Assembly (NCBI GenBank): GCA_017412085.1
Contig: JAFPYS010000019.1
Span: forward strand, 90,155 to 154,154
Direction of reading: 5' to 3'
DNA length: 64,000 bases
From: Alphaproteobacteria bacterium
Lineage (GTDB): Bacteria; Pseudomonadota; Alphaproteobacteria; CAAHEQ01; UBA3637
Under the pieces are notes generated by a model that saw nothing but the letters and a program-made list of their open reading frames with translations, had not been told where the DNA came from and did no database searches. Made by a program: the position numbers and the translations under genes. Positions 1-64,000 of this stretch are shown one piece after another (positions within the stretch are counted from its first letter, which is position 1; every line of letters begins with the position of its first letter).

Positions 1-193
1 CAGCGCACAAGAACAAAACAATCCATAACAATCGCTTAGATTCCTTTTCCTCGGGCGCGGGTGTTGCACGAAATTGGCTTAAATATTGTGGCAAATTTAA
101 ATCAGAATCAGTCGAAGGAGATGCCTCAGACATCTTCTGTTGACGTTCGGCCAAACTTTCGGAAAATGCTTTAATTTTTTCGAACTCGTCCAT
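1..193 (-). CDS. hypothetical protein, N-terminal part only; the gene continues beyond the window start
   Basis: Minus-strand reading frame open from the window edge to an ATG at 191-193 (MDEFEKIKAFSESLAERQQKMSEA...). An AGGAAGG RBS sits 9 nt upstream. No family recognised. Confidence 0.3.
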   Translation of the reverse strand, partial: MDEFEKIKAFSESLAERQQKMSEASPSTDSDLNLPQYLSQFRATPAPEEKESKRLLWIVLFLCA

Positions 194-272
194 ACTCATC
201 CCTTCCTTGTTCTCCATTGTACCGATTTTTTTTTGTTTCGCAAGTATTTTGTTCATTTTTTATAAAAAAAGT

Positions 273-301
273 CTTGACGATTTTGTTTTTTTGCGCTATT
301 C
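273..301 (+). promoter_or_regulatory. sigma70-like promoter for tRNA-Leu (TTGACG-17-TATTCT)
   Basis: TTGACG at 273-278, a 17-nt spacer, then TATTCT about 20 nt before the tRNA 5' end. Confidence 0.5.
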
Positions 302-321
302 TATGTCGGCTATCAGAGGAA

Positions 322-408
322 GCGGATATGGCGGAACTGGTAGACGCAACGGACTTAAAATCCGTTGGAGGCAACTCCGTGCCAGTTCGATTCTGGCTAT
401 CCGCACCA
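322..408 (+). tRNA. tRNA-Leu (anticodon TAA), CCA encoded
   Basis: Cloverleaf GCGGATA...TATCCGCACCA with anticodon loop CTTAAAA and a long variable arm (class II). Length 87 nt. Confidence 0.9.
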
Positions 409-413
409 ATTTA

Positions 414-445
414 AAAAGGCCAGCATTTGCTGACCTTTTTTCTTT
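414..445 (+). terminator. rho-independent terminator after tRNA-Leu
   Basis: Hairpin GGCCAGCA-TTT-GCTGACC followed by a T-run at 436-441. Confidence 0.6.
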
Positions 446-466
446 TGAGAAAAATTGGTTATAATT

Positions 467-1324
467 TTACCCTCTAGATTTGGTTTGCTTGGGAGGCATA
501 AATTTAACAATCGTCCGGTTTAATTTATAGCCAACTCCTTGATAGCAACGATTTGAGGATGGGTAATCATAATCCGTATAAAGCATTGCAGTTTTCCCTT
601 CTGCGAATACTTTTAAAGTCAAATAATTAACCATCATTTTGGCATAAGCCTTGCCACGCTCATCTACCGCAGTATACACACGCCCCACACGCGGGTATTT
701 CCCATTCATAGTAAGGTTTGCGGTTGCAACAGCATTTTCATTTTTGTCTCGCCATACTAAGTATAACGGATTGGATACAAATTTTTGGGCTAATTTGACA
801 TAGTCATCACACATTTGGGCGTGAGGTTCTTCTTTTGTTTCCACATCAAAATTTACCATCATCTGAGCAACCTTTTGTACTTCTTCTGGCTTTGCCTGAT
901 CAGCATGACCGTTATATTGAATGTCATTTAATTTTGAGCATGACCAAGCCCCAAGTGTTTGAAGCCTTTCTCTATCGTCTTCTGTTTGTTGACCTTTTAA
1001 TTCAGGAATGATTTGATTTTTCACCAAATAATCATAGAAATCTTTTTTCGCCATAATTGCAAATGGCTCATTTGCATGAAACTCCTCTTTGATGAAATCA
1101 TAAAGCACACCATATTCTTGAAAATCATCAGAAGTCCAAACAATAATTGCATGGTTGGGATCAGAATTAACAATAGCGCAATCTTTACCATCGGAAAAAA
1201 TTTTCGGTGTTTTATACTTTTCTGTATTGTTTAAGATAGAAAACATAATGCTGTAGGCGATTTCATCTTTTAAAACCGCCTCAGATTTAAATATAGTATC
1301 GTCCCTTTTGACTTCTTTAAACAT
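467..1324 (-). CDS. hypothetical protein, possibly with a C-terminal GNAT-like acyltransferase fold
   Basis: 285-aa ORF. The C-terminal segment VYTAVDERGKAYAKMMVNYL resembles a GNAT acetyl-CoA binding loop. No strong family call. Confidence 0.45.
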   Translation of the reverse strand: MFKEVKRDDTIFKSEAVLKDEIAYSIMFSILNNTEKYKTPKIFSDGKDCAIVNSDPNHAIIVWTSDDFQEYGVLYDFIKEEFHANEPFAIMAKKDFYDYLVKNQIIPELKGQQTEDDRERLQTLGAWSCSKLNDIQYNGHADQAKPEEVQKVAQMMVNFDVETKEEPHAQMCDDYVKLAQKFVSNPLYLVWRDKNENAVATANLTMNGKYPRVGRVYTAVDERGKAYAKMMVNYLTLKVFAEGKTAMLYTDYDYPSSNRCYQGVGYKLNRTIVKFMPPKQTKSRG

Positions 1325-1359
1325 TTTATGTTCTCCTTTTTTTACTGCTTCTTCTTGGC

Positions 1360-3048
1360 TTACACCCGGATCAAATGGATATCCATCAATGGTTTCTTGC
1401 CATATTTTTCATTTAAGAATTGTCGGATTGTATGACGCATTGTATCCTTGATCAAGTTGTCATCATCCAAGCGAGAACGATCTACCTCATCCATCGCATG
1501 TGTAATACGCTCCAATAATTCCCCTTGATCAGCACTATCCGATGCCAACAAACCAAAGGTGGATAATTGTGGTTCTCCCAAAACTTTACCATCTTTATTA
1601 ATAACCAAAGTCAATACAGCGCTGCCATCGTCCATCATTTTACGACGTTTTTTAATAACTTCGGCATTTAATGGAACAATTTGTTTGCCATCGACGGCTA
1701 AAATACCCGCTGGTACCTCCCCTAAAATTTCTGGGGATTCACCACTTAGGACAATCGCTTCCCCGTCTTCCAGGCAATAGACATATGGGACGCCACATTT
1801 TTTAGCAACATTGCTGTGATACACAAGTTCTAGAGCTTCTCCGTGTACAGGCAACGAAATTTTAGGCTTTAACATTTCATACATTTTCTTCAAATCATCA
1901 CCAGCATAATGTCCGGAAACATGGACCAAGGCTTCTCTATCTGTAATAATTTTAATGCCTTTGCTGGCCAAACGTTTTTGTAGTAATGCTATTGCTTTTT
2001 CGTTGCCGGGAATAACTCGGGATGAAAAAATCACGACGTCATCCGCCCCAAAATAAACAGTATTTTTATTTGGTGTTGTTGCACATAGGTTATTTAAAGC
2101 TGAATATGGCTCACCTTGCGAGCCTGTGCAGATAAACAATACGGAACCACGGGGACGTTCTAAGGCTTCTTCTTCGGATAAGAACTCTGGAACATCTTTA
2201 AAGTATCCAGTTGCCCGAGCGGCGGCATCAATGCGCCACAAACTGCGCCCCAACAAGCAAACATCCCGTCCATTTTCTTTGGCGGCCTCATAAATGCTTT
2301 CCATACGTGCCACATTGCTGGCAAAACATCCAACGGCGATATGTACATTCGGATATTCCCCCACCAATTTAATAAGGGTTGTGCGGACATCAGCTTCTGT
2401 CCCCTTTTGTGTTTCACCGGAGGCATTTGTGGAATCACTGACCAAAGCCAACACACCTTCTTTACCCAAGGCTTCCAAAGTCTTAAAATCAGGTTCTTGA
2501 TCCAGAATTGGATCCTTGTCCAAACGCCAATCGCCAGTATGGACAACAAGTCCTTCCTTTGTACGAATGGCCAAAGCATTGGGTTCCGGCAATGAGTGGT
2601 TCATGCGAATAAATTCCACCTCAAATGGATTCAAATCAATCACATCACCCTGTTTTACGACATGAGTGTCTGCCCGTCCCAAAAGCCCCATTTCATCCAA
2701 CTTTGTTTCCACTAACTCATTGGCAAACGCTGTGCAATAGATGGGGCATTGTAAATCATGCCACAAATATCCAACGGCACCAATATGATCTTCGTGGGCG
2801 TGGGTAATAACCAAGCCAACGATATCGGCTTTACGTTCTGCCAAAAACTGCGGATTTGGTAATAAGCAATCTACACCTGGCAAATTTTCACCAGGGAACC
2901 CTATTCCACAATCAACGACCAACCATTTCCCATGATATCCATAGGCAAAAAAGTTCATTCCAATACCTGTTGCGCCACCCAATGGCACAAACACCAATTG
3001 ATCTTCTGGAATGATAATTTTATTTTCATTATTTTCGTTATTTTCCAT
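1360..3048 (-). CDS. rnj: ribonuclease J (metallo-beta-lactamase / beta-CASP family)
   Basis: 562 aa with the HAHEDH zinc motif (VITHAHEDHIGAVGYL) and beta-CASP architecture. Size and order are typical of alphaproteobacterial RNase J. Confidence 0.85.
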   Translation of the reverse strand: MENNENNENKIIIPEDQLVFVPLGGATGIGMNFFAYGYHGKWLVVDCGIGFPGENLPGVDCLLPNPQFLAERKADIVGLVITHAHEDHIGAVGYLWHDLQCPIYCTAFANELVETKLDEMGLLGRADTHVVKQGDVIDLNPFEVEFIRMNHSLPEPNALAIRTKEGLVVHTGDWRLDKDPILDQEPDFKTLEALGKEGVLALVSDSTNASGETQKGTEADVRTTLIKLVGEYPNVHIAVGCFASNVARMESIYEAAKENGRDVCLLGRSLWRIDAAARATGYFKDVPEFLSEEEALERPRGSVLFICTGSQGEPYSALNNLCATTPNKNTVYFGADDVVIFSSRVIPGNEKAIALLQKRLASKGIKIITDREALVHVSGHYAGDDLKKMYEMLKPKISLPVHGEALELVYHSNVAKKCGVPYVYCLEDGEAIVLSGESPEILGEVPAGILAVDGKQIVPLNAEVIKKRRKMMDDGSAVLTLVINKDGKVLGEPQLSTFGLLASDSADQGELLERITHAMDEVDRSRLDDDNLIKDTMRHTIRQFLNEKYGKKPLMDIHLIRV

Positions 3049-3078
3049 ATAATTATTCTTTCTTATTAAAGTTAAACA

Positions 3079-3744
3079 TTAAATCAAAAAAACATCTCCG
3101 GCGGTGATTGAACGCACCTTTTTTCCTGTTTTTAATAAAAGCGCTCCCTCATCCGAGATGCCGTGAAATGTGCCAATCAATTCTTCGGTTGGCAAATGCA
3201 CAGAGATCGTCTCTCCAACACCAGTAGCAAGATCCAACCAACGGGCCCGAATCTTATTAAATCCTTTTTTTTCAAAAACGGCAAATAAGGCCTCATATTG
3301 GATCATCAATCGTTTGACCAAGCCAATAGGACTTAAACGTCCGCCCAAGTTGGCTGTTGGATAAAGCATGTTTTTATCTGGATTATTTACCAAATTAACA
3401 CCAATACCTACGATAATTTTATCGCCAGCATTTTCCAACAAAATACCCGCGACCTTTTTACCTTCTAAAAGAACATCATTGGGCCACTTCAAACGGACAT
3501 TAAACTCCGGCAGACTTTCGGCCAAAGCAAGCCCGGTTAAAAATGATAAATATTGGTCACGCATAGGATTAGACTCAAATACAAAAGAAACATATAAATT
3601 TCCACGTGGACTTTGCCAAATCCGGCCATATCGCCCACGTCCACCTGTTTGAGTTTCAGCCATAACAATCGTTCCGGCGGGGTATTCCCTAGCCGTTGTA
3701 TTGGTGCTGACCAATGAATTAAATTGCTTGATTTCCCATTTCAT
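3079..3744 (-). CDS. birA: biotin--[acetyl-CoA-carboxylase] ligase, group I (no HTH domain)
   Basis: 221 aa with the GRGRYGRIWQSP biotin-ligase signature (compare GRGRRGRxWxSP). Confidence 0.85.
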   Translation of the reverse strand: MKWEIKQFNSLVSTNTTAREYPAGTIVMAETQTGGRGRYGRIWQSPRGNLYVSFVFESNPMRDQYLSFLTGLALAESLPEFNVRLKWPNDVLLEGKKVAGILLENAGDKIIVGIGVNLVNNPDKNMLYPTANLGGRLSPIGLVKRLMIQYEALFAVFEKKGFNKIRARWLDLATGVGETISVHLPTEELIGTFHGISDEGALLLKTGKKVRSITAGDVFLI

Positions 3745-3836
3745 TTGTCCTAATATATCACAAAAGTAAAAAAAAAGCTATTCTTTTTTATAAAAATGTG
3801 TAAAATGGAATTGAAGGACAACAGAAAGGATCTAAA

Positions 3837-4229
3837 ATGTCACCCGCAGAATTAATGGAAAATTTCCAAATGCTTATGAATTGGGAAGATAAATACCGCT
3901 ATTTGATTGAGTTAGGTGAAAAGTTACGTGACTTTCCTGAGACAGATAAAACGGACGCTAATAAGGTAGAAGGGTGTCAGGCGCAGGTGTGGATTACACA
4001 CCGTGTGGAAGGAGACAAGCATTACTTTAATGCGACCAGTGATTCTCACATCGTGCGTGGTTTACAGGCTGTTTTGCTGACGTTTGTTAATGGGTTGACT
4101 TCTCAAGAGATCCAAAAACTGGATATGTTGGCCATCTTTAAGCGCATGGGATTGGAAGAACATCTATCTCCTTCCCGTCGGAACGGCTTTTTGGCTATGA
4201 CCAACCGAATTTTTTCACTAACTTTTTAA
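3837..4229 (+). CDS. sufE: SufE-like cysteine desulfuration sulfur acceptor
   Basis: 130 aa with the conserved EGCQAQVW active-site Cys motif (compare GCQSQVW in SufE/CsdE). Confidence 0.8.
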   Translation: MSPAELMENFQMLMNWEDKYRYLIELGEKLRDFPETDKTDANKVEGCQAQVWITHRVEGDKHYFNATSDSHIVRGLQAVLLTFVNGLTSQEIQKLDMLAIFKRMGLEEHLSPSRRNGFLAMTNRIFSLTF

Positions 4230-4265
4230 GCCCAAGGAATGCAAAATCTTTCTTTTTGATGTAAA

Positions 4266-5054
4266 TCAAGGGCATATTTTGTAATAATTTCCCCAATTTG
4301 GGTGATCGCAAAAATTAGCATGAAATTTCATTTCTTTTAATGTCTTTTCATCTAAAATACCACCAGTAAAATATACTCCGCCAGTGGCCTTTATTGCTAA
4401 AGCGTAATTCATTAAAACGCGTGCAAATTCATTATAAAAAAGCTGGTAAGTTTTACGTGCCATGCGATCTTTTTTTAAACATTTTTCAGCAATTTTAACA
4501 GCAGAAATCGGTGCCTTCCTGTGTGTTAGTTTTTGATATAATTTTTTGAAACCATTACCAGATATCTTTTCTTCAATGGCATGATTATCTGGCAAGACGT
4601 TTTGCCCATATTCCGATGGACACACAACGCCATTCACGATATAACAAGCGCCCAATCCTGTTCCCACATTCATCAAGATCTTTGGAGCTTTATTTGCTTT
4701 TTTGTTATTCAAGGGAACAAGATCTTTTGAAGTCAATGACGATATGGCGGAACCTTGAACTTGTAAATCATTCATTAAGACAACCTGTTTTAGGTTCAAC
4801 TTCGTTTTTAACTTTTTTGCATTTAGTTTCCACGATCTGTTTGTCCATGATACTTCCTCGTTAAATACTGGCCCTGGAACACCTGCTAAGATGAATTTTG
4901 CATCCGGGGCATAGCCGTGTAAAAACGACCCAAACAATAAATATGGATCCTTAAAATCACCGCAGGCAAATTGGTAAATAGCAGATAACCGGCCTTTTTT
5001 AATAAAAGCCAATCGGGCATTGCTTGCTCCCAAGTCGGCCACAATAACGGTCAT
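4266..5054 (-). CDS. glucokinase-family sugar kinase (Glk-like), short form
   Basis: Motifs DLGASNARLAF (compare DVGGTNARLAL), MNDLQVQGSAI, GTGLGACYIV and TGGIL align to E. coli Glk. Start set at the ATG with an AGGAGG RBS at 5054; the upstream extension in the ORF track is ignored. Confidence 0.65.
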   Translation of the reverse strand: MTVIVADLGASNARLAFIKKGRLSAIYQFACGDFKDPYLLFGSFLHGYAPDAKFILAGVPGPVFNEEVSWTNRSWKLNAKKLKTKLNLKQVVLMNDLQVQGSAISSLTSKDLVPLNNKKANKAPKILMNVGTGLGACYIVNGVVCPSEYGQNVLPDNHAIEEKISGNGFKKLYQKLTHRKAPISAVKIAEKCLKKDRMARKTYQLFYNEFARVLMNYALAIKATGGVYFTGGILDEKTLKEMKFHANFCDHPNWGNYYKICP

Positions 5055-5263
5055 ACGAATAATCCTCCTAGAACACAAATAACATTATGATAAACACATC
5101 CTAAGTGCGCCCACAACCTTCCCCCAAAAGAAGCGTTCTTTCCATTTTCTACACATACTAATAATTCATCTGTGCAGTGTACCGTAAAACTTGGTGTTAA
5201 AAACAACGCAGTCAAAAAAACAAAAATCGCGATAACAACTAAATAAATAATCCACTTTTTCAT
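5051..5263 (-). CDS. small hypothetical membrane protein (70 aa, one TM helix)
   Basis: Its ATG overlaps the ptsP stop as ATGA, and its stop overlaps the glk-like start; this translational coupling supports a real gene. Hydrophobic helix IIYLVVIAIFVFLTALFL. Confidence 0.4.
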   Translation of the reverse strand: MKKWIIYLVVIAIFVFLTALFLTPSFTVHCTDELLVCVENGKNASFGGRLWAHLGCVYHNVICVLGGLFV

Positions 5264-7464
5264 GATATTTCTCCCAAATGGACATGATGGTCCCGCAGAT
5301 ATGAAGATAAGGCATTACGCAGGGAAGATTGCTTGCTGTTCAATTGGGACATGAGATAGTCACGGTATTTGTCTAAATTTAAGCTCCGAATGGCCGTTTT
5401 TACGGCTACAACAGATTCTGGACTCATAGATAACGTTCTGATACCCAATGCCAATAATGTTAATGCTTCTAATGGACGAGAAGCCATCTCACCACAAACA
5501 GAACATTTTACATGATAAGCATCGCATTGTTCTACAATCAGATTTAATGCTCTTAAAAAAGCAGGGCACAATGAATCGTAACGATTGTTAATTTGCGTAT
5601 TCGTCCTGTCCGCAGCGAACATAAATTGGGCCAGGTCGTTTGTCCCAATGGAAATAAAATCCACTAACGGCAACAAGTTATCCAGTTGGAAAATCAAGGC
5701 TGGCACTTCCAACATTGTGCCCACAATGATTTCTTTAGGCGTTTTTTGTTTGCGCAATATTGCATTTTTTAACTCAATTTCCAACGTCTTCTTGCTTTCA
5801 ATGAATTCTTCAACGGTTGTGATCATTGGGAACATAACCCTTAATGTACTGCCTGCTGTTGCTCGCAAAAGAGCCCGCAATTGATTTCTAAGGAGTGCGC
5901 GCCGGTCTAATGTCATGCGGATCGACCTCCACCCCATGGCTGGATTTTCTTCACCTTGTTGTTCAAAATATGGCAACACCTTATCAGAACCAATATCTAG
6001 TGTCCTGAAAATAACTGGTTTATTTTTGGCCTGAACTAAAACACGCTTGTACGCTTCGGTTTGTGTCCGAATGTCTGGTAAAGACTTTGCAGTCATGAAC
6101 AATAACTCTGTTCTATATAAACCGATACCATCGCAAGGGGGTAAATGATCCACTGCCCCAGACAGCCCCATGTTTAACATAAGCGATACATCCACTCCGT
6201 CTTTTGTTTGTGCGGGTTTGTCTTTATTTTTGGCCTGTAAACGAGCCATGCTTCTTAAGGCTTGTTGATAACTTTTTAACGTATCCAAAGTTTCATCCGA
6301 TGGGCGCAAATAAATCTTACCTTGCACAGCATCCATAGCAACTGGCGCCCCCTCTTCCAATTGGCGCACGGCTTCTTTGACCGCTCCAATCAAGGGAATT
6401 CTGTAAGCGCGAGCCACAATAACAACATGCGTTGTTTGCGAACCATCTTCCAAAACAATACCTTTAATGTGTTTTAAGTCATAATCCAATAACTCTGCTG
6501 CGCCCAAATTGTCGGCCACCAATATTTTATTGCCAATCAGCTTTTTTTTACCACTCTTAGGGATCAGGGCTTGCATTAATCTGGCAGTCAAATCTTGAAA
6601 ATCGCGTGCGCGTTCCCGTAAATATGGATCGGCGACAGCTCTCATCTTTTCCAATGTTTCATCGCCAACTTTCTGCAAAGCCGCCTGTGCGGTAAGTCCG
6701 GTCTTTATTGCAGATTCAACTTTGTTTTTCCATTCGACATCGCTTAAAAACATCAGATAGGTTTCAAACAATTCCTTTTCTTCTGCTGGCGTTGAAGGAT
6801 GAGTCAATCGACGTTGTATTAAACGTTTAACCTTCGAAAACGAAGTGTTTAGACGTTTGATTTCGCGATCCGGATGAATTGTAAGGATTGGGCCGTTAAT
6901 TTCCAACCGTCGGTGTAACAACACCTCGCCCAGCGCAAAACCTTGTATCATTCCTGTTCCCTCTAATGTCCTGGAGACAGAAAGAGACACCAAATTCTTT
7001 GTTGTTTTGCTGCTTGTTAATTCAGCCAAACACTCGGCCAATATCATGGCTACATTTTGAACCGCTTCTACGATTTCGGTGCTAAATGATTCCTTGCGCC
7101 GCGATAATAGGCCAAGCACCGCCAATACTTGATTTCCGCGTACCATAGGAACAACCAAAATGGTCTTGTTGACGCCTTTGGATGAAATAACGGCCTTGCG
7201 ATCCAAAGCGACCCGCCCAACGATTTCTTCCCCAAGTCGAACAAATGTTGGCAATTGGACGGGGCGACCAATTGCAAGGAAGTTTTCCAAAATATCGCCA
7301 GGACGCATAACGTATAAAACAGCCGATGGCATCTTAAGTTGTTCACACAATAACGTGAGAACAGTATTTAACCTTTTGGGGCCAGACATCTCTTTTGCCA
7401 TTACATCACGTAAGGCACTCATCATCGCCGTTACAGAAATAGTTGATCCCTTTGTCGGTGACAT
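5260..7464 (-). CDS. ptsP: phosphoenolpyruvate--protein phosphotransferase EI-Ntr (N-terminal GAF domain plus PEP-utilising enzyme domains)
   Basis: 734 aa. N-terminal GAF-like region, then PEP-utilising enzyme motifs (GGRTSHAAI-like segment LEDGSQTTHVVIVARAYRIP, plus the C-terminal TIM-barrel region). Confidence 0.85.
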   Translation of the reverse strand: MSPTKGSTISVTAMMSALRDVMAKEMSGPKRLNTVLTLLCEQLKMPSAVLYVMRPGDILENFLAIGRPVQLPTFVRLGEEIVGRVALDRKAVISSKGVNKTILVVPMVRGNQVLAVLGLLSRRKESFSTEIVEAVQNVAMILAECLAELTSSKTTKNLVSLSVSRTLEGTGMIQGFALGEVLLHRRLEINGPILTIHPDREIKRLNTSFSKVKRLIQRRLTHPSTPAEEKELFETYLMFLSDVEWKNKVESAIKTGLTAQAALQKVGDETLEKMRAVADPYLRERARDFQDLTARLMQALIPKSGKKKLIGNKILVADNLGAAELLDYDLKHIKGIVLEDGSQTTHVVIVARAYRIPLIGAVKEAVRQLEEGAPVAMDAVQGKIYLRPSDETLDTLKSYQQALRSMARLQAKNKDKPAQTKDGVDVSLMLNMGLSGAVDHLPPCDGIGLYRTELLFMTAKSLPDIRTQTEAYKRVLVQAKNKPVIFRTLDIGSDKVLPYFEQQGEENPAMGWRSIRMTLDRRALLRNQLRALLRATAGSTLRVMFPMITTVEEFIESKKTLEIELKNAILRKQKTPKEIIVGTMLEVPALIFQLDNLLPLVDFISIGTNDLAQFMFAADRTNTQINNRYDSLCPAFLRALNLIVEQCDAYHVKCSVCGEMASRPLEALTLLALGIRTLSMSPESVVAVKTAIRSLNLDKYRDYLMSQLNSKQSSLRNALSSYLRDHHVHLGEIS

Positions 7465-7542
7465 CCCCCTCTCCTTTTATTTTATTTTAGCAGAATCAAA
7501 TTTCAATCGTCAAGATTTTTTTGATAAAAACATAAAAAAGAC

Positions 7543-7570
7543 TTGCAAAAAGTTTTTTTTCGTGTATAAT
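7543..7570 (+). promoter_or_regulatory. sigma70-like promoter for tRNA-Glu (TTGCAA-16-TATAAT)
   Basis: TTGCAA at 7543-7548, a 16-nt spacer, TATAAT at 7565-7570, about 22 nt upstream of the tRNA. Confidence 0.55.
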
Positions 7571-7592
7571 ACCCTATGTTCTTATTCTAAAG

Positions 7593-7668
7593 GACCCCAT
7601 CGTCTAGAGGCCTAGGACATCGCCCTTTCACGGCGGTAACACCAGTTCAAATCTGGTTGGGGTCGCCA
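7593..7668 (+). tRNA. tRNA-Glu (anticodon TTC), CCA encoded
   Basis: GACCCCA acceptor pairing with TGGGGTC, anticodon loop CTTTCAC, T-loop TTCAAAT. Closely parallels E. coli tRNA-Glu. Confidence 0.9.
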
Positions 7669-7697
7669 TTTAAACGCCTTTGCTGGGCGTTTTTTTA
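7669..7697. terminator. bidirectional rho-independent terminator (tRNA-Glu on the plus strand, ABC transporter on the minus strand)
   Basis: Hairpin AACGCC-TTTGCT-GGCGTT flanked by an A-run upstream and a T-run downstream. Confidence 0.6.
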
Positions 7698-9473
7698 TTT
7701 CAATTGTGTTTTATAAAGGGATGCATACACGGAATCCGGATTGGCCAACAATTGGTCATGTGTTCCCATTTCCTTAATTTCCCCGTGATCGATCACAACA
7801 ATATTATCGGCATTTTTAACGGTGGACAAACGGTGGGCAATGATAAACACAGTCCGGTCTTTCATTAAGTTATAAATGGCCTGTTGCACAATCTCTTCTG
7901 ATTTATTATCCAAAGCGGATGTAGCCTCATCCAATATCACAATCGGTGCATTTTTCAAGAATGCCCGCGCAATGGCCACACGTTGCTTTTGTCCGCCGGA
8001 CAACTTTGTGCCGCGCTCCCCAATTTCAGAGTCTAAACCATTAGGTAGAGATTCAATAAATTCATCCAAACAGGCGTTATGGACTGCTTTTTTGACTTCT
8101 TCCGCTGTTGCATCTGCTTTGCCCAATAAAATGTTCTCTCTAATTGTACCAGCAAACAAAATATTATCTTGGAATACAATAGCAATATGATTGCGTAAAT
8201 CATCTAAATCAAGCTCTTTAACATTGATCCCGTCAATTTGGACAGATCCTTGCGTCACGTCATAAAAACGCGGTAAAAGTGTTACCAAAGTAGACTTACC
8301 ACCACCAGAATTCCCGACCAACGCAATTGTCTTGCCTTTATGAATTTCTAGATTAATGTCTTTCAAGACTGGGCGCCCCTTTTCATACTCAAACCATACA
8401 TGATCAAACACAATCTTATTGATTCCTTTAATATATCTTGGATGTTCACAGTTATGAATGGAAGGAATCGCCTCCAAACTGTCAAACACGCGGTCCATTG
8501 CCAAAAGCGACATCTGAAGCTTTGAATAGTTGCTTCCAATAGACTTGATTGGATGATAAAGCATCAACAAAGCTGTGATGAAGGACACAAATCCTCCAGG
8601 TGTTAACTTGTTGGATGTAATCAGATAGCTGCCCAACCAGATTACCCCTGCAATACCAATAGACACAATAAAGTGCATCATGGGCGTTAACATACCCGTC
8701 TTTTTGGTCATATTCATCCCTAATTTAAAGACTGAACGTAATGTTTCATTAAATTTATCACTGGCATATTTATAAAGATTGAAGGATGTAACAACTTTAT
8801 TACCCATAAACGCCTCGTTATAATGGGTCATAACGCGGGCTCCGGAAAATACTGTTTTATCCATGATGGACTTAATTTTACGCCGCAATCCAGCCAATGG
8901 TAAGAAAGCACCAAACATGACAATAATAGCAATAATGGACAATTGCCATGAGTTCCAAATTAAGACAAACACCAAAGAAATAGACGAAAATAAGCGAGTT
9001 GTAAATAGTTTTAGATTAGAAAGCAATCCACTACATGCAGTATCTGCATCATGGTTAAAACGTTGGATAACATTACCAGATGTGTTTTTATCAAAGAATT
9101 TTGCATCATTATGGATAAGTTTTTGGAACAAATCCTTCTTTAAATCCATTGTAATCTTTTGACCAACCCATGTATTTAAATATGTGGCAGCATAGTTTAA
9201 CAGACTTTGGGCAACGCTAAAGACAATGATAAGAGCTGGAATTAAAGAGGTTGCCTGCACACTCTTTTCAATCATCACCGTATCCATATAGGGTTTCAAT
9301 ACCCAAGCAATTGCTGCATCCATTGCACCCAACGGCAATGTTACTAATATCGCCAATATTGCCCGAAAGAGATATGGTTTAACATATGGATAAATCTTTC
9401 GATAATTGCGCACAAGATTTGTTTCTGTTAATTTTAATGGTAGTTTCATCCACGACCCTTCTCTTAAAGACAT
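7695..9473 (-). CDS. ABC transporter permease/ATPase fusion, MsbA-like lipid or glycolipid exporter
   Basis: 592 aa with six predicted TM helices, then Walker A GNSGGGKST, ABC signature LSGGQKQR and Walker B ILDEATSALD. Confidence 0.85.
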   Translation of the reverse strand: MSLREGSWMKLPLKLTETNLVRNYRKIYPYVKPYLFRAILAILVTLPLGAMDAAIAWVLKPYMDTVMIEKSVQATSLIPALIIVFSVAQSLLNYAATYLNTWVGQKITMDLKKDLFQKLIHNDAKFFDKNTSGNVIQRFNHDADTACSGLLSNLKLFTTRLFSSISLVFVLIWNSWQLSIIAIIVMFGAFLPLAGLRRKIKSIMDKTVFSGARVMTHYNEAFMGNKVVTSFNLYKYASDKFNETLRSVFKLGMNMTKKTGMLTPMMHFIVSIGIAGVIWLGSYLITSNKLTPGGFVSFITALLMLYHPIKSIGSNYSKLQMSLLAMDRVFDSLEAIPSIHNCEHPRYIKGINKIVFDHVWFEYEKGRPVLKDINLEIHKGKTIALVGNSGGGKSTLVTLLPRFYDVTQGSVQIDGINVKELDLDDLRNHIAIVFQDNILFAGTIRENILLGKADATAEEVKKAVHNACLDEFIESLPNGLDSEIGERGTKLSGGQKQRVAIARAFLKNAPIVILDEATSALDNKSEEIVQQAIYNLMKDRTVFIIAHRLSTVKNADNIVVIDHGEIKEMGTHDQLLANPDSVYASLYKTQLK

Positions 9474-9522
9474 GCTATTTTATCATGATTTCTATCCAAT
9501 TGCAAGTGCAAATGCAAAAAAT

Positions 9523-10677
9523 TTATGTCTTATGGCTATTATTCTTTTTTTTATGATGGATCCAAATGGGAATTCCAAAGAGATATATTTTTTTAATAGT
9601 TCGACGTATATTCCTTTTGATTTTAATGATGGGAATACCAAGGATATAGAGTTTCTTTTTGCGATTACTTTTTATAAATTCATAAAGACGCCAAACAAAA
9701 CGGGGACGTTTTTCCAAATGTTCTATTTTTTGCAATAACAGCATATTTTGTACATTAAGTTTAGCTAGTATTTGATATAAATTGTTTAACTTATCAGTTT
9801 TTTTCTGTAAGTCCCCAACAGATTGTTTAATTTTTTCGAACTCATTTTCTTGCCCTGTCAGACAATTTTGAACTTGCTTATCAAATTTTGTAAAAATAGT
9901 CTTCAGAACAATTCCCAAATCTTCTGGTAAAACATATTTTAACCATAGCTCTGTTAATGGATAAAATACATTATCTAATGGTTTGTGTCCGGCGTAATGA
10001 ATTAAATTTTTATTACGGCTCTCGCTTAATTCAGCATAGTCCTTCCACTCATAAACATTGAAATAGTTCCACCGATAATCAGCATAAATGACATTATCTT
10101 GGCAGACTGCATTAAATATATCCTGTTCAGCATATTTTGTGCTTGGATTTTTTAAACGATGTTCATTCAATTTTACCAATAACTTATCTTGGCGTATTTT
10201 TTTCAAGTTTAATAACATAATACCACAATTAAAATAAAGATTTGGGTTTGTTTTTTTGGTTTCAATATCTTCTTTTTCCACCACTAAATCCGGAACAATT
10301 GCCGCATAATGATTCCCTAGAGTAATATTGTAAAAATCAGCTATATCATCAGTTGCAATTATATCACCATCAAGATATAAAACTTTATCCTCTTTCAATA
10401 AATCAGCAATTATAAATTTAAAATAAACGGCAGAAGTTATATAGGGATGCTTAAAATTCATATCTTTGTAGATGTTTTTTTGTCGCAAGATTATAATTTC
10501 AACATTTTTACTTAAAAATTGTGAAAATTGAGCCACAGAAGTGTCAGATAAATCCACAGCAATAATATAAATCCTTAGTTTTTCTTTTTGGGTTTTGACA
10601 AGAGAATTTATAGCAGTCTTTGTTAACAAGACATAATTTTCATCACAAATAAAACAGATGTTCATTTTATGATCCAT
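9523..10677 (-). CDS. family 8 glycosyltransferase (LPS alpha-galactosyl/glucosyltransferase-like) with a C-terminal coiled-coil and duplicated LGIPI-KIK tail
   Basis: Its N-terminal half carries the GT8 hallmarks ICFICDENY and YLDGDIIATDD (DxD). The last 45 aa read LYILGIPIIKIKRN...IYLFGIPIWIHHKK. Confidence 0.75.
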   Translation of the reverse strand: MDHKMNICFICDENYVLLTKTAINSLVKTQKEKLRIYIIAVDLSDTSVAQFSQFLSKNVEIIILRQKNIYKDMNFKHPYITSAVYFKFIIADLLKEDKVLYLDGDIIATDDIADFYNITLGNHYAAIVPDLVVEKEDIETKKTNPNLYFNCGIMLLNLKKIRQDKLLVKLNEHRLKNPSTKYAEQDIFNAVCQDNVIYADYRWNYFNVYEWKDYAELSESRNKNLIHYAGHKPLDNVFYPLTELWLKYVLPEDLGIVLKTIFTKFDKQVQNCLTGQENEFEKIKQSVGDLQKKTDKLNNLYQILAKLNVQNMLLLQKIEHLEKRPRFVWRLYEFIKSNRKKKLYILGIPIIKIKRNIRRTIKKIYLFGIPIWIHHKKKNNSHKT

Positions 10678-10692
10678 TATCTTTACTCCAAA

Positions 10693-12855
10693 TTAACGAC
10701 AAATCTTTTTTAGTACAGGAATTCCTAAAAAATAGTACCGAATTTTGGTGTGTGATGAATTTGTTTTTATCTTTAAGATAGGAATTCCCAAAACTTTTAT
10801 TTTTGCTTTGTTTTGCTTTCTCTTATAACTGAACAATGGAATCAATCCAAACAGATAGCTTTTCATTTTATTCATCTCCTTCTTTGTTGTTAATAATGTT
10901 TGATGATTTAGATGGTGCTCCAATAATGATGTAAAATATTGTGCAATCCATTCTTGTTTTTCAAGTTTTGCTCCCAACTGAATTGCTTTGTTTAAAGGCA
11001 TTTTTAAGAATGAATAATGAACTAAATTCTGAGCATCCAACGCTGTTAACTGGTGGTATTGACCGTAATTTTGAAAGAGTGCTGTTATCACATCTGCTTT
11101 GACTGCAGCTGTATTCGACGATATCCCTCCCAGTCTATAACAAATAATAAATGGCTCAATCATTGTAATTCGTTTAGCGGCCTGTAACATCTTATACATA
11201 AAGGCTGTGTCAGAAGATACCTTATAATCTAAATCATAAAGTCCTAATTCTTTCATCACATCAGTTTTAATTAAAAATGTTTGATGACAAGCATGCTGAC
11301 CGAAGATCAATGAACGAGTTTGATAACAACTCCACAAACTTTTCACATCCATTGTTTTCTCATCAATAGATTTTGCACTTGCACAACACGCATCTGCATC
11401 TTGTTCTTCAGCCTTTTTCACCAACCATTCTAATCCCCGATCATCACAATAAAAATCATCTGAGTTCAAAACAACCACATATTTCCCCTTGGCCTTTAAA
11501 ATGCCTTTATTAATGGCGTCATACAGCCCCCTATCTGGTTCAGAATAATACGTAATCCACCCCTTTTCTTTATATTCTTTTAAGACATCTAATGTGCCAT
11601 CTTTTGAACCACCATCTATCACAATATGTTCAATATTCTTATACGTTTGATTATGAGCGCTAGTAATACTTTGAATAAAGGTTTTTTCGCGATTTTGTTT
11701 AATTAAATTAAATGTGGGTGTAATAATTGTAACGAGTGGTTTCTGATTTTTACGTTTTTCAACCTCTTCCATTTTATTTAAAATAACATCAACTGTTTTT
11801 TCCCAAGAAAACAGTTTGGAACGTTTCAGACCATTCTGGGCCATTTCATCACGATATTTTTTATCAAAATAATATTTTTCATAGGCTTTTACGTGTTGTT
11901 CGTCACTATCCCAATCGATCATTTGTCCCGCATCACCAACAACTTCCGGTAAACTAGTGTTATTAGATGTAATGACAGGACAACCACAGGCCATAGCCTC
12001 CAAGGGAGGCATACCAAATCCTTCATATTGCGAGGTATAAACAAACCATTCAGCATTGCTGTATAGGACTTCCAAATCTTCATCGTCCACATAACCAGCC
12101 CGAATAATTTTATCTTTATATTTCGAAAAATTTGGAATTTGTTCAGCCCATTTTTCAGCATCTTGCATTACATCTTTACCTGCGATAACATAGACCATAT
12201 TATCAATTTTATTTTGGTCAATAAACTCAAGAAATGTTTTAATACACCGCAGCAAATTTTTTCTGGGATCTAAAGAAGAACAAGAAAAAATAAATTTTTT
12301 ATTCAATGGAATATGATATTTATCTAATATCTTTTTTAATAAGTTTTTATCTTTATTCGGTTTATATGAAAAATTTGCTGCATTTGGAGCAACTATCATA
12401 TTTTTTTCATCGATCTGTGGCCAATACTTTAAAAAATCACGCTTTGTATAACGAGAAACAACAAAATAAAAATCATCCTCTCTGAACGAATTGACTAATT
12501 CACCAAACCAACTATTTGCTCTTCCAAAATAACGGGGCAATAAAAATGGGATGCAATCATGTAAAATAGTGTACCGAGAAATGTGAGGATACTGACGAAT
12601 AAAATCGGGTATTTTATAACTCGGTGATAAAAAAACATCTATTTTTGAAAAATCTCTCCCTTTATAAAAAATGTGATCTTCAGGAAAAGATTTGGTAAGC
12701 ATAGAAAGATCTTTTAGATGAGCTTGTTCTTCAAGATATAGATACAAATTAACGTTCCTTTTTCGAAATTCATTAAATATATTTTGTAAAACGAAAAAAA
12801 TTCCGGAACGACTTCCTAACTTTCCCAACAAACGGACATCCAAGCAAATATTCAT
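10693..12855 (-). CDS. bifunctional glycosyltransferase with N-terminal GT4 (group 1) and C-terminal GT2 domains
   Basis: GT4 motif [33 protein letters not shown], then GT2 motif VTIITPTFN...[11 protein letters not shown]. The C-terminal tail has three LGIPI-type repeats. Its ATG overlaps the stop of the upstream gene (ATGA). Confidence 0.8.
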
Positions 12856-15128
12856 TTTTTATTCCTTTTCCCTAAATTATTAATTAAATATTTTTCCAAT
12901 CGTTCACAAAAACTGGATTTATAATAGAAGAATAAATTTTGCTGTTCCTTCTCCTTAGCAGATAATTGAAAATGATTCTTTGCGTAATAATCTAGAGTTT
13001 TTATGAGGTGTTCTTTATTTTTAATAATATTGGGTAATAAATTCTCTTTGCCTAAATATGGATCAACGACATCCAAAACATGTCCATATTTTTGACAATC
13101 TTCTGCATCGTTAAGCGAATAAAAAAGAACAGGCTTTTCTTGGAAAAAGAATTCAAAACACATTGATGAATAATCCGTTATTAACAAAGATGCTATTTGT
13201 TTTATTTTGAAAATATCATCTTCACCAACTAAATCAATATTCATTTTCTGTAAAACGGGAGACAAAAGATCTGCAACAGAATGATGAAGGGCTATTTTAA
13301 TTTTGATATTATGAACATTCTTCTTAATACAATCCAAAATATCACATATATTCCTTACATATTGACTATCTTTAAGATTTTGAATTTGGGAAAGATAACG
13401 TCTTGTTGTAAAGAAAATAAGAATAAACTTTTCTGATTGCTCCAGTGCAGAATTATGAATACCATCCCAACGCATCAAACCATTTTTGATAATATCTTGA
13501 GTTTTAAAATTCCCTCGTTTAATAAATAATTGTTTTTCCATATCATTAGAAACCAAAACTTTATCAAAGATGTTTTTACCATAAACGTTGGGCATAATGA
13601 AATCCGGTTTAAAAAAAGTAACACCATGTTGCATAAAAATAGAGGTCATATGAGATGTATTTTTAACAATATTATGAAACCCAAAAGGAATAGCTGTAAT
13701 AGCTTGGAAACTATCAAAAACATATCTTAATCTAGGTACTAAAAACAAAAAACACAATTTTAAACGCCATGTTGGAGTAGTCCCAGAATTCCAAAAGATA
13801 ACATGTTTACCATATTTTCGAGCTAATTCTTGACGATATGGTGACTGCGAGTTCAATATGTAATAAGGAACTAATTTCCATTTTTTTTGATCATATAGAT
13901 ATTTAAAAAAAGTAAAATTATCTTGAATGTTGGCATTTGCTTCAAAAATGTTATCCATCAGCAATACAACATTGCGTTTAAACGGAATGCGATTAACGTT
14001 TTTCAAAATCTTTTCAAAAAAGTTAGATTTTTTTCTATTGGGATTATTTAATTTTATTTTTAACAATAAAAGACATCCTAATAAATATATTTTTATTTTA
14101 CCTGGCTTTTCCCTGATTTTAATAATTGGCAAAAAATTAAATAATTTATAGGTGGTTACATCGGAAATTTTTTCAAAATGGGATTGAATACTTTTTTGAT
14201 TAACAATTGCTTTTTCCTCTATCCAATCCAGTATTTTGGTTCTTTCTTTGGACCATTTGGCATAACCAGTTTGGATATATTTTATTGCATTTTCCTGAAT
14301 TTTTCTGATATTCCCCAATTGAATTGGTTGTGGATTTTGGGGATCATACAAATAGCCATTTACACCGTTTGTAATATATTCATTCATTGTTGGATTATTT
14401 GGAGCAATCACACATCTCCCCATAGCCATTGCTTCCAAAAAGCTCATTCCAATCCCTTCGTATAATCTGGGGGCAATATAAATTGCTGATTTCTGTTGTA
14501 TTTGCAACATTTCTTCTTTTGTATTAAACCATTCAGAATAAGTTATCTTCCATTTTGAATCTGGTGAGGGATCCATAAAAGTATGAGCTGGGTCTAAAGC
14601 CTTATGAATATGTAAGCGAGTGATTGAATTTCCCATCAAAAGCTTCTCAATAAGAAGTACGTTTATTGGGGTAATTCTTTGCCAGAAAAAAACAGATTTT
14701 GTATCCCCCATATTACCTATTTTTTGAGAGGGTTCTGGAAAATATTGGATATAGTGTGAAGAAAAACCGAGTTTACTCAATTCTTCATGCAATGTACGGC
14801 TGAAATTAATAATTTGAGTAAAACGATATTCGTACCAAATAGGATTATTCCGACTGGGAATACCATCATACATCGGGAAAAAAACACTTTTTTTAAAGGA
14901 AATAAGTTTTTTTAGTTTCTCTAAAGAAGGCATGATTTGCAACAAGACCAATATATCATATTGTTTTCCTTTCAATGGAGCAAAATGGGAATTTATCTCA
15001 TCCTTATATGGATCAAATGAAAACACATCTACAGTATATTTTTTTTCTAATACAGATAATAAAAATAAATTTGATTTGGTTTTATTGTGATAGGCGTGGC
15101 CAATATACAGTAGCTTTTTCTTTTTCAT
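12852..15128 (-). CDS. GT4 glycosyltransferase fused to a TagF-like CDP-glycerol glycerophosphotransferase domain
   Basis: GT4 motif YEGIGMSFLEAMAMGRCVIAPNNPTMNEYITNG in the N-terminal third. The C-terminal region carries the TagB/TagF hallmark ITDYSSMCFEFFFQEKPVLFY. An internal linker has LPIIKIREK...IYLLGCLLLLKIK motifs. Confidence 0.7.
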   Translation of the reverse strand: MKKKKLLYIGHAYHNKTKSNLFLLSVLEKKYTVDVFSFDPYKDEINSHFAPLKGKQYDILVLLQIMPSLEKLKKLISFKKSVFFPMYDGIPSRNNPIWYEYRFTQIINFSRTLHEELSKLGFSSHYIQYFPEPSQKIGNMGDTKSVFFWQRITPINVLLIEKLLMGNSITRLHIHKALDPAHTFMDPSPDSKWKITYSEWFNTKEEMLQIQQKSAIYIAPRLYEGIGMSFLEAMAMGRCVIAPNNPTMNEYITNGVNGYLYDPQNPQPIQLGNIRKIQENAIKYIQTGYAKWSKERTKILDWIEEKAIVNQKSIQSHFEKISDVTTYKLFNFLPIIKIREKPGKIKIYLLGCLLLLKIKLNNPNRKKSNFFEKILKNVNRIPFKRNVVLLMDNIFEANANIQDNFTFFKYLYDQKKWKLVPYYILNSQSPYRQELARKYGKHVIFWNSGTTPTWRLKLCFLFLVPRLRYVFDSFQAITAIPFGFHNIVKNTSHMTSIFMQHGVTFFKPDFIMPNVYGKNIFDKVLVSNDMEKQLFIKRGNFKTQDIIKNGLMRWDGIHNSALEQSEKFILIFFTTRRYLSQIQNLKDSQYVRNICDILDCIKKNVHNIKIKIALHHSVADLLSPVLQKMNIDLVGEDDIFKIKQIASLLITDYSSMCFEFFFQEKPVLFYSLNDAEDCQKYGHVLDVVDPYLGKENLLPNIIKNKEHLIKTLDYYAKNHFQLSAKEKEQQNLFFYYKSSFCERLEKYLINNLGKRNKK

Positions 15129-15138
15129 TTTTACTCTT

Positions 15139-16317
15139 TTACTTTAAATCGAAAATTTGTTGTGTGGTTTTATCCCAGGTGAATTGTTGCGCGCGCTGGA
15201 GACCTTTTAGCGATAATTCCTGGCGTTTTGAAGGATTACTATATAAATCCCCCATGACATGGGCCATCTTTTTTGCATCTGTTTCTGGCACATATAGTGC
15301 GACATCGCCCCCTACTTCCGGTAAGGAAGAATTGTGGCATGTGATAACAGGCGTACCGCATTGCATCGCCTCTAAGACAGGCAACCCAAAGCCTTCGTAT
15401 AAACTGGGATAAAGAAAAGCAGTTGCTTCAGAATAAAGTGCTGGCATGTCTGAATCAGCAACAAAACCCGTGCAGATAATCTTATTTGCGTATTCAGGAT
15501 AGTTTTGAATTTTTTCTTGTAATTTTTCATAATGACGACCTTTAGGGCCTGCAAAAACCAACGAAATATCCTTTGCTTCTATCTGATTTAAGAATTTTAC
15601 AAATGAATTTAAAATGTGTATAAAATTTTTTCTAGGATTGTGGTCTGAAACCGCCAAAAAATACTTTTGCGTCGGGATATGATATTTTTCTTTAATAGCA
15701 TTTGATTTTGAAGGTTTAAATTTAGAATCAGCTGCTAAATATACCACTTTCGTATTTTTATTGATATAATCGGGTCGAAATTTAAAAAAATCAATCTTTG
15801 TTGCATCAGAAACACAGATAACTTCATCAGCTTTCACTTGTTTAATCCAGGAACGATACTTCTTTACAAAACCAGGAGAACAGGTTTCTGGCATAATCAA
15901 GGGAATTAAATCATGAATAAACATTCTTGTTTTAATCTGGCTTTTATAAATAATTGGAGAAATGGGAGAAAATAAACTAAGGTATTCATCATATTGCCTT
16001 AATTGCTTCATATATTCATGAAAGTATTTTTGAGTCAAAAAATAACAATATGCTTTTTTATAAAGATTATATTTTTGTGTTGTCTTTTTTAGGTACGGCA
16101 TTCTGACAATATTAGGAACCAAATATCCAAGTCCTTTGTCTTCTAAATATTTTACTGGATCGACACCTTTTTTTGTCGTAACAATCGGGTAAACTTCATA
16201 CTCTTTTTGTTTGGAAATACGCTTCAAAACTTCCAAAGAAACACGACAAATCCCCGTCTCTCGCCCCGCACTCATTAATAACTGCTCAATATCATAAAGA
16301 AGCTTGATTTTTTTCAT
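15139..16317 (-). CDS. GT4 (group 1) glycosyltransferase
   Basis: Motif YPSLYEGFGLPVLEAMQCGTPVITCHNSSLPEVGGD. Start set at the ATG at 16317, which overlaps the stop of the cytidylyltransferase gene as ATGA. Confidence 0.8.
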   Translation of the reverse strand: MKKIKLLYDIEQLLMSAGRETGICRVSLEVLKRISKQKEYEVYPIVTTKKGVDPVKYLEDKGLGYLVPNIVRMPYLKKTTQKYNLYKKAYCYFLTQKYFHEYMKQLRQYDEYLSLFSPISPIIYKSQIKTRMFIHDLIPLIMPETCSPGFVKKYRSWIKQVKADEVICVSDATKIDFFKFRPDYINKNTKVVYLAADSKFKPSKSNAIKEKYHIPTQKYFLAVSDHNPRKNFIHILNSFVKFLNQIEAKDISLVFAGPKGRHYEKLQEKIQNYPEYANKIICTGFVADSDMPALYSEATAFLYPSLYEGFGLPVLEAMQCGTPVITCHNSSLPEVGGDVALYVPETDAKKMAHVMGDLYSNPSKRQELSLKGLQRAQQFTWDKTTQQIFDLK

Positions 16318-16748
16318 TGCTGATTCCATTTCTTTAAAATCCAACTAGATGAATTTGCCTTATGAGAACCGCCAATACCAAAGACTTTTTCAACATGACA
16401 TTCTTGACATACATCATCTTCGCGAATGTTCTCTTTTCCTCGATCTCCCCCATTCGCGAATACCAATACATCATGGGGATACATTTGTCGCACTTTACGA
16501 ATTCCATCACTGGCCGAGTTATCTGAATCATCAAAACCTAACGCACAAATAACTCCTTTTAAATTTTCGCAAATTGTTTTTCGTGTATTGAAGTTTTGAA
16601 AAGCTTTTCCCTTCTTACGGATTAACCATTCATCGGAATTAACCAAAACAACTACACCATCACTTGCCTCCGCCGAGGCCTTTATCATTTCAATATGCCC
16701 CTCATGAATGGGATCAAATCCTCCGCTGACAATATAATATTTTGCCAT
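16314..16748 (-). CDS. cytidylyltransferase-fold nucleotidyltransferase (TagD-like or HldE domain II-like)
   Basis: 144 aa with the (H/T)xGH motif SGGFDPIHEGH, and NSDEW...KGK and LVFANGGD segments that align to HldE domain II (FDILHAGH, NSD...KG, LVKGGDY). Confidence 0.7.
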   Translation of the reverse strand: MAKYYIVSGGFDPIHEGHIEMIKASAEASDGVVVLVNSDEWLIRKKGKAFQNFNTRKTICENLKGVICALGFDDSDNSASDGIRKVRQMYPHDVLVFANGGDRGKENIREDDVCQECHVEKVFGIGGSHKANSSSWILKKWNQQ

Positions 16749-16978
16749 TTGTTTTCCCTTTATAGATTCAAATCAAAACACATTATGTTGTGTTTTCTTG
16801 GAGAAGATTAAAACATACATTTTATACTAAGTCAAGAAAAAAATATAATATGAATATAATTTTATGTATTTTAATATGAAATTTCAAAATTATTAAAAAA
16901 TTTCAATGTATTAAAAATATTACCATTCAATTATTCAAAAGAGACTAGGTATAAAAAAGCATACAGTAGTATGTAAAA
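16749..16978 (-). promoter_or_regulatory. AT-rich (~85%) intergenic region, likely the promoter/leader of the glycosyltransferase operon
   Basis: 230 bp with no ORF and multiple TATAAT-like hexamers, immediately upstream of the first gene of a run of five overlapping or tightly spaced genes. Confidence 0.35.
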
Positions 16979-17230
16979 TTATTGACGTAATGCTTGGTCA
17001 ATTGCCTTAGATAATTGATCCGCGCAAGATGTGCCCTTCCCCGCGCAATCGTTGCCACGCAGAACATCTGCCACTTGTTTAGCATCTTTGCCTTCGATTA
17101 GTTTGCCAATCGCCAGTAAATTACCAGGACATCCACCTAAAAAACGAACATTATGTAACTTTCCATCTTCTATATCAAAATGGATTTCTTTAGAACAAAC
17201 CAATTGTGTACGATATACATAATGTGTCAT
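16979..17230 (-). CDS. TSCPD-domain small four-Cys protein
   Basis: 83 aa with GGCPGNL and GKGTSCADQL motifs that match the TSCPD signature. Lies 8 nt downstream of the helicase gene. Confidence 0.55.
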   Translation of the reverse strand: MTHYVYRTQLVCSKEIHFDIEDGKLHNVRFLGGCPGNLLAIGKLIEGKDAKQVADVLRGNDCAGKGTSCADQLSKAIDQALRQ

Positions 17231-17238
17231 ATTGCCTC

Positions 17239-19974
17239 CTATACAAATTTATCCAGCACACTTGACCAACGACTTACCTTGTCGGCATAGGTTGTTTGAA
17301 TGCTGGAATAAGCTTTTGCCCTTGATTTTAACATTAACACCCGACCTTCTACGTTGCGTGTGTAAATCACTTTACAATAACCAATATGTTTTTGCCAGTT
17401 ATTTTTAAAAATATTCGCCATTTCTTTGTTTTCAGATAAAATCTCTGGTAAAGCATGATAATCTTTTTGTTGCCACCATTTAACATTTGTATTTTGGCGC
17501 ACCAACAAGTACCTAGGATTATCAATCGGATCCAAGAATTGTTTCATGGCATTAATAAAGACATGATTATCTTTTTGATTTAGGCCGATCGCACTCACTG
17601 TATAATGAACACCTGGAATCTTTTTAACCTTTAGCAACGCTGCTTTTGGGGACGTGTTAATGGCATCTATCTCATATAAACTTTCTAACATCACAAGACC
17701 GATTTGTTCCAACATTTTTTCAGGACGTCCCGCCCTTAGAACTTTCCAAGTCGGAATCAACATAGCCACTATAAATACAGCGATAATTAATCCATATACC
17801 CACAAAGGCGCCATATTATCGTAAGCGATCTTACAGGCTTGATAAGCAAGGAATCCATAAGCGATAAGCATCGTGAAATAAGCATCCACAAAAGGTAATG
17901 TCTTTACTTTATTATTTGTGTCCAGTTCTTGTTTAACAGACCCGATGCCGACTTTTGATTCCTTTACAATTCCTTTTTCCCAAGCTGTTTTTGTTTCCTC
18001 GCGTGTATAAGCAAGTGCTTTTTCATTCAATTCGTCCAATTTCTTTTCTTTTAATTTAGTTGATTTTGTTCCCCATAGACAACGATCCATCCCATTCGTA
18101 ATATCATAAGGCGGCAATAAGCTTGGCGCTTCATAACCAGCAAAGCGACGACTTAAAGATTCAAAATCGCCACCGATATCGCCCTCTTCTCCCTTCCAAT
18201 TATCCACAATATTAAACACTTTGATGTTTGCCAGGTGCCAAATATGCGAAATCTTATCCGGATGATTTTTATCGACACGGATGGCGCGTCCCCGCATTTG
18301 GTTTGAAAGCATATAAGATGCCACGGCACTAGACAACACCAACGAGTTAATACTTGGAGCATCCCAACCTTCGCCCAACAAAGCCTGTGTCCCAACCATA
18401 ATCGTCAAATGACCACCATTAAACAAGTCTGTAATTAAATCCACAATCTTGGATTTTGCCTTTTCCTTTGGCTTAACCGTCACATAATCTGGATAATATT
18501 TAAAGGATGAAAAAGTTACATCGGACTTGTTCAAATTGGCTTTTTCCATTAAATCGACCAAAGGTTTTTCCGCATTTTTTGGAAGTAAGATAATTTGTCC
18601 GGTTAAAATACCAATACTGGCTTTTGGCAAATGAAGTGCCTCCAAGTGTCTGAAAATCGGTACCACACCCAAAGCATCTACCTTAGTCTCAAAGGCATCA
18701 TGCTTAATCAAATCGGCCAAAATTACCATCCGCAAGTCAGCTCCTAACAGGCTATGCTCACGTTTTACAATTTCCTCAATGGCGTCTAATTTCCCGAGAC
18801 TGCGAGCCAATGTTTGTGCAACCGAAGCATTATTTTGAATTTGCACAGATTTGTTTTCAATCAAGTTTGCCTTGGCCGCTTTTTGATGCAGAGAGTTAAT
18901 TTGATCGGCCAATTCGGGATACTTTTCCCCGTGTTTAAAAATTAAACCATTTAACACACGTTCGATCTCTGGTAATGTCAAGCGAGGCAACTCTTCGCCA
19001 GTTGCCTGAAAAATTTCCAAAAATGGCTTGGCAATTTCTTTCTTTTGAGTTTTTAAATAGCTTGACAAAGCAAGATAAAATTCTGGATCATCAAACAATT
19101 CCACCAAAAAAGGATCTGGATTATTCCAAAAAGAAAGCTGTTGAACAGCCGCGCCAAATTCTTCGTTTTTTAAAAAATCATCTACAAACGCTTTTGCCGC
19201 TTGTTCATGCTGAGCCAAAGCTTGTTTTTCTTCTTCGCGCAAATGAGCAAAGTAAATCAAGTCTTGATGTGGACATAAATCCCCAGCCTGCACCAACTCA
19301 GGGATGCTGATTTCGGCATCAACGGGACCACATAAAGCTTCATACCGATCCCATTCGTGCCGATCCACATCATAGGGAGGCGTTGCCGTTAAAGCCACAG
19401 TTTTTTTAAGGCTCATGTGCTCCATCAAATATTCCAAAGCCTTCCACCATTCTTTGCGCAGGTGATGGGCTTCATCCAAACACAGCACTTCGATCTTGGC
19501 TTTCTTTAAAATCTCGACCAACTTTAACGCTTTTTCTTCGTTTAAGCGTGACAATTTTTGAGCGCGCTTTTCCGCCTGCTCTTCCAAGGCGGACACTTCC
19601 TCGTCCGTTAAATCTTCTTTGACATCCTTTTCCACTTGACCGCTTAAGCCCGCCAACAATCCTTGATAGGTTGAAAGGGTGATTGTTTTGGGCGCCAAGA
19701 TATTTGTGGAAATCATGTCATCCGCAATCTTTTTGTTGGTCAAAAAGGCCTGTTTTAAACGGGATGCCCATTGATGTTTAATCGTGATTGTCGGCGTTAA
19801 AATCAAACAAGGTTTTGCAATACGGCGCAAAACCTCCAATCCCAAGATGGTTTTGCCGGCGCCAGGGGCCGCCACAATGTGTAATTTTTCGTCTTCAATG
19901 TGATTGTCCAAATCGTCCAAAATCGCCTGTTGATAGGATCGCCATTTGCCTTGAAATTGTAAATCTTTAAACAT
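17239..19974 (-). CDS. SF2 DEAD/DEAH-box helicase-family protein with a C-terminal membrane-associated extension
   Basis: 911 aa. Motif I AAPGAGKT, motif II LDEAHH, motif III TATP, motif VI QMRGRAIR. The C-terminal 300 aa contain two predicted TM helices (FTMLIAYGFLAYQACKIAY and LWVYGLIIAVFIVAMLIPTW). Confidence 0.8.
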   Translation of the reverse strand: MFKDLQFQGKWRSYQQAILDDLDNHIEDEKLHIVAAPGAGKTILGLEVLRRIAKPCLILTPTITIKHQWASRLKQAFLTNKKIADDMISTNILAPKTITLSTYQGLLAGLSGQVEKDVKEDLTDEEVSALEEQAEKRAQKLSRLNEEKALKLVEILKKAKIEVLCLDEAHHLRKEWWKALEYLMEHMSLKKTVALTATPPYDVDRHEWDRYEALCGPVDAEISIPELVQAGDLCPHQDLIYFAHLREEEKQALAQHEQAAKAFVDDFLKNEEFGAAVQQLSFWNNPDPFLVELFDDPEFYLALSSYLKTQKKEIAKPFLEIFQATGEELPRLTLPEIERVLNGLIFKHGEKYPELADQINSLHQKAAKANLIENKSVQIQNNASVAQTLARSLGKLDAIEEIVKREHSLLGADLRMVILADLIKHDAFETKVDALGVVPIFRHLEALHLPKASIGILTGQIILLPKNAEKPLVDLMEKANLNKSDVTFSSFKYYPDYVTVKPKEKAKSKIVDLITDLFNGGHLTIMVGTQALLGEGWDAPSINSLVLSSAVASYMLSNQMRGRAIRVDKNHPDKISHIWHLANIKVFNIVDNWKGEEGDIGGDFESLSRRFAGYEAPSLLPPYDITNGMDRCLWGTKSTKLKEKKLDELNEKALAYTREETKTAWEKGIVKESKVGIGSVKQELDTNNKVKTLPFVDAYFTMLIAYGFLAYQACKIAYDNMAPLWVYGLIIAVFIVAMLIPTWKVLRAGRPEKMLEQIGLVMLESLYEIDAINTSPKAALLKVKKIPGVHYTVSAIGLNQKDNHVFINAMKQFLDPIDNPRYLLVRQNTNVKWWQQKDYHALPEILSENKEMANIFKNNWQKHIGYCKVIYTRNVEGRVLMLKSRAKAYSSIQTTYADKVSRWSSVLDKFV

Positions 19975-19991
19975 CTCTCCCCCTGATATAT

Positions 19992-20984
19992 TTATCGTTC
20001 TTTTGGTGCGTATTTAGCCAAAGTCACCGCCACAGGACTTTCAAATGGTTTGGCCAGTTGTTTTTGTTGTTCCAACTTTTCCATTTCTTTTTTGTGCTTT
20101 TGTAATCTCTCAAAGGTCATCAAACCAGACAGGGCGGCACAAAACCCCAAAAAACCACGCTCCATTATAGGCAGATTTGGTGCAAATAGGGCAGTTGGTA
20201 TAGCCATAGCAGCACCAGATGCCCGTACAGCTAGACCGGCCACATACGATTTTCTGTCGGCGTCTTTCAACTTTTCATGTTCAGCATTAAACCATTGTGC
20301 CACACCAGCCGCGGTTTCTTGAATGCCATGTTTTTTCACGCTATCCATCAAGGTCAATGGATCCGCCATGGCCAGACCAACCAGTGCTGGCATTTTATCA
20401 AAACGCTCTGACGGCAATTGTTCATATAGCTCTGCAAATACCCTGCGATATTTCATGTATTGCTCGTCTGTTAAAAACGACACCTTTTCTTCCCGATTTT
20501 TCTTAATCATTTTGGCAAAGAAATTGTATTCTTTTTTGCTGTCTAAACCATTATTCAAAGAATCAAAGAAATCATCAAATTTTAATGCATACTTCCATCT
20601 ATGCAAAGAATAAAGTGTTTCACAAAAATCGGCATATTTATCTAAATTAACATGACCTTCTGTATCAACTTCACCATCTCTTGCATCAAACATTTTCAAG
20701 ATTTTTTCAGGGCAAACATATTTTACTCCACGACGTAATATTGCTATTCCCAATTCCGGAACAGGAACACCACACACTTTTCCAAAACCATGATCTGGCC
20801 GAACCAACAAAAATCGTTCGCGCAATTCTTTTCTGGCCGCCTTAGCACCCTCGGTCAAATCCCACGCAGAAAATTCGTGTTCCTCCACCTTTAGAAAGGC
20901 ATTAATTTCTTCCTCCCGCAGCTTGATCTGATGGCGGATCCAATCTTTTTCATCATTGAAATTTGTGTGTTTGTGCGATTCCAT
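19992..20984 (-). CDS. hypothetical protein (paralog of the next gene) with a C-terminal bilobed hydrophobic segment
   Basis: 330 aa. About 45% identical over the C-terminal 200 aa to the 313-aa neighbour (FDKMPxALGLAMAD, SVKKxG, GVAxWFxAE). Hydrophobic hairpin AGLAVRASGAAMAIPTALFAPNLPIMERGFLGFCAALSGLM. Confidence 0.65.
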   Translation of the reverse strand: MESHKHTNFNDEKDWIRHQIKLREEEINAFLKVEEHEFSAWDLTEGAKAARKELRERFLLVRPDHGFGKVCGVPVPELGIAILRRGVKYVCPEKILKMFDARDGEVDTEGHVNLDKYADFCETLYSLHRWKYALKFDDFFDSLNNGLDSKKEYNFFAKMIKKNREEKVSFLTDEQYMKYRRVFAELYEQLPSERFDKMPALVGLAMADPLTLMDSVKKHGIQETAAGVAQWFNAEHEKLKDADRKSYVAGLAVRASGAAMAIPTALFAPNLPIMERGFLGFCAALSGLMTFERLQKHKKEMEKLEQQKQLAKPFESPVAVTLAKYAPKER

Positions 20985-20996
20985 TTCAGCACCTTC

Positions 20997-21938
20997 TTAT
21001 CTTGATGGGCTGTATTTATCAAAAATCGCGGCCACCTTGCCCAGGTTGCTTTCACCCTTCTCTTGTTTGTTTTCATCGTGTTTTTTCAGCTGATAAAGGG
21101 CCAACCAACCAGATACCGCCGCCACAGCGCCCAAAAGACCACGACCAACCATCGGCATATTCGGTGTAAAGACGGCCGTTGGCAACGCCACGGAAGCGCC
21201 CGTGATGCCCGCAACAAGGCCCACTTTTCTGCGGACTTCTTTTTTGTGTTTCGCACGTTCAGCATCAAACCATTCTGCAACACCTCTTGCTGTTTTTTCA
21301 GGACCATATTTTTTCACGCTGTTGATCAAAATGGCCGAATCTGCCATAGCCAAACCCAATGCCTGAGGCATTTTATCAAAGCGTGGTCTTCCATCAAACA
21401 AATCGGAGGGCAATTGATCATAAACGTCCACAAACACCTTGCGATAGTTTTCGCGTTCATCTTCGGATAAAAAAGATATTTTTTCGTTTTGATTTTTACC
21501 AATCAATTTAAGAAAGTATGCCATCTCAAAAGACTTCAAACCACCCCAAAAATTCCCAGTGTCTATATACGCTTTCCAAAATTCGTATTCGTGTAGCGCG
21601 GCAGTATAAATAAAATATTTTTTATACAAACGTGGATTGACCTGAATTCCATATCCTGGTTCGTCATGGAACATCTTCATCATTACTTTGGGGCTAATGT
21701 GATTCAACCCTTGACACATCCTGGCCAACCCTAATTCATCAGAACCGGTATGTAACATTGGATGCACCCCAATACCATTTTTGTCCCAAGTGTCAATCAA
21801 CATGTCACGTAAATCTTTCTTGTTGGAGTCGGCCTCCATAGATGCATCCCATGCGGAAAGATCCTCCGCTTCATCATCCTCTTCCGGACGAAATGTTTTT
21901 TCTAACGCTTTTACTGTTCTGAGAGCGTCTTCGGCCAT
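20997..21938 (-). CDS. hypothetical protein (tandem paralog) with a C-terminal bilobed hydrophobic segment
   Basis: 313 aa. Shares blocks with the 330-aa neighbour. Hydrophobic hairpin VGLVAGITGASVALPTAVFTPNMPMVGRGLLGAVAAVSGWLALY. Confidence 0.65.
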   Translation of the reverse strand: MAEDALRTVKALEKTFRPEEDDEAEDLSAWDASMEADSNKKDLRDMLIDTWDKNGIGVHPMLHTGSDELGLARMCQGLNHISPKVMMKMFHDEPGYGIQVNPRLYKKYFIYTAALHEYEFWKAYIDTGNFWGGLKSFEMAYFLKLIGKNQNEKISFLSEDERENYRKVFVDVYDQLPSDLFDGRPRFDKMPQALGLAMADSAILINSVKKYGPEKTARGVAEWFDAERAKHKKEVRRKVGLVAGITGASVALPTAVFTPNMPMVGRGLLGAVAAVSGWLALYQLKKHDENKQEKGESNLGKVAAIFDKYSPSR

Positions 21939-22000
21939 TGCACGAGGAAACTCACCTTTTGCTTATCATTCAATGACATGCTTCTCATTGTATCTACTCC

Positions 22001-22543
22001 TTAAAAATAACGTTTCAACATAGCTTCTAATGCTTTACCATGACGGGCTTCATCACGCGCCATTTCATGCACAGAATCATGAATTGCATCCAAATTCAAT
22101 TCCTTGGCCTTCTTGGCAATAGCGGTCTTTCCATGGCAAGCACCATTTTCACCAGCCAACATTTTTTCCAAATTGGCTTTGGTGTCAGCGGATACTAATT
22201 CACCCAACATTTCCGCAAAACGGGCAGCATGTTCAGCTTCCTCATGTGCGATTTTATCCAGCGCCATAGCGATTTCCGGATAACCTTCACGCAAGGCCTG
22301 ACGGGACATGGCCAAGTACATGCCGACTTCAGAACATTCACCATTAAAATTGTTGCGTAATCCTTCCACAATTTCAGCATCCACACCTTTGGCAATACCA
22401 ATAGCATGTTCAGCGGCCCATGTCATTTCTTCTTCCTTATATGGGACAACCTTATCACCAGTTACCTTACACACAGGGCATTGTGGTGTCTCACCATCAG
22501 CCACATCAAAAACTTGTCCACAAACTAAACATTTATATTTCAT
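22001..22543 (-). CDS. reverse rubrerythrin (N-terminal rubredoxin-like Cys4 domain plus a di-iron ferritin-like domain)
   Basis: CLVCGQ...CPVC, then EEAEHAARF and DEARHGKAL (ExxH di-iron ligands). Start set at MKYKC, which has a GGAG RBS; the upstream ORF extension is ignored. Confidence 0.75.
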
Positions 22544-22559
22544 ATTTTTCTCCTTTAAA

Positions 22560-23375
22560 TTATTTACGACGAATACGCAGGTGCCACCAGAAAATACCCC
22601 CATGCATACTTTTTTCTGTTTTGGATACACGATCGCTTGCTGGCACAAATAAATGCACCGGTTTTGATCCATCTCTTCCCAATTTCGTAGCTAATTTATC
22701 CTGGCTTCCATCTCCACCACGGGTCAAATTCATTGGATCTTCAATTTTTAACTCGGATGCTATCTCTTGTGGAGTATGTTCACGTAATACCTTATTCAAT
22801 TCAGCGGGATGAATTGTCTGTAACAAAAAGTCGGCATATCTTGCCTCGCCGCCCTTGTGAGGGACAGTATTTTGAATGGCTTCATAAACGCGATAATAAT
22901 CGTTGAAATATTGAACACGCTCTTCATAATCCATTTCATTGGCAATATTCTCAACCTTTTCCACCTGTTCTTTGGCCAAAGTACGACGACTTGTTTGTGG
23001 TCCATGAATTTCGCCTTCATCCATAAAATCATCAAGTTGTTTAGATTTTGCCAAATACGTAAAAAGTTCTGTCATTTTGGGGGTTAATAAAATCTTATTG
23101 GGATTCTTCGGTGGATAATGAGCAAACACATCCTTTGCCCACAGAATCGCCTCTTTGTACGAAGCACCATTGCGCAGTATATAAACAACTGTAGCATACT
23201 GATGCGCTACAGAATCGGCGGGAAATTTATCATCACAACGCGCATATTGAACCTCCGATTCCCATGGCATTTGAATTATCCATGTCGGACTATAAAAATA
23301 GGCAACCATTTTGAAAACGCGCTCAAGATAATAACGGGCTTGATTGGCCTGAACCTTCAAATTCATCGGATTCAT
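22560..23375 (-). CDS. hypothetical protein (271 aa)
   Basis: Long ORF with coding-like composition and no recognisable motifs. Confidence 0.55.
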
Positions 23376-23442
23376 AAAAACTCCTTTACCATATTACCCT
23401 CAACCGGGAAAGAGCATAGCAAATTCTACGCTAAAAGTCAAG

Positions 23443-23961
23443 TTATTTTTGGTGCGTGACAATGTGTTCTGGATAGGGTTTCATGTCCTTTAATTTTTCC
23501 GCGAAAAATTGGGGATAAGCTTCATAATCACTCAGCTTATCTATTGGCAACCAACACATGCGTTCTTCCAAGGTGTTATTCAATGTTTTACTATGGCTGT
23601 CCAATTGTTGTGTTCCGCGCGATTTCATCAAGAAAAAGAACGTAATTTCATGGCATGCCAAACCGCTTAACATTCCATCATTGCGCTTGAAAAAGTTTTC
23701 CCATACGTACGCCAACCGGTCAATTTCGTAATGAATACCTGTTTCCTCATAAACCTCACGCAAGACGGCTTCTTCCATTGTTTCGCCCAAATTAACACCG
23801 CCTCCGATGGAATAGTAATAGCCTTCGGAATCATTGGTGGCAAACAAAACACATCCGTCCTCAATAATAATCGCCGCCGCGCGCAAACGAAAACGCCGCT
23901 TGTCCTCGGTTTCAAAACAAACATCATTATTCATCATTTGGATCGAGTTAGATAACTTCAT
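23443..23961 (-). CDS. NUDIX hydrolase
   Basis: Nudix box GGGVNLGETMEEAVLREVYEETGI (Gx5Ex7REUxEExGU). Confidence 0.8.
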   Translation of the reverse strand: MKLSNSIQMMNNDVCFETEDKRRFRLRAAAIIIEDGCVLFATNDSEGYYYSIGGGVNLGETMEEAVLREVYEETGIHYEIDRLAYVWENFFKRNDGMLSGLACHEITFFFLMKSRGTQQLDSHSKTLNNTLEERMCWLPIDKLSDYEAYPQFFAEKLKDMKPYPEHIVTHQK

Positions 23962-23970
23962 TTTTCCTCC

Positions 23971-24525
23971 TTATTTTATTTGTTTGACAGGTTTGGCCGG
24001 CACGCCATAAGCCAAAGTATTTTCGGGGATGTCTTTGGTCACAAGACTGCCCGCACCAATGACTGAATTTTTACCAATTTTGACACCACCTAAAATTGTC
24101 ACATTTGCTCCAATCCAAACATTGTCACCCACTTCTATCGGTTCAGCGGTCTGCCAACCTTCTGCACGCTCTTCAGAATCCAGTGGATGTGCTGCTGTAT
24201 AAAAACCAACATATGGCCCAACAATAACACCATTCCCTATTTTTACTAATGCGCCATCACCGATCGAAAGATGGTGGTTAAAATAGCAATTATCACCAAT
24301 TTCGGTGGCTTGACCATAATCGACATTCATAGGCAGTTCAAACCATGTATTTTTCCCCAACTTACGAAATAATTTGGGTAATAATTCTTGATGCAAATGC
24401 ATGGTATCTTTGGGACCACATGAATTGATTTCTTTTAACAAAAATGCAGCGCCAATTTTGACCCCTTGCAACTCATCTTCATACCCCTTAAAACGCACCC
24501 CTTTTTCAATTGGTAATTTCGTCAT
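23971..24525 (-). CDS. sugar O-acetyltransferase (maltose/galactoside acetyltransferase family, hexapeptide repeats)
   Basis: Left-handed beta-helix hexapeptide repeats (IGDNVWIGANVTILGGVKIGKNSVIGAGSLV) and a LacA/Maa-like N-terminal region. Start set at MTKLPIEK, which has an AGGAGG RBS. Confidence 0.75.
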   Translation of the reverse strand: MTKLPIEKGVRFKGYEDELQGVKIGAAFLLKEINSCGPKDTMHLHQELLPKLFRKLGKNTWFELPMNVDYGQATEIGDNCYFNHHLSIGDGALVKIGNGVIVGPYVGFYTAAHPLDSEERAEGWQTAEPIEVGDNVWIGANVTILGGVKIGKNSVIGAGSLVTKDIPENTLAYGVPAKPVKQIK

Positions 24526-24533
24526 TTTTCCTC

Positions 24534-25892
24534 CTATGCCATAACAAAAAGTAATACTAAAACTATTGGTGATAACCATTTAATAACAAAAGAAAAATAT
24601 TGTTTAAATATTTTGTTTTTTATACCCAAGTTATCGCTGATTTGTGGCCAAATTTTCCACCCCATAAACACACAATAAACCAGCACCATTAACCCCATCG
24701 TATATGTACCTGTCAGGTGGTCAGCAAAATCAAACAAATTCTTCCCTAAAATCGTCCAATCCAGGTGCCCTGTAAACGATGCTAAGACAATCATGCTTAA
24801 AATCAAATTGATACCAGCGGCACACAAACACGCCTTCCACCGCGACATATGTTTACGTTCAATCAGCAAATTAATAGCGGGCTCATAAATCGAAATTAGT
24901 GATGTCAATGCAGCCACAAACAACAACAAAAAGAAAACAAACATAAACACTTTACCACCCACCATTTGGTTAAAGACAAATGGCAACGTGACAAAACTTA
25001 ATGTCGGGCCTTGATTGGATTCCAAACCAAAAGCGAACACAGCAGGCACAACAATCATGGAAGCTAAAACCGCCACCAATGTATCCAAAACAACAACCCA
25101 TAATGCAGATTTTTTAATATCTGTTTCAGGATTTAAATACGATCCATAGATAAAGCACACGCCCAACCCCAACGACAAAGAGTATATCGCCTGCCCCAAA
25201 GCCAACAAGGCTGTGTGTGCCAATTTATGCAAATTAAAACCTGTGCTTGTGATTCCCAAATCCGCCCAATTAGGCTTGATTAAATATAACAATCCTTTTT
25301 CCGAGCCCGGCACCATAAACATCCATACAACCATAAAAATCAGCAGTACAAACAAAAACGGCATCAGGTAAAGAGAGGCCTTTTCTATTCCCCCTTTAAC
25401 GCCGTGCGTCAAAATCACAAAGGCCGACACAATACATAAAGCACCCCAAAACAATTGCATACCAAACGATGAAGTTAAGGCACCGAATAAATTTTTATCT
25501 ATGACTACGGGAGCAATTCCTACCAGATTTTTACCTGATGCAACAACATAAGATAAAGTCCAACCAATGACAACCACATAAACAGCGGCCACAAAAAAGA
25601 TATTGAATAATGTTAAAGATCCACCAACTCTTCCCCACCAACGAGATACATGGCCATCTGTTACTTTTTCAAATCCATGTACAAAATTCGTTTCGGCGAT
25701 GCGACCAAAAGTAATCTTTGCGGTCAGTAAAAAATACCCTAACAACGCAACACACAATAAATACACCAACAAGAACGCTCCCCCGCCATTTTGAGCAATC
25801 AAATACGGGAAACGCCAAATATTACCCAACCCCACAGCTGAACCAGCTGTCGCTAAAATAAAACCTAACTTTGATCCCCAATGTGAACGCAT
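24534..25892 (-). CDS. sodium-dependent transporter, neurotransmitter:sodium symporter (NSS/SNF) family
   Basis: N-terminal signature GSAVGLGNIWRFPYL. 452 aa with about 11-12 TM helices. Confidence 0.9.
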   Translation of the reverse strand: MRSHWGSKLGFILATAGSAVGLGNIWRFPYLIAQNGGGAFLLVYLLCVALLGYFLLTAKITFGRIAETNFVHGFEKVTDGHVSRWWGRVGGSLTLFNIFFVAAVYVVVIGWTLSYVVASGKNLVGIAPVVIDKNLFGALTSSFGMQLFWGALCIVSAFVILTHGVKGGIEKASLYLMPFLFVLLIFMVVWMFMVPGSEKGLLYLIKPNWADLGITSTGFNLHKLAHTALLALGQAIYSLSLGLGVCFIYGSYLNPETDIKKSALWVVVLDTLVAVLASMIVVPAVFAFGLESNQGPTLSFVTLPFVFNQMVGGKVFMFVFFLLLFVAALTSLISIYEPAINLLIERKHMSRWKACLCAAGINLILSMIVLASFTGHLDWTILGKNLFDFADHLTGTYTMGLMVLVYCVFMGWKIWPQISDNLGIKNKIFKQYFSFVIKWLSPIVLVLLFVMA

Positions 25893-25944
25893 ACAGCTTC
25901 CCTTGTTAATTTCTTATATCATATTATGTTTTTATCAAAAGGGC

Positions 25945-25975
25945 AACAAAAAAATCCCTCAGTTACTTGAGGGAT
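25945..25975 (-). terminator. rho-independent terminator after the 25993..26703 gene
   Basis: Hairpin ATCCCTCA-GTTACT-TGAGGGAT followed by T7 on the minus strand. Confidence 0.55.
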
Positions 25976-25992
25976 TTTCTTTGGCTTTAATC

Positions 25993-26703
25993 TTATTCCT
26001 TACCATAAGGTTTACGATACAGCGCAAGTTTCGCTTCAACTGTATCCAACACATCCCGTTGTTGAGATGGCGTTAACCGATCCAATTCGGAAAAGATAGC
26101 CATTTTTTTCATTTTTAATGTATCTTGTTTCTGTACTTCTGGTTTCTGATCTTTCTTCGCTTCCTCAACTTTTACATTTAATATGTCGGAACGATCTTGA
26201 GGACGAACGATACAAAGTCCGTCATCCGCAAAAGTAAAGAAAGCATGGCGTGAATCTTCTTCTCTTAAACCTGGATTACTTAAGCCAATCATTAATGGAT
26301 GTTTCGAATCATATGGATCATAAAACATGCAAACCCCAGCACCATCGGGATAAGAATGATAGATTTTGGGATATGTGTAATCATCAACAATTCGGGCTAA
26401 ATAATGCAATCCTGGTTGCAAATATCTCACGATACCCAATCTTAATTGTTCAGACAAATCCAATCCTTCGTCCAACAAATGATAATTCATTGCTTCGCCC
26501 ATAGGACCTTTAAAGAAATCCATACTCATCTTTTTAACACCATTATAAGCAACATCAATTTTCTTGAGTTTACCATGATCAAGGGTTAATTCAAAAGCTG
26601 TGGATTCTTCTTTGGGATTTACTTTAGACTTATATTTATCCGACAGGGTGATCTTAAATTGCTTATCACCAATTTTTTCTTTTGTTAAATAGAGTGGACG
26701 CAT
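25993..26703 (-). CDS. hypothetical protein (236 aa)
   Basis: ORF with an AGGAG RBS before MRPLYLTKEK. No family recognised. Confidence 0.55.
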   Translation of the reverse strand: MRPLYLTKEKIGDKQFKITLSDKYKSKVNPKEESTAFELTLDHGKLKKIDVAYNGVKKMSMDFFKGPMGEAMNYHLLDEGLDLSEQLRLGIVRYLQPGLHYLARIVDDYTYPKIYHSYPDGAGVCMFYDPYDSKHPLMIGLSNPGLREEDSRHAFFTFADDGLCIVRPQDRSDILNVKVEEAKKDQKPEVQKQDTLKMKKMAIFSELDRLTPSQQRDVLDTVEAKLALYRKPYGKE

Positions 26704-26778
26704 ATTAAAAACTCCTAGATATATGTTTCCCTCAACCATCGATCAGCATAGCAAAAAATGAAGAACTTGTCAAGTTAT

Positions 26779-27294
26779 TTATTTGTGCCGTAGCTGACGT
26801 ATACGCTGGATTAAAACAGGAATTAATCCGCGTTCGATTACTTCAGCCCTTTGATCATTAAAGCAATACTCAATACGATCTTTGACACGCCTTTTAGAAG
26901 ATAATTCAAAGCCAAAACGTTGCAGCAATGGTTTAAATTGAGGAAAATTTTTATGTGAAACTGTTAACAACGGCTTAGGTCCCAGCGCTTTCAAACAGGA
27001 CTTCATTAACTCCGTTCCAACACCTCGTCCTCGCCAATCTGATCGCACAAACAATGTGCAAATTTTTTTCTCATTTGGCGTATCTTTCAGCAAAGCACAC
27101 CCAACAACTTTCCCCTTTTCTTCTTTAGCAACTATATAACCACGTTCACCTTTTTTTAAACCCGGAACAAAGACTCTTTTGAACCAGTCTGCATAGTTAT
27201 CGTACACCTCTCCCACCGGCTGTGTCATTGTAAACAGCGTACGATAAAGGCCCTTATGTTCCTCGTGATAACCAAAATAACTTTTTATTTGCAT
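26779..27294 (-). CDS. GNAT family N-acetyltransferase
   Basis: 171 aa with the acetyl-CoA binding motif VRSDWRGRGVGTELM (R/Q-x-x-G-x-G/A). Confidence 0.8.
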   Translation of the reverse strand: MQIKSYFGYHEEHKGLYRTLFTMTQPVGEVYDNYADWFKRVFVPGLKKGERGYIVAKEEKGKVVGCALLKDTPNEKKICTLFVRSDWRGRGVGTELMKSCLKALGPKPLLTVSHKNFPQFKPLLQRFGFELSSKRRVKDRIEYCFNDQRAEVIERGLIPVLIQRIRQLRHK

Positions 27295-27356
27295 TTCTTA
27301 CTGGTTCCTTTATAATGCATTATAACAGCTTTATTTGTCTATTGCAAGGAGAAAAT

Positions 27357-27686
27357 ATGCACTATATGAAAGTTCAAACAAAATACTATAATTTACTAAA
27401 AGATGGCGTAAAAACAATTGAGTTACGTCTTTATGATGAAAAACGCCAACAGATTCAAGTGGGAGACGCCATTCAATTTTCCGACCTATCAAACCCAGAT
27501 GATACTTTCGTCACAAGGGTAACGGCTCTACATCGTGCCACTGATTTTACATCTTTATGTGCTTTAATTCATCCACAACAAGCTGGATTTAATTCTCCAG
27601 AAGATCTTGTAAATACAATGCAACAATTCTATTCGTCAGAAAAGCAACAACAATACGGCGTTGTTGGAATTGAAATTCACAACTAA
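27357..27686 (+). CDS. ASCH-domain protein
   Basis: 109 aa. KTIELRLYDEKRQQIQVGD is typical of the ASCH/PUA-like beta-barrel. AAGGAG RBS before the ATG at 27357. Confidence 0.65.
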   Translation: MHYMKVQTKYYNLLKDGVKTIELRLYDEKRQQIQVGDAIQFSDLSNPDDTFVTRVTALHRATDFTSLCALIHPQQAGFNSPEDLVNTMQQFYSSEKQQQYGVVGIEIHN

Positions 27687-27716
27687 AAAACCCTTCACAA
27701 GAAGGGCTTATTTCAA
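27685..27716. terminator. bidirectional terminator (ASCH gene on the plus strand, tRNA-Asp on the minus strand)
   Basis: Hairpin CCCTTC-ACAA-GAAGGG with A6 upstream and TTATTT downstream. Confidence 0.55.
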
Positions 27717-27720
27717 TAAA

Positions 27721-27797
27721 TGGCGGGATTGAAGGGGCTCGAACCCTCGACCTTCTGCGTGACAGGCAGACGCTCTAACCAGCTGAGCTACAACCCC
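27721..27797 (-). tRNA. tRNA-Asp (anticodon GTC), CCA encoded
   Basis: The reverse complement reads GGGGTTGTAGCTCAGCTGGTTAGAGCGTCTGCCTGTCACGCAGAAGGTCGAGGGTTCGAGCCCCTTCAATCCCGCCA, with anticodon loop CTGTCAC. Confidence 0.9.
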
Positions 27798-27818
27798 GCA
27801 ATCACGAGAACGGATTTT

Positions 27819-27847
27819 ATATTACAGTATTTCAAAATAAAATGCAA
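27819..27847 (-). promoter_or_regulatory. sigma70-like promoter for tRNA-Asp (TTGCAT-17-TAATAT)
   Basis: On the minus strand, TTGCAT (27842-27847), a 17-nt spacer, then TAATAT (27819-27824), about 21 nt before the tRNA 5' end. Confidence 0.5.
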
Positions 27848-27898
27848 GCACTTTTTTAATTTTTTTAAAAATAGATGCTACAGAGTTTATAAGTGGGG

Positions 27899-28696
27899 TT
27901 ACCTAACAATTACTCGGTCGCCCGGCTTAGGATTACCAAACATTTCTGCCGCTGATCCCCCTCGCAAACAAATTTCCGCACAATGATTTCCGTTCCAACC
28001 AGAAGAACCTGGCGCCATAATTAAGCTGCCATCTGGAACTGAAAAGATTCCCGTCCCCGTAGATAAGCTCATTGGAATACCGTTAATTTCCGCAATTCGC
28101 GCTGTTCCCATCAAATGTACATTGGTCTTGATATTGCCATAGCCATCAATAGAACAAATAATATTTTCAGGCACCGGCGGTACAAGCAACACCTCCTCAC
28201 CCAACAATTCCCATGATTGCAAAGGTTGACCAGCATGTTTTGCCAAAGAAGCCACACATGGCGGAAAAACATCCCGCGATCTAAATTGAGAGCCATCCGT
28301 GGCACATTTAACTTTGTAAACTTTTGCCCCTAAAAATGAGAAGGAGTAGCCACTATACGCCCCAATCACACGCACACCATTAGGTAATTCCGCAACCGCT
28401 AAAAACTCACCTGCATTATTCATTCTGGCAGACAATTCATCCTTTCGCGGCGCTGTATTGTGGTATACGATATGAGATGCACCCAACTTAGAATTATGGG
28501 CTAACTGAGCCACAACAAAGCCAGTTTCTATTGTATTAAAAGGATTCACACACATATTTTTTACAAAAGGAAAACCCAAATTGCGCATGTCAAATTCTTC
28601 TATTAAACGGCGATCCACCTCTGAAAAGGCCAAATCATCTATTCCCGTTTTGGCCCCATAATCTGCGATAAAATCTATATAAAAAGTCATGTGCAC
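27899..28696 (-). CDS. SAM hydroxide adenosyltransferase / SAM-dependent halogenase-like family (DUF62) protein
   Basis: 265 aa. GSQFRSRDVFPPCVASLA resembles the TFHGRDIFAPVAA core of the fluorinase/SalL/DUF62 family. The N-terminal DFIADYG also fits. Confidence 0.5.
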   Translation of the reverse strand: MHMTFYIDFIADYGAKTGIDDLAFSEVDRRLIEEFDMRNLGFPFVKNMCVNPFNTIETGFVVAQLAHNSKLGASHIVYHNTAPRKDELSARMNNAGEFLAVAELPNGVRVIGAYSGYSFSFLGAKVYKVKCATDGSQFRSRDVFPPCVASLAKHAGQPLQSWELLGEEVLLVPPVPENIICSIDGYGNIKTNVHLMGTARIAEINGIPMSLSTGTGIFSVPDGSLIMAPGSSGWNGNHCAEICLRGGSAAEMFGNPKPGDRVIVR

Positions 28697-28743
28697 TCCT
28701 TTTGTTTGGTCGGCATTATAATTAAAAAGAAAACTTTTGTCAA

Positions 28744-28771
28744 TAAAAAAAGCCCCGTCCGAATGGGCGGG
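28744..28771 (-). terminator. rho-independent terminator downstream of aspS
   Basis: Hairpin CCCGTCC-GAAT-GGGCGGG followed by T8 on the minus strand (A-run at 28744-28751). Confidence 0.55.
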
Positions 28772-28787
28772 ACTCTTTTTTTCAGTT

Positions 28788-30554
28788 TTAGCGCAATTTG
28801 ATATGCACTTCGCGTAGCTGAGTCTCCGTTACCGGTGACGGTGCATGCATCAACAAATCCTGTGCTTGTTGGTTGAACGGGAATGCAATCACTTCGCGAA
28901 TGAATTCTTCGTTTTCCAACATCATCACAATGCGGTCAAAACCAAACGCTGCACCACCATGTGGCGGAGCACCATACTTGAAGGCATTCAACATGCCGCC
29001 AAACTTGGCTTCTACCACTTCGGGGCCGTAACCAGCAATTTCAAACGCTTTATACATAACGTCTGGTCTATGGTTACGGATCGCACCTGACAACATTTCC
29101 AAACCATTACCCACCATATCAAACTGATAGGCCTTGATGGTTAAAGGATCATTAGTTGTCAATGCTTCCAACTCACCCTGAGGCATAGAGAATGGGTTAT
29201 GGCTAAACATCGGTTTGCCCGTTTCAGGATCCTGTTCATAGAATGGGAAATCCACCACCCAACAGAATCGATATGCGTTCTTTTCAAACAAATCCAACTC
29301 GTGACCAAGTAAGTTGCGCACTTTACCAGCAAACAAGGCTGCTTTATCGCCCTTACCGCAGATAAAGAACACGCTGTCGCCCTGCTCTAATTCAGTTAAT
29401 TCAAACAGTTTGGCCAAACGGGCATCATCCAACTTTTTGGCAATTGGGCCTTTGTTACCATCGGCCGCGCGGACAATATATCCCAAACCGCCCATTTCAT
29501 TTTCAACGGCAAAGGCGTTCAGTTTATCAAACCAACTGCGTGGACGATCTTCGGTCTTTGGCGCTTTAATTGCACGCACAAAGCCACCTTCGGCAACAGC
29601 ATTTGCAAAGATTCCGAATTCAGATCCCGCGAATACTTCCGACACATCCACAATCTTAAGTGGGTTACGCAAATCCGGCTTATCTGTACCGTACGTTTTC
29701 ATCGCTTCATCAAACGGAATACGCGGGAACGGAGCCACCGAAGAAGCTGCTTCTGGTGCAAATTCTTTAAAGATAGCACTAATCAGCTTCTCCCCAACTT
29801 CCATGATTTCATCCTGCGTCACAAACGACATTTCCCAGTCAATCTGATAAAATTCACCAGGCGAACGATCAGCACGAGAATCCTCGTCTCTGAAGCATGG
29901 CGCCAATTGGAAATAGCGGTCAAATCCCGCCACCATCAACAGCTGTTTAAATTGCTGTGGGGATTGTGGCAAGGCATAAAATTCGCCTTTGTGCACTCGA
30001 CTTGGCACCAAATAGTCACGCGCACCTTCCGGACTGGAGGATGTTAAAATTGGTGTTTGAAATTCTGTAAATCCCATTTCCCACATCTTATCGCGCACAA
30101 ATTTGTTCAAACGGTTACGCATTAAAATGTTCGCATGTGGTTTTGTCCGGCGCAAATCCAAAAAGCGATAAGTCAACCGTTGCTCTTCGCTTAAATCCGC
30201 TGAATCCGCGGTAATTAAAAACGGTAACACCTGGGCTTCCCCCAGCACATCCACCTTTTCCACACCAACTTCGATTTCGCCGGTTGACATTTTGGGATTG
30301 ACGGTTTCGGGTGTTCTTGTTAACACTTTACCTTCAATACGAACGACAGATTCCGGACGCGCTTTTTCCAAAGTGCCAAAGCACGGACTGGAAGTGTCCA
30401 CCACGCACTGCGTCACACCATCATTATCGCGCAAATCCACAAACAACAGGTTTCCATGGTCACGTTTGGTTTGAATCCAACCAGCCAAGACAACTGTTTC
30501 GCCGGCATTGCTTGCGCGCAATTGGCCGCAGAGTTTTGTTCTATAATTTTGCAT
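28788..30554 (-). CDS. aspS: aspartate--tRNA ligase
   Basis: 588 aa. N-terminal OB anticodon-binding domain, class II motifs (FRDE, GxGxGxDR-like [15 protein letters not shown], GGxxxGxGxDR-like [12 protein letters not shown]). Its cognate tRNA-Asp is encoded about 1 kb away. Confidence 0.95.
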
Positions 30555-30559
30555 TTTTT

Positions 30560-30730
30560 ATCCTTTTCTTTTTGTTAAGTGCAAGGGCGGATTTCGTCCG
30601 CTGTGCCACCTTGCTTCAGGGTCACATGAACCCCCTTAAACACGCTGTAACGGGCGCTCCCGAAGGGTTCTACTGAGCCGTCAGGCCGTTCTTCCCTTAT
30701 GCTCCCCTGTGTCATCAGGATCAAAGCCTC
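30560..30730. ncRNA. GC-rich (~58%) structured intergenic segment; candidate small RNA or 5' leader (unclassified)
   Basis: A local GC island in an AT-rich intergenic region with several hairpins (GCGGA-TTTCG-TCCGC, CCC-GAA-GGG, GAACCCC...GGGTTC long-range pairing) and no convincing ORF. It does not match SRP, tmRNA or RNase P hallmarks by eye. Confidence 0.25.
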
Positions 30731-30821
30731 TCTATTATATAATATAAAAAAACGAATTGCAATAAAAAAATACTTGCGAAATAAAAATCAGTATGTTATA
30801 AAGGAAGAAAAGTGAGGGAAG

Positions 30822-32222
30822 ATGCAACCAAAACAACACCCAGGTCATCCTGAACCGGTTTCAGGATCTTATCATAATAAAGAAATTCTGAAACGCGCTG
30901 TGCTTGTTCAGAATGACAGATGCACAGATTCTGGCCGCAGCATGGTGGAAATGCTGGGCATGTTGGCAATTATGGGATTGTTGGGCATTGCAGCGATTTA
31001 TGGCATCCAAATGGCCATGAACAAGACGAAAGCAAATCAAATTATAAAAGATGGACGTTTAGCACATACTTCGTTAATTACAGATCCTATGGCATCGGAG
31101 TCTCCATGGCAAGACGCTGGCTTTACCCCTCTTTCCGATAAAACAATTCAAAAATGTATAAATGCCAACCAGCAACCTCTTGTGAAAGTGCAAGATGTCC
31201 AACCTTCTGTCTGTAAAGAGTTATTACAATACACGGGAATGGGAGAAGTTAAATTTTATAATGCTGTTGCGGGAAACACCTGTTCGGCTAGCGCAAACGA
31301 ACTAACCACCTGTGGTGATCAAAACCAAGATATTGTCATTTTATTTGACGCCAATGGGATGTCTGACGAATCGGGAGACGATACTGGATGCCGAACCGCT
31401 GCCGACTGCGATAACGGGTGGTGTAATAACGGCGAATGTGTGCCCTGCCCGGATTATCAACAGCCCAACGAACAAGGCGATGGCTGTACCGCAAATTGTA
31501 AGCAAGAAACACAAGATCGTTGTGGGATTGGCGAAGGAGACGACGCCATTGATTGGTGTTGTGACAAAGAATTACAGTGTGGTTCAGAACCCGGCACTTG
31601 TTCCGATGGAACATGCAGTTGGGAATTTCATCAGTTCGCGCCCAAAGCGACATGTCAATGGACTTTTGAACAAAAAGCCCCTCATAGCGATTGCACGGTT
31701 ACCTTGACCTATAATGCCGGCGGCACAGAGGTCACGGATGTCACCACAACCGGTTGTGCAGATTCTGGTGAATATTGTTATGTGGCTTATACAGATGCTG
31801 ATTGCGATGCCACAAATCATGCGGTTCAAAATGGTTCCACCGGCACATTACATGGTGTGTGCAACGCCATGACAACGGTAAATACAACCTGTGTGCCAGA
31901 ACTTACTTACACATCGTCAGGTTGCGATACCGCCGGACAATATTGTTATTTGTACTACACAGACCAAGGGTGCAGCACCCCCGCCGGTAATAGTGCAACA
32001 ACGCTTTATGGTGTGTGCCAAGGCATGACAACGGTCAATACAACCTGCGTTCCAGAAATCACCATGGAAGAAAAAACTTATTGCCAATCTGGTGAATATT
32101 GTTATCTGAAATGGGCGACAAATACAGCTTGCACCGAGCTTACGAACGGCGCCAGCGATGTCCTGTATGGCACATGCATCGCCCAAAACGCCGCCTCAGG
32201 CAGCTGCCCGTATAATCATTAA
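30822..32222 (+). CDS. type IV pilin-like (prepilin N-terminal cleavage/methylation motif) secreted protein with three Cys-rich tandem repeats
   Basis: G|RSMVEMLGMLAIMGLLGIAAIYG follows the class III signal pattern (Gly-1, Glu+5, hydrophobic helix). The C-terminal half has three ~55-aa repeats ending in MTTVNTTCVPE and containing GEYCY...LYGVC. Confidence 0.65.
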   Translation: MQPKQHPGHPEPVSGSYHNKEILKRAVLVQNDRCTDSGRSMVEMLGMLAIMGLLGIAAIYGIQMAMNKTKANQIIKDGRLAHTSLITDPMASESPWQDAGFTPLSDKTIQKCINANQQPLVKVQDVQPSVCKELLQYTGMGEVKFYNAVAGNTCSASANELTTCGDQNQDIVILFDANGMSDESGDDTGCRTAADCDNGWCNNGECVPCPDYQQPNEQGDGCTANCKQETQDRCGIGEGDDAIDWCCDKELQCGSEPGTCSDGTCSWEFHQFAPKATCQWTFEQKAPHSDCTVTLTYNAGGTEVTDVTTTGCADSGEYCYVAYTDADCDATNHAVQNGSTGTLHGVCNAMTTVNTTCVPELTYTSSGCDTAGQYCYLYYTDQGCSTPAGNSATTLYGVCQGMTTVNTTCVPEITMEEKTYCQSGEYCYLKWATNTACTELTNGASDVLYGTCIAQNAASGSCPYNH

Positions 32223-32228
32223 GTTAAT

Positions 32229-32657
32229 TTAGTCATGGTTATCAACGCAAATCGCTCTTGCTGTGGCGCTTCGATTTGACCACCAAATACTACAACCAAG
32301 ATCACATCTTCCACCAACTTGAAGTGCCTGAGTGCCATTTTCATTTGCATCCGCCAACCAAATACCCGTAATAGCAGAATAACTGCTGATATTACCACAA
32401 CGAGCTGAATTATTAACAAATGACATACTTCCGCCAGTGCATACGTCTTCATATCTTGCTAAACGCATACCATTGGCGTTACACCATGCAAAAGCGCTCC
32501 ACCAATTCATAAATGAAGCTGAAGATGCAGATGACATACATAAACGTTGTGTTGTATTTACTTTTCCCATATATTCCGTTCCACCGGTACATGTGGCGTG
32601 GGCAAGCGAAGAACAAAGCAAACAAGCCCCCGCAAACAACAATACAGATTTTTTCAT
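32229..32657 (-). CDS. small secreted C-type-lectin-like (CTLD-like) protein, paralog A
   Basis: Signal peptide MKKSVLLFAGACLLCSSLAHA, then ATCTGGTEY, then MNWWSAFAWCNANGMRLA (WxxAxxxCxxxGxxLA of the CTLD) and 6-8 Cys. AGGAGGG RBS. Confidence 0.65.
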   Translation of the reverse strand: MKKSVLLFAGACLLCSSLAHATCTGGTEYMGKVNTTQRLCMSSASSASFMNWWSAFAWCNANGMRLARYEDVCTGGSMSFVNNSARCGNISSYSAITGIWLADANENGTQALQVGGRCDLGCSIWWSNRSATARAICVDNHD

Positions 32658-32702
32658 GAAATCCCTCCTTTTGCGTTGTTTTGACGAAAGAAAAACATGC
32701 AC

Positions 32703-32720
32703 TTTAAACGACCGTTTAAA
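32703..32720. promoter_or_regulatory. 18-bp perfect palindrome TTTAAACGACCGTTTAAA (candidate operator), copy 1
   Basis: Inverted repeat TTTAAACG-AC-CGTTTAAA about 48 nt upstream of the ATG of paralog A. The same element recurs at 33170 and, degenerate, at 33281. Confidence 0.45.
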
Positions 32721-32743
32721 ATGCATGGGGAAAAATGAAAAAA

Positions 32744-33130
32744 TTATTGACTATTTGGAGCGCAAAGAGCTTTTGAGCCTGTCCACACACGATCGGCAGT
32801 TTTGTAGTATGTGTAACTACCGTTTACCTCAATATATGCACGTAACGTTGTTCCAACGGGATCTGCTAAACCTGCAGGATAAGCTGCATTGGCCAATCTG
32901 TGGTAACAATTCAAACTTTCATCGGACTTCATACGACACATTTCCATCCAAGTTGCTAAATGCATACCATTGGCGTTACACCAAGCATGGGCGGACCAGT
33001 AATTCATTGTCTTATTAGATACACAAAATTTTACATTGTTGTTTGTGTACTCAGTTCCGCCTTCACAAGTTGCATGTATTGGGCTTGAAAAGATTAAAAG
33101 CAAGGACATCAGAATAGAAATTTTTTTCAT
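32744..33130 (-). CDS. small secreted C-type-lectin-like protein, paralog B
   Basis: Signal peptide MKKISILMSLLLIFSSPIHA, then TCEGGTEY, then MNYWSAHAWCNANGMHLA. The C-terminal VWTGS...ALCAPNSQ resembles the CTLD WIGL...C end. AGGAG RBS. Confidence 0.65.
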   Translation of the reverse strand: MKKISILMSLLLIFSSPIHATCEGGTEYTNNNVKFCVSNKTMNYWSAHAWCNANGMHLATWMEMCRMKSDESLNCYHRLANAAYPAGLADPVGTTLRAYIEVNGSYTYYKTADRVWTGSKALCAPNSQ

Positions 33131-33169
33131 TTAAAACTCCTTAGATAAGCATTGATTTTAGGCATTTAC

Positions 33170-33187
33170 TTTAAACGACCGTTTAAA
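33170..33187. promoter_or_regulatory. 18-bp palindrome TTTAAACGACCGTTTAAA, copy 2 (upstream of paralog B)
   Basis: An identical 18-mer lies within a 45-nt block (ACTTTAAACGACCGTTTAAAATGCATGGGGAAAAATGAAAAAA) that is duplicated at 32701-32745. Confidence 0.45.
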
Positions 33188-33338
33188 ATGCATGGGGAAA
33201 AATGAAAAAAATAAAAAAACAGATACTTTTTTTATTGACTTACCTGTTTTTTTATTGTATCAAAGTATTAGGCGACAAAAACGGTCGTTTAAAGTGCATG
33301 TTTTTCTTGCGTCAAAACAACGCAAAAGGAGGGATTTC

Positions 33339-33773
33339 ATGAAAAAATTATTTGTCTTAATTGGACTTACTCTTGCGATGTCATCAACTTCCGCCTATGC
33401 AGGCTGTACTGGTGGAACAACGTTTAACACCACCATAAATTCATTAACCCTTTGCAAATCAACCGCTTCTATGAACTGGTGGAGTGCTTTCGCATGGTGT
33501 AAAGCAAACGGCATGCATCTTGCCACTTTTCAAGATGCTTTTGGCGATGCAACTTTAGCCTACAATAGCAATTGTACACTTAGCATAAATAGCAATATGT
33601 ACAACATGTCTGGCATCAATGGATACCCATGGTTGGCCTTGCCCGGAGATGATAATAGCGGAGAAACGGCTTTTGCGGTTTGCGGAGTGTCAACCGGTGG
33701 TTGGCATCGGGTAAACAAATACTCAAGAACTACAGCCAGGCCTGCTCTTTGTGCGCCGAACACAAATAATTAA
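33339..33773 (+). CDS. small secreted C-type-lectin-like protein, paralog C
   Basis: Signal peptide MKKLFVLIGLTLAMSSTSAYA, then GCTGGTTF, then MNWWSAFAWCKANGMHLA. WLALPGDDNSGETAFAVCG...ALCAPN resembles the CTLD WIGL.D...EDCV...C end. Its 5' leader (33281-33338) is about 95% identical to the paralog A leader. Confidence 0.65.
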   Translation: MKKLFVLIGLTLAMSSTSAYAGCTGGTTFNTTINSLTLCKSTASMNWWSAFAWCKANGMHLATFQDAFGDATLAYNSNCTLSINSNMYNMSGINGYPWLALPGDDNSGETAFAVCGVSTGGWHRVNKYSRTTARPALCAPNTNN

Positions 33774-33809
33774 CATGACATTTCAAAAAAATTATGCTAT
33801 AATAGGGGC

Positions 33810-34790
33810 ATGTTAAAAGAAAAATGTCCTTATTTCGGCAGATGTGGTGGCTGCGTGTGGCAAGACCTCAGCCAACAAGATTATATTGCCAAAAAGGAAA
33901 GTTTCATCCTGCACGCCTTTCGCGATGTCGGCCTTGATGTCCAATTGTCCCCCATGGTCCTGATTCCAACGGGCACCCGCCGGCGCGCCAGTTTTGCTTT
34001 CATGGGACCCCACTTTGGCTATAACGAAATGAAGAGCCACAAGATTGTTGACATCACCGCCTGCCCTTTATTAACGCTGGCCATTAACGCGGCCATCCCT
34101 ATCTTAAAACAAACGATTGCCCAGCTTAAATCATCCGGCGATTGCTTTGTTTTGGACACACCATCGGGCTTGGACATTCACGTTAAAGACAAAAAAGGTA
34201 TGCCCAAATTGGCTGAGTTAGAACTTTTAAGCACATTAAATCAAGAATCCTCCATTGCACGCGTTATTTACAATGACACACCAATTTTTGAAAAAACACC
34301 CCTACCCGCCACAGCGGACAGCTTTGCTCAACCAAGCCAAGAGGGAGAAAATACTCTGATCCGCTTGATGTTGGAAAATGTGGGCGATGCCAAAAAAGCC
34401 GTGGATTTGTTCTGTGGAAAAGGCACATTTACAAAGCCCTTAATTGAAAAAGGCTTAAGCGTTATGGGATATGATAATTCCAACAGTGTCCATGCCCTGG
34501 GGGTTAACGGCAACCAGCGCGATCTTTTTCGAAATCCCTTAATTGCTGACGAATTGAACGGCATTGATTTGGCGGTGTTGGATCCCCCTCGTGCCGGTGC
34601 TTTGGCTCAGGTGCAACAACTGGCGCAGGCAAATATTCCTAATATCATCATGATTTCCTGCAACCCCAAAACGGCGGCACGCGATATGAAGCTGTTAATT
34701 GACGTCGGTTGGCATATACAGAAAATAATTCCTATCGATCAATTTACTTATTCCAACCACATAGAATTGCTGGCAGTTTTAAGAAAATAA
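33810..34790 (+). CDS. 23S rRNA (uracil-5)-methyltransferase, RlmC/RlmD (RumA) family without the TRAM domain
   Basis: N-terminal Fe-S Cys cluster CPYFGRCGGC...C, SAM motif VDLFCGKGTF, catalytic DPPRAG motif, and C-terminal ISCNP nucleophile Cys. Confidence 0.75.
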   Translation: MLKEKCPYFGRCGGCVWQDLSQQDYIAKKESFILHAFRDVGLDVQLSPMVLIPTGTRRRASFAFMGPHFGYNEMKSHKIVDITACPLLTLAINAAIPILKQTIAQLKSSGDCFVLDTPSGLDIHVKDKKGMPKLAELELLSTLNQESSIARVIYNDTPIFEKTPLPATADSFAQPSQEGENTLIRLMLENVGDAKKAVDLFCGKGTFTKPLIEKGLSVMGYDNSNSVHALGVNGNQRDLFRNPLIADELNGIDLAVLDPPRAGALAQVQQLAQANIPNIIMISCNPKTAARDMKLLIDVGWHIQKIIPIDQFTYSNHIELLAVLRK

Positions 34791-34865
34791 ATCTTTTTCA
34801 TTTTTTTGTTGACAATACTATTTTATTAAGTTAAACTAATGGTTGCAATAAACAAGGAGGACTTT

Positions 34866-35348
34866 ATGAGAAAAAAATCCGTTAATGGCACCGTTCGTGG
34901 ACGCTTATCTGATGGCACCCCAAATCCAATTGATTTATACGTTGGCTCGCGCGTGCGTATGCGCCGTACTTTGCTGGGCATGAGCCAAGAAAGGTTGGCT
35001 GCCGAGCTTGGGATTACCTTTCAGCAAGTACAAAAATACGAACGCGGATCAAATCGTATTGGCGCCAGTCGTTTGTGGGACCTAGCACAAGTTTTAGGTG
35101 TTAATGTGGATTTCTTTTATCAGGATATCGACACGCAAACCGTTGACCAAAGTCCCCGCAAAATCTATGCACATCCTGAATTATCAGAAGAAATTTCCGA
35201 ATTTGACATGGATACTTTGTTGCGACGAGATGTGGCAACTCTTTTGCGTGCTTATACAAAAATTAAAGACCCCAAAATTCAGCACAATATTTTAGATGTC
35301 ATTATAGCTTTAGCCAGCACACAAGCAACAGAGGCTGAAAAAAATTAA
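34866..35348 (+). CDS. XRE-family helix-turn-helix transcriptional regulator
   Basis: HTH LLGMSQERLAAELGITFQQVQKYERGSNRIGASRL. AGGAGG RBS before MRKKS. Convergent with sufT, with overlapping stops. Confidence 0.7.
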   Translation: MRKKSVNGTVRGRLSDGTPNPIDLYVGSRVRMRRTLLGMSQERLAAELGITFQQVQKYERGSNRIGASRLWDLAQVLGVNVDFFYQDIDTQTVDQSPRKIYAHPELSEEISEFDMDTLLRRDVATLLRAYTKIKDPKIQHNILDVIIALASTQATEAEKN

Positions 35349-35728
35349 ATTCCCATCATCAGCTTGATTTCTTCGGACAACATGTCTGTTGTCCATGGCG
35401 GATCAAATGTTAAATTTACTGTAACAACACCGACACCAACCACAGATGAAACCGCCTGTGCCGCCATTTGAATCATCTCGTCTCCCATGGGGCAAGTTGG
35501 CGATGTCAACGTCATCAAAACATCCACATCCCCATTTTCTTTTTGATCCACATTATAAACAAGCCCTAAATCAAACACATTCAACATCAATTCTGGATCT
35601 TGCACAGACTTCAACGCGCCGATTATATCTTCATGTGAAGCACGTTTGGCTCCCTTGGGCAAAGGAGTTCCAGCCTTGGCGGTATAGTTTAATTCAATCG
35701 GTGTTGGTGCCTGCAATTCTTCTGTCAT
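35345..35728 (-). CDS. sufT: SufT-like Fe-S cluster assembly protein (DUF59/MIP18 family)
   Basis: 127 aa with LTSPTCPMGDEM and VTVNLTFDPPWTTDM, typical of DUF59. Last gene of the suf operon. Confidence 0.7.
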   Translation of the reverse strand: MTEELQAPTPIELNYTAKAGTPLPKGAKRASHEDIIGALKSVQDPELMLNVFDLGLVYNVDQKENGDVDVLMTLTSPTCPMGDEMIQMAAQAVSSVVGVGVVTVNLTFDPPWTTDMLSEEIKLMMGI

Positions 35729-36906
35729 TTGAAAAATCCTATTGCTTTTTTAAGCGCCTTTAAAAACTTCTCAATATCTTTTGAATCATTATAAAGCCCC
35801 AATGAAACACGCAAGCTTGCCTTCACACCAAAACGGGCATGCAATGGCATTGCACAATGGTGCCCCACCCGTACACACACATTTTCTTTGGCTAAAATGA
35901 GATTCAAATCATCGGCATGAATTCCCTTAACATTAAAAGCAACCAAACCTGTTTTTAAATCTGGATTGCCCAAAAATTCAACATTCTTAATTTGCTTTAA
36001 TCCTTTAATCAAAGTGGCAAAGACACCATTTTCTTCTTTTTGAATTTTTGCAAAACCTATTTTGTTAACATACTTCAATGCCTCAGCCAAACCAACAGCA
36101 TTGGCAATAGGTGGCGTTCCCGCCTCAAAACGAGCGGGCACGTCGGCAAAAGTCGTTTTCTCAACACGCACCGTGTCCACCATATCGCCGCCGAACTGAT
36201 AAGGTTTCAATTCATTCAATGCCTTGCACTTTCCATACAAAACACCGATTCCATTTGGACCATAAATTTTATGGCCAGAAAATGCCATATAATCGCAATC
36301 TAATGTCTTAACATCCACAGACATGTGAGCAATACTTTGCGCCACATCCAGCATTACTTTTGCACCAACTTTGTGTGCTAATTTCACCACTTTTTCCACA
36401 GGATTTACAACACCCAACACATTAGAAAGCTGAGCCACAGCCACAACTTTTGTGCGCTTAGTCAATTGCTTTTCAAAATCATTTAAATCCCATCGACCAT
36501 CATCCAACACATTAAAAGTTTTAAAAGTCGCACCAGAAAGGATACAGGCCTGTTGCCACGGAACAAAGTTGGCATGGTGTTCCGCAATACACACCAACAC
36601 CTCGTCACCTTTTTTTAATGTTTGGGCATAGCTTGCCGCCACCAAATTAATCGCCTCCGTCGCCCCCTTGGTAAAGACAATTTCCTTTGAATCGGCACGG
36701 ATGAAATCAGCCACCGTTTGGCGTGCCTCTTCATATAGCTTAGTTGCCTTTAATGCTAACTCACACGACCCACGATGGACATTGGCATAATCACTCTGAT
36801 AAAAGGATAGCAACTTATCCAACACCTTCTGCGGTTTTTGTGCAGAAGCAGCAGAATCCAAATACACATAATCTTTTTCAAAAATTTTGAAATCTTTTTT
36901 AAGCAT
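35725..36906 (-). CDS. sufS: cysteine desulfurase SufS (class II aminotransferase V)
   Basis: PLP-Lys motif SGHKIYGPNGIGVLYGK and active-site Cys in HHCAMPL. Start set at the ATG whose ATGCTTAA overlaps the sufD stop. Confidence 0.9.
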   Translation of the reverse strand: MLKKDFKIFEKDYVYLDSAASAQKPQKVLDKLLSFYQSDYANVHRGSCELALKATKLYEEARQTVADFIRADSKEIVFTKGATEAINLVAASYAQTLKKGDEVLVCIAEHHANFVPWQQACILSGATFKTFNVLDDGRWDLNDFEKQLTKRTKVVAVAQLSNVLGVVNPVEKVVKLAHKVGAKVMLDVAQSIAHMSVDVKTLDCDYMAFSGHKIYGPNGIGVLYGKCKALNELKPYQFGGDMVDTVRVEKTTFADVPARFEAGTPPIANAVGLAEALKYVNKIGFAKIQKEENGVFATLIKGLKQIKNVEFLGNPDLKTGLVAFNVKGIHADDLNLILAKENVCVRVGHHCAMPLHARFGVKASLRVSLGLYNDSKDIEKFLKALKKAIGFFK

Positions 36907-37516
36907 TTTCATCCATCCATTTTTGAATTGTATCAGAAAATTCATCTGGCATCAAGTCCCCCAAGAAAGAAGATAACAAAATTTTCCTTGCCTCGTTTTC
37001 GGGGATTCCTCTTGTCTGCAAATAGAACATTTGATTTTGATCCAAAGGCCCCACCGCCGACCCGTGAGAACATATTACATCGTCCGCCCAAATTTCCAAT
37101 TGCGGGGTGGCCTCAATTTTTGCTTTTGGGGATAAAATCAGTCCACGATGATGTTGTCGACCATCACATTTTTGACTGGATTTTGGAATCTCAATAATCC
37201 CTTTAAATGAAACGGCACTTTCATCTGTCACAATGCCCCGAATATACTGTTCAGAGGTTGTTTTTTTATGTTTGTGTAATACTTTAATATTTATGTTTAA
37301 GTTATTGTTTTTATTTGTTAAATATGCACAATTTATTTTGCATTTTGCCGCCTCTCCCTGAAGACTGACCAACACATCCAAATCGTCTGTCATTTGCAAA
37401 AAATCGACCCATAAATTTCCATTTTTACCCACCTCAAAAACCCAAGATTTTTCATCTGGATTTTTGACGACCACCTGGTCCTGTGCGTGAATCAAAAATG
37501 GATTAGAATTTGTCAT
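36899..37516 (-). CDS. sufD: SufD-like Fe-S cluster assembly protein, short form (205 aa)
   Basis: C-terminal HGSAVGPLDQNQMFYLQTRGIPENEARKILLSSF matches the SufB/SufD C-terminal helix motif. Located between sufC and sufS. Confidence 0.65.
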   Translation of the reverse strand: MTNSNPFLIHAQDQVVVKNPDEKSWVFEVGKNGNLWVDFLQMTDDLDVLVSLQGEAAKCKINCAYLTNKNNNLNINIKVLHKHKKTTSEQYIRGIVTDESAVSFKGIIEIPKSSQKCDGRQHHRGLILSPKAKIEATPQLEIWADDVICSHGSAVGPLDQNQMFYLQTRGIPENEARKILLSSFLGDLMPDEFSDTIQKWMDENA

Positions 37517-38246
37517 AACCAGATGCCTCCACTTCCTTCACCAACTCAGCCCCAGCTGTTTTGATAATCACACCATCCCGCATAATGGAAACTTTATCAG
37601 GTTTTACATATTGCAACAAATCATCGTGGTGTGTGATAATCATAAAACTTCGTTTGGCATCACGCATCACGGATACCCCCTGCCCAACAACCTTTAAGGC
37701 ATCCACATCCAAACCAGAATCCATTTCATCCAAAATACAAAAATCAGGTTCCAACATGGCCATTTGGAAAGTTTCCAAACGCTTCTTTTCGCCGCCAGAA
37801 AAACCAACATTAACCGGACGCTTTAACATCTCGTTTGAAATGCCTAAGGCCGTTGCACGTACATTCATATACTTCATAAATGCCACAGCATCCATTGATT
37901 CCTTACCTTCAAATTTGCGCTTAGCATTTAAAGCTGTTTTTAAAAACTGGGCCAACCCAACACCTGGCAATTCAATAGGATGTTGAAACGCCAAAAACAC
38001 ACCAGCATTTGCTCTTTCATCTGGGGTCATTTTAAGTAGATCTTTTCCTTTAAACAAAACCTTGCCTTCTGTCACAACATAAGAGGGATGCCCCGTAATA
38101 ACAGCAGACAGCGTGCTTTTACCACATCCATTTGGCCCCATAATTGCATGCACCTCACCAGCCTCAATTACAAGATTTAAGCCCTTTAAAATCTCTTTAT
38201 TTCCCACTTTGGCATGTAAATTTTTAATTTCTAATAATGCTGCCAT
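37503..38246 (-). CDS. sufC: Fe-S cluster assembly ATPase SufC
   Basis: Walker A GPNGCGKST, signature FSGGEKKR, Walker B ILDEMDSGLD. 247 aa. Confidence 0.95.
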   Translation of the reverse strand: MAALLEIKNLHAKVGNKEILKGLNLVIEAGEVHAIMGPNGCGKSTLSAVITGHPSYVVTEGKVLFKGKDLLKMTPDERANAGVFLAFQHPIELPGVGLAQFLKTALNAKRKFEGKESMDAVAFMKYMNVRATALGISNEMLKRPVNVGFSGGEKKRLETFQMAMLEPDFCILDEMDSGLDVDALKVVGQGVSVMRDAKRSFMIITHHDDLLQYVKPDKVSIMRDGVIIKTAGAELVKEVEASGYDKF

Positions 38247-38255
38247 TTTCCCTCC

Positions 38256-39695
38256 TTATCCCACGGATCCTTCTAATTGAATACCAATTAATTTTTGCGT
38301 CTCTATTGCAAATTCAAGCGGTAATTTTTGCATAATTTCCCGACAAAAACCGTTTACAATCAATCCAACTGCCTCTTCCGCTGAGAGCCCACGTTGCATT
38401 GTATAAAACAATTGTTCCTCACTGATTTTGCTTGTTGTCGCCTCATGTTCAATTGTGGCTGTTTCATTGGCACACTGCATTACGGGAATTGTATGTGCGC
38501 CGCATCTATCCCCAATCAACAAACTATCGCATTTGCTAACATTTTTCGCATTTTCGGCTCCAGGAGACATTTTCACCAAGCCACGATAAGTATTGGAGCT
38601 AAAGCCCGCCGAAATACCTTTTGAAATAATTGTGGACGTTGTATTTTTCCCAAGATGGATCATCTTGGTCCCCGTATCGGCCTGTTGATGGTTATTTGTT
38701 AATGCGACTGAATAAAACTCTCCAACGGCATTATCACCCTTCAAAATACAACTTGGGTATTTCCATGTGATGGCCGATCCAGTTTCAACCTGCGTCCATG
38801 ACAATTTAGCATCGTTCATCACCAAACCACGCTTAGTCACCAAATTATACACGCCACCCTTACCATTTTTGTCACCAGGATACCAGTTTTGAACGGTGGA
38901 ATATTTTACATTAGCTCTATCCTTAACCACAATTTCCACAATTGCCGCGTGCAGTTGATTTTCATCACGCTGTGGCGCTGTGCAGCCTTCAAGATAACTG
39001 ACAGAGGACTCCTCATCTGCAATAATTAAGGTTCGTTCAAATTGTCCCGCCTGGCGTGCATTAATACGGAAATAGCTGGATAATTCCATTGGGCACTGTA
39101 CTCCTTTGGGAACATAGACAAAAGACCCATCCGAAAACACCGCGCTGTTTAGACATGCAAAAAAGTTATCTGTATATGGCACTACCGAACCCAAATATTC
39201 TTTAACCAATTCTGGATACTCATGCACCGCCTCAGAAAACGAACAGAACAAAATGCCGCGCTTTTTCAACTCTTCCTTATATGTCGTCCCGATGGATGTA
39301 CTGTCAAAAATAGCATCCACAGCCACACCAGTTAGCGCTTCCTGTTCTTTTAATGGAATGCCCAATTTCTCATAAGTCTTCAACACCTCCGGATTTACTT
39401 CATCCAAGGATTTTGGCGCTTTTTTATGGGGCGAACTATAATAATAAATATTTTGATAATCAATTGGATCATAATGTCCATGGAACCAATGAGGCTCTGT
39501 CATCGTTTGCCAATGACGAAAAGCCTTTAAACGGAAATCCAACAACCAATCCGGCTCATCCTTCTTTTTAGAAATAAAACGAATGACATCTTCATTTAAA
39601 CCCTTGGGAGCATATTCCGTTTGCACAACAGTCTCAAACCCCTCTTTATAAGGGCTATTCACAACTTCCAACAGATCTGATTGTTCTTTTTTCAT
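38256..39695 (-). CDS. sufB: Fe-S cluster assembly scaffold SufB
   Basis: 479 aa with an N-terminal SufB-specific region and C-terminal [11 protein letters not shown]...; adjacent to sufC. Confidence 0.9.
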
Positions 39696-39799
39696 AGGCT
39701 ATAATATGCCAAATTTTATAAAAAAAGTCAAGAAAAAGCATTTTTTGCTTGCAACAAAAATAAAAACGAAGTAATCTTGCTTTAAAAGGGGTTGGTATC

Positions 39800-40798
39800 A
39801 TGTTAATGACAATTAATTTTTCACTGATCTTATTTTTAATAGTAATTGCCATTTTGTTTGTAATTACTAGCCTGTTTTTGGCCATTAAAATTAACCACAT
39901 GCGCTATAAAATGAGCATATTGTTGGAAGAAAAGGCAAAGGCCATTGAGGAAGCCGATCATTATGCCGCCCTTGCAAAGAATCCTTTGGGCCCTTTGTTT
40001 ACGCAAGATACAGAACCGCTAATTCTTTCTTTTAATGTAAAAGGAAAAATTATCAATGCCAATGATCGATTACTCCATAAATTTGGTTATACAAAAGCAC
40101 AATTAATTGGGAAAAATGCAATTGGCACCATTCTGTTAAAGCCAAATAAAGAAACCGACAGCATGATTTATCGTTTGTTTAAAAACCCAGACTTGTTTAT
40201 TGATGCCGAAACAGAAGCAATAACAAAATCCGGTGAAACACACTGGATTTCATGGACAAACAAGGTTATTTATAACTCAAAAGGCAAACCTATCGCCGCG
40301 GATGCTGTTGGATTTGATATTACAAAAAGAAAGGAAATGGAGGCCGAGTTACAATATTTGTCCTCTATTGATCCTCAAACACATGTCATGAACCGTCCCG
40401 CCTTATTGGAAACTGGTGCTACTGAGTTAAAACGAGCCAAACGCTATGGCCGTGCATTATCCGTTGTTATTTTTAAATTCTTTAATAAAAACGCCCATAG
40501 ATCCTTAACAGATGAAGAATTGCGCGCAGCAGCACAGTTAGCACGCACTGTCGTTCGTTCTGTTGATTATTTAGGCCGTATCGGAGATGTTGAATTTGCA
40601 TTAATCTTACCCGAAACGACTGCCCAAAATGTACCTTTCTTAATTCAGCGTTTATCCCAACACATGGATGAGTACAACAAAAAAACACACAATGACATTG
40701 CACTTACCTATGCTGCTGTTTCCTTTAAAAAGAAATCTGATACTATAGATAGTTTAATCAGTCAAGCGTGGCGCAAAGTAAGCGTTAAAAAGAAATGA
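39800..40798 (+). CDS. membrane-anchored PAS domain protein with a degenerate GGDEF domain (likely non-catalytic c-di-GMP signalling protein)
   Basis: N-terminal TM helix, PAS-like IINANDRLLHKFGYTKAQLIGKNAIG, and C-terminal GGDEF-like fold with RIGDVEF in place of RxGGDEF. Confidence 0.7.
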   Translation: MLMTINFSLILFLIVIAILFVITSLFLAIKINHMRYKMSILLEEKAKAIEEADHYAALAKNPLGPLFTQDTEPLILSFNVKGKIINANDRLLHKFGYTKAQLIGKNAIGTILLKPNKETDSMIYRLFKNPDLFIDAETEAITKSGETHWISWTNKVIYNSKGKPIAADAVGFDITKRKEMEAELQYLSSIDPQTHVMNRPALLETGATELKRAKRYGRALSVVIFKFFNKNAHRSLTDEELRAAAQLARTVVRSVDYLGRIGDVEFALILPETTAQNVPFLIQRLSQHMDEYNKKTHNDIALTYAAVSFKKKSDTIDSLISQAWRKVSVKKK

Positions 40799-40807
40799 GG
40801 TTATTTC

Positions 40808-41674
40808 ATGATTACGTTAAGCAATGACAAGCTGAAAATTCAAATTAATCCCGATTTAGGAGCCGCCTTACATCAATTAACATATCATGATATAGATATC
40901 CTTAGACCAACACCCAACACAACTCAAACTCCACAGGATCAGTCTTTATTTCTGATGCTTCCTTATTGCAGCTATATCAAAGGGGGACGCTTCAACTATT
41001 TTGGCATCAGTCGTCTTGTTTCAACATCTGATTCCCAGGTGCAAGATCCTATACACGGAGATGGATGGAAAGCAAAATGGGGCATTGAGGCCCAAACAAA
41101 CAACAACGCGACCTTGTTTTACAAACACACAAAAGATAACGGATTCCCATTTGATTATACAGCAAAAGTAACTTACACACTTGAAGATAATCAATTAAAA
41201 ATCACCCTTTCCGTACATAATCCTTCAGGATTACCAATGCCTTGTGGTATGGGGGTTCATCCATATTTTATGCATCCACAAACGGCTCAAATCTCTTTTA
41301 CATCCTCTCACATATGGCATCACAAGAACGATCCTATTTTTGATCGCCCATACCCCACTCCAAAAGAATGGGACTTTGCAAAGGAGCGCATGCTATCGGA
41401 AGATTTTGATACTGCTTTTGGGGGATGGGATGGTCATGCGTCCATTACTTATCCCGATCAGAAAGTAAAGGTCTCCATTGATGGTGAAGATATTTTCCAT
41501 CACATAGTTTTATATTCTCCAAAAGGGGCAGATTTCTTCTGTTTGGAACCAGTCAGCAATACCCCTGACGCTTTCAACCTGGCAGCCTACGGAGTCATTG
41601 GTACCGGCATTCAAAGTATCGGTGGCGGCCAAACCCTCACGAAAACAATCTGTTTTACCTGCGATACGGTGTAA
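40808..41674 (+). CDS. aldose 1-epimerase (galactose mutarotase-like) family protein
   Basis: 288 aa with the PIHGDGW motif and a beta-sandwich-type composition (HPYF, Y...P residues) typical of YphB/YeaD-like mutarotases. Confidence 0.55.
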   Translation: MITLSNDKLKIQINPDLGAALHQLTYHDIDILRPTPNTTQTPQDQSLFLMLPYCSYIKGGRFNYFGISRLVSTSDSQVQDPIHGDGWKAKWGIEAQTNNNATLFYKHTKDNGFPFDYTAKVTYTLEDNQLKITLSVHNPSGLPMPCGMGVHPYFMHPQTAQISFTSSHIWHHKNDPIFDRPYPTPKEWDFAKERMLSEDFDTAFGGWDGHASITYPDQKVKVSIDGEDIFHHIVLYSPKGADFFCLEPVSNTPDAFNLAAYGVIGTGIQSIGGGQTLTKTICFTCDTV

Positions 41675-41681
41675 AAAGTTC

Positions 41682-41710
41682 TTGCGTTTTTGAAAGCAAT
41701 TTTGTATAAT
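41682..41710 (+). promoter_or_regulatory. sigma70-like promoter for tRNA-Glu(CTC) (TTGCGT-17-TATAAT)
   Basis: TTGCGT at 41682-41687, a 17-nt spacer, then TATAAT at 41705-41710, 9 nt before the tRNA. Confidence 0.5.
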
Positions 41711-41719
41711 GTTTCCAAC

Positions 41720-41794
41720 GACCCTATCATCTAACGGTTAGGATACGGCCCTCTCAAGGCCGGTACACGGGTTCAAATCCCGTTAGGGTCGCCA
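41720..41794 (+). tRNA. tRNA-Glu (anticodon CTC), CCA encoded
   Basis: GACCCTA acceptor pairing with TAGGGTC, anticodon stem-loop CGGCC-CTCTCAA-GGCCG, T-arm ACGGG-TTCAAAT-CCCGT. 75 nt. Confidence 0.85.
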
Positions 41795-41799
41795 ATTAA

Positions 41800-41828
41800 A
41801 AGGATGCCCCATTTGTGGGCATTTTTTA
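41800..41828 (+). terminator. rho-independent terminator after tRNA-Glu(CTC)
   Basis: Hairpin ATGCCC-CATTTGT-GGGCAT followed by T6. Confidence 0.6.
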
Positions 41829-41903
41829 ATTGGGAAATTTCTGACAGGAAATGAACACGTCGGGTTCGGCCAAAGGCAACGCCTTAAGGCGGTAAATCCC
41901 GTT

Positions 41904-41923
41904 AGGGTCGCCATTAAGTGCAA
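41904..41923 (+). repeat. 20-nt direct repeat of the tRNA-Glu 3' end (AAATCCCGTTAGGGTCGCCA); tRNA remnant with no 5' half
   Basis: Exact copy of tRNA-Glu(CTC) positions 56-75 lying 110 nt downstream. No complementary acceptor 5' strand upstream. Followed by its own terminator. Confidence 0.55.
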
Positions 41924-41931
41924 AACGCCTT

Positions 41932-41956
41932 TTGTGGGCGTTTTTTCTTTTATTTT
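41932..41956 (+). terminator. rho-independent terminator after the tRNA-fragment repeat (similar to the tRNA-Glu(TTC) terminator)
   Basis: AACGCC-TTTTGT-GGGCGTT followed by T6. Compare AACGCC-TTTGCT-GGGCGTT at 7672. Confidence 0.5.
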
Positions 41957-42021
41957 CAATCACTTGTGATAGTTCGTAACTCTATTTATCAAAATCGGCT
42001 ATTTTTCAGCGTTTCCAAACT

Positions 42022-42456
42022 TTACTTACCAATAGTATTACTTAGACGCGGCGTTCTGTTATGAACAAGTGCGTGTTTCTTTTGGCATTGCTCCGCAAAA
42101 GTTTTAACATACGGTGCTAGTTTGCCCGGTCCTACAGCTTCATATTTTGCTGGGTCGTATTGCAAAGGAAAACCTTTATTTAATAACTCCACTCCAATAT
42201 CAACCATTTTCAGATGAGCATTCTGGCTGGCCGTCAAAAGTCGGCTTGTTTTTTTATACAAGTAACTTTCGTCAAATAATTCTTGAGCCAACCAATAACT
42301 GCTTGCCAAAAATTGCCCAGCAACAATATCCCCACCCTCTTCCTTTTTATATTGGAAATCTGGCTTACTTACAATCCCGCGAACCGAATCCAATCGAGCA
42401 TTCAACGGACCCAATTCATTGATTAAATCACAAATTTCAAAGTACTTTTCTCGCAT
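42022..42456 (-). CDS. hypothetical protein (144 aa)
   Basis: ORF with coding-like composition. No family recognised. Confidence 0.5.
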   Translation of the reverse strand: MREKYFEICDLINELGPLNARLDSVRGIVSKPDFQYKKEEGGDIVAGQFLASSYWLAQELFDESYLYKKTSRLLTASQNAHLKMVDIGVELLNKGFPLQYDPAKYEAVGPGKLAPYVKTFAEQCQKKHALVHNRTPRLSNTIGK

Positions 42457-42499
42457 GCCTTTACTGTACAGAATATCCAGGCAAAAGTCAAGCTTTATT

Positions 42500-43042
42500 T
42501 TATAACAGCCCTTTTAAAGCCCCTAAAATTGCAGCAAGCACAATAAATGTAATGGGATGCCATTTAAATTTAAAAGTTAAGAACAGATAGAAAAGAAAAA
42601 TTCCCAAAGACAACCCAAAAGTTTCCGGTGTTGATGTGTGCTCAAATATTGTTTTAATCAGCCTTAACACAAAGCCAAAAATCATCATCGCAACTGCTGG
42701 ACGCAAGCCCTGAAAAATTGCTTCAACCCATTCACTTTCTTTAAAACGCTTTAAAAAATGGCACAGAATGATAATTCCCAGCAACATCGGCAAAACCAAA
42801 CCAAGTGTTGCCACCAAACCACCCCACACGCCTGCCGTTTGTAAACCGGTATAGGTTGCCATATTTACCCCTAATGGTCCCGGTGTCGACTCAGAAATAG
42901 CAATCATTTTTACCAAATCAGACGTTGAAAACCAATTTGTCTCTTCGGACAATTGAAATAAAAATGGGACCGTCGCTAACCCGCCACCAATCGCGAAAAG
43001 GCCTATTTTAAAGAAGGAAAAAAATAACGCAATGTAAATCAT
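42500..43042 (-). CDS. chromate transporter (CHR) family protein, short half-size form, subunit 2
   Basis: FFKIGLFAIGGGLATVPFLF signature of the CHR family. 180 aa. Overlaps the upstream half-gene by 4 nt. Confidence 0.7.
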   Translation of the reverse strand: MIYIALFFSFFKIGLFAIGGGLATVPFLFQLSEETNWFSTSDLVKMIAISESTPGPLGVNMATYTGLQTAGVWGGLVATLGLVLPMLLGIIILCHFLKRFKESEWVEAIFQGLRPAVAMMIFGFVLRLIKTIFEHTSTPETFGLSLGIFLFYLFLTFKFKWHPITFIVLAAILGALKGLL

Positions 43043-43572
43043 TTTTTACCTCTCATATAAAAACGCAGAAAGCTGACAAATCCACACAATAATAAAATCT
43101 CCACTGGTGAACAATTAAGCAAAGCCAAAAACAACGCCAATCCCATCAACACCAAACAAAAGCGATCAGTCGCACGATCTTTGACCATCTTAACAATAAT
43201 GGGCAAAATCAAGGCCGGCACCATCAATTGCACACTAGCAAACGCGTTTTGCACAATCGGATCTGTCCAAATTTTACTCAACCCTAAAGCCAACAATGTA
43301 ATCACAATCAAAGACGGTGCGATTATCCCTATCATTGTACAAATAGCGCCCGACCAACCCTTTAATTTATATCCCACAAAGGTTGAAATATTCACAGCAA
43401 TAATACCCGGCGTCATTTGAGATAGAGCGTAATAATTCAAAATTTCTTTTTCTGTTGCCCATCCTCGCTGTTTCATGATTTTCTGAATCAACGGCAACAT
43501 AGCATAGCCGCCCCCAAAGGTAAAGAGGCCTATCTTAAAAAACGATATAAATAAATCCCAATATATTCTCAT
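43039..43572 (-). CDS. chromate transporter (CHR) family protein, short half-size form, subunit 1
   Basis: FFKIGLFTFGGGYAMLPLIQ signature. Start set at MRIYWDLF; the upstream ORF extension is ignored. Confidence 0.65.
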   Translation of the reverse strand: MRIYWDLFISFFKIGLFTFGGGYAMLPLIQKIMKQRGWATEKEILNYYALSQMTPGIIAVNISTFVGYKLKGWSGAICTMIGIIAPSLIVITLLALGLSKIWTDPIVQNAFASVQLMVPALILPIIVKMVKDRATDRFCLVLMGLALFLALLNCSPVEILLLCGFVSFLRFYMRGKK

Positions 43573-43710
43573 AATTTTCCCATAATATGGGGCAAATATA
43601 CAAAAATCATCTTTCTTTGTCAAGCTTAATATAACCCTCTTTACGATTATATGAGTTGACAATCAAACCAGATCTTCCCACTTAAAGCCTGTAGAAAAAA
43701 GGAGGATCCA

Positions 43711-43971
43711 ATGACAAAAAAATGTGAAAGCGCTTTAACAGCAGAAGAAAAGAAAAAATTAAAACAAGAACTACATACCGTATGGCCACAGTTTCCGCTT
43801 GATTTGCGTAAAGTTATCTTTGAGGCCAAAAAACACAAGCTAAATATCATGTATATGATTGAAAATTGGGCAGAAGAAAATCACAATCAAATTTTGGTTG
43901 AACTTTTATCTCGTAAAATCGCCTGCTCCGAGAAAAAGTTAAAAGAAATGGAAAAAGAATTGGAAGCTTAA
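43711..43971 (+). CDS. hypothetical small protein (86 aa)
   Basis: Strong AAGGAGG RBS. Lys/Glu-rich helical composition. Immediately followed by the LuxR-type HTH gene. Confidence 0.5.
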   Translation: MTKKCESALTAEEKKKLKQELHTVWPQFPLDLRKVIFEAKKHKLNIMYMIENWAEENHNQILVELLSRKIACSEKKLKEMEKELEA

Positions 43972-43989
43972 TTGGAAAGGGAAAAGGCA

Positions 43990-44223
43990 ATGAAACCATA
44001 CAACAAAAATAATTATGCACTGGAAAATGGCCTTTTCTTGTCACCTCGACAGGTTGCTGTCTTGGAACAACTGGCACTTGGTCTCAGTAACAAACAAATT
44101 GCTCATGAACTTGGCATTGCAGAACCCACCATCAAAATGCATGTCAGCGCTCTACTTCGCGCGCTTGGCGTTCAAAATCGTGTACAAATACTCATAAAAG
44201 CGAAACAACTGGGCTTTATTTAA
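43990..44223 (+). CDS. LuxR/GerE-type HTH DNA-binding protein (stand-alone HTH domain)
   Basis: LSPRQVAVLEQLALGLSNKQIAHELGIAEPTIKMHVSALLRALGVQNRVQ is a canonical LuxR C-terminal HTH. Confidence 0.65.
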   Translation: MKPYNKNNYALENGLFLSPRQVAVLEQLALGLSNKQIAHELGIAEPTIKMHVSALLRALGVQNRVQILIKAKQLGFI

Positions 44224-44256
44224 AAACTCCCCCTGCTTGGGGGAGCTATTTTATCA
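44224..44256. terminator. bidirectional terminator between the LuxR-type gene and mfd
   Basis: Hairpin CTCCCCC-TGCTT-GGGGGAG, with T-rich flank on the minus side (after mfd) and ATTTTA on the plus side. Confidence 0.55.
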
Positions 44257-44262
44257 TACACT

Positions 44263-47200
44263 TTAAACAACTTCTTTTGCCAGTTCGGCAAATTTCTGTA
44301 TCATATCACGCACGCCTTTTAAACGTGTCTCCACCCGACCCCATGGCCGCATAACAATCAGCTTTTGATCCGGACGCAACTTGACAGTTCCTAATTGCTC
44401 TTGAATATATTTGATAAGTCCTGCGGGGTTTGGGAAGGTGTTGTTAAAGAAGCTGACGGTTGCACCCTTTTCACCAGCGTCAATGCGTTCGATATTCGCT
44501 TGTTTCGCCAAGATCTTTAACTCCAACGTCATAAATAAATTGTCCGTTTCAATGGGATATTGCCCAAAACGATCAATTAATTCCGCACGCATAGATTCAA
44601 TTTCTGCTATCGTTGTTAATTCACTCATGCGATGATATAAATCCATTCTGACATCCAAATCGGCAATATAGGTATCCGGGATTAACACCGGCAACCCAAC
44701 AGAAACTTGAGGTGAAAAATCTTGTTGAACCGGCTCTTTATCTCCCGCCTTTTCGGCGCGTAAAGTTGCCACAGCTTCTGCCAACATTTTCTGATATAAA
44801 GCCACGCCAATTTCACGAATATGTCCAGACTGATCATCTCCAAGCAAGTTCCCCGCTCCACGAATATCCAAATCGTGACTAGCCAGTGCAAAACCAGCCC
44901 CTAAGCTGTCCAGGCGCCCAATAACTTCCAAACGCTTATGTGCATTCTCAGATAACGTTTGTTCCATTGGTGTTGTCAAATAGGCATAAGCCTTAATTTT
45001 ACCACGTCCGACACGGCCCCGCAGTTGATATAGCGCCGCCAAACCAAACATGTCCGCTCGATATACAATTATCGTATTAACGGACAACATATCAAGACCA
45101 GATTCAATGATACTGGTCGCCAACAACACATCAAATTTCTTTTCAGAAAAATCCGTCATAATTTTTTCAAGCTGGCTGGCCGCCATTTGTCCATGTGCCT
45201 GCACCACCTTAATATCTGGCAAAATTGATTTTAAGACCTCAGCCACCTCCGGCATATCCGTAATACGCGGTACCACAAAGAACGTTTGACCGCCCCGGAA
45301 ATGTTCGCGCAAAATCGCTTCTTTAATCACCACAGGATCAAACGGCATCACGTAAGTTTTAACGGCCAAACGATCCACGGGCGGTGTAGCAATAACCGAC
45401 AATTCGCGCACGCCAGACAACGAAAGTTGCAATGTTCTTGGGATTGGCGTTGCAGTTAGGGTCAGCACATGTACCCCCGTTTTTAATTCCTTTAAACGTT
45501 CTTTGTGCGCGACACCGAAATGTTGTTCCTCATCCACAATCACAAGCCCCAGATTTTTAAACTTAATCGTTTTACTTAAAACAGCATGTGTTCCAATTAC
45601 GATATCAAGAGAGCCGTTTTCAAGCTCCTTTTTCACCTTTTTAGCATGCGTCGGTATGACAAGACGTGAAAGGGTGTCAATCCTCACCGGAAATCCTTGA
45701 AAACGTTCTGTAAAGTTTTGCGTATGCTGACGTGCCAATAGTGTGGTGGGAGCAACAACCACCACCTGCTTACCACTCAACACGGCCAAGAAAGCCGCGC
45801 GCATCGCAACCTCTGTTTTTCCAAATCCAACATCCCCACACACAAGGCGATCCATTGGTGTTCCCTTTGCCAAATCTGTTTCAATTTCCTGAATTGTGCG
45901 CAACTGATCATCCGTCTCTGTATAGGGAAAACGCGCACAAAATTCCTGATACAAACCATGAGGAGCCAAGATTCTGTCCACCTTGTTCAAGACACGATGT
46001 GAAGCAATATCTAATAATTTATCCGCCATAGCAAACAAATCTTTTTTCACACGCTCTTTTTTATTAGCAAAAGATTGTGATCCCAAATGATCTAATGCTA
46101 CCTCACCAGAGCCATAGCGCGATAAGATATCTGCATTTTCCACCGGAACGAATAACTTGTCATTACCCGCATACAAAATGCACAAACAATCATGGGCCGC
46201 CCCATCTAATTGCAGTGGCACAAGACCAGCAAACTGTCCTATACCATGCACTTGATGCACAACCAAATCACCCACAGAAAGTGTGGATACATCTTGAATA
46301 AAATTCTCGGCTCGCTTCTTCTTAATAGGACGTTGAATACGTTCACCAAACATATCCGCTTCGGTGATCACAATGAAATCATCCGTCTGGAAACCAGATT
46401 CAAATGGAGCAACAAACAAACTTGGCGCGTGTTTTAAAGCGTGATCCCACGTTTCCACTTCCGATAAAAACAGATTCTTTTCCTTAAGTTGGGCCAAAAT
46501 ACGCTGTCCAGATCCACCCATTGCGGCTGTCACAATAACTTTTTTACCACAAGATCGAATGAAATCGGCAACCGCTTCAAAGATATCTTGATCATTCTTC
46601 ACGCGTATATCCACAAAGTCTCGCCCGGCACGCGCGCCTTGATCCTTCGCCCCAACATCTTGGAACGGAGTTAACATATAAGCATCACTTGAAGATACAA
46701 GTTTATCACTTTGATTTTTATCAATAAAAAATAATTCTTTTGGAATTGGATAATACTTGGATTTGTTTAAATTTTTATCTTTTAAAGCTTGTAATCTAGC
46801 ATCATAATAATCCTGAATCTGGGTTTCACGAGCAGCCAAAGATTGGTAAAATTGCGGATCAAAAGTATAAACTGCATCAGGCAAATAATCCTTTAGATGC
46901 ATCATGTTGTCATAAAACAATGGCAAAAAATGCTCCATCCCCTGAAGATAACGTCCTTCGGAAACGGCCTGATAAACAGCATCGTCCCTAACCTCTCCGA
47001 ACAAATTCCGATAACGAGAACGAAATAATTCTTGTGACTCGGGCGTCATTTTAAATAATCGATTTGGCTTAATGGCGAAAGAATCTATTTTAGATAATGT
47101 TCTCTGGCTTATTGGATCAAACGTGCGAATAGAATCAATCTCATCACCGAAAAAATCCAATCGCACTGGCGTTTCCATGCCCGCCGCAAAGATATCCAAA

Positions 47201-47667
47201 AGCCCACCGCGAACCGCATATTCGCCCATCTCCATCACCACATCTGTATTCTGGTACCCATTATCATTTAAAAACTTCAAAACATCATCAAAGGCAATTG
47301 TTGCCCCTAGTTTCAATGATAATGCAGTTCCTTTAAAAAAATCCTTAGGTGGCAACAATTGAGCCCATGCCGCTACTGAAGTCAAAACAATAGTATCTTT
47401 TACGCCGCTTACCAATTCTGTTAACGTATCAATTTGCGTCCCCAGAATTTCGGGAGATGGAGCTGTTCTGTCATACGGCACTGTATCCCATGCCGGAAAC
47501 ACAAGCACCTTTTGTTTTGGCATCAGCGTATGAATTAAGTCGGCCAAAAAATTGAGGCGTTTTTCATTTTGTGCCACATGTACTAATACACCTTTTGACG
47601 GCAATAGTTGTCTCAAAACAAAAGGCTCAAAACCACTTGGCACACCGGAAAGTTTTTTCATATACAT
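44263..47667 (-). CDS. mfd: transcription-repair coupling factor Mfd
   Basis: 1134 aa. UvrB-homology N-terminus, RNAP-interaction domain, SF2 translocase motifs (GDVGFGKTEVA, DEEQHFGV, QLRGRVGR), C-terminal TRG region. Confidence 0.95.
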   Translation of the reverse strand: MYMKKLSGVPSGFEPFVLRQLLPSKGVLVHVAQNEKRLNFLADLIHTLMPKQKVLVFPAWDTVPYDRTAPSPEILGTQIDTLTELVSGVKDTIVLTSVAAWAQLLPPKDFFKGTALSLKLGATIAFDDVLKFLNDNGYQNTDVVMEMGEYAVRGGLLDIFAAGMETPVRLDFFGDEIDSIRTFDPISQRTLSKIDSFAIKPNRLFKMTPESQELFRSRYRNLFGEVRDDAVYQAVSEGRYLQGMEHFLPLFYDNMMHLKDYLPDAVYTFDPQFYQSLAARETQIQDYYDARLQALKDKNLNKSKYYPIPKELFFIDKNQSDKLVSSSDAYMLTPFQDVGAKDQGARAGRDFVDIRVKNDQDIFEAVADFIRSCGKKVIVTAAMGGSGQRILAQLKEKNLFLSEVETWDHALKHAPSLFVAPFESGFQTDDFIVITEADMFGERIQRPIKKKRAENFIQDVSTLSVGDLVVHQVHGIGQFAGLVPLQLDGAAHDCLCILYAGNDKLFVPVENADILSRYGSGEVALDHLGSQSFANKKERVKKDLFAMADKLLDIASHRVLNKVDRILAPHGLYQEFCARFPYTETDDQLRTIQEIETDLAKGTPMDRLVCGDVGFGKTEVAMRAAFLAVLSGKQVVVVAPTTLLARQHTQNFTERFQGFPVRIDTLSRLVIPTHAKKVKKELENGSLDIVIGTHAVLSKTIKFKNLGLVIVDEEQHFGVAHKERLKELKTGVHVLTLTATPIPRTLQLSLSGVRELSVIATPPVDRLAVKTYVMPFDPVVIKEAILREHFRGGQTFFVVPRITDMPEVAEVLKSILPDIKVVQAHGQMAASQLEKIMTDFSEKKFDVLLATSIIESGLDMLSVNTIIVYRADMFGLAALYQLRGRVGRGKIKAYAYLTTPMEQTLSENAHKRLEVIGRLDSLGAGFALASHDLDIRGAGNLLGDDQSGHIREIGVALYQKMLAEAVATLRAEKAGDKEPVQQDFSPQVSVGLPVLIPDTYIADLDVRMDLYHRMSELTTIAEIESMRAELIDRFGQYPIETDNLFMTLELKILAKQANIERIDAGEKGATVSFFNNTFPNPAGLIKYIQEQLGTVKLRPDQKLIVMRPWGRVETRLKGVRDMIQKFAELAKEVV

Positions 47668-47670
47668 TCC

Positions 47671-49038
47671 TTAAAAGAAGGATAACTCTACTGTAAACAG
47701 CTTTTCTGCTTCTTGCACAAAACCACGTTCTACAAACACAAATGCAATATCCCCCGCCTGAACAATAAGTTCTTTATCTGGGCATAAAAATGTCCCTTTC
47801 CTTAAAACGCCACCTAATGTAATTCCCTTAGGAATCTTAATCTTTTCCAACGCATTTTTCGTAATCCGAGCCGTTGGCAAAACTTCAATTTGTAACAATT
47901 CTCCCAAACCTGATTGCAAGAAATAACCATCTTGCACACGTCCTTTACGCAAATGTTGCAAAATTGCAGAAACCATCACGGCGTTTGGATTGATAAAAGA
48001 ATCGATTCCTAATCCAGACACGTAATTCATGTATAATTCATTGCGTATAAGCGCACATGAGCGCGAAATACCATTGCGTTTAGCCAACAAAGAAAGCAAA
48101 ACATTGTTTTCATCTGTATGTGTTGTAGCAACGGCAACATCATAATTTTTGAATTCAATTTCATCTAATAATTTATCATCAAAACCATCCCCTTTAATGA
48201 TTAAGGCATCATTTAAATGCGATGCCAAAAATTCGGATCTTTCTTCTGATTTTTCAATAATCATCACATTTTGCCGGTCAATTGGTGCTTCCAAAAAACT
48301 ACCCAAAGCATACCCAATTTGCCCTCCACCAAAAATCAAAACATTATCAGGCATTGACATTGTATAGCCAAAGATGTCAAGGACACGCTCCAAGTGGCCC
48401 GCAGCAACAAAGAAATAAACATCATCCCCCACCTTAATGGATGCTTCTTTTAAATCTACCAACTGATTTTTATGATTCACAGCCACAATGGTAAAATTCA
48501 CATTGGCAATCAGTTCACGGATTTGACGTATTGTCTTGCCCACCAACGCACAGTTTTTGCGACATTTAAGCCCTACAAATTCAACTTTGTTATCACAAAA
48601 TGAAGTCACATCCATCGCTCCATTAATCGTTAAATCAGCCAAAATACGCTTTGCCGTTTCCTGTTCGGGAGAAACCACAACATCAATCGACAAACTCTTC
48701 AAAAACTCTGCGTTCTTTTTATCCAAGTACTCAGAAGACGCCAATCTTGCAACACGCTTATTAACTTGAAACAATGTTTTTGCTAATACACAACAAATAA
48801 TGTTTACATTGTCATTTCCAGTCACAGCCAATAAAACATCCGCATCCTTTGCGCCCGCACGAGACAACACAGTTGGAGACGTCCCAGATCCAACAATCGT
48901 TTGAATATCCAATTGTTCTGCTAAATGAGACAATGCTTCCTTTTGTGTATCAATCAAAACAACTGCATGGTCTTCTGTTCTCAAATATTTAGCTAAGGCA
49001 ATACCAACCTGACCAGCGCCAACAATAATAACTTTCAT
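47671..49038 (-). CDS. trkA: Trk system potassium uptake protein TrkA (tandem RCK/NAD-binding domains)
   Basis: Two Rossmann GxGxxG repeats (IIVGAGQVG and LIFGGGQIG). Start ATG overlaps the dus stop (ATGA) and has a GGAAGGAG RBS. Confidence 0.85.
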   Translation of the reverse strand: MKVIIVGAGQVGIALAKYLRTEDHAVVLIDTQKEALSHLAEQLDIQTIVGSGTSPTVLSRAGAKDADVLLAVTGNDNVNIICCVLAKTLFQVNKRVARLASSEYLDKKNAEFLKSLSIDVVVSPEQETAKRILADLTINGAMDVTSFCDNKVEFVGLKCRKNCALVGKTIRQIRELIANVNFTIVAVNHKNQLVDLKEASIKVGDDVYFFVAAGHLERVLDIFGYTMSMPDNVLIFGGGQIGYALGSFLEAPIDRQNVMIIEKSEERSEFLASHLNDALIIKGDGFDDKLLDEIEFKNYDVAVATTHTDENNVLLSLLAKRNGISRSCALIRNELYMNYVSGLGIDSFINPNAVMVSAILQHLRKGRVQDGYFLQSGLGELLQIEVLPTARITKNALEKIKIPKGITLGGVLRKGTFLCPDKELIVQAGDIAFVFVERGFVQEAEKLFTVELSFF

Positions 49039-49946
49039 ACCCCTTCTCCTTCCCAAAAATCTCTAACCAGATTTTTTAAGTGTATTTCATTTTCTTCAAG
49101 ATACATTTTTTCACGCCATTTTGCAACCCCCTTTTTATGTGAAGCATACCATGCCAAGTGCTTGCGCGCCACATATAACCCCGCATGCCCATAATACGAT
49201 AATAACATATCCAAGTGCATCAAAGCAATTTCTGGTGTATTAATCTTCAACTTAACCCCATTTTCAATTTCCGTTAAACGCCACGGTTTCCCAAGCAAAG
49301 CGCGTCCAATCATCACTGAGCTTGCACCACTTTGCCCCAATGCCTCTTTGGCCGTTTCATGATCAACGATATCACCGTTCACAATTATAGGACAATTAAG
49401 CTTTAACCTTTTTAAAACACTCCAATCAGCCTTTCCCGCATATCCTTGCGACTTCGTGCGCGCATGCACCTCAATACGATCTGCGCCAGCATCCACCAAT
49501 TGAGGGGCAAAAGTAAAAATATCTTTGCTATTTTCCCATCCAAGTCGTGTTTTAACAGAAACCGGCAAATGCGTATGTGATTTCACCGCCTCAACCAAAC
49601 GACAAGCTAAATCCACATCTTTCAACAACATAGCCCCCGAATGATTTTGTATTAACTTGCGTACAGGGCATCCCATATTAATATCGATTCCCATTACATC
49701 AAAATCCGTTATTATTTCCGCGGCCTTTGCCATTGAATCTGGATTCGCACCGACCAGCTGCACAACAATATTTTTTTCTTTCTTAAAAGTTAGCATCTTC
49801 AATGTCTTGGGATGAGCATGAACCAATGTTTCAACCCCTATCATTTCTGAAAAAAGTGGCTGATCTCCAAACAACCTTAGGATTTGTCGAAATGGATAAT
49901 CAGACACACCGGCCATTGGTGCTGAAAAAACGCTTATTTTGTTCAT
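49035..49946 (-). CDS. tRNA-dihydrouridine synthase (Dus family)
   Basis: FSAPMAGVSDYPFRQI N-terminal motif. TIM-barrel FMN-binding motifs (MGCP, VKTRLGW). Confidence 0.85.
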   Translation of the reverse strand: MNKISVFSAPMAGVSDYPFRQILRLFGDQPLFSEMIGVETLVHAHPKTLKMLTFKKEKNIVVQLVGANPDSMAKAAEIITDFDVMGIDINMGCPVRKLIQNHSGAMLLKDVDLACRLVEAVKSHTHLPVSVKTRLGWENSKDIFTFAPQLVDAGADRIEVHARTKSQGYAGKADWSVLKRLKLNCPIIVNGDIVDHETAKEALGQSGASSVMIGRALLGKPWRLTEIENGVKLKINTPEIALMHLDMLLSYYGHAGLYVARKHLAWYASHKKGVAKWREKMYLEENEIHLKNLVRDFWEGEGV

Positions 49947-51565
49947 CTAAATTCATCGCTTTCCATTTTTTGAACCAAATTCTGATATTCCGGAAAAACT
50001 CGAGAAAAATCCTTTTCTCCGGGAAACATCTGACTTAGCGCCCTATTAAACCATTCCATTGCTTCCTGTCTTTTCCCTTGTGATTCAAGGTAACGAGCAA
50101 CAATCAATTGCGCGGGGGCATAATCATTTTCCGCCGCTTTTAAATAGTATGGGAAAGCGGCATCTTTTCCATCTTGTTTTTCATAAATTCTGGCAAGCGC
50201 CATATTCGCACCAATGTGTCCCTGCCTAGATGCTTGATGATAATATTCCTTTGCTTTATCCATACTTTTCGGGACCATTTTACCCTCTTCCCAAATTTTA
50301 CCTAAATTAAACTGACTACCAGCATCCCCCAACTCAGCATAATGCATTTCCCACATTAAATTATCCTGAAACTCGTCAAAACTCCACGCACTCATAGAAA
50401 AAGATACCCCAAAACACACGATCACAATTTTCAACAAATTCCATGTCTTTTTTGCCCATTCACTGCCAGGGAAGCTGATCATCCATCCTTTGGCAAATTT
50501 CTTTGCCAAATGTTTCTTCTTCTTATATAATTCTAAAATTGCATTTTGAATACGCTTTTCCAAGCCCACCCGTTGAGGCTTTAACACCAGCAATTTAAAA
50601 TAAAGTCCTAACGCCTCTTCATAATCCTCTGTTTGCTCCAACAAAATAGCCAATTTATAAAGACTTGGAAAATGATTAGGATTTTGTTGGATCACATAAC
50701 GTGTGTGTTCCAAAGCCACAGGAAATTGCCCTTGTGCCATCAACACATTACTTAATCCTTCATGCGCTACGACCAAAGTATTGTCCAACGCTAAGGCTTT
50801 TTGATACGATAAAGCCGCCTGCTCCCAATTTTTTTGATGTTCTAATAATAATCCTTGTTGAAGCCACGCATTGGAATTGTATGCATCCAATTCAATCGCT
50901 TTTTGCAACGCCTTCATAGCCTCATCGGGACGTTTAAGCCCCTCCAAGATGCCAGCATAAAGCGTCCAATCACGACTAAAAATCAAATAGTCTTTTAAAG
51001 TTGTTTCTGCTTTTTTCCATGATTTCTGGCTCATATAAAAACGCGCCAAATGATAGGTGGTATTTTCATTAGCTTCTGCCGCATATGCTTGAACCAACAA
51101 CGCCTCTTTTTCCTTCTTTTTCGTCGTTATTGAGGCCAATCCCAAATAAGCAGATGCAATTTTCCCATTCATCTTTAACGCGGTTCGAAGATAATCTTTT
51201 GCTTCTTTAATTTTGCCTTGTGTTAAATAAATTAGCCCCATCTCTGTCCGTACTTTGGGATTATTCATTTGTTTTGAATAAAAAGAAAGGGCTTCCTCCA
51301 AATGTCCCTGAGCACGTAAAACCTCTGCAAAAGCTAGCTGATAATTAGAAATATCTGGATACAACTCTAAAGCTTCATGCAACAAATCCGCAGCAACAGT
51401 CAGTGCTTTTTGACGATAGGCAATAAGTCCCAACAAATACAAAGCATCACCATGCGTCGGAGAAATAGCCATTGCCTCACGACACAATGTCTCTGCAAGG
51501 CGCAAATTTTCTGAATTAAAGGCCTCAAAAGCTCTATCTAATAATTCGTCAATTTTATTCATCAT
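49943..51565 (-). CDS. tetratricopeptide-repeat protein with a central TM segment and C-terminal Sel1-like repeats
   Basis: Multiple TPR-like 34-aa repeats (ALxLxP, AxxxxGxxL patterns). C-terminal GDAGSQFNLGKIWEEG and APAQLIVARYL are Sel1-like. Start placed at the internal MMNK to avoid a 65-nt overlap with rodA. Confidence 0.55.
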   Translation of the reverse strand: MMNKIDELLDRAFEAFNSENLRLAETLCREAMAISPTHGDALYLLGLIAYRQKALTVAADLLHEALELYPDISNYQLAFAEVLRAQGHLEEALSFYSKQMNNPKVRTEMGLIYLTQGKIKEAKDYLRTALKMNGKIASAYLGLASITTKKKEKEALLVQAYAAEANENTTYHLARFYMSQKSWKKAETTLKDYLIFSRDWTLYAGILEGLKRPDEAMKALQKAIELDAYNSNAWLQQGLLLEHQKNWEQAALSYQKALALDNTLVVAHEGLSNVLMAQGQFPVALEHTRYVIQQNPNHFPSLYKLAILLEQTEDYEEALGLYFKLLVLKPQRVGLEKRIQNAILELYKKKKHLAKKFAKGWMISFPGSEWAKKTWNLLKIVIVCFGVSFSMSAWSFDEFQDNLMWEMHYAELGDAGSQFNLGKIWEEGKMVPKSMDKAKEYYHQASRQGHIGANMALARIYEKQDGKDAAFPYYLKAAENDYAPAQLIVARYLESQGKRQEAMEWFNRALSQMFPGEKDFSRVFPEYQNLVQKMESDEFR

Positions 51566-52718
51566 CAATCGACCCCAACCGACCAATAACCATTTCTTTA
51601 TTAATGGCCACGCATTCAATCAACCCAAAACCTATAAATAATGTTAGCATTGCCGTTCCACCATAGCTCATCAGTGGCAATGGCACACCTACAACTGGCA
51701 TTAATCCCATAACCATTCCCATGTTGATAAACACATAAAGCGCAAAATTTACTGTCAACCCTAAGGCTAAAATCTTACCAAAAAAATTCGTACATTTAAG
51801 TGCAATCATCATACCATAAAAAATAATAATCATATATAACGCATACAAAACCAAAGAGCCCAACAAACCAAATTCTTCGGCCAACACCGTAAAAATAAAA
51901 TCTGTTTGTTTTTCTGGAATAAAACTTAGTCGACTTTGGGTCCCCTGCATAAAACCTTTGCCCCAAAAACCACCAGAACCCAATGTAATTTTTGATTGTG
52001 TGATATGATATCCCGCCCCCAATGGATCGCGTTCTGGGTTTAAAAAAGTCAACACACGCTGTTTTTGATAATCGTGTAAATGTGCCCACACTAAAGGAAT
52101 AGCAGCCGTCCCAGCAATTAGTACCAACAAAAACTTCCAAACCTGTACGCCCACCAAGAAAAAAATAGCGGCCGTTTCAAAAACCAACATCATAGCCGTC
52201 CCCAAATCCGGCTGTTTTAGAATTAATAAAACGGGAACTCCCATCATCAACAAAGGAGGTATAACAAATTTCACACGACGAATATCCTCCAAACTGGCCC
52301 CATGAAAATATCGTGCTAACGCCAAAATAAGCGCAATTTTCATACATTCGGAAGGTTGTAAATTGACAACACCCAAATTCAACCACCTTTGGGCGCCCAT
52401 TCCTATATGCCCAAAAACTTCCACCCCCAGCAACATAAGCAAAGTAAGGCCATAAATCCAATATGCATACCGCATAAACAACCTTAAATTAAAAAATGCC
52501 ACAACCATTAAAAAGCATAAACTAACAATAAAACGCACCGTTTGTTTGCTGGCCCACGGCGACCAATTGCCGCCCCCCACAGAGTAAAGGACACCAATGC
52601 CAATAAAAACAACTAAACAAATAAAAAAGAGAAATTGCCAATTAAAACCACTCCACTTTTCTTTGAAGGAGAGATTATAGTTTTTCATATAACAGTTTCT
52701 GTCTTTAAAAAAACTCAT
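51555..52718 (-). CDS. rodA: peptidoglycan glycosyltransferase RodA (SEDS family)
   Basis: 10-TM SEDS protein (PxxxxGxxxxLGxxxLQPSE-like LNLGVVNLQPSECMK), directly downstream of mrdA with ATGA overlap. Confidence 0.85.
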   Translation of the reverse strand: MSFFKDRNCYMKNYNLSFKEKWSGFNWQFLFFICLVVFIGIGVLYSVGGGNWSPWASKQTVRFIVSLCFLMVVAFFNLRLFMRYAYWIYGLTLLMLLGVEVFGHIGMGAQRWLNLGVVNLQPSECMKIALILALARYFHGASLEDIRRVKFVIPPLLMMGVPVLLILKQPDLGTAMMLVFETAAIFFLVGVQVWKFLLVLIAGTAAIPLVWAHLHDYQKQRVLTFLNPERDPLGAGYHITQSKITLGSGGFWGKGFMQGTQSRLSFIPEKQTDFIFTVLAEEFGLLGSLVLYALYMIIIFYGMMIALKCTNFFGKILALGLTVNFALYVFINMGMVMGLMPVVGVPLPLMSYGGTAMLTLFIGFGLIECVAINKEMVIGRLGSIDDE

Positions 52719-54553
52719 TTGCGCGTTACTCCTTCTTTTAGTTTAGCGTCTTCAATATCTAAACGCAAGGCTTCTTTTAAAATCTTAGACGCCACAGGCG
52801 CTGCCGCAGAAGAACCACCGCCACCGTGCTCAACAACCACAATCACAGCATACTTTGGCTTATCTGTTGGCGCATACGCCGCAAATAATGCGTGATCCCG
52901 ACTTTCCCAAACCATATCTTTTTGCTTTTTGATACCTTCTTCACGTTCCTTTAGGGAAATTCGACGAACTTGTGTTGTAGCCGTCTTGCCCGCCATCCGT
53001 TTCCCATCAAGATCAAACCGACTTTTGTAAGCGGTCCCATTCTCATGGTTTACCACATCATACATCCCGGCACGAATCAAACGTAAATGCGCATTATTAA
53101 ACAGCGAGGCAGTCGATGTAACTTTGTCCTGTTTTAAAAAATGCAGATCGATCAAATGGCCATTATTTGCAATAGCCGCGATTGCGCGCACCAACTGCAA
53201 AGGTGTTGTTAACAAAAATCCTTGTCCAATGCTCAGATTCAACGTATCCCCCATACGCCAATCATCTTTTTTCGTCCGCATTTTCCACTCTGGCGTCGGT
53301 AATAACCCATTTTTATCTCCTATCATCTCGGTTACAACATTCTCGCCAAAACCAAGTTTTTGCGCAGTTTCTACAATCTTCTCTACACCGATTTTTTGCG
53401 CCATTTCATAAAAATACACATCGCAAGAATGACGCAAAGCTTCTCGTAAAGTTAAAGATCCATGACCTTCATGTTTCCAACAATGAAACTTTTGATTACC
53501 TAATTGTGTTGCGCCCGAACAATAAACACGTTTATCTGGATCAATCACACCGCTTTCTAATCCAGCCAAACCAACAACCAATTTAAAAATAGAGCCGGGA
53601 GAATAAGCGCCAAATAATGCCTTATTTTGCAATGGTTTCTTTTGATTATTCATCAGTTTATTCCACTTTTTCTGGCTGATAGAAGACAAAAACATATTTG
53701 GGTCAAAAGAAGGAGTTGATACAAAACTTAAAATTTCACCCGTTTGCACATTCACAACAATCGCCGTGCCCGCCTCATTTCCCAATGCTTCCATTGCCAT
53801 CTTTTGTAAACGGATATCTATTGTAAGGTTCAAATCCTCCCCAGCGACAGATTTTCCCTCTTCCATCAACCTAACCGTTCTGCCCATCGCATTAATTTCT
53901 GTTTTTTTAAATCCGGGTTTTCCCCTCAAACGAGATTCCAGACTTTGCTCCAGCCCCGTTCGACCAATTCTATAACCCGCCAAATCAAACCATATACTGT
54001 CCACGTTGGTGTCGCGATCATTCAACAAGGAAACATAGCCCAACACATGCGCCGTTAAATCTTTCTTTGGATATGTACGAATCATCGTTTCTTCAATTTG
54101 AATTCCCGTCAATACAGGAGCATTTAAATGCAACAAAACTACCTGCTCTTTTGTTAGATTATCTTTGATTTGAATGGGCATAAAAGCTCGTTTATACTTT
54201 ATTTCTCTTAAAATTCGTTTTTCTTCATCTTCTTCTAAAGGAATCAGTTTCTTAAAATTATCCAACGTTTTTTGATAATCTTCGGCTTGTTCTTTTATCA
54301 AAACAGCCTGAAAAATCTTGTGATTATCCGCCAAAATAACACCATTTCTATCATAAATCTTACCACGATCTGGCATTGTTAAACGAATGGCCGTTCGATT
54401 CTTCTCGGCCAACACAAAAAAACGTTCTCCTTGCAAAATTTGTAAATAAAACAAACGCCCAATTAAAATCAAACTAATACAAACAAATATTACACTTAGT
54501 ATAATTGTTCGAACAACAATTTCTCGTGCTTTTTCGTATTTCCAAACGCTCAT
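52715..54553 (-). CDS. mrdA: penicillin-binding protein 2 (peptidoglycan D,D-transpeptidase MrdA)
   Basis: N-terminal TM anchor, dimerisation domain, and transpeptidase motifs SxxK (SIFK), SxN (SCD) and KTG (KTGT). Confidence 0.9.
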   Translation of the reverse strand: MSVWKYEKAREIVVRTIILSVIFVCISLILIGRLFYLQILQGERFFVLAEKNRTAIRLTMPDRGKIYDRNGVILADNHKIFQAVLIKEQAEDYQKTLDNFKKLIPLEEDEEKRILREIKYKRAFMPIQIKDNLTKEQVVLLHLNAPVLTGIQIEETMIRTYPKKDLTAHVLGYVSLLNDRDTNVDSIWFDLAGYRIGRTGLEQSLESRLRGKPGFKKTEINAMGRTVRLMEEGKSVAGEDLNLTIDIRLQKMAMEALGNEAGTAIVVNVQTGEILSFVSTPSFDPNMFLSSISQKKWNKLMNNQKKPLQNKALFGAYSPGSIFKLVVGLAGLESGVIDPDKRVYCSGATQLGNQKFHCWKHEGHGSLTLREALRHSCDVYFYEMAQKIGVEKIVETAQKLGFGENVVTEMIGDKNGLLPTPEWKMRTKKDDWRMGDTLNLSIGQGFLLTTPLQLVRAIAAIANNGHLIDLHFLKQDKVTSTASLFNNAHLRLIRAGMYDVVNHENGTAYKSRFDLDGKRMAGKTATTQVRRISLKEREEGIKKQKDMVWESRDHALFAAYAPTDKPKYAVIVVVEHGGGGSSAAAPVASKILKEALRLDIEDAKLKEGVTRK

Positions 54554-55059
54554 GGGACAACCTCCCGAGCTTTCCTATCTAAATGTGCACAAAAACGCAT
54601 CATAAACGGATAAATCAACGTGAGAATCCAAAATTCCACAAATATTGGTTGGAAAGAAACTGGATATTGTGCCAACAAATCCACCAATTCATAATTTAAA
54701 AATTCAATTATTAAGAATAACGAGGCAAAAACAGTCCACAGAGGAATGAATGTCATTTCTAGTAAATATTTTCGTAAGAAATTTGCGATAAAATAGAGTA
54801 AAACGAAACAAAATACTGTTACACCAAACGGACTTTGAACAAATAAATCAGAAATCATACCCAAAATAAAAACCGCCCATGAGCTCAAGCATCTAGGATT
54901 ATAGATAGCAAAATAAAAAATCGGCACGATACACCACTGAACAGCATAGGGATAATATGGCAAAAAATGAAAAGGAACCAGGTGACAAACAATTAACACT
55001 AAACACAGAAAAAATGGCATTAAGCGCCATACCCAAAAGCGTATATTCACTGATCTCAT
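54550..55059 (-). CDS. mreD: rod shape-determining protein MreD
   Basis: 169-aa polytopic membrane protein positioned between mreC and mrdA. Confidence 0.7.
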   Translation of the reverse strand: MRSVNIRFWVWRLMPFFLCLVLIVCHLVPFHFLPYYPYAVQWCIVPIFYFAIYNPRCLSSWAVFILGMISDLFVQSPFGVTVFCFVLLYFIANFLRKYLLEMTFIPLWTVFASLFLIIEFLNYELVDLLAQYPVSFQPIFVEFWILTLIYPFMMRFCAHLDRKAREVVP

Positions 55060-55060
55060 G

Positions 55061-55921
55061 CTATGGCTCCTTACAATCTGTATTCAGCAAAACATCAGAT
55101 AACCCAAAATCCACTAAACGCACAAACTCAAGCCCCTCTCCTAACTCAAACAGATCCACATCAATTTCATTTTCAATCACAGAACGCACCACACCTATAT
55201 TTAATCCAGAAGGATAAACCCCCATATAACCAGAAGTCAAAATTACATCTCCAACCTTTATTTCTGAGACCCTATCTGTAAAAATAATTTTAGGATGATT
55301 GGTGTTATCTCCCGTTAAAATGGCGGGAATACGTTTCTCTCCCACCAAAACAGGCACACGAGACAAATAATCGGTCAGCATCATCAACCGACTGCCATGA
55401 TCTCCCACTTCAATAACTCTTGCAAAAAGCCCCTTATCTGTCATCGCAACAGCGCCATTTCGAACGCCCTCAGTCTTACCAGCCAAAGCAACATATGAAC
55501 GTGAAAACTTATCTCCCGTATCCATAACAAGCCGTGCCGTCACAGATGTAGAATTCGGATGCGAAACATATCCAACCAATTTTTTTATTTCATTTTGCTC
55601 TGATTGCAATTGAAGTGCCAAGGCGCGCCATTCACGCAACGAAGCATTCTCTTGTTCTAATTCTTGATTTCTACGATATAAAAATAACGCGTTAAAAAAA
55701 GTGTCTTTTCCCGCTTTTAACCATCTTGCGGGCGCTGATAACACCATAACAACCGGGACTAATTTATCCGCTATATACCCACGCGCTGCCACTATCGCAG
55801 GATTTTGTGTACGCCAAAGTGTCATTAGAACAATGGCTAACATCAAAAACACCACCGGAATCAAGCGTCTGATCTGGGATCTAATCCTTTTCAGGCGAAA
55901 CTGCTTGTTTTCCATGTGCAC
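55061..55921 (-). CDS. mreC: rod shape-determining protein MreC
   Basis: N-terminal TM, coiled coil (LEQENASLREW...), and two C-terminal beta-barrel domains (GxVxG patterns). Confidence 0.8.
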   Translation of the reverse strand: MHMENKQFRLKRIRSQIRRLIPVVFLMLAIVLMTLWRTQNPAIVAARGYIADKLVPVVMVLSAPARWLKAGKDTFFNALFLYRRNQELEQENASLREWRALALQLQSEQNEIKKLVGYVSHPNSTSVTARLVMDTGDKFSRSYVALAGKTEGVRNGAVAMTDKGLFARVIEVGDHGSRLMMLTDYLSRVPVLVGEKRIPAILTGDNTNHPKIIFTDRVSEIKVGDVILTSGYMGVYPSGLNIGVVRSVIENEIDVDLFELGEGLEFVRLVDFGLSDVLLNTDCKEP

Positions 55922-55936
55922 CCCATTGGGTTAGAA

Positions 55937-57016
<1,080 letters not shown>

Positions 57017-57052
57017 TCATACACCAAACCGTAATAAAATACAAGCACTTTT

Positions 57053-57565
57053 TTAATATTTTATACCTATACATAAAACATCTGGCACTTCATCCGTACA
57101 ATCCGTCTTGCTTTTCTTGCATTTTCCACCTGAATATTCGTATATACCTACAACTTCACCCTTAGCATAATGCTTTTTCTCCTCTTGCACACGCTTCATT
57201 AAAGCCTTGCACACTGACGCATCCAAAGCCTTTCCACCATTAACATTTCCCACAGGAACAGCAACATAACCAAGCGCCGCCTCACGCTTGACACCGGTAT
57301 TGTTATCGCCCACACCGTAGCCATAAGACGTTATAGCAGAAGCTCCACCAGCCTGTTTATCAAAAACACCATAAGTCAATTTACTAGACTTCTTTTCTGC
57401 AACCAATGCACGTTTACGTACCTCATCCAACAAATTGTTTAATCGCACTTGAGATGTCGCATCTCCAAAAAAGGCCATACCACCAACGGTCAAAAGTCCT
57501 ATGAGCGCCAAAACACCAAGCATTTCCAATAGCGTACGCCCACTATTTTTTTCCATTCGTTGCAT
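57053..57565 (-). CDS. type IV pilin-like protein (prepilin-type N-terminal cleavage/methylation domain)
   Basis: MQRMEKNSG|RTLLEMLGVLALIGLLTVGGMAFF, with Gly-1, Arg+1, Glu+5 and a hydrophobic helix. The C-terminal pair of Cys (C...C) is typical of a pilin disulfide loop. Confidence 0.6.
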   Translation of the reverse strand: MQRMEKNSGRTLLEMLGVLALIGLLTVGGMAFFGDATSQVRLNNLLDEVRKRALVAEKKSSKLTYGVFDKQAGGASAITSYGYGVGDNNTGVKREAALGYVAVPVGNVNGGKALDASVCKALMKRVQEEKKHYAKGEVVGIYEYSGGKCKKSKTDCTDEVPDVLCIGIKY

Positions 57566-57623
57566 TATTCACACTCCTTTTATATGATAGAATTGATTTA
57601 ACTATTTTTTATAGGATTTGTCA

Positions 57624-57652
57624 ATAAAAAAAACCCACACAAAATGGTGGGT
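57624..57652 (-). terminator. rho-independent terminator after the 57786..58067 gene
   Basis: Hairpin ACCCAC-CATTTTGT-GTGGGT followed by T8 on the minus strand. Confidence 0.55.
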
Positions 57653-57785
57653 AAAAAAAGTGGAACAGTAAAAAGAAGGGGGAAAATCCAAACTTGTATG
57701 CAAGGTTGAGGAGTATTACACAACAAGCCTCTTTACTGTTCCGGCGATGATTATATCATCTTTTTAATTATTTGTCAAGTATTTT

Positions 57786-58067
57786 TTATCTTTCGCTTGA
57801 CACAAAATGTGTGTTATTGGTCAATGCTGGATTAACCGCTTGTTTTTGTGCAACTGCAGGGGCCTTTTTACTATATTTAGCCAAAGAACGACCCGCCGCA
57901 TACACAGCACATCCGAACCAACCAATACCAGCTGCCGCAATCATTAAACAAGCACCAGCAACAGCAACAACTTGCTTGGTTGTATAAGCACGTCCATCTG
58001 ACATGTAATAAACACCATCACGTTTGACATAAGTCAATTCATCTTCTGTTTTAATTTGTTCTGCCAT
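57786..58067 (-). CDS. hypothetical small membrane protein (93 aa)
   Basis: A single central hydrophobic helix, VVAVAGACLMIAAAGIGWFGCAVYAAG. No family recognised. Confidence 0.4.
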   Translation of the reverse strand: MAEQIKTEDELTYVKRDGVYYMSDGRAYTTKQVVAVAGACLMIAAAGIGWFGCAVYAAGRSLAKYSKKAPAVAQKQAVNPALTNNTHFVSSER

Positions 58068-58152
58068 TTGAAATCTCCTTTCGAACAGGAAATATTATAC
58101 CACAAACCTTTATTTTTGTCAATCTTTTCTGCATTAAGTGAACAAAAAGGGC

Positions 58153-58181
58153 TTGCATTTCATCAAAAAAAAGTGTATAAA
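58153..58181 (+). promoter_or_regulatory. sigma70-like promoter for tRNA-Pro (TTGCAT-17-TATAAA)
   Basis: TTGCAT at 58153-58158, a 17-nt spacer, then TATAAA at 58176-58181, 10 nt before the tRNA. Confidence 0.5.
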
Positions 58182-58191
58182 TATCAACGAT

Positions 58192-58268
58192 CGGAGCGTA
58201 GCGCAGCCTGGTAGCGCACTTGTCTGGGGGGCAAGTGGTCGTGGGTTCAAATCCCGCCGCTCCGACCA
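58192..58268 (+). tRNA. tRNA-Pro (anticodon GGG), CCA encoded
   Basis: CGGAGCG acceptor pairing with CGCTCCG, anticodon stem-loop CTTGT-CTGGGGG-GCAAG, T-loop TTCAAAT. 77 nt. Confidence 0.9.
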
Positions 58269-58274
58269 CTAAAC
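58261..58274 (+). repeat. direct repeat TCCGACCACTAAAC (tRNA-Pro 3' end plus 3' flank), copy 1 of 3
   Basis: Last 8 nt of tRNA-Pro plus 6 nt of trailer. Repeated at 59137-59150 and 59998-60011, each preceded by a degenerate copy of the tRNA T-arm region. Confidence 0.7.
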
Positions 58275-58276
58275 AC

Positions 58277-58306
58277 AAGTCGTCTGAAAAGGCGACTTTT
58301 TCTTTT
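58277..58306 (+). terminator. rho-independent terminator after tRNA-Pro
   Basis: Hairpin AGTCGTC-TGAAAA-GGCGACT followed by a T-run. An identical hairpin recurs at 60014-60040. Confidence 0.55.
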
Positions 58307-58525
58307 ATTTCCAAGGCGTTGTGCGAGTTCGAATGTCCAACTGTCAAAATGGACAATTTCCAGCCATTTACGAACTCTTGAAGCAAAATTTCCTTTGTTT
58401 TCAATGCCCGCCCCTCGGGAGCCTAAACCCACCATCCCAGAAAAAACTGAATTTTTTATTGCATTAAAAATAATAATTTTGTATAATATCTTGCGAGAGA
58501 TTTGAGCAATCAAAAAGGAGTTATC

Positions 58526-59092
58526 ATGAACAAAAAAGTAGTTTTTCTAACTGGAAATCCTCATAAAAAAGAAATTGCAGAAGCGGTTTTTGCATTATAC
58601 GGTTTAGAAGTTGAAGCACACGATATTGATCTTGAAGAAATACAAGAAACAGATATTGAGAAAATCGCTACATGGAGTGCTTTACAGGGGGCAAAACGAT
58701 TAAATATGCCGGTCATAAAAACAGATGTCGGTTTTTCAATAGATGCCTTAAATGGTTTCCCTGGAGCATTCGGAAAGTATGTATTTCCACAGTTGGGGGT
58801 CGAAGGCTTGCTTCGATTGATGGCGGACAAAACAAACAGGCATGCAACTTCTACTGAAGTATTAGCATTTGCTACACCTGATGGCAAAACCAAAACTTGG
58901 ACTAGGGTTCAAGATCTTGAAATATTAACAGAGCCAAAGGGTACAGGATCAGCGATTGATCAAATTATGGTTGTATCAGGAGAACACACCGTCAATTATG
59001 GGAGCATGGCCCATGAAGAAAAAATGGAGTGGTGGCGAAAAGGCCCGAATTACTTCCATGAGTTTGCAAAATGGTTTATCAGTCAAAATTGA
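58526..59092 (+). CDS. Ham1/RdgB-family non-canonical purine NTP pyrophosphatase-like protein
   Basis: KVVFLTGNPHKKEIAEAV (compare KVVLATGNVGKVRELASL), TDVGFSIDALNGFPGAFGKYVF (compare [21 protein letters not shown]), GTGSAIDQIM (compare GTGGFGYDPIF). AGGAG RBS before the ATG at 58526. Confidence 0.6.
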   Translation: MNKKVVFLTGNPHKKEIAEAVFALYGLEVEAHDIDLEEIQETDIEKIATWSALQGAKRLNMPVIKTDVGFSIDALNGFPGAFGKYVFPQLGVEGLLRLMADKTNRHATSTEVLAFATPDGKTKTWTRVQDLEILTEPKGTGSAIDQIMVVSGEHTVNYGSMAHEEKMEWWRKGPNYFHEFAKWFISQN

Positions 59093-59136
59093 TAGTATTT
59101 CGTTTTTTAAAATGGGCTCGTAAATTGCGCATTCAT

Positions 59137-59150
59137 TCCGACCACTAAAC
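59137..59150 (+). repeat. direct repeat TCCGACCACTAAAC, copy 2 (boundary between islet 1 and islet 2)
   Basis: Preceded by AAATGGGCTCGTAAATTGCGCATTCAT (degenerate tRNA-Pro T-arm) and followed by ACAA plus a hairpin, as after the genuine tRNA. Confidence 0.7.
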
Positions 59151-59388
59151 ACAAAGCATCAGAAATGGTGCTTTTTTCTTTTGTTTCCAAGCGCTTATAA
59201 GGGTTCGAATGTTGAAAGCGCAAAATCGGCCATTTTCAGCCATTTACGAACTCTTGAAGCAAGTTTTCCTTTAAAATCAATACTTGTCCTCTGGGAACCT
59301 AAAACACTAATCCCAGAAAATATACTTGCATACATCAAAAATTTATGATATATTTTCCGTCGAAAAAATTGGATAAAAGGAAATAAAC

Positions 59389-59976
59389 ATGGAAAATTTA
59401 GAAAAAGAAAAAATTCGTTCTATATTGGATAGTCCTGTTGTTTTTATTCACAAATCAACAAAAGAAGAAAAAGATTTATATCCAGATAAAAAAGTAGGAT
59501 GGTTTTATACTTTTGGTTTAGAGTCTGGTCAAATTTTTGTTTCTCATTTTCAACCGATGGAAGAGTATTCTGATACATTGGTTTCAACGTTTAAACCATT
59601 TAATGCCTTATTACCAGATTTAAAAGAAATCAATTTTAAAACCCGCTTTATGTTTAACAGGGAAAGAGATATTGAAATGTATACCCAATATCATCCAAGA
59701 GTCAGTGAAAATGAACAAAAAGTATATGATGAAATAATTGCTTCAAAATATAATGGAAATTCATACGAGTTTATCCCTTTATATCAGAAAAGTTGGCCTG
59801 TTCACTTTGAATTGGTCCGTTGTGCCGAATTAAGAAAAGAATTACTACGTCATCAGAAATTATTAAAAAAAGAACTGACTATTCAAAACAAAGAATCTCG
59901 AATTCCAGAAAGATGTTCTACTCATAATCAAACAGAAAAGATGAGTTTGCATTTGAAAGAGCCTCATGTGAAATGA
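59389..59976 (+). CDS. hypothetical protein (195 aa), cargo of islet 2
   Basis: ORF with a GGATAAAAGGAAA RBS-like region. No recognisable family. Confidence 0.5.
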   Translation: MENLEKEKIRSILDSPVVFIHKSTKEEKDLYPDKKVGWFYTFGLESGQIFVSHFQPMEEYSDTLVSTFKPFNALLPDLKEINFKTRFMFNRERDIEMYTQYHPRVSENEQKVYDEIIASKYNGNSYEFIPLYQKSWPVHFELVRCAELRKELLRHQKLLKKELTIQNKESRIPERCSTHNQTEKMSLHLKEPHVK

Positions 59977-59997
59977 GCTCGTGATTTGAGAGTTGAT

Positions 59998-60011
59998 TCC
60001 GACCACTAAAC
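59998..60011 (+). repeat. direct repeat TCCGACCACTAAAC, copy 3 (distal boundary of islet 2)
   Basis: Preceded by AAATGAGCTCGTGATTTGAGAGTTGAT and followed by the same terminator hairpin as copy 1. Confidence 0.7.
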
Positions 60012-60042
60012 TTAGAGTCGTCTGAAAAGGCGACTTTTTATT

Positions 60043-60771
60043 TTAATTTTTCTTATTATATATTGCGGCAACATCGACCAATATTTGCCGTATTTCTTTG
60101 TCCTCCTTTGGCATCTTGGCGATTACCTTTGGCAAATTCTCTTCCATTTTATCAACAGCCCCACGATCAACAGGAACTCTTTCCGGCATAAAATGCCGCA
60201 TAAAAGCCAACAATGCCGCTTTTTCGTCCGACACATCATAGCCTATTTCTTTAAGCAATGTTTTTGTGCGCTTTAAAGATTTTTGTTTAATTTGTTTCTT
60301 CGGCCATAGACCAATACCATATTTTGCCATTTCCTTCCAAGGAAAAGAAAAATTTGGATCCAGTTTGCGTGTCGGAGCAATATCGCTGTGCCCCACAACA
60401 TTTTCAGGCCGAATGTGGTGTTTTTTTATAATTTGTGTTGCCAACTTCACAAAAGCATCTAATTGAGCCTTTGGATATGGTTTTTGTCCAAAACTAGGAG
60501 TGTATAATTCAATACCAATAGAGGTTGCATTTAATCCAGAGTCACCACGCCAACAGCTTTTGCCCGCATGCCACGCTACCTTATTTTCCCCAACAAATTG
60601 GCTAATTTGACCTTTATTGTCGATCATATAATGCGGACCAACACCAAATTTATCCCATAATTTTAAACTTTTAGACACAGAAAAGGCAAAGCAATGCACA
60701 ACTAAATGGCGTATTTTTTTATGTGGATCGCGTTCCGCAAAATGTGGCCAGTTCAATTGTTTTATTTGCAT
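60043..60771 (-). CDS. ampD: AmpD-like N-acetylmuramoyl-L-alanine amidase (amidase_2/PGRP fold)
   Basis: WHAGKSCW, HSDIAPTRKLDP and IGIEL zinc-ligand motifs of 1,6-anhydro-MurNAc-L-Ala amidase. Adjacent to nagZ. Confidence 0.75.
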   Translation of the reverse strand: MQIKQLNWPHFAERDPHKKIRHLVVHCFAFSVSKSLKLWDKFGVGPHYMIDNKGQISQFVGENKVAWHAGKSCWRGDSGLNATSIGIELYTPSFGQKPYPKAQLDAFVKLATQIIKKHHIRPENVVGHSDIAPTRKLDPNFSFPWKEMAKYGIGLWPKKQIKQKSLKRTKTLLKEIGYDVSDEKAALLAFMRHFMPERVPVDRGAVDKMEENLPKVIAKMPKEDKEIRQILVDVAAIYNKKN

Positions 60772-61835
60772 TTTTGCCCCCTCATCTTATGCAACACCTC
60801 TACGGCATCATAATCCGTTGTCAAATTTTGAGTTTTCTCAGCCAATTCAGCATAGCGGCAATACGCTTTCTTCCTGTCAAACTTAGCTGGTTTTTGCACA
60901 ACAATTTCATGAATACGTGCAAAACGTTCCATTGCCTCATCCGTTAAAGGACGTGCCGCCTTAATAACTTCTTTTAATTCGTCTTCAATACCAAAGCAAT
61001 AACACACGGCATCACATCCCGCCTCTAAACTTGTCTTTGTTCGTTCGGCCAATGATCCACCCAACGCCTTCATGTCAATCGCATCGGAAAGCAAAAATCC
61101 GTGAAATCCGATTCGCCCTCTGATAATCTCTTCAATAGCCTTCTTTGACTGGGTAACAGGCTTGTCATCCACTGCAGAAATCACAATATGCGCCGTCATC
61201 CCAGCTGGAGCATCTCGTCCAACCGCGTGAAAAGGATAAAAATCTTTTTCCAATTCCTTTAGGCTTTGCGGCAAAATCGGTAAATTTAAGTGGGGATCAA
61301 CCACGGCTCGCCCATGCCCTGGCAAATGCTTCACACAAGGACAAATCCCACTTGCTTGATAAACATCCAACAAAATCTTACCGCGCGCCGCCACTTTCTT
61401 TTCATTAGTTGAAAAAATACGATTTCCCAAGGCGGGTGTTGTATCCGGATAAGCCACATCCAACACCGGCGCATAGTTCCAATTAACACCCAGTTCACGC
61501 AAATCCGCCGCAATTAACGAGCCATGCAAGCGAGTAATTTCCTCACCCATCTTACCATTTAATGATCCCAATGAATATTGCGACACATAATGGGGCCATT
61601 CTGGCGGGGAAAAACGGCAAACCCGTCCTCCTTCTTGATCCACGGCAATAAGAATATCTTCGCGCCCAATCACCTCTTTTATGGATTTGATTAAAGCTTT
61701 TACTTGTCTTTTATCTTGTACATTTCTTTTAAATAACGTAATTCCCATTGGATTTGCTTTTTCCAACAGGTGTTTTTCCGCATCAGTCAATTCCAAACCA
61801 GACACGGAAAGCATGGCAGCTAATATAGATTTCAT
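60762..61835 (-). CDS. nagZ: beta-N-acetylhexosaminidase NagZ (GH3 family)
   Basis: GITLFKRN, KHLPGHG and D-H catalytic motifs. 357 aa. Overlaps ampD by 10 nt. Confidence 0.85.
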   Translation of the reverse strand: MKSILAAMLSVSGLELTDAEKHLLEKANPMGITLFKRNVQDKRQVKALIKSIKEVIGREDILIAVDQEGGRVCRFSPPEWPHYVSQYSLGSLNGKMGEEITRLHGSLIAADLRELGVNWNYAPVLDVAYPDTTPALGNRIFSTNEKKVAARGKILLDVYQASGICPCVKHLPGHGRAVVDPHLNLPILPQSLKELEKDFYPFHAVGRDAPAGMTAHIVISAVDDKPVTQSKKAIEEIIRGRIGFHGFLLSDAIDMKALGGSLAERTKTSLEAGCDAVCYCFGIEDELKEVIKAARPLTDEAMERFARIHEIVVQKPAKFDRKKAYCRYAELAEKTQNLTTDYDAVEVLHKMRGQKCK

Positions 61836-61947
61836 AAGCTTATCTCCTTTTATTATATTAAGAAGATACTAAAAAAATAATTATAAGTCAAAAAAAATCT
61901 CCGCCAGAACCATAGCTCTAGCGGAGACACAAAAGGTAACTGTTAAA

Positions 61948-62217
61948 TTACACAGCGTCCTTTAAAGCTTTACCGGCTTTGACTTTCACAACCTTGCGGG
62001 CAGCAATCTTAATTGTCTTGCCTGTAGCAGGGTTACGGCCATTACGAGCAGCACGTTTTGCAACTGTAAATGTCACAAAACCTGTCAATTGCACTGTATC
62101 GCCTTTTTTCACGCGTTCTGTCACAACAGCTTGCATAGCGGCCACAACGGCAGCGGCAGCAGCTTTGGACACTTTTGCTTTTTTAGCAACAGCTTCAACG
62201 AATTCTGTTTTATTCAT
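61948..62217 (-). CDS. hupB: DNA-binding protein HU (alphaproteobacterial type)
   Basis: 89 aa. MNKTEFVEAVA...GFVTFTVAKRAARNGRNPATGKTIKIAARKV carries the canonical HU beta-arm RNPxTG motif. Confidence 0.9.
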   Translation of the reverse strand: MNKTEFVEAVAKKAKVSKAAAAAVVAAMQAVVTERVKKGDTVQLTGFVTFTVAKRAARNGRNPATGKTIKIAARKVVKVKAGKALKDAV

Positions 62218-62467
62218 TTTATTTCTCCTTATATCTTGTTAAACAACAGCCACTTTTGTGTCTGTAATGCCATTCTATGCAGATTCAAAAAGCCTTGTCA
62301 ACAAAAAAAATGCATTTTTTCTTAAAAAATCGCACTTTTTTCATTTTTTTTTCAAAAAAAGCCCCTATTTTACTATTTTTTTAAGCATAACGAACCTATT
62401 TTTACCTCAAAATACTCATAAAACGACATATCCGATTCGTTTTTATTCCCATTTAGCCTTTTAAATA

Positions 62468-62496
62468 TTGACATTTTTGCCTTTTTTTGCTACGAT
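62468..62496 (+). promoter_or_regulatory. sigma70-like promoter (TTGACA-17-TACGAT) for the thioesterase-like gene
   Basis: Consensus -35 TTGACA at 62468-62473, a 17-nt spacer, then TACGAT. Confidence 0.45.
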
Positions 62497-62518
62497 TCGT
62501 TTTAACAAAGGAAATGTA

Positions 62519-63259
62519 ATGTCAACTTATTCCCAGATATATAAAGTCACTGGCTATCAGTGCGATCAAGACAGCACTTTAGCGACACCTTTTGTGTTTA
62601 ACTATCTACAAGATTCCCTAGATAATTTCAGTCGAGCGCATGGCGTTGGCTATGATTTTTGCAAGACGCAAAATCTGACATACATTCTTAAAGGATATGA
62701 TGTTCAAATCCATTCATTGCCACATTGGACCGATATCACTCAAATGGATACAGATTTAATTTCTTTTGGTCCAGGCAGCTTGTTTTTCCTTCAAAATCTA
62801 TATGATTCAAACAAAAAGTTGCTTTTTTCATCTGTCAGTCACGTCGTCCTGCTAGATTTATTAAAAAAGCGCCCCGCCCGAATAAAAGATCACTTTCCCT
62901 CTTCTTTATTACAAACAGCAACACAGGCGACTCCCGCGTTCACCAGTTTGAAACCGTTGGATTGCGTCCATACAACCCGCGAACAGGAAATAACCCCTGA
63001 CTACATAGATTTTAATCAGCATGTCAACAATACTCACTATATAACCTTCGCAGAGCGTGCCTTAGATCCCGTATTTTTGAAAAAAGCACGCTTAAAAAGA
63101 ATTCGAGTCGCCTATAAACAAGCCGCTCTATTAGGAGATAAATTGAAAGTGGAAAGCAAAATCGCTCCAGGCTTTACGGATCACCAAATCTCATCCGTCT
63201 CGGATCCGACGAAACAATTCGCCAGAATCCGCTTTTCTTGGCTTCCCAAAGCAAGATAA
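62519..63259 (+). CDS. acyl-ACP thioesterase-family protein
   Basis: Two hotdog halves. C-terminal DFNQHVNNTHYITFAE matches the D-x-N-x-H-VNN-x-x-Y catalytic motif of acyl-ACP thioesterases (PF01643). Confidence 0.55.
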   Translation: MSTYSQIYKVTGYQCDQDSTLATPFVFNYLQDSLDNFSRAHGVGYDFCKTQNLTYILKGYDVQIHSLPHWTDITQMDTDLISFGPGSLFFLQNLYDSNKKLLFSSVSHVVLLDLLKKRPARIKDHFPSSLLQTATQATPAFTSLKPLDCVHTTREQEITPDYIDFNQHVNNTHYITFAERALDPVFLKKARLKRIRVAYKQAALLGDKLKVESKIAPGFTDHQISSVSDPTKQFARIRFSWLPKAR

Positions 63260-63311
63260 TACCTATAAAAAAGCCCCACCATGCGGCAGGGCTTGATTTT
63301 CACGGATTGAA

Positions 63312-64000
63312 TTAGAAGTTATACTTTGCCTTTAACATACCCATGTGACTTTGGAAGTTTTTACGATAAGCGCCACGATAATCGGCGGACAAATCCCAAG
63401 CGCCAACAGTCATGGTCAAGCCAGCGCCACCTTCCACACCAAAGCGGTGTAATTTTTCACCATGGATACGATAATCGCCACCACCCAACACTTGTACATT
63501 CGCGTCCGGGCCATCGCTGACGAAGTCATAGGTCATCGCCAAGTTGGCATGTGGTGTCCATGTGACCTTATCGCCATTAAACGCCTTGGCATAACGCACA
63601 CCGGCCATACCTGTCCACACGTCGTTTTTGTCGGATTTAATGCGTTGCACCCCGTCGCTGTAGGATTCTTGATCCACCAACAAATAGCGCAAGCCGCCTT
63701 CCAAAGCAAATCCGTTATCAAATTCGTAACCGCTGGTCAAACGGGCGGCATAGGAATTGACATCGTATTTGGCTTTCACCTTCACATCCATTGGTTCTTT
63801 TTCTTCTTTATATTTGCCATAGCCATAGCTCATCAACCAATTGGCATACCATGCGCTTGGTTGATATTGTCCATATAAGAACGCATTGTGGCCATCCACA
63901 TCTGTGTCACGACCAAACGAATCGGCCTTTGTGTTGGTATAGGCATAGCCCAAGCCAACGGTCATGGCATCGCTTAACTTGGCGTCCATACCCATCGCAA
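63312..64000 (-). CDS. outer-membrane beta-barrel (autotransporter beta-domain-like) protein, C-terminal part; the gene starts beyond the window
   Basis: Alternating amphipathic beta-strands, a C-terminal aromatic Phe (…LKAKYNF), and Gly/Tyr-rich strands typical of autotransporter translocator domains. The frame is open to the window edge. Confidence 0.5.
   Translation of the reverse strand, partial: AMGMDAKLSDAMTVGLGYAYTNTKADSFGRDTDVDGHNAFLYGQYQPSAWYANWLMSYGYGKYKEEKEPMDVKVKAKYDVNSYAARLTSGYEFDNGFALEGGLRYLLVDQESYSDGVQRIKSDKNDVWTGMAGVRYAKAFNGDKVTWTPHANLAMTYDFVSDGPDANVQVLGGGDYRIHGEKLHRFGVEGGAGLTMTVGAWDLSADYRGAYRKNFQSHMGMLKAKYNF

Follow-up and report, generated by a model that had tools for sequence, protein, structure and literature searches.

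The window, which is the whole stretch of 64 kb that was analysed, carries six co-oriented genes on the minus strand, running from 16748 to 7695 and laid out with their flanking elements as follows:

16749..16978, minus strand: AT-rich upstream intergenic region of 230 bp, presumed from the sequence read to be the operon promoter region
16314..16748, minus strand: CT_144, HxGH nucleotidyltransferase, 144 aa (PF01467)
15139..16317, minus strand: GT4 retaining glycosyltransferase, 392 aa from ATG 16317 (PF00534, 100.6 bits)
14169..15128, minus strand: N-terminal compact GT-B (GT4-like) module of the 758-aa protein, aa 1-320 (PF00534/PF13692 on aa 201-269)
14031..14165, minus strand: inter-domain linker of the 758-aa protein, aa 322-366, carrying a basic/hydrophobic beta-hairpin motif twice
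12855..13991, minus strand: C-terminal TagF-type phosphotransferase domain of the 758-aa protein, aa 380-758 (PF04464)
10693..12855, minus strand: 720-aa bifunctional protein, GT4 (aa 1-365) and GT2 (aa 366-~600) (PF00534 and PF00535)
9523..10677, minus strand: GT8 retaining glycosyltransferase, 384 aa (PF01501, 131.8 bits; DxD at aa 103)
7695..9473, minus strand: ABC_592, MsbA-like type IV (ABCB-type) half-transporter, 592 aa (PF00664 and PF00005)
7672..7692, no strand assigned: G+C-rich hairpin with an 8-bp stem (4 GC pairs) and A and T runs on both sides
7593..7668, plus strand: tRNA-Glu(UUC) (ARAGORN; Rfam 56.6 bits), where synteny with relatives breaks

All minus-strand open reading frames described in an earlier note on this DNA were recovered where it had placed them (16314-16748, 144 aa; 15139-16344, a 401-aa ORF; 12852-15128, 758 aa; 10693-12855, 720 aa; 9523-10677, 384 aa; 7695-9473, the 592-aa ABC protein), and every one of its domain calls was borne out by the Pfam search. 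Both ATGA couplings were found in the sequence, as CAGCAATGAAAA at the overlap of the CT_144 and GT4 genes and as AAAAAATGAATATT at the overlap of the genes for the 758-aa and 720-aa proteins; the remaining intergenic gaps in the operon measure 10, 15 and 49 bp. The GT4 gene is translationally coupled to CT_144 and, because of the ATGA overlap, its likely start is the ATG at 16317 (392 aa) and not the TTG at 16344. The count of four glycosyltransferase genes holds, but they comprise five glycosyltransferase modules (three GT4, one GT2 and one GT8) in addition to the TagF-type module. An Ex7E motif is present in all three GT4 modules, at aa 317 of the CT_144-coupled GT4 (401-aa ORF numbering), at aa 224 of the 758-aa protein (EGIGMSFLE) and at aa 278 of the 720-aa protein, and the GT8 has its DxD; none of the transferases of the operon contains a transmembrane segment. 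Promoter-like hexamers could be listed upstream of the operon, yet they were not enriched over shuffles, and no Rfam element was found in 16749..16978. At the other end, the hairpin at 7672..7692 is a probable bidirectional terminator for the operon and the convergent tRNA-Glu.

The five biosynthetic genes form a compositional island of low GC3 (0.24–0.29), the flanking genes lying mostly at 0.33–0.46. The island sits within about 20 kb of non-syntenic DNA, from tRNA-Glu to tRNA-Asp: the order tRNA-Glu-ptsP-glk-birA-RNase J is kept in the relatives L005-L010, and upstream of tRNA-Glu the window and these relatives have nothing in common. Low GC3 together with broken synteny is typical of variable surface-glycan loci. 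The encoded PtsP is 58-73% identical to PtsP of uncultured gut/rumen Alphaproteobacteria MAGs, pointing to an uncultured gut or rumen alphaproteobacterium as the host; with an autotransporter also encoded in the window, this confirms the Gram-negative background given in the earlier note.

The TagB/TagF-type domain proposed for the 758-aa protein was confirmed by a PF04464 match of 58.9 bits (cutoff 22.1) on aa 517-737 and by the presence of the ITDYSS motif. The AF2 model (pLDDT 91.9) gave Cps3D, TarL, TagF and Bcs3 as top Foldseek matches, and a profile of the TagF-type subfamily matched TagF, TarL and Cps3D by sequence. H501, H615, R553, T574 and R576, invariant across the subfamily, align with H444, H584, R511, T546 and R548 of TagF, respectively. 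The C-terminal half has the TagF fold with both catalytic histidines (H501, H615) kept, and not the non-TagF fold that the earlier note had allowed for. The N-terminal module is built of two Rossmann halves in the AF2 model and is widespread, fused to many partners elsewhere; the linker, predicted at pLDDT 47-66, contains strands (E325-359). The exact GT4-TagF fusion is rare, as had been supposed for such fusions in general, but GT–TagF fusions of the same subfamily recur.

For CT_144, whose HxGH motif reads HEGH, a TagD-like and an HldE-II-like identity had both been considered. TagD (1COZ) and TarD (2B7L) are its best solved relatives, scoring 39.8 and 36.5 bits against the CT_144 family profile, whereas HldC scores 21 bits (ranking TagD > ECT >> HldC). 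In NCBIfam the protein is far under both curated cutoffs and the two scores are nearly tied (TagD 45 against a cutoff of 165 bits, RfaE-II 43 against 181 bits), a fold search did not discriminate TarD from HldC, and CT_144 differs from TagD/TarD in lacking the RTxGISTT and RYVD motifs. An assignment to ADP-heptose synthesis was rejected: HldC scores low, gmhA, hldA and GT9 genes are absent from the window and from every related cluster, and gmhB from the window and all CT_144 contexts. CT_144 is a probable glycerol-phosphate cytidylyltransferase making CDP-glycerol. This product is likely but unproven, because the family is highly conserved (>2000 homologs, the best 120 of them 69-87% identical) and also occurs in glycan clusters with neither a PF04464 gene nor a cryptic TagF-like gene, where its usual neighbour is a GT4 or a HAD-IIB enzyme. 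Three independent contexts, namely the window, L002 and L039, have CT_144 or a homolog directly beside a TagF-type gene. The partners of this cytidylyltransferase are not limited to the TagF type.

A trio consisting of the N-terminal GT4 module, the TagF domain and the GT4-GT2 protein is conserved, fused or split, in the window, L002 and L030. In L002 and L030 the TagF-type gene is followed by an ortholog of the 720-aa protein (50-65% identity), whose gene is a conserved partner of the TagF-type gene. Homologs of the CT_144-coupled GT4 (44-54% identity), itself a conserved partner of CT_144, adjoin CT_144 in L002 and L027-29. Solved relatives of the GT2 part of the 720-aa protein include the chondroitin synthase K4CP, and three tail motifs occupy its C-terminus (aa ~665-720). 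The GT8, best related among solved structures to LgtC, GlyE-type GT8 and WbbM, contains a long stretch of helix and, at its C-terminus, two tail motifs, and its gene is absent from L002 and L030.

In the reading that we consider the probable one, the six-gene operon would serve the assembly, at the cytoplasmic face, of a glycerol-phosphate heteroglycan, O-chain-like or lipooligosaccharide-like and with teichoic-acid-like chemistry. The polyol-phosphate glycopolymer put forward earlier (capsule-like, or an LPS or glycolipid decoration) stands as hedged, because the TagF fold was found and the ADP-heptose assignment is unsupported. The order and coupling of the genes, their domain identities, the TagF fold with its catalytic residues and the island character are established by the analysis. 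In this scheme, for which we infer the donor substrates, the polymeric or oligosaccharide nature of the product, its lipid acceptor and its export route, CT_144 would use CTP to convert glycerol phosphate into CDP-glycerol. The GT4 and TagF-type active sites of the 758-aa enzyme would work in alternation, the former adding an alpha-linked hexose from an NDP-sugar and the latter glycerol phosphate from CDP-glycerol, with H501 as the base and H615 on the pyrophosphate; alternating GT4/TagF-like dyads using UDP-Gal and CDP-Gro have a precedent in Cps3D and Cps7D (PMC5974469, PMC11666461). The translationally coupled 720-aa GT4+GT2 enzyme would contribute two more sugars, the CT_144-coupled GT4 would probably act early, as a primer or adaptor enzyme, and the locus-specific GT8 may add an alpha-Gal/Glc branch or cap. 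The transferases are probably held at the inner membrane by the short basic/hydrophobic beta-hairpin repeats, and the lipid-linked product would be flipped by an ABC exporter, for which the co-transcribed MsbA-like protein is the simplest candidate.

Fully assembled lipid-linked glycans are flipped by exporters of the MsbA/PglK/Wzk type, such as E. coli MsbA (lipid A-core), C. jejuni PglK and H. pylori Wzk. The window resembles these systems in having a single-polypeptide TMD-NBD type IV exporter beside soluble or peripheral glycosyltransferases and no Wzx/Wzy, and differs from them in that ABC_592, whose role is putative, falls under the MsbA and PglK cutoffs and is unlike the glycosyltransferase genes in composition. 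Its best family match is MsbA (TIGR02203, 528 bits, cutoff 602), with 363 bits for Sav1866 and 339-358 bits for MsbA, and PglK is far under its cutoff (213 against 1000 bits). Because its GC3 (0.376) is host-like, unlike that of the island, and no homolog is found in any related cluster, ABC_592 is a candidate flippase by inference, and it could be a housekeeping MsbA despite scoring below the equivalog cutoff. We give somewhat less than an even chance to the alternative in which biosynthesis proceeds as proposed, ABC_592 is a housekeeping lipid A flippase lying beside the island by chance, and an unlinked transporter, of the Wzm/Wzt type or another, exports the glycan; composition, family match and absence from related clusters all argue for it, as does the ABC-2 transporter pair beside a relative of the TagF gene in a Firmicute. 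Against a chance neighbour, ABC_592 lies on the same strand 49 bp downstream of the GT8, no terminator-like site was called between the two genes, a strong hairpin occurs only past the end of ABC_592, no msbA-like gene is kept at the equivalent site in relatives, and the score is under the MsbA equivalog cutoffs. Counting against the favoured scheme, an initiating transferase, a ligase and a chain-length gene are absent from the window.

A lack of functional connection between CT_144 and the TagF-type domain appears unlikely; in that case the domain would move hexose-1-phosphate or use a CDP-polyol made elsewhere, and CT_144 would make another CDP-alcohol or an NDP-sugar for the neighbouring GT4 or other transferases. 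The TagF-less CT_144 clusters and the nearly tied NCBIfam scores are consistent with this, together with a weak GT-B family (393 aa) that co-travels with CT_144 in L021-23 and L039, the closest stand-alone TagF gene, which in L030 lies beside GDP-sugar SDR genes with no cytidylyltransferase within 10 kb, and the hexose phosphate transfer by TagF-like domains of Cps1B-type polymerases (PMC5974469). The three independent adjacencies and the profile ranking speak against it, CT_144 is the sole nucleotide-activating gene of the window operon, and L039 has a CT_144 homolog (65% identical) after a GT2-TagF fusion, with a glycerol-1-phosphate-dehydrogenase-like gene alongside. That the operon is region 2 of a Kps-type (group 2) capsule system, with the 758-aa protein as a TagF-like polymerase elongating on a poly-Kdo glycolipid and KpsMT-KpsDE encoded elsewhere, seems improbable, even though the top structural match is Cps3D. 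Cps3D and Cps7D of Actinobacillus pleuropneumoniae (PMC5974469, PMC11666461; PDB 8QOY) combine a TagF-like domain with its catalytic His pair and a retaining GT4 with Ex7E in a single polypeptide, in a Gram-negative host and with a small cytidylyltransferase in the cluster (the GCT Cps3B/7B there, CT_144 here). This architectural part of the group 2 analogy drawn earlier stood. However, the 758-aa protein has the reverse domain order (GT4, then TagF), only about 11-15% sequence identity, and a beta-hairpin linker in place of the TPR domain that Cps3D/7D need to elongate the natural primer (PMC11666461), and the window adds the GT4+GT2 enzyme and the GT8, has an MsbA-type and not a KpsMT-type transporter, and has neither kps regions 1 and 3 nor a separate transition transferase of the TagB-like or LicD-like type. 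The 64 kb contain no kps, tagGH/wzm-wzt, waaL or wzy genes, among them the kps-like or tagGH export genes that the earlier note had proposed to look for, so that a group 2 capsule is unsupported; kpsM/T/C/S/D/E, ABC-2 and Capsule_synth genes are absent from this stretch and from the flanks of L002 and L030. Least probable, and very much so, are ordinary LPS core genes, with CT_144 as an HldC-type heptose-1-phosphate adenylyltransferase, glycosyltransferases that would extend lipid A-core for flipping by MsbA, and no part played by a polyol phosphate. The adjacent MsbA-like gene, LgtC (a LOS enzyme) as the best solved relative of the GT8, the RfaE-II score, the good structural match of HldC to CT_144 and the housekeeping-level conservation of CT_144 fit such genes, but the TagF fold with its intact catalytic pair, the missing GT9 heptosyltransferase and heptose-synthesis genes, the low HldC profile score and a low-GC3 island missing in relatives, unlike conserved core genes, do not.

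Gram-negative capsules and Gram-positive cell walls already provide examples of the enzyme parts used in the favoured glycerol-phosphate pathway; the arrangement of these parts is new, and it makes no new kind of system. With TagF, TarL and TagB of wall teichoic acid synthesis (PDB 3L7I, 8VA1) the operon shares PF04464 and its conserved H, R, TWR and TDYSS positions, and it differs from those systems in its diderm host, in the fusion of the TagF domain to a glycosyltransferase and in having no TagGH, TagO/TagA or LCP genes. Pneumococcal glycerol-phosphate capsules (gct or gtp1-3 with wchX; PMC1391919) likewise have a CDP-glycerol pathway and a glycerol phosphotransferase within the polysaccharide locus, whereas they are Wzx/Wzy-dependent and Gram-positive and carry glycerol phosphate as a side group. 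By resemblance only, the trio of dehydrogenase, HAD and cytidylyltransferase genes in L039 recalls gtp1-3.

The putative operon comprises six minus-strand genes and is followed by a hairpin that faces a tRNA gene. Its features, with domains as matched in Pfam, are the following:

16314-16748, minus strand: CT_144, a 144-aa nucleotidyltransferase with a HEGH motif (PF01467)
15139-16344, minus strand: GT4 glycosyltransferase (PF00534)
12852-15128, minus strand: 758-aa protein, PF00534 (aa 201-269) plus PF04464 (aa 517-737; 58.9 bits, cutoff 22.1)
10693-12855, minus strand: 720-aa protein, PF00534 plus PF00535
9523-10677, minus strand: GT8 glycosyltransferase (PF01501)
7695-9473, minus strand: ABC_592, an MsbA-like ABC half-transporter (PF00664 plus PF00005)
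7672-7692: strong, A/T-flanked hairpin, directly past the ABC stop codon and facing the tRNA-Glu gene
7593-7668, convergent to the operon: tRNA-Glu(UUC)

All six ORFs proposed in the earlier note were recovered on the minus strand at exactly these coordinates, each of its domain assignments was matched, and both of its ATGA couplings were seen in the sequence. Because the CT_144 and GT4 genes share an ATGA overlap, the GT4 start was placed at ATG 16317 (392 aa) and not at the upstream TTG. The Ex7E motif is kept in all three GT4 modules and the DxD motif in GT8, and hydrophobic segments of membrane-spanning length are absent from all the operon transferases. The 49-bp gap between the GT8 and ABC genes is free of called terminator-like sites; the simplest reading of the layout is a putative single transcription unit running from ~16.9 kb to 7.67 kb, and position, strand and terminator pattern suggest that ABC_592 is co-transcribed with it. 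Upstream of the operon, a search for regulatory RNAs gave tRNA only, and a promoter scan showed no enrichment over shuffles.

The earlier note had left room for a non-TagF fold in the C-terminal domain of the 758-aa protein. This domain scores above the PF04464 gathering score, which makes it a family match, and its subfamily profile matches TagF (1e-19), TarL (2.5e-18) and Cps3D (3e-13) by sequence. An AlphaFold (AF2) model of the protein, built on an 81-sequence alignment (mean pLDDT 91.9), has two GT-B units and a low-confidence beta-hairpin linker (aa 322-366). The leading Foldseek matches in the PDB were Cps3D (8QOY), TarL (8VA1), TagF (3L7x) and Bcs3 (8A0C/8A0M), with E-values of 1e-11 to 1e-8 for 8QOY, 8VA1 and 3L7x, and generic GT4 enzymes and UDP-GlcNAc 2-epimerases ranked below these four. 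In an L-INS-i alignment, H501 and H615 pair with TagF H444 and H584, R553 with R511, T574/R576 with T546/R548, and ITDYSS with ITDYSS; none of these positions varies among 16-24 subfamily members. An insertion of 16 residues in TagF offsets the HMMER alignment at H444, and the residue pairing rests on L-INS-i. Catalysis by TagF and by TagF-like capsule polymerases requires H444 and H584 (PMC5974469, PMC11666461). Fold search, subfamily profile and catalytic-residue alignment all point to the TagF fold, and on every feature testable in silico the domain belongs to PF04464. Its donor may be CDP-glycerol or CDP-ribitol, and it may act as a polymerase or by single addition; for certain TagF-like domains the group transferred is hexose phosphate (PMC5974469).

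In being a fusion of a GT with a TagF-type domain, here a GT4 module (aa 1-320) followed by the TagF-type domain (aa 380-758), the protein resembles the TagF-like polymerases of group 2 capsules, in which the fusion partner is a GT-A or GT-B domain (Litschko et al., 2018). Those polymerases sit in region 2 of a kps-type cluster, amid KpsMT/KpsCS/KpsDE, whereas no such genes were found in the 64-kb window or in the flanks of the homologs in L002 and L030, two related loci. The majority of them carry a TPR domain, needed to elongate the natural primer, but neither Pfam nor the AF2 model places one in the 758-aa protein; and, unlike the group 2 systems with their transition transferases (TagB-like CpsA, LicD-like CpsC), the operon contains no second PF04464 and no PF04991 gene. 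Because kps context, TPR domain and transition transferases are all missing, we did not file the locus as a member of the group 2 TagF-like family. What survives of the group 2 comparison drawn in the earlier note is the catalytic logic: by analogy, the locus would work like TagF-like/GT-B capsule polymerases.

In Cps3D and Cps7D, the GT4 and TagF-like domains alternate on one growing chain, with UDP-Gal and CDP-glycerol as donors (PMC11666461). If the 758-aa enzyme behaves likewise, it would build a glycosyl-glycerol-phosphate linkage pair, the 720-aa GT4+GT2 enzyme would add two further sugars, within the repeat or as branches, the GT4 coupled to CT_144 would act at an early step, and GT8, closest among solved structures to LgtC and to WbbM's GT8 domain, would provide a decoration or a cap. 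All operon transferases are predicted to be cytoplasmic or peripheral, the acceptor could be undecaprenyl-linked or lipid A-core, and the product a polymer or an oligosaccharide. Glycerol-phosphate-bearing glycans occur in a number of enterobacterial O-antigens. Such glycans made with CDP-glycerol are familiar from Gram-positive capsules and WTA (PMC1391919) and equally from Gram-negative capsules (PMC5974469).

Three of the operon proteins carry two to three copies each of a repeated ~18-aa basic/hydrophobic motif, K-x-Y/K-h-L/F-G-I/L-P-h-h-K-I-K (…K-x-Y-h-LGIP-h-h-KIK…):

9523-9650, minus strand: motif copies in the GT8 tail
10696-10863, minus strand: motif copies in the 720-aa protein tail
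14031-14165, minus strand: motif copies in the 758-aa protein linker

The motif has no Pfam match and is predicted as low-confidence beta-hairpins. In unrelated homologs (P0005-7, P0011, P0012) up to ~6 copies follow the same GT4 module, and in P0123 the motif precedes the TagF domain. It may be an oligomerisation element or, plausibly, a membrane tether.

The window, L002 and L030 all keep a trio made up of the N-terminal GT4 module, the TagF-type domain and the GT4+GT2 enzyme, with the first two as separate genes in L030; GT8 belongs to the window cluster only and has no place in the L002 and L030 counterparts. Among 1.84 billion 50%-identity representatives, the only alignment spanning GT4 module, linker and TagF domain was with P0004, a truncated 524-aa fragment, and a word-indexed search for the exact fusion returned P0001, P0002 and P0003 only. 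The TagF subfamily is also found with GT2 (P0353, L039), with a different GT4 (P0355), with RgpF plus GT92/GT2 (P0454), and as a stand-alone 388-aa protein. The N-terminal GT4 module, in turn, occurs at ~50% identity in Lachnospiraceae, Moranbacteria and others, with GT2, LicD, methyltransferase or Stealth domains as fusion partners. A metagenome scan for TagF-subfamily loci gave 14 loci, mostly on short contigs and too few for co-occurrence statistics, L039 among them. With few full-length matches and many other TagF-subfamily partners, the exact fusion is rare but the design principle is common.

What is new here is a GT4-TagF fusion with reversed domain order and no TPR domain, carried by a gut alphaproteobacterium on an island without kps genes. 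Gram-negative glycerol-phosphate teichoic-acid-like polymers have so far been characterised mainly in the group 2 capsules of pathogens; that catalytic logic, in which a cytidylyltransferase accompanies a GT4/TagF-like dyad, now appears with a different domain order in an uncultured gut commensal alphaproteobacterium. The locus opens no new mechanistic category. It presents the TagF subfamily as a mix-and-match module with GT2, GT4 or RgpF/GT92 partners across metagenomes. A locus of this kind would help to predict the surface chemistry and immunogenicity of gut bacteria about which little is known, and would provide compact polymerase parts for making glycopolymers enzymatically.

The substrate of CT_144 had been left between glycerol-phosphate and ADP-heptose metabolism. 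Its NCBIfam scores for TagD (TIGR01518, 45.4 bits, cutoff 165.4) and RfaE domain II (TIGR02199, 42.7 bits, cutoff 181.5) are nearly equal and both far below cutoff. A family profile built on 23 members ranked TagD (39.8 bits), TarD (36.5) and ethanolamine-phosphate cytidylyltransferase (30.1) well ahead of Burkholderia HldC (5X9Q, 21.0). Fold comparison was uninformative as an arbiter between TagD and HldC: TarD came first and HldC fourth, with TarD, 3GLV, HldC and TagD within one order of magnitude. Besides HEGH (aa 15-18), the family has motifs of its own (SGGFDPIHEGH, NSDxWLxRKKGK, FANGGDR, KANSSSWIL). RTxGISTT and RYVD, signature motifs of the CCT/GCT family, are absent, and KANSSSWIL and KGV(I/V) stand instead in 23/23 aligned members.

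Genomic context tips the balance. CT_144 homologs share an operon with TagF-type genes in three independent settings, namely the window, L002 (where the CT_144 homolog is 70% and the TagF-type gene 65% identical) and L039, a contig from human gut with a higher GC, where a 65%-identical homolog immediately follows a GT2-TagF fusion. No heptose-pathway genes (gmhA/hldA/gmhB) or GT9 were found in any CT_144 context examined. Given this TagF-type adjacency and the lack of heptose or GT9 genes, the glycerol-phosphate role is favoured, and CT_144 probably makes CDP-glycerol; profile and context thus speak against ADP-heptose synthesis, on which the NCBIfam near-tie and the fold search do not discriminate. 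Divergent to the GT2-TagF/CT_144 pair, L039 also has a glycerol-1-phosphate-dehydrogenase-like gene (NF002022, 217 bits) and a HAD-IB enzyme. The arrangement suggests a dedicated supply of a glycerol-phosphate isomer and recalls pneumococcal gtp1-3 (PMC1391919). The dehydrogenase-like/HAD-IB genes and the fusion with its CT_144 homolog occupy L039 6701-8445 and 8762-11610.

The CT_144 family is not confined to TagF-type loci. It has >2000 members, the best 120 of which are 69-87% identical, a level of conservation above that of PtsP in comparable organisms. Homologs also occur in three cluster types without a TagF-type gene, where the commonest neighbours are a GT4, a HAD-IIB enzyme and a 393-aa weak GT-B family; this GT4 is orthologous to the window GT4 (44-54% identity), often with a 4-nt overlap. 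Conversely, no cytidylyltransferase gene lies within 10 kb of the nearest stand-alone TagF gene, that of L030 (48% identity). Cryptic TagF-like genes in the TagF-less clusters were sought among unannotated neighbours and rejected (hhalign probability <=1%, nothing in Pfam). HAD-IIB genes (PMM/Cof-type) lie directly 3' of CT_144 in L002 (700-1419), L021 (8435-9166) and L022 (6980-7723), and not in the window; their products may be phosphatases or mutases. Members of the ~393-aa family, with a weak Glyco_trans_1_4 match only, are located at L021 6799-7980, at equivalent places in L022/L023 and at L039 13544-14728; those of L021 and L039 are 36% identical (E 8e-78) and lie near CT_144 homologs in two unrelated lineages. 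Proteins of this family are candidates for consuming the CT_144 product in place of a TagF-type enzyme.

A wider role, which we consider rather improbable, would make CT_144 a clade-wide, highly conserved nucleotidyltransferase of gut Alphaproteobacteria whose product feeds several unrelated transferase families, CT_144 and GT4 forming a priming module before hypervariable glycan genes, with MsbA-type export. The product could then be CDP-glycerol of some isomer or another CDP-/NDP-activated precursor, with the coupled GT4 and the Pfam-poor 393-aa family as candidate consumers beyond TagF-type enzymes. If so, MsbA-type flipping of a teichoic-acid-like polymer would be a Wzk-like route, which to our knowledge has not yet been described for polyol-phosphate polymers. 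CDP-glycerol supply to the TagF-type domain is the reading we prefer; the family's high conservation and non-TagF partners are the more intriguing loose end of the locus.

Export is the weakest link of the proposed pathway. The earlier note had proposed a check for kps-like export genes or tagGH; neither was found anywhere in the 64-kb window, nor were wzm-wzt, waaL, wzx or wzy, and a TagGH/Wzm-Wzt pair (ABC2_membrane plus ABC_tran genes) was present only beside the Firmicute relative L031. There, a Firmicute-type 594-aa TagF-subfamily member overlaps an ABC-2 permease/ATPase pair (TagGH/Wzm-Wzt-like; L031/L032 10001-13293), and the TagF subfamily therefore works with another exporter class elsewhere. 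ABC_592 has the TMD-NBD architecture of a half-transporter with about 6 TM helices, as judged from PF00664, PF00005 and hydrophobic segments. It is of the ABCB type and by family most MsbA-like, although below cutoff for both TIGR02203 (MsbA; 528 bits, cutoff 602) and PRK11176 (434 bits, cutoff 867); among solved structures Sav1866 and MsbA are equally close. The suggested co-transcription speaks for a role in export. Against it, the composition of the gene is host-like and no related cluster has a counterpart, as would fit a resident msbA beside which the island sits. That ABC_592 exports this product and that it is merely adjacent are about equally likely.

The window is identical to scaffolds of ENA metagenome assemblies, and the flanking PtsP is 58-73% identical to PtsP from MAGs of uncultured gut/rumen Alphaproteobacteria, a kinship from which a diderm host follows. 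The tRNA-Glu(UUC)-ptsP-glk-birA-RNase J block is kept in relatives and collinearity ends at the tRNA; the ABC gene, the glycosyltransferases and the downstream helicase genes are missing at this site in every relative compared. In the window, tRNA-Glu(UUC) (7593-7668) and tRNA-Asp(GUC) (27721-27797) bracket ~20 kb that is non-syntenic with related MAGs. In the relative L006 tRNA-Asp(GUC) lies ~260 bp from tRNA-Glu, and the ~20 kb is therefore lineage-specific DNA; the interval is a hot spot of genome variability. The GC3 of the five biosynthetic genes is 0.24-0.29, whereas the ABC gene is at 0.376 and most flanking genes fall in the range 0.33-0.46, and related clusters elsewhere likewise have a GC below that of their own flanks. 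Low-GC3 blocks of this kind typically mark variable surface-glycan loci. The ~20-kb block has no integrase or transposase genes, and when the island's far side was searched for att-like copies of the 3' end of tRNA-Glu, only short direct repeats at chance level turned up. Housekeeping genes (Suf, AspRS, Mfd, MreBCD-PBP2-RodA) and an autotransporter gene make up the rest of the window.

Immediately upstream of the operon, at 16979-17230, lies a small TSCPD-domain gene (TIGR03905 4-Cys family) whose GC3 is also low (0.26); in the relative L008 the TSCPD-domain gene is on the opposite side of ptsP. It is followed at 17239-21938 by a 911-aa ResIII/DEAD-type helicase and two paralogous Pfam-less proteins of 330 and 313 aa, which share 36% identity; none of the three is at this site in relatives. 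PADLOC gave nothing beyond weak PbeA-like matches in the helicase neighbourhood, and the trio may be a defence or mobile module.

Follow-up and report, generated by a model that had tools for sequence, protein, structure and literature searches.

A tandem β-hairpin domain on three consecutive glycosyltransferases, a candidate membrane anchor and co-localization module of bacterial glycan assembly

Monotopic anchoring is an established requirement of glycan-assembly enzymes, and the characterized anchors considered here, those of LgtC, WbdD and TarL/TagF, are all amphipathic α-helices. The C-terminal 25 residues of LgtC, the Neisseria LOS galactosyltransferase, are predicted to form a monotopic amphipathic helix at the inner membrane and are dispensable for catalysis (PMC9952996). 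In WbdD (E. coli O9a; K. pneumoniae O3 and O5) the catalytic domains, a kinase and a methyltransferase, are followed by a coiled coil and then by a C-terminal membrane helix with a polymerase recruitment site (PMC11231755). S. aureus TarL and S. epidermidis TagF are likewise monotopic, with a membrane helix immediately N-terminal to the GT-B module and basic clusters that contact lipid head groups (PMC10901376).

In the window, the whole 64,000-nucleotide stretch of alphaproteobacterial DNA analysed here, three consecutive minus-strand genes in an AT-rich island (GC 0.29–0.35) encode a GT8 glycosyltransferase (9523..10677; 384 aa), a bifunctional GT4-GT2 glycosyltransferase (10693..12855; 720 aa) and a fusion of GT4 to a TagF-like CDP-glycerol/alditol-phosphate transferase (12852..15128; 758 aa). 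The preliminary description, made from the sequence alone, had assigned these domains in agreement with the Pfam matches: GT8 scores 131.8 bits against PF01501 (cut-off 24.3; E 4e-38), GT4-GT2 matches PF00534 at residues 177–344 and PF00535 at 376–503, and the fusion matches PF00534 at 201–269 and PF04464 at 517–737 (profile positions 131–353 of 367; 58.9 bits, cut-off 22.1). The TagF-like module is no TarF equivalog, scoring only 30.9 bits against NCBIfam TarF, whose cut-off is 550. Also on the minus strand lie a fourth glycosyltransferase (GT4, PF00534; 15139..16344), a small cytidylyltransferase-like protein of 144 aa (PF01467; 16314..16748) that may supply the CDP-alditol donor to the TagF-like module and, directly downstream of the glycosyltransferase operon, an MsbA/PglK-like fused ABC exporter (PF00664 and PF00005; 7695..9473), which may flip or export the lipid-linked product. 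Genes for Wzm/Wzt were not seen; the adjacent transporter gene is instead the MsbA/PglK-like one.

Each of the three consecutive enzymes carries tandem copies of a unit of ~20 residues with the consensus K-x-Φ-Φ-(L/F)-G-(I/L)-P-Φ-Φ-K-Φ-K, two in GT8, three in GT4-GT2 and two in the fusion; the reiteration reported in the preliminary description is thus real, and every peptide it quoted was recovered in its place. The GT8 domain (9526..9666; residues 338–384) matches profile positions 15–61 of HMM a5 and comprises two units of the unit-2/3 type, with cores KKLYILGIPIIKIKR (9613-9660) and IKKIYLFGIPIWIHHK (9550-9597), and the protein ends in KKKLYILGIPIIKIKRNIRRTIKKIYLFGIPIWIHHKKKNNSHKT. GT4-GT2 bears a complete three-hairpin domain at its C terminus (10696..10878; residues 660–720), in which the HMM and a column profile place unit 1 at 10816-10872, unit 2 at 10762-10809 and unit 3 at 10702-10746. 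The domain of the fusion is internal (14016..14159; residues 324–371, TYKLFNFLPIIKIREKPGKIKIYLLGCLLLLKIK), at the junction of GT4 and Glyphos_transf and directly N-terminal to the TagF-like module; it matches profile positions 4–51 of HMM a5, and its two units, of the unit-1/2 type, have the cores TYKLFNFLPIIKIREK (14106-14153) and KIKIYLLGCLLLLKIK (14052-14099, with Pro replaced by Leu). The seemingly degenerate copies LFGLIP and LFNFLP are not decayed, being the usual form of unit 1.

Within the window the motif belongs to these enzymes and to nothing else. Scanning all six frames for [LF]G[IL]P[IVL] gave the four tail copies and only two unrelated matches, one at 39351 and the other the catalytic EGFGLPVLEA of GT4, which is the sole GxP match in the fourth glycosyltransferase. 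The strict core [LFIVMY]G[ILV]P[IVL][LIWF] occurs five times across the four glycosyltransferases (four tail, one catalytic), against 0.017 expected from residue shuffles of the same proteins, with at least five matches in 0 of 20,000 shuffles, and against 0.0014 expected when the K/I-rich last 70 residues alone are shuffled. A profile HMM built nearly entirely from foreign sequences, the GT4-GT2 tail itself being included, matched only GT4-GT2 (79 bits, with its own tail in the profile), GT8 (40.7) and the fusion (37.9) when run against every stop-to-stop ORF of 40 aa or more in the six frames. The same search found no hairpin domain in the fourth glycosyltransferase, an internal negative control whose lack of the motif had been claimed beforehand, and no free three-hairpin protein anywhere in the window; a lineage-wide K/I bias of C termini, named beforehand as what would undo the motif's specificity, is not seen there.

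The short linear motif first described is better understood, from AF2 models and the column profile, as one unit of a small autonomous β domain with unit-specific signatures, predicted to comprise two or three tandem β-hairpins and ~60 residues when complete. Modelled with a 71-sequence alignment, the GT4-GT2 tail forms six strands, that is, three hairpins (pLDDT 93.4), and in the GT8 model (pLDDT 87) the tail strands fall at 342–345, 348–355, 361–366 and 369–372. Units are spaced 19–21 residues apart with conserved Gly/Pro positions; Lys/Arg, nearly invariant, and Tyr/Trp/Phe lie on either side of the hairpin tip, Φ-Φ-(L/F)-G-(I/L)-P-Φ-Φ, and the opposite loops are Gly/Asn-rich. Across 71 domains the tip columns (9–16, 29–35 and 50–56) hold K/R/D/E mostly in 0% and at most in 4% of sequences, with a mean Kyte-Doolittle (KD) hydropathy of about 3–4 at positions other than Gly/Pro, while the flanking columns 8, 19, 28, 36, 38, 47 and 57 hold K/R in 56–93%, aromatics are enriched in columns 7, 16, 18, 27, 35, 48 and 49, and the net charge is +0.19 per residue. 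The window tails, rich in K, I and L, count K+R against D+E at 15/0 in GT8, 15/0 in GT4-GT2 and 11/1 in the fusion, a basic and hydrophobic appendix at the chain end or flanking a catalytic module. The hydrophobic run of each tip spans only about 7–8 residues, and no glycosyltransferase here has a hydrophobic stretch of transmembrane length (highest 19-residue KD mean, KD19, at most 1.23).

That the domain was not recognized at first reading holds up: it is undescribed in Pfam, NCBIfam and the PDB. The tails alone gave only noise against Pfam-A and NCBIfam at E<=10, the full carrier proteins matched catalytic families only, ten strong family members including free copies hit no relevant Pfam or NCBIfam family, and the PDB held neither a sequence nor a fold match at E<=1e-3. 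The best geometric counterpart of the AF2 tail model, a single-layer sheet, was the central single-layer β-sheet of OspA, in mutant structures (TM 0.5; TMq about 0.52, rmsd about 4 Å), a flat hairpin meander that is a structural analogue only, the match being non-significant (E about 0.9) and without homology; in OspA globular domains cap a polar sheet exposed to solvent, whereas the domain here has hydrophobic tips and no caps. Selection acts on the protein and not on the DNA, since DNA identity among units is only 0.37–0.63, GT8 homologues keep the tail and free copies of the domain show dN/dS of 0.06–0.27; the low DNA identity also means that the units are not recent DNA repeats.

How the window enzymes compare with the characterized anchors can be read from their architecture. 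GT8 consists of a GT-A catalytic domain (1–246), a long helix (251–322; continuous in the AF2 monomer at pLDDT about 92 and kept in close homologues), a short helix (326–336) and the two-hairpin tail, an order of parts like that of WbdD, although in WbdD the anchor is an amphipathic helix and the catalytic modules are a kinase and a methyltransferase. Its closest solved folds are WbbM (6u4b, E 1e-20) and LgtC (1ss9, E 3e-18; 1g9r, E 9e-18), as found with Foldseek, and with LgtC it shares family, fold and a short basic and hydrophobic C-terminal appendix; LgtC, however, has one α-helix of ~25 residues where the window tails have two or three β-hairpins with conserved Gly-x-Pro turns, the GT8 tail follows a helix of ~70 residues, and the tails share no sequence similarity. 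GT8 homologues at 35–53% identity retain the hairpin tail, and more distant ones carry, after the same coiled coil, the tail GWSFRIGRLLTWIPRKLL, with a helical moment of 0.52–0.55. The α-1,3/4-fucosyltransferase of H. pylori is another soluble glycosyltransferase in which dimerizing heptad repeats precede a basic and hydrophobic membrane tail, helical and unrelated in sequence to the hairpin domain. In the fusion, the hairpin domain occupies the position of the membrane elements of TarL (α4/α6) and TagF, those being helical and this one a β-hairpin; TarL gains avidity from its tetramer, the window domain, we propose, from tandem repeats. The amphipathic character first ascribed to the motif is not that of a helix: the window units lack the α-helix and high helical moment of the LgtC, TarL and WbdD anchors, and the helical-wheel check first proposed would mislead because AF2 predicts strands and the moment is low (muH(100°) 0.14–0.37).

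An exhaustive HMM search of 1.84 billion proteins found 118 significant cluster representatives, most of them from uncultured gut or rumen Alphaproteobacteria, so that the motif, specific to its enzyme set inside the window, also occurs outside this locus, in a family that at 50% identity numbers 118 clusters or more. The domain lies C-terminally in 77 cases, N-terminally in 10 and internally in 6, on a dozen or more unrelated enzyme folds, all of them tied to glycan assembly: GT2 (38), GT8 (14), GT4 (9) and TupA ATP-grasp (3) among those listed, and further Stealth, Capsule_synth, RgpF, GT61, pyruvyltransferase, FkbM and methyltransferase proteins. In 67 long members only catalytic families were matched, as far as the 25 families listed, of 33, show. 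Several domain-bearing enzymes can share a locus, three of the four glycosyltransferases here and two or three ORFs in loci L039, L049, L050, L053 and L021; related loci also encode GT10 fucosyltransferases.

The domain also exists as free proteins of 63–71 aa that consist of nothing else, encoded 13–16 bp upstream of a glycosyltransferase gene and under purifying selection wherever dN/dS could be computed. Where a free basic three-hairpin gene occurs, the neighbouring enzymes end in exactly one unit-1-type hairpin in five of six independent locus types (L002/L014, L005, L008, L016 and L028; the exception is L052), and these single-hairpin tails finish acidic (..LFGFIPLLSIEEK, SIEDK or SVEEQ; also ..LSIEEK). 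Verified loci without a free copy have fused basic multi-unit tails, as in the window, and none had a single-hairpin acidic tail within the roughly 8 kb read.

On balance we lean towards a monotopic membrane anchor and co-localization module that would stand in for the amphipathic helices of LgtC, WbdD and TarL. Of the functions first proposed, a tag for membrane association or complex assembly that co-localizes the pathway's enzymes is what the sequence patterns and models favour, given the many unrelated glycan-enzyme folds that carry the domain, its location where helical anchors sit, its hydrophobic tips with their Lys/Arg collar and its fused or split distribution. The tips would enter the cytoplasmic leaflet of the inner membrane by about 10 Å, with the collar bound to the head groups of anionic phospholipids and the aromatic side chains at the interface; with its two or three hairpins each chain would gain avidity, to which oligomerization through the GT8 coiled coil may add. 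Because the hairpin sheets have free edges, the enzymes probably associate laterally through the domain as well. Otherwise soluble enzymes, in the window three with an own fused anchor each, would thus be kept at the membrane beside the lipid-linked acceptor and one another, to build a teichoic-acid-like or LOS-like glycan that the adjacent MsbA/PglK-like ABC transporter might then export. Some observations sit uneasily with an anchor: free proteins made of the domain alone have nothing to anchor, the acidic ends of single-hairpin tails disfavour anionic membranes, and the fourth glycosyltransferase of the operon manages without the domain. A single-layer sheet, moreover, would hardly be stable by itself, and the domain may in fact form a soluble oligomer in which the tips are buried.

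In a bolder reading, which we consider less likely than not, glycan assembly lines would dock through a modular split sheet. Here the free basic three-hairpin mini-protein would be a hub in the membrane interface, into which single-hairpin enzymes would plug their acidic ends (..LFGFIPLLSIEEK-COOH) by completing the β-sheet and matching its charge; elsewhere, and so in the lineage of the window, hub and tag would be fused, each enzyme therefore having its own anchor of two or three hairpins, and the enzymes would zip laterally, combined in GT8 with a coiled-coil ruler setting chain length. If true, bacteria would have at the membrane surface a counterpart of cohesin and dockerin that assembles and reshuffles polysaccharide pathways.

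The main rival of the membrane anchor, rather unlikely in our judgement, is a pure docking tag: a cohesin/dockerin-like protein–protein module working by β-sheet completion, with membrane contact secondary or absent, in which hairpin domains of different enzymes, elsewhere also a free three-hairpin hub, would pair edge to edge into a multi-enzyme assembly line. The complementary distribution of free basic genes and acidic single-hairpin neighbours speaks for it, as do the fused basic tails of loci without a free copy, the constraint on free genes and their place just upstream of a glycosyltransferase gene, the tagging of several enzymes per locus and the domain's occurrence on an aldo-keto reductase and a HAD hydrolase, whose chemistry needs no membrane and which count against an anchor; the membrane-proximal C-terminal region of WbdD, too, recruits a polymerase (PMC11231755). 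A soluble interface, however, has no need of the interfacial signature of charge-free tips, Lys/Arg collar and aromatic belt, and the three window tails, strongly basic at +11 to +15 and without an acidic partner, would repel one another in the absence of a membrane or polyanion because their charges are alike. A dedicated partner, also suggested at the outset, may exist elsewhere in the form of the free three-hairpin protein; the window holds none.

We regard as improbable a module that binds polyanions or acceptors, its Lys-rich sheet holding a poly(alditol-phosphate) chain or a pyrophosphate-lipid acceptor and so raising processivity. Loci regularly pair the domain with TagF-like and Stealth phosphotransferases and small cytidylyltransferases (the latter recurring in L002, L005 and L008), pointing to anionic products, the domain has a high net positive charge, and in TarL electropositive residues hold the lipid-linked acceptor (PMC10901376); yet its most conserved feature is the hydrophobic tip and not basic residues alone, GT2, GT8 and methyltransferase enzymes carry it too, it occurs where the region read shows no phosphotransferase, and single-hairpin tails are acidic.

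More improbable still is a PEP-CTERM- or LPXTG-like signal for sorting or secretion, read at the C terminus by a processing enzyme of its own. The likeness, a short Pro-containing signature followed by hydrophobic residues and a C-terminal basic cluster, is superficial and contradicted by the domain architecture: the hydrophobic run is too short for a transmembrane helix, units are tandem and may be N-terminal or internal, the carriers, as nucleotide-sugar enzymes, have to work in the cytoplasm, and no sortase- or exosortase-type Pfam family appears among the hits listed for genes of L001-L010. An artefact of composition or DNA repetition, in which a motif is mimicked by low-complexity, K/I/L/F-rich ends of genes high in AT or by an intergenic repeat that happens to be translated, can be dismissed despite the AT-rich island and K-, I- and L-rich tails, since it is refuted by the shuffles (0.0014–0.017 matches expected, 4–5 observed), the window scans, the low DNA identity between units, the 118 significant hits among 1.84 billion proteins with their conserved Gly/Pro positions and spacing, the confident AF2 model and the dN/dS of free copies.

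In practical terms, removing the tail should aid soluble expression of the carriers, as the 25-residue truncation did for LgtC, and the domain might itself act as a compact tag by which soluble enzymes are brought to bacterial membranes or together. With its HMM, loci for surface glycans could be recognized from sequence in uncultured Alphaproteobacteria of gut and rumen. A portable anchor or docking domain of ~60 residues built from β-hairpin repeats would, if the reading is right, be a structurally distinct answer to the problem that amphipathic helices solve elsewhere, and its fused and split distribution yields a directly testable model of the build-up and exchange of multi-enzyme assembly lines for glycans.

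The reiterated LGIPI-KIK peptide is part of a domain, not a linear motif: it lies within about 60 residues that are predicted to form up to three tandem β-hairpin units (units 1–3). The peptides quoted in the preliminary description were all found in the window sequence, where scanning all six frames for [LF]G[IL]P[IVL] returned four clean copies in the hairpin-domain tails together with two unrelated matches. Residue shuffles of the four glycosyltransferases (GTs) are expected to hold 0.017 matches to the strict core, with the observed count reached in 0 of 20,000, and shuffling the K/I-rich last 70 residues alone gives an expectation of 0.0014; we therefore rejected a low-complexity or AT-bias artefact. 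When all window ORFs of at least 40 amino acids were searched in six frames with A5, a later hairpin-domain profile built almost wholly from foreign sequences, only the three carrier proteins matched, so that within the window the motif is specific to the enzyme set, as first proposed, and does not recur in unrelated proteins. DNA identity from unit to unit is 0.37–0.63, indicating that the units did not arise by recent duplication of the DNA.

We searched 1.84 billion cluster representatives exhaustively with HMMER, starting from a profile of the three tails in the window, and recovered 118 proteins at E≤1e-3, five of them at E≤1e-10. Three is the commonest copy number among these proteins; of 201 pairs of adjacent units, 176 have their prolines 19, 20 or 21 residues apart. 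Each unit has its own signature: Φ-K-L-F-x-F-(I/L)-P-(L/I) for unit 1, (W/Y)-K-(I/L)-(L/F)-G-(I/L)-P-(V/I)-(L/F/W)-K for unit 2 and K-Y-Y-Φ-(F/L)-G-(I/L)-P-(V/I/L)-Φ-K for unit 3. Given these signatures, the copies that had been taken for degenerate are canonical unit 1. By HMM, the tail of the GT4-GT2 fusion is a complete three-unit domain, that of GT8 comprises units 2–3, and the internal copy of the GT4-TagF-like fusion comprises units 1–2. In the second unit of the latter (14052–14099), a proline that is ~93–97% conserved elsewhere is replaced (LLGCLLLLKIK); KKSNFFEKILKNVNRIPFKR, which follows directly, might form a short amphipathic helix in place of unit 3. The domain is absent from Pfam, NCBIfam and PDB sequences, a literature search with motif strings (LFGIPL, LFNFIP and similar) returned one irrelevant plant proteomics match only, and a keyword search for β-hairpin membrane anchors of GTs returned none.

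The carriers belong to a minus-strand operon inside a GC-poor island (GC 0.29–0.35, against ~0.40 in the flanks). In transcription order, it encodes a small cytidylyltransferase-like protein (16314–16748; 144 amino acids), a GT4 without a hairpin unit (15139–16344), the GT4-TagF-like fusion with its internal hairpin domain (12852–15128), the GT4-GT2 fusion with a C-terminal three-hairpin domain (10693–12855), GT8 with a two-hairpin C-terminal tail (9523–10677) and an MsbA/PglK-like fused ABC transporter (7695–9473), the candidate exporter of the putative glycan. Between 9500 and 17000 the genes abut closely or overlap, with the start of GT4-GT2 lying across the stop of GT4-TagF (12852–12855) and the end of the cytidylyltransferase gene running into the longest GT4 ORF. 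Such junctions in a GC-poor operon suggest that translation is coupled and that the operon may have been acquired horizontally. For the GT4 without a hairpin unit, the longest ORF begins at TTG and encodes 401 amino acids, whereas the public gene call for an identical contig (locus L001, 4349–5539; ENA metagenome ERZ28653967, XIEF21-1_SAMN15829886 scaffold_215) gives 396 amino acids, leaving its true start uncertain by 5 codons. Directly upstream of the operon (16979–19974) lie genes for an 83-residue TSCPD-domain protein and for a ResIII/SNF2-like helicase of 911 residues, hydrophobic in its C-terminal region; both appear unrelated to the hairpin domain.

Beyond the window, the domain is spread over unrelated folds, all of glycan assembly. 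Carrier families counted among 67 members are GT2 (38), GT8 (14), GT4 (9), TupA-like ATP-grasp (3), DUF4422 (2) and aldo-keto reductase (2), with one each of Stealth, Capsule_synth, RgpF, GT61, pyruvyltransferase, radical SAM, FUT8-like, HAD, FkbM and DUF6492; several domain-bearing enzymes in one locus are common. Seven proteins from the exhaustive search (P0098, P0114, P0120, P0122, P0130, P0152 and P0203) form a subfamily in which an N-terminal three-hairpin domain precedes a long predicted coiled coil ending in a conserved ..DRIRVYHAE(L/V)LERLDNLP.., without a recognisable enzyme domain; these may act as scaffolds or represent pieces of larger proteins. A degenerate DNA pattern encoding KYYxxGxPxxK, which is biased to unit-3-type copies, matched 45 stretches in GTDB species genomes; the HMM confirmed 31 of them and rejected the ~14 remaining, chance matches from low-GC Bacilli, Actinomarina, Planctomycetales and others. 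Nearly all confirmed loci come from metagenome-assembled genomes (MAGs) of uncultured gut or rumen Alphaproteobacteria (the RUG and RGIG series, 'uncultured Azospirillum sp.' and Ca. Enterousia). Outside this class, HMM-verified copies occur once each in a gut Sutterella MAG (L020 1609–3411) and a Gastranaerophilales (Melainabacteria) MAG (L024 2–1954; coordinates internal to each retrieved locus), suggesting horizontal spread with glycan loci among gut bacteria.

Structure prediction of the GT4-GT2 tail (AF2 with 71 homologues; pLDDT 93.4, pTM 0.70) gives six strands in three hairpins that turn at (L/F)-G, and in a model of full-length GT8 the tail forms four strands (pLDDT 61–69) after a 72-residue helix. 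Foldseek found no PDB match at E≤1e-3; in geometry, single-layer-sheet OspA mutants came closest. Along the strands runs a hydrophobicity gradient from greasy tips to a basic base: at the tips (columns 9–16, 29–35 and 50–56) charged residues are nearly absent (≤4% in any column) and mean Kyte–Doolittle hydropathy is ~3–4 at non-Gly/Pro positions, the positions that bracket them (columns 8, 19, 28, 36, 38, 47 and 57) are 56–93% Lys/Arg, Tyr/Trp/Phe are enriched in columns 7, 16, 18, 27, 35, 48 and 49, and the distal loops (columns 22–23 and 40–44) are rich in Gly/Asn. This is the pattern expected if the tips were to insert shallowly into one membrane leaflet. A transmembrane helix was rejected, as no hydrophobic segment of that length occurs in any of the four GTs.

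Comparison with characterized enzymes places the domain where membrane anchors are found. The solved folds nearest GT8 are LgtC and WbbM; the last 25 residues of LgtC are a predicted monotopic amphipathic helix whose truncation solubilises the enzyme (PMC9952996). Close GT8 homologues (for example LYVFGMPVFKIKQQKVYLFGIPVWKVK, 53% identity) retain the putative coiled coil as well as two copies of the motif, as do 'Alphaproteobacteria' GT8 and GT8-FkbM fusions at 35–44% identity; where a source is named, the nearest relatives are recorded as 'MAG: Alphaproteobacteria bacterium'. More distant homologues carry GWSFRIGRLLTWIPRKLL after the same putative coiled coil, where the window GT8 has its hairpin tail. 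The helical moment of these tails is 0.52–0.55, against 0.14–0.37 for the window units, and with the strands predicted by AF2 this led us to reject an amphipathic helix for the latter. In WbdD, catalytic modules are followed by a coiled-coil ruler and then by a C-terminal membrane helix with a polymerase recruitment site (PMC11231755); GT8 resembles this layout, with a ~72-residue continuous helix (residues 251–322; 9712–9927; pLDDT ~92) between catalytic domain and tail, and by this analogy could act as a terminator that sets chain length, instead of building chain as an ordinary GT would. In TarL and TagF a membrane-binding helix directly precedes the GT-B module (PMC10901376), and the internal copy of GT4-TagF (residues 324–371) likewise lies just ahead of the TagF-like module, whose Pfam match starts at residue 517, profile position 131.

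The domain also occurs by itself. A word-indexed search yielded mainly free proteins of ~70 residues or fewer containing the domain and nothing else. The seven free genes whose limits were set within loci encode 63–71 amino acids and sit 13–16 bp ahead of a gene for a GT2 or GT8, in loci sharing the gene kit of the window (GT2, GT8, GT10, Stealth-GT8, TagF-like and small cytidylyltransferase); synonymous substitution among them has reached saturation, with dN/dS of 0.06–0.27 where computable, so the free copies are real genes. In five of six independent free-copy locus types, the neighbouring enzymes end in one unit-1-type hairpin and an acidic terminus, such as ..KKYTLFGFIPLFTIEEK, ..KWQLFGFISLLSIEEE or ..RYYLFGFIPLLSVEEQ. 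A free basic three-hairpin protein accompanies single-hairpin enzymes (GT2, GT8 and SGNH-like, with acidic C-termini ..LFGFIPLLSIEEK/SIEDK/SVEEQ) at L008 1883–4624, L016 3625–7321, L002 8001–9239, L005 8001–9715 and L014 244–1475; L016 has three in a row, ending in SIEDK/SIEEK. Within the ~8 kb read per locus, verified loci without a free copy have fused basic multi-unit tails and no single-hairpin acidic ones, a comparison in which the loci are mutually related and the counts ignore kinship. The two arrangements look like split and fused forms of one system.

This pairing bears on the main rival reading, that the hairpins are chiefly a docking device acting by β-sheet completion, with the free basic protein as hub and the acidic single hairpins as tags; it is compatible with anchoring, and we regard it as possible, though doubtful as the chief function. 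The domain has a mean net charge of +0.19 per residue, and the window tails contain 15, 15 and 11 Lys+Arg against 0, 0 and 1 Asp+Glu; that they serve to bind a polyanion or the acceptor nonetheless seems improbable to us. The domain is C-terminal in 77 proteins, N-terminal in 10 and internal in 6; a further 25 are short (≤110 residues) and mostly domain, a group in which genuine free copies may be mixed with gene fragments. A C-terminal sorting signal was considered and rejected as very improbable. An artefact is less credible still.

This β-hairpin-repeat domain, its promiscuity and its fused and split forms appear in no library or paper searchable here; membrane tails on such glycan enzymes are already known as a kind of feature. 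What the sequences and models establish is that the domain exists, is specific and conserved, has a predicted β structure and a characteristic composition, and occurs in the distribution and context described; insertion into the membrane, docking, the kind of glycan made and its export through the neighbouring ABC transporter are inferred. The best-supported reading, which we hold to be somewhat the likelier account, is that the hairpin domain anchors its enzymes monotopically to the membrane and co-localises them, taking the place of the usual amphipathic helix; avidity would come from the tandem hairpins and from the putative coiled coil of GT8.

Follow-up and report, generated by a model that had tools for sequence, protein, structure and literature searches.

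The slot between a rubrerythrin gene and an SF2 helicase gene is variable and recombining: it holds zero, one or two members of an orphan protein family, and this behaviour of the locus is what is new in our data. In the window, i.e. the whole stretch of 64,000 nucleotides that was analysed (Alphaproteobacteria bacterium, contig JAFPYS010000019.1), the slot contains two members, A and B, which are intact and selected paralogs. Family members are exchanged by recombination independently of their flanks, and the A/B genes act as a swappable cassette before a conserved, membrane-anchored helicase. Among the genomic contexts compared (numbered with the prefix L), the slot is empty in L004, singly occupied in L013, L011 and L016, and doubly occupied in L001, L009, L015 and L018 as well as in the window. 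Its occupants belong to at least five deep subtypes that are mutually 30-38% identical, and the flanking proteins are 81-99% identical. The neighbourhood of the slot comprises genes for rubrerythrin, NUDIX, Hexapep, SF2 helicase and TSCPD proteins (Table 1).

Table 1. Features of the slot and its flanks, with positions in the window.
Feature	Position	Strand	Basis
TSCPD-domain protein, 83 aa, 8 nt downstream of helicase	16979..17230	(-)	present after helicase in L004, L005, L013, L018
XPB/Rad25-like SF2 helicase, 911 aa	17239..19974	(-)	Pfam ResIII + DEAD matches; distant PDB matches to XPB
Helicase membrane-anchor region, residues 692-740	17755..17901	(-)	hydropathy, homolog conservation
Paralog B, 330 aa	19992..20984	(-)	ORF; 36% identical to A
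B hydrophobic hairpin, residues 248-291, Arg within lobe 1	20112..20243	(-)	hydropathy
Paralog A, 313 aa as annotated	20997..21938	(-)	ORF; identical to NCBI hypothetical protein II938_04195
A hydrophobic hairpin, residues 239-282	21093..21224	(-)	VGLVAGITGASVALPTAVF - TPNMPMVGRG - LLGAVAAVSGWLALY
A conserved core block, residues 140-236	21231..21521	(-)	invariant + near-invariant alignment columns; low omega
A ancestral 5' end remnant	21911..21988	(-)	sequence, DNA alignment with L001 + L009, translation
Rubrerythrin, 180 aa, conserved upstream slot boundary	22001..22543	(-)	domain match, synteny, omega comparison
Companion orphan protein U, 271 aa, without hydrophobic segment	22560..23375	(-)	synteny

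Both open reading frames are present on the minus strand where an earlier note on this DNA had placed them, and BLASTP agrees with its view that they are paralogs (36% identity and 57% positives over 302 columns, E 3e-59). The conserved blocks quoted there are likewise found, RFDKMPQALGLAMAD and SVKKYGPEKTARGVAEWFDAE in A with counterparts in B. The homology was said to lie in the C-terminal ~200 residues; it is present there, but it is not limited to that part, as residues 34-327 of B align with residues 23-311 of A, the identity rising from 25% in the N-terminal part to 54% in the core. The core block of A carries the motif KNQxEK...YRKxFVDVY..LPSxRFDKMPxxLGLAMAD...SVKKYG...W. The acidity ascribed to the N-terminal thirds applies to A (pI 4.7), but B is only mildly acidic (pI 6.0).

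The start codon annotated for A corresponds to an internal Met. An ancestral start, an ATG with a GGAG ribosome-binding site, lies at 21986-21988, and the first eight codons of the 5' remnant (MRSMSLND) are identical to those of the ortholog P0003. A deletion of 1 nt relative to the orthologs cuts this start off and leaves a stub of 25 codons; the same deletion is found in two more assemblies, L018 and L019. For the rubrerythrin, the longer listed ORF begins at a spurious upstream ATG.

The rapid divergence suggested earlier for the pair is borne out: within the same pairs of genomes, omega is 0.19-0.45 in family members and 0.01-0.06 in nearby genes (helicase, rubrerythrin, NUDIX, Hexapep and SNF), which puts family members at roughly 3-45 times the pace of their neighbours. 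Within the members, omega is highest in the N-terminal region (0.3-0.65) and lowest in the core and the hairpin. Members and flanks also differ in their histories. B and its copy in L016 are 94.5% identical, compared to 59% amino acid identity between the adjoining helicases. When the window is compared with L016, the B genes are 90-99% identical at the nucleotide level with a dS of 0.11, compared to a dS of 1.09 for the rubrerythrin and of 3.65 for the helicase. The independent JGI contig L015 shares exactly the B gene of L016 and its junction with the helicase; it confirms L016 up to the first 54 nt of the helicase gene, and beyond these L016 could be partly chimeric. Between the window and L013, the pattern is the reverse.

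The helicase that closes the slot has more than 3,000 homologs; its nearest solved relatives (6p4f, 6p66 and 2fwr) are distant. The second TM segment of its membrane anchor (residues 722-740) is kept in 110 of 117 homologs, and its C-terminal alpha/beta domain, modelled with a pLDDT of 81, has no match in the PDB. Among the models of PADLOC-DB v2, the helicase core has only weak matches, to PbeA, type I REase and the like. The helicase is under strong purifying selection, often lies near a NUDIX gene and stands alone in most genomes. Two records named 'Bacteriophage sp.' hold helicase homologs, and at least one of these records (MT836806.1) resembles a bacterial chromosome fragment.

The genes of the same-strand array are separated by gaps of 12, 17 and 8 nt, and each has its own ribosome-binding site. 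We infer co-transcription of the array from this spacing only; a scan for promoters and terminators yielded counts not significantly over the shuffled expectation and no sites in the intergenic gaps. On the upstream side, protein U is present wherever an A-type member has visible upstream context (the window, L001, L009, L018 and L019). By eye, U shows a similar YxxxYxVYxxxxxxP block, but its candidacy as a third, hairpin-less paralog was rejected at an hhalign probability of 9%.

Such a tight arrangement invites the explanation that A and B serve the membrane-anchored helicase as accessory or adaptor subunits. They would dock to it at the membrane via hairpin-hairpin contacts or via the conserved C-terminal KYxP tail, and would tune some ordinary transaction on DNA or RNA instead of having a conflict function. 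We consider this possible, though unlikely. Over the contexts with a visible downstream gene, the helicase directly follows a family member in the window, L013, L011, L015, L016 and L018, the sole exception being L012, in which the member precedes a non-helicase gene. The short gaps, the individual ribosome-binding sites and the absence of terminator-like sites from the gaps point in the same direction, and helicase and family proteins are alike in that they pair cytoplasmic domains with a helical hairpin. However, all cases of adjacency come from one clade and may therefore reflect shared ancestry instead of function. The close relative L004, with a helicase 83% identical to ours, has no family member, and the helicase occurs without members in all distant lineages examined (L006, L007, L017, L020 and L021). 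Moreover, near-identical B genes stand beside helicases of 59% identity and the omega values of B and helicase differ ~10-fold, which is unexpected for co-evolving obligate partners.

A and B share a three-part layout of an all-alpha domain of ~235 aa, in which a signal peptide is absent, a Gly/Ala-rich helical hairpin, and a basic tail of 30-40 aa. The two-lobed hydrophobic hairpin described by the earlier note is present and conserved in the family. It does not form the end of the protein, as had been claimed, but is followed by the polar tail, which closes with a conserved VAxxLxKYxP motif. The tip of the hairpin is short, proline-rich and near-invariant (Pro/Asn/Arg-Gly): P253, T254, A255, F257, P259, N260, R266 and G267 are invariant in an alignment of eight sequences (A1), and residues 255-267 of A form the motif AVFTPNMPMVGRG. 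Together with the small-residue ladders, the tip is the best-conserved part of the protein, and the two-lobe layout is kept even in P0012, a member with 19% identity. The AlphaFold2 model of A has a mean pLDDT of 72, with residues 1-235 confident and the hairpin below 50; the latter is modelled as two helices without confident packing on the soluble domain.

The lobes are marginally hydrophobic. Their Kyte-Doolittle means over 19 residues are 1.1-1.9, mostly below the classical threshold of 1.6, and their Wimley-White octanol sums are ~-3 to +3 kcal/mol (+3.2 for lobe 1 of B), compared to -12 for the second TM segment of the helicase; the uncharged runs extend over 16-21 residues. In A, a basic cluster precedes lobe 1 (9 K/R in 25 aa) and basic residues follow lobe 2, whereas the flanking charges of B are nearly balanced. 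Given the marginal hydrophobicity, the Arg in lobe 1 of B and the near-balanced flanks of that protein, the membrane insertion of A and B is putative.

These values would also suit a hairpin that is no membrane element at all, but a buried or oligomerising Ala/Gly-zipper helix pair of a soluble protein, because the hydropathy is mostly low, the uncharged runs are short, and small-xxx-small ladders allow tight helix packing in any environment. We regard this as rather unlikely, considering that AlphaFold2 leaves the hairpin unpacked against the soluble domain, that ~45 residues are almost free of charge and are flanked by basic clusters in A, and that the two lobes persist in the very divergent P0012. 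In addition, the weak profile matches to the hairpin region are mainly to membrane or 2TM families (almost all of those in Pfam and most of those in NCBIfam). The earlier note had named two outcomes that would speak against its idea, namely a profile match to a housekeeping family and a hydrophobic region forming a buried core helix pair. No housekeeping family was matched and the model leaves the hairpin outside the soluble fold; hence the membrane-associated part of that idea stays plausible.

The family is small. Seven clusters were found among 5.8 billion proteins, a family profile search returned eight matches among 1.84 billion representatives, and the sole match in a pattern-based scan of 185,579 species genomes was the goat-abomasum MAG RGIG1600. 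All named sources are goat or ruminant-gut MAGs labelled Alphaproteobacteria, and no family members were found in the phage, plasmid and viral-contig collections searched. Within the searches run, the family is known from a small clade of ruminant-gut Alphaproteobacteria only. In line with the lack of recognisable homology reported earlier, A and B match no Pfam, NCBIfam, PADLOC or PHROG family; Foldseek gave no PDB or BFVD match for the family, and A, B and U had no matches among the defence models of PADLOC-DB v2 (E up to 1). Two candidates for a wider family were discarded. P0013, a helicase with seven C-terminal repeats matching family positions 72-131, reached 10.5 bits with the broader A3 HMM and had scattered unrelated Pfam matches, and P0017 (1,374 aa), a supposed family fusion, is actually an internal duplication of the helicase.

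The hairpin had led to the proposal that A and B are secreted effectors, which would enter host-derived membranes via their bilobed domain in the manner of the Inc proteins of Chlamydia. We regard this as most improbable. A and B recall Inc proteins in a candidate bilobed hydrophobic domain of 40-60 aa, whose lobes are joined by a short turn, and in belonging to a paralogous (here duplicated), fast-evolving, lineage-specific family. The hydrophobic domains of Inc proteins are usually located near the N-terminus and are strongly hydrophobic; in contrast, the hairpin of A and B is C-terminal and Gly/Ala-rich, with Wimley-White sums near 0 kcal/mol, and the genes are tightly packed with that of a cytoplasmic helicase in one array on the same strand. 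Those window ORFs that were scanned code for housekeeping functions, and none codes for a secretion-system component. With lobes of ~16-19 aa and a turn of 6-9 aa, both proteins fall inside the formal Inc layout of helices of 15-32 residues and a loop of 3-22 residues (PMC3048545), albeit at marginal hydrophobicity. However, the Inc family is described as restricted to the phylum Chlamydiae, and its definition includes type III secretion and targeting to the inclusion membrane (PMC3048545), whereas all named sources of the family are gut MAGs labelled Alphaproteobacteria, a different phylum, and neither type III secretion nor an intracellular lifestyle is indicated for A and B. The earlier note considered the genome AT-rich; the sequence is so to a moderate degree only, the GC content being ~40%. 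The Inc or effector reading is not supported.

Tentatively, and with less than even confidence, we propose by analogy that A and B are the bacterium's own membrane proteins and act as a variable sensor-effector of conflict type with a SLATT-like logic. They would most likely stay in the bacterial inner membrane with both termini in the cytoplasm, and are probably variable modules of phage defence or abortive infection. The fast-evolving soluble domain would sense a signal, upon which the conserved hairpin would oligomerise and perturb the membrane; the adjoining helicase may be the coupled enzyme, in the way that SLATT-type 2TM effectors are paired with nucleic-acid enzymes. In its favour are the paralogy and orphan status of the family, the variable slot, the fast evolution and the recombination. 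Hints of the topology come from the basic residues on either side of the hairpin of A, the short proline-rich tip and the two helices that AlphaFold2 does not pack confidently on the domain; the weak SLATT_1 match and the analogy with DRT10 add to these. Several observations stand against this proposal. Defence models in PADLOC match neither A nor B, and the family is limited to one clade and absent from the mobile-element collections searched, whereas most defence genes spread more widely. The slot holds this family alone (with U nearby), unlike the mixed systems of typical defence islands, and the hydrophobicity is marginal for a TM helix, with the Arg and the near-balanced flanks of B in addition. 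The helicase, given its purifying selection and its solitary occurrence in most genomes, may merely mark the edge of a recombination hotspot.

Going further, cassette and helicase together might constitute an undescribed type of defence system, which we consider improbable. The membrane-anchored XPB-like helicase would then be the motor or sensor platform, and the interchangeable hairpin proteins (A, B, the other subtypes and possibly U) would supply variable specificity and membrane-effector modules. The swapping of cassettes would be comparable to the shuffling of hsdS specificity, but on a membrane effector with a new fold.

If the proposal of a conflict module is true, the locus would show, in compact and natural form, how an uncultured gut lineage exchanges membrane effectors as modules at one fixed hotspot of its chromosome. 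A first clue to function would also be gained for a very large family of membrane-anchored SF2 helicases whose more than 3,000 gut-bacterial relatives have no assigned function. If it is wrong, an unsupported label as 'Inc-like effector' is nevertheless removed from a gut bacterium without an indicated intracellular lifestyle, and the union of an orphan all-alpha fold with a conserved Gly/Ala-zipper hairpin is still documented.

Among known systems, the mycobacterial PspA partner PspM (Rv2743c) shows a weak profile similarity to the family over the basic helix and the Ala/Gly-rich 2TM hairpin. All three C-terminal segments of A-type members that were compared, and the family consensus, match PspM_Rv2743c in NCBIfam (NF047839) with 14-20 bits against a cutoff of 80, and some match Rv2743c in Pfam (PF25587) with 15-17 bits (maximum 16.8) against a cutoff of 27.7. 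Membership was rejected at these scores, which lie far under the curated thresholds, and B-type members and the other subtypes have no match. Very unlikely, in our view, is the corresponding function, in which A and B would be 2TM scaffolds of the envelope-stress response that bring a cytoplasmic partner to the membrane, as PspM does with PspA in mycobacteria. The organism is another and so is the gene context, the scanned neighbours of A and B include no PspA-like gene, and hypervariable, recombining behaviour is unexpected for a stress scaffold.

A second resemblance concerns the HARP domain of SMARCAL1, an accessory module of an SF2 motor. The family profile matches this domain (PDB 4o66) with 18 bits (E 0.012), and the family block YRKAFVDVYxxLPSDRFDK...D..L..SVKK aligns with the HARP core YNQELIAVFKSLPSRHYDS...DYRALMKAVER. 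Unlike HARP, the family block has a largely helical predicted local structure. Pfam scans of the consensus and of five core segments (E up to 10) contained no HARP family; the lead was therefore rejected and the match is treated as chance. The archaeal and bacterial XPB-Bax1 pairs are alike in placing an XPB-like SF2 helicase gene beside a lineage-variable partner gene. However, the A/B family is all-alpha with a hydrophobic hairpin, and the helicase next to it has a membrane anchor of its own. A search of the family profile against all PDB chains (E up to 10), a library that included the XPB-Bax1 entries 6p4f and 6p66, returned four unrelated chains and no Bax1.

The most recurrent weak match in Pfam is SLATT_1 (PF18181), found in five of eight members with a best score of 20.1 bits (E 7e-4). 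This is below the curated Pfam cutoff of 26.3 bits, as are the 14-17 bits (maximum 16.9) for NCBIfam NF033634 below a cutoff of 41; B-type members have no match, and SLATT membership was rejected. The PspM 2TM model scores equal to SLATT_1 though it is unrelated, and B-type members match neither. On the other hand, none of nine layout-preserving shuffles matched SLATT_1, so that A-type members may be remote SLATT homologs. A and B differ from SLATT proteins in their N-terminal all-alpha domain of 235 aa, which has no relatives, and in the confinement of the family to one clade; no SMODS, SLOG or RT partner was found among the slot neighbours. In DRT10, the gene of a nucleic-acid enzyme has a SLATT gene tightly coupled on its upstream side, and the phylogenies of the components are incongruent (bioRxiv 10.64898/2026.04.29.721553). 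The A/B family is alike to SLATT_1 and to the SLATT-5 effector of DRT10/UG17 in the C-terminal helix that is followed by a two-helix hydrophobic hairpin, and, as with SLATT-5 of DRT10, its genes lie tightly upstream of a nucleic-acid enzyme and have a history discordant with that of the enzyme.

The paralogs A and B belong to an orphan family of two-module proteins that is under selection and occupies a fixed slot, between a rubrerythrin and a helicase gene, in which copy number and subtype vary. The related contexts (compared loci and contigs are numbered L, homologous proteins P) have a common backbone of SNF transporter, Hexapep, NUDIX, rubrerythrin, helicase and TSCPD genes, and the difference lies in the slot: it carries no family member in L004, where the helicase is 83% identical, one in L011, L013 and L016, and two in the window, L001, L009, L015 and L018. 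At least five deep subtypes can be told apart (A-type, B-type, the P0006/P0007 type, P0009 and P0010; P0012 is more distant), with pairwise identities between subtypes of 30-38%. The window and L001 share NUDIX and Hexapep proteins at 99% and 96% identity; their second-position genes are of different subtypes and about 33% identical. The orphan companion protein U (271 aa), which is without a hydrophobic segment and falls into 5 clusters worldwide, accompanies A-type members in every context showing upstream sequence. U and A are directly adjacent in L001 and L009 and have rubrerythrin between them in the window, so that rubrerythrin, too, varies in its place with respect to the cassette.

Features of the window and the basis of their assignment
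Feature	Position	Strand	Basis
Paralog A, 313 aa	20997-21938	-	ORF
Paralog B, 330 aa	19992-20984	-	ORF
Helicase, 911 aa, ResIII/DEAD motifs	17239-19974	-	Pfam and PDB comparison
Older start of A (ATG 21986-21988, GGAG ribosome-binding site) with 25-codon stub overlapping the annotated start	21911-21988	-	ortholog comparison
Companion protein U	22560-23375	-	
Spurious upstream start of the rubrerythrin ORF	22544-22672	-	
Low-GC stretch	9523-16748	-	
ABC exporter	7695-9473		
248-aa ORF	25993-26739	-	
466-aa ORF	30822-32222	+	

Both ORFs of the pair are present where the earlier note had placed them, on the minus strand, and the conserved blocks and the AVFTPNMPMVGRG turn that it quoted are found in the sequences. 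BLASTP aligns A and B at 36% identity over 302 columns (E 3e-59), which places their paralogy far beyond chance; the similarity spans almost the whole length and is not restricted to the C-terminal 200 aa, as had been thought. The N-terminal third, described as acidic in both proteins, is so in A (pI 4.7) and not clearly in B (pI 6.0), and the notion of an AT-rich genome holds in part, the mean GC of the window being about 40%.

The rubrerythrin, A, B, helicase and TSCPD genes lie on one common strand with gaps of 62 nt (rubrerythrin stop to A start), 12 nt (A-B), 17 nt (B-helicase) and 8 nt (helicase-TSCPD). B and the helicase each have their own ribosome-binding site, and a consensus scan placed no terminator or promoter in the gaps; it is the spacing that suggests co-transcription. 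The older start of A opens a run of 8 codons (MRSMSLND) identical to the N-terminus of the ortholog P0003, after which the frame is broken by a 1-nt deletion when compared with L001 and L009. This deletion is probably real, because it is identical in two further assemblies of the locus, L018 and L019; A in this strain would be either translated from an internal Met or poorly expressed. The mechanical rubrerythrin ORF of 223 aa begins too far upstream, at a spurious ATG, and overlaps with the end of U; rubrerythrin orthologs have 180 aa and begin with MKYKCLVCG, which corresponds to window position 22543.

The earlier note's view of a rapidly diverging family is borne out by Nei-Gojobori estimates from the same genome pairs, in which omega is 0.19-0.45 for family members and 0.01-0.06 for the neighbouring helicase, rubrerythrin, NUDIX, Hexapep and SNF genes. 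Fast evolution is concentrated in the soluble domain, with the N-terminal region fastest (omega 0.3-0.65) and the core and hairpin slowest, and exchange is decoupled from the flanks. Between the window and L016, B is 90-99% identical in nucleotides (dS 0.11), the rubrerythrin on its left has 86% identity (dS 1.09), and in the helicase to its right nucleotide identity drops from 95% to about 50-60% (59% in amino acids, dS 3.65). The opposite pattern is seen between the window and L013, where the helicase is 75-89% and B 35-74% identical. The JGI contig L015, which comes from a separate sequencing project, is identical to L016 throughout B and over the helicase's first 54 nt, which is evidence against a chimeric join there; upstream of B, L015 has an A-type gene and L016 rubrerythrin. 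We conclude from these comparisons that the cassette is exchanged by recombination, independently of its flanks. Such exchange also explains the dS of A between the window and L001, which at 0.55 is below the 1.0-2.0 of its neighbours.

In an AlphaFold2 model of A, fed with an 8-sequence family alignment, residues 1-235 form a confident all-alpha domain (block pLDDT between 71 and 94 for the most part, but 54 at 21-30). From residue 213 a long helix extends into lobe 1 of the hydrophobic hairpin (residues 239-282 in A, 248-291 in B). The chain then turns at 258-263 and continues as another helix over 264-292; hairpin and tail have a pLDDT below 50 and thus no confident packing onto the soluble domain. 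The hydrophobic stretch had been taken for the end of the protein, which is incorrect: after it comes a polar and basic tail of 30-40 aa, with the conserved motif VAxxLxKYxP at its end. Gly, Ala and Ser abound in the lobes, which are marginally hydrophobic, with Kyte-Doolittle 19-residue means of 1.1-1.9 and Wimley-White octanol sums of about -3 to +3 kcal/mol (-12 for the second TM segment of the helicase, residues 722-740), and an Arg lies within lobe 1 of B. The best-conserved elements of the 8-sequence alignment are KNxxEK, LPSxRFDK, GLAMAD, the Trp at position 223 and the hairpin tip; invariant in tip and lobe 2 are P253, T254, A255, F257, P259, N260, R266, G267, G270, A273, A274, S276 and G277, most of which are still invariant or nearly so among 12 sequences. 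Both lobes carry small-xxx-small ladders. Judged from these alignments, the conservation of tip and lobes exceeds the needs of a passive membrane anchor. Hydropathy reveals no N-terminal signal-like hydrophobic segment in A or B. If the hairpin inserts, the 9 K/R within the 25 residues preceding lobe 1 of A, together with more basic residues past lobe 2, would favour both termini in the cytoplasm; the argument is weaker for B, whose flanking charges are close to balanced. We lean towards a membrane location of the family proteins.

The earlier note had read the bilobed segments as a plausible sign of secreted, Inc-like effectors that insert into host-derived membranes. This is very improbable, since Inc proteins come from a different phylum, the hairpin of A and B is C-terminal and weakly hydrophobic, and no secretion machinery is found among the scanned window ORFs, which encode RNase J, PtsP, the Suf system, Mfd, TrkA, PBP2, glycosyltransferases and an ABC exporter. 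A bilobed domain is by itself no guarantee of translocation (PMC3048545, the paper defining Inc proteins).

That no homology had been recognised agrees with our searches: in the tests run, the sequences place the family in no described family. It comprises 7 clusters among 5.8 billion proteins; an exhaustive search of 1.84 billion representatives with the family HMM gave 8 matches, one of them spurious; a pattern-based scan across 185,579 species genomes yielded a single locus, in the goat-abomasum MAG RGIG1600, and a scan of JGI metagenomes one contig with a family member. No members were found in viral contigs, phages or plasmids in the collections searched. Orphan families are common in MAGs.

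The most recurrent weak Pfam match is SLATT_1 (5 of 8 members, best 20.1 bits, E 7e-4, model positions 8-92 of 122), and an independent NCBIfam SLATT_1 model scores 14-17 bits. When the C-terminal region was shuffled within each segment with the hydropathy layout kept, none of 9 shuffles matched SLATT_1 and background matches to other membrane families reached ~15 bits, so the best SLATT_1 match is somewhat above background. Membership was rejected, all scores being under the curated cutoffs of 26.3 (Pfam) and 41 bits (NCBIfam). The unrelated PspM/Rv2743c model scores equally (at most 20 bits against a cutoff of 80), and B-type members match neither model. A remote SLATT homology is possible. 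Leads towards HARP, a P0013 repeat, a U paralog and a P0017 fusion were all discarded; in P0017, a helicase homolog of 1,374 aa, an internal segment of about 460 aa is repeated exactly and in tandem, which probably reflects an artefact of metagenome assembly rather than the fusion of domains.

Elsewhere in the window, the low-GC stretch (29-35% versus about 40%) directly downstream of helicase-TSCPD looks like a variable surface-polysaccharide island, with GT1, GT2, GT4 and GT8 glycosyltransferases, a glycerophosphotransferase and a cytidylyltransferase; the ABC exporter comes after it. Relatives have other sugar genes at this position (rhamnose/FdtA in L005, a single GT4 and then PtsP in L013). 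Upstream of the SNF transporter, the window, L001 (3640-5102) and L013 (2673-3404) carry a second family that is unannotated and diverges fast. Its 248-aa ORF in the window has no Pfam match and shares 56-67% identity with its counterparts, in genomes where the flanking proteins share 81-99%; in L001 the family is tandemly duplicated, with a paralog 25-27% identical. For the 466-aa ORF, which is encoded on the minority strand, Pfam gave no match at E up to 1e-5. Nearly all 2-kb bins of positions 1-64000 have a negative GC skew, and the window shows no origin or terminus signal; the steady fall of the cumulative skew and the minus-strand majority of genes indicate a position inside one replichore.

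The nearest solved relatives of the helicase are archaeal XPB/Rad25, and its family has more than 3,000 matches, full-length at about 910 aa. The strongly hydrophobic residues 722-740 are conserved in 110 of 117 homologs, and a weaker segment (692-710) is above threshold in just 7 of them. The C-terminal alpha/beta domain (NPRYLL...DY.A.P...YTR..EGR motif; model pLDDT 81) has no PDB match. A NUDIX gene recurs near the helicase in the window, L004, L006 and L020, where the genes overlap. Full-length homologs also occur on two virome contigs deposited in GenBank as 'UNVERIFIED: Bacteriophage sp.', L020 (MT836806.1) and L021 (MT838455.1); L020 otherwise carries a NUDIX protein, a CPBP protease and an amino-acid ABC transporter, and therefore resembles a bacterial chromosome, not a phage. 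More distant lineages (L006, L007, L017, L020, L021) possess the helicase without a family member; it follows that the A/B family was added, in one lineage, ahead of an older gene. The main rival reading, that the family is a plain accessory subunit of this helicase, we consider rather unlikely. The rival readings concern partly independent questions, function and topology, and our confidences in them are not meant to sum to one.

Given an orphan two-module family, a variable slot, diversification of the soluble domain and flank-decoupled exchange, we tentatively propose that the family proteins are located in the inner membrane of the bacterium itself, oriented towards the cytoplasm, and serve as variable modules of the conflict type. 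Sensing of a signal would fall to the diversifying soluble domain and perturbation of the membrane, through oligomerisation, to the conserved Gly/Ala-zipper hairpin, and the adjacent helicase may take part; as a full mechanism this is a candidate in which our confidence is low. The behaviour of the cassette, placed before a membrane helicase that is very widespread and uncharacterised, is worth experiment. The proposed mechanism copies the logic of DRT10, in which SLATT effectors are coupled to a reverse transcriptase and the phylogenies of the components are incongruent (bioRxiv 10.64898/2026.04.29.721553), and incongruent component histories are common to both; the nearest known kind would be a variable hairpin effector module beside a nucleic-acid enzyme.
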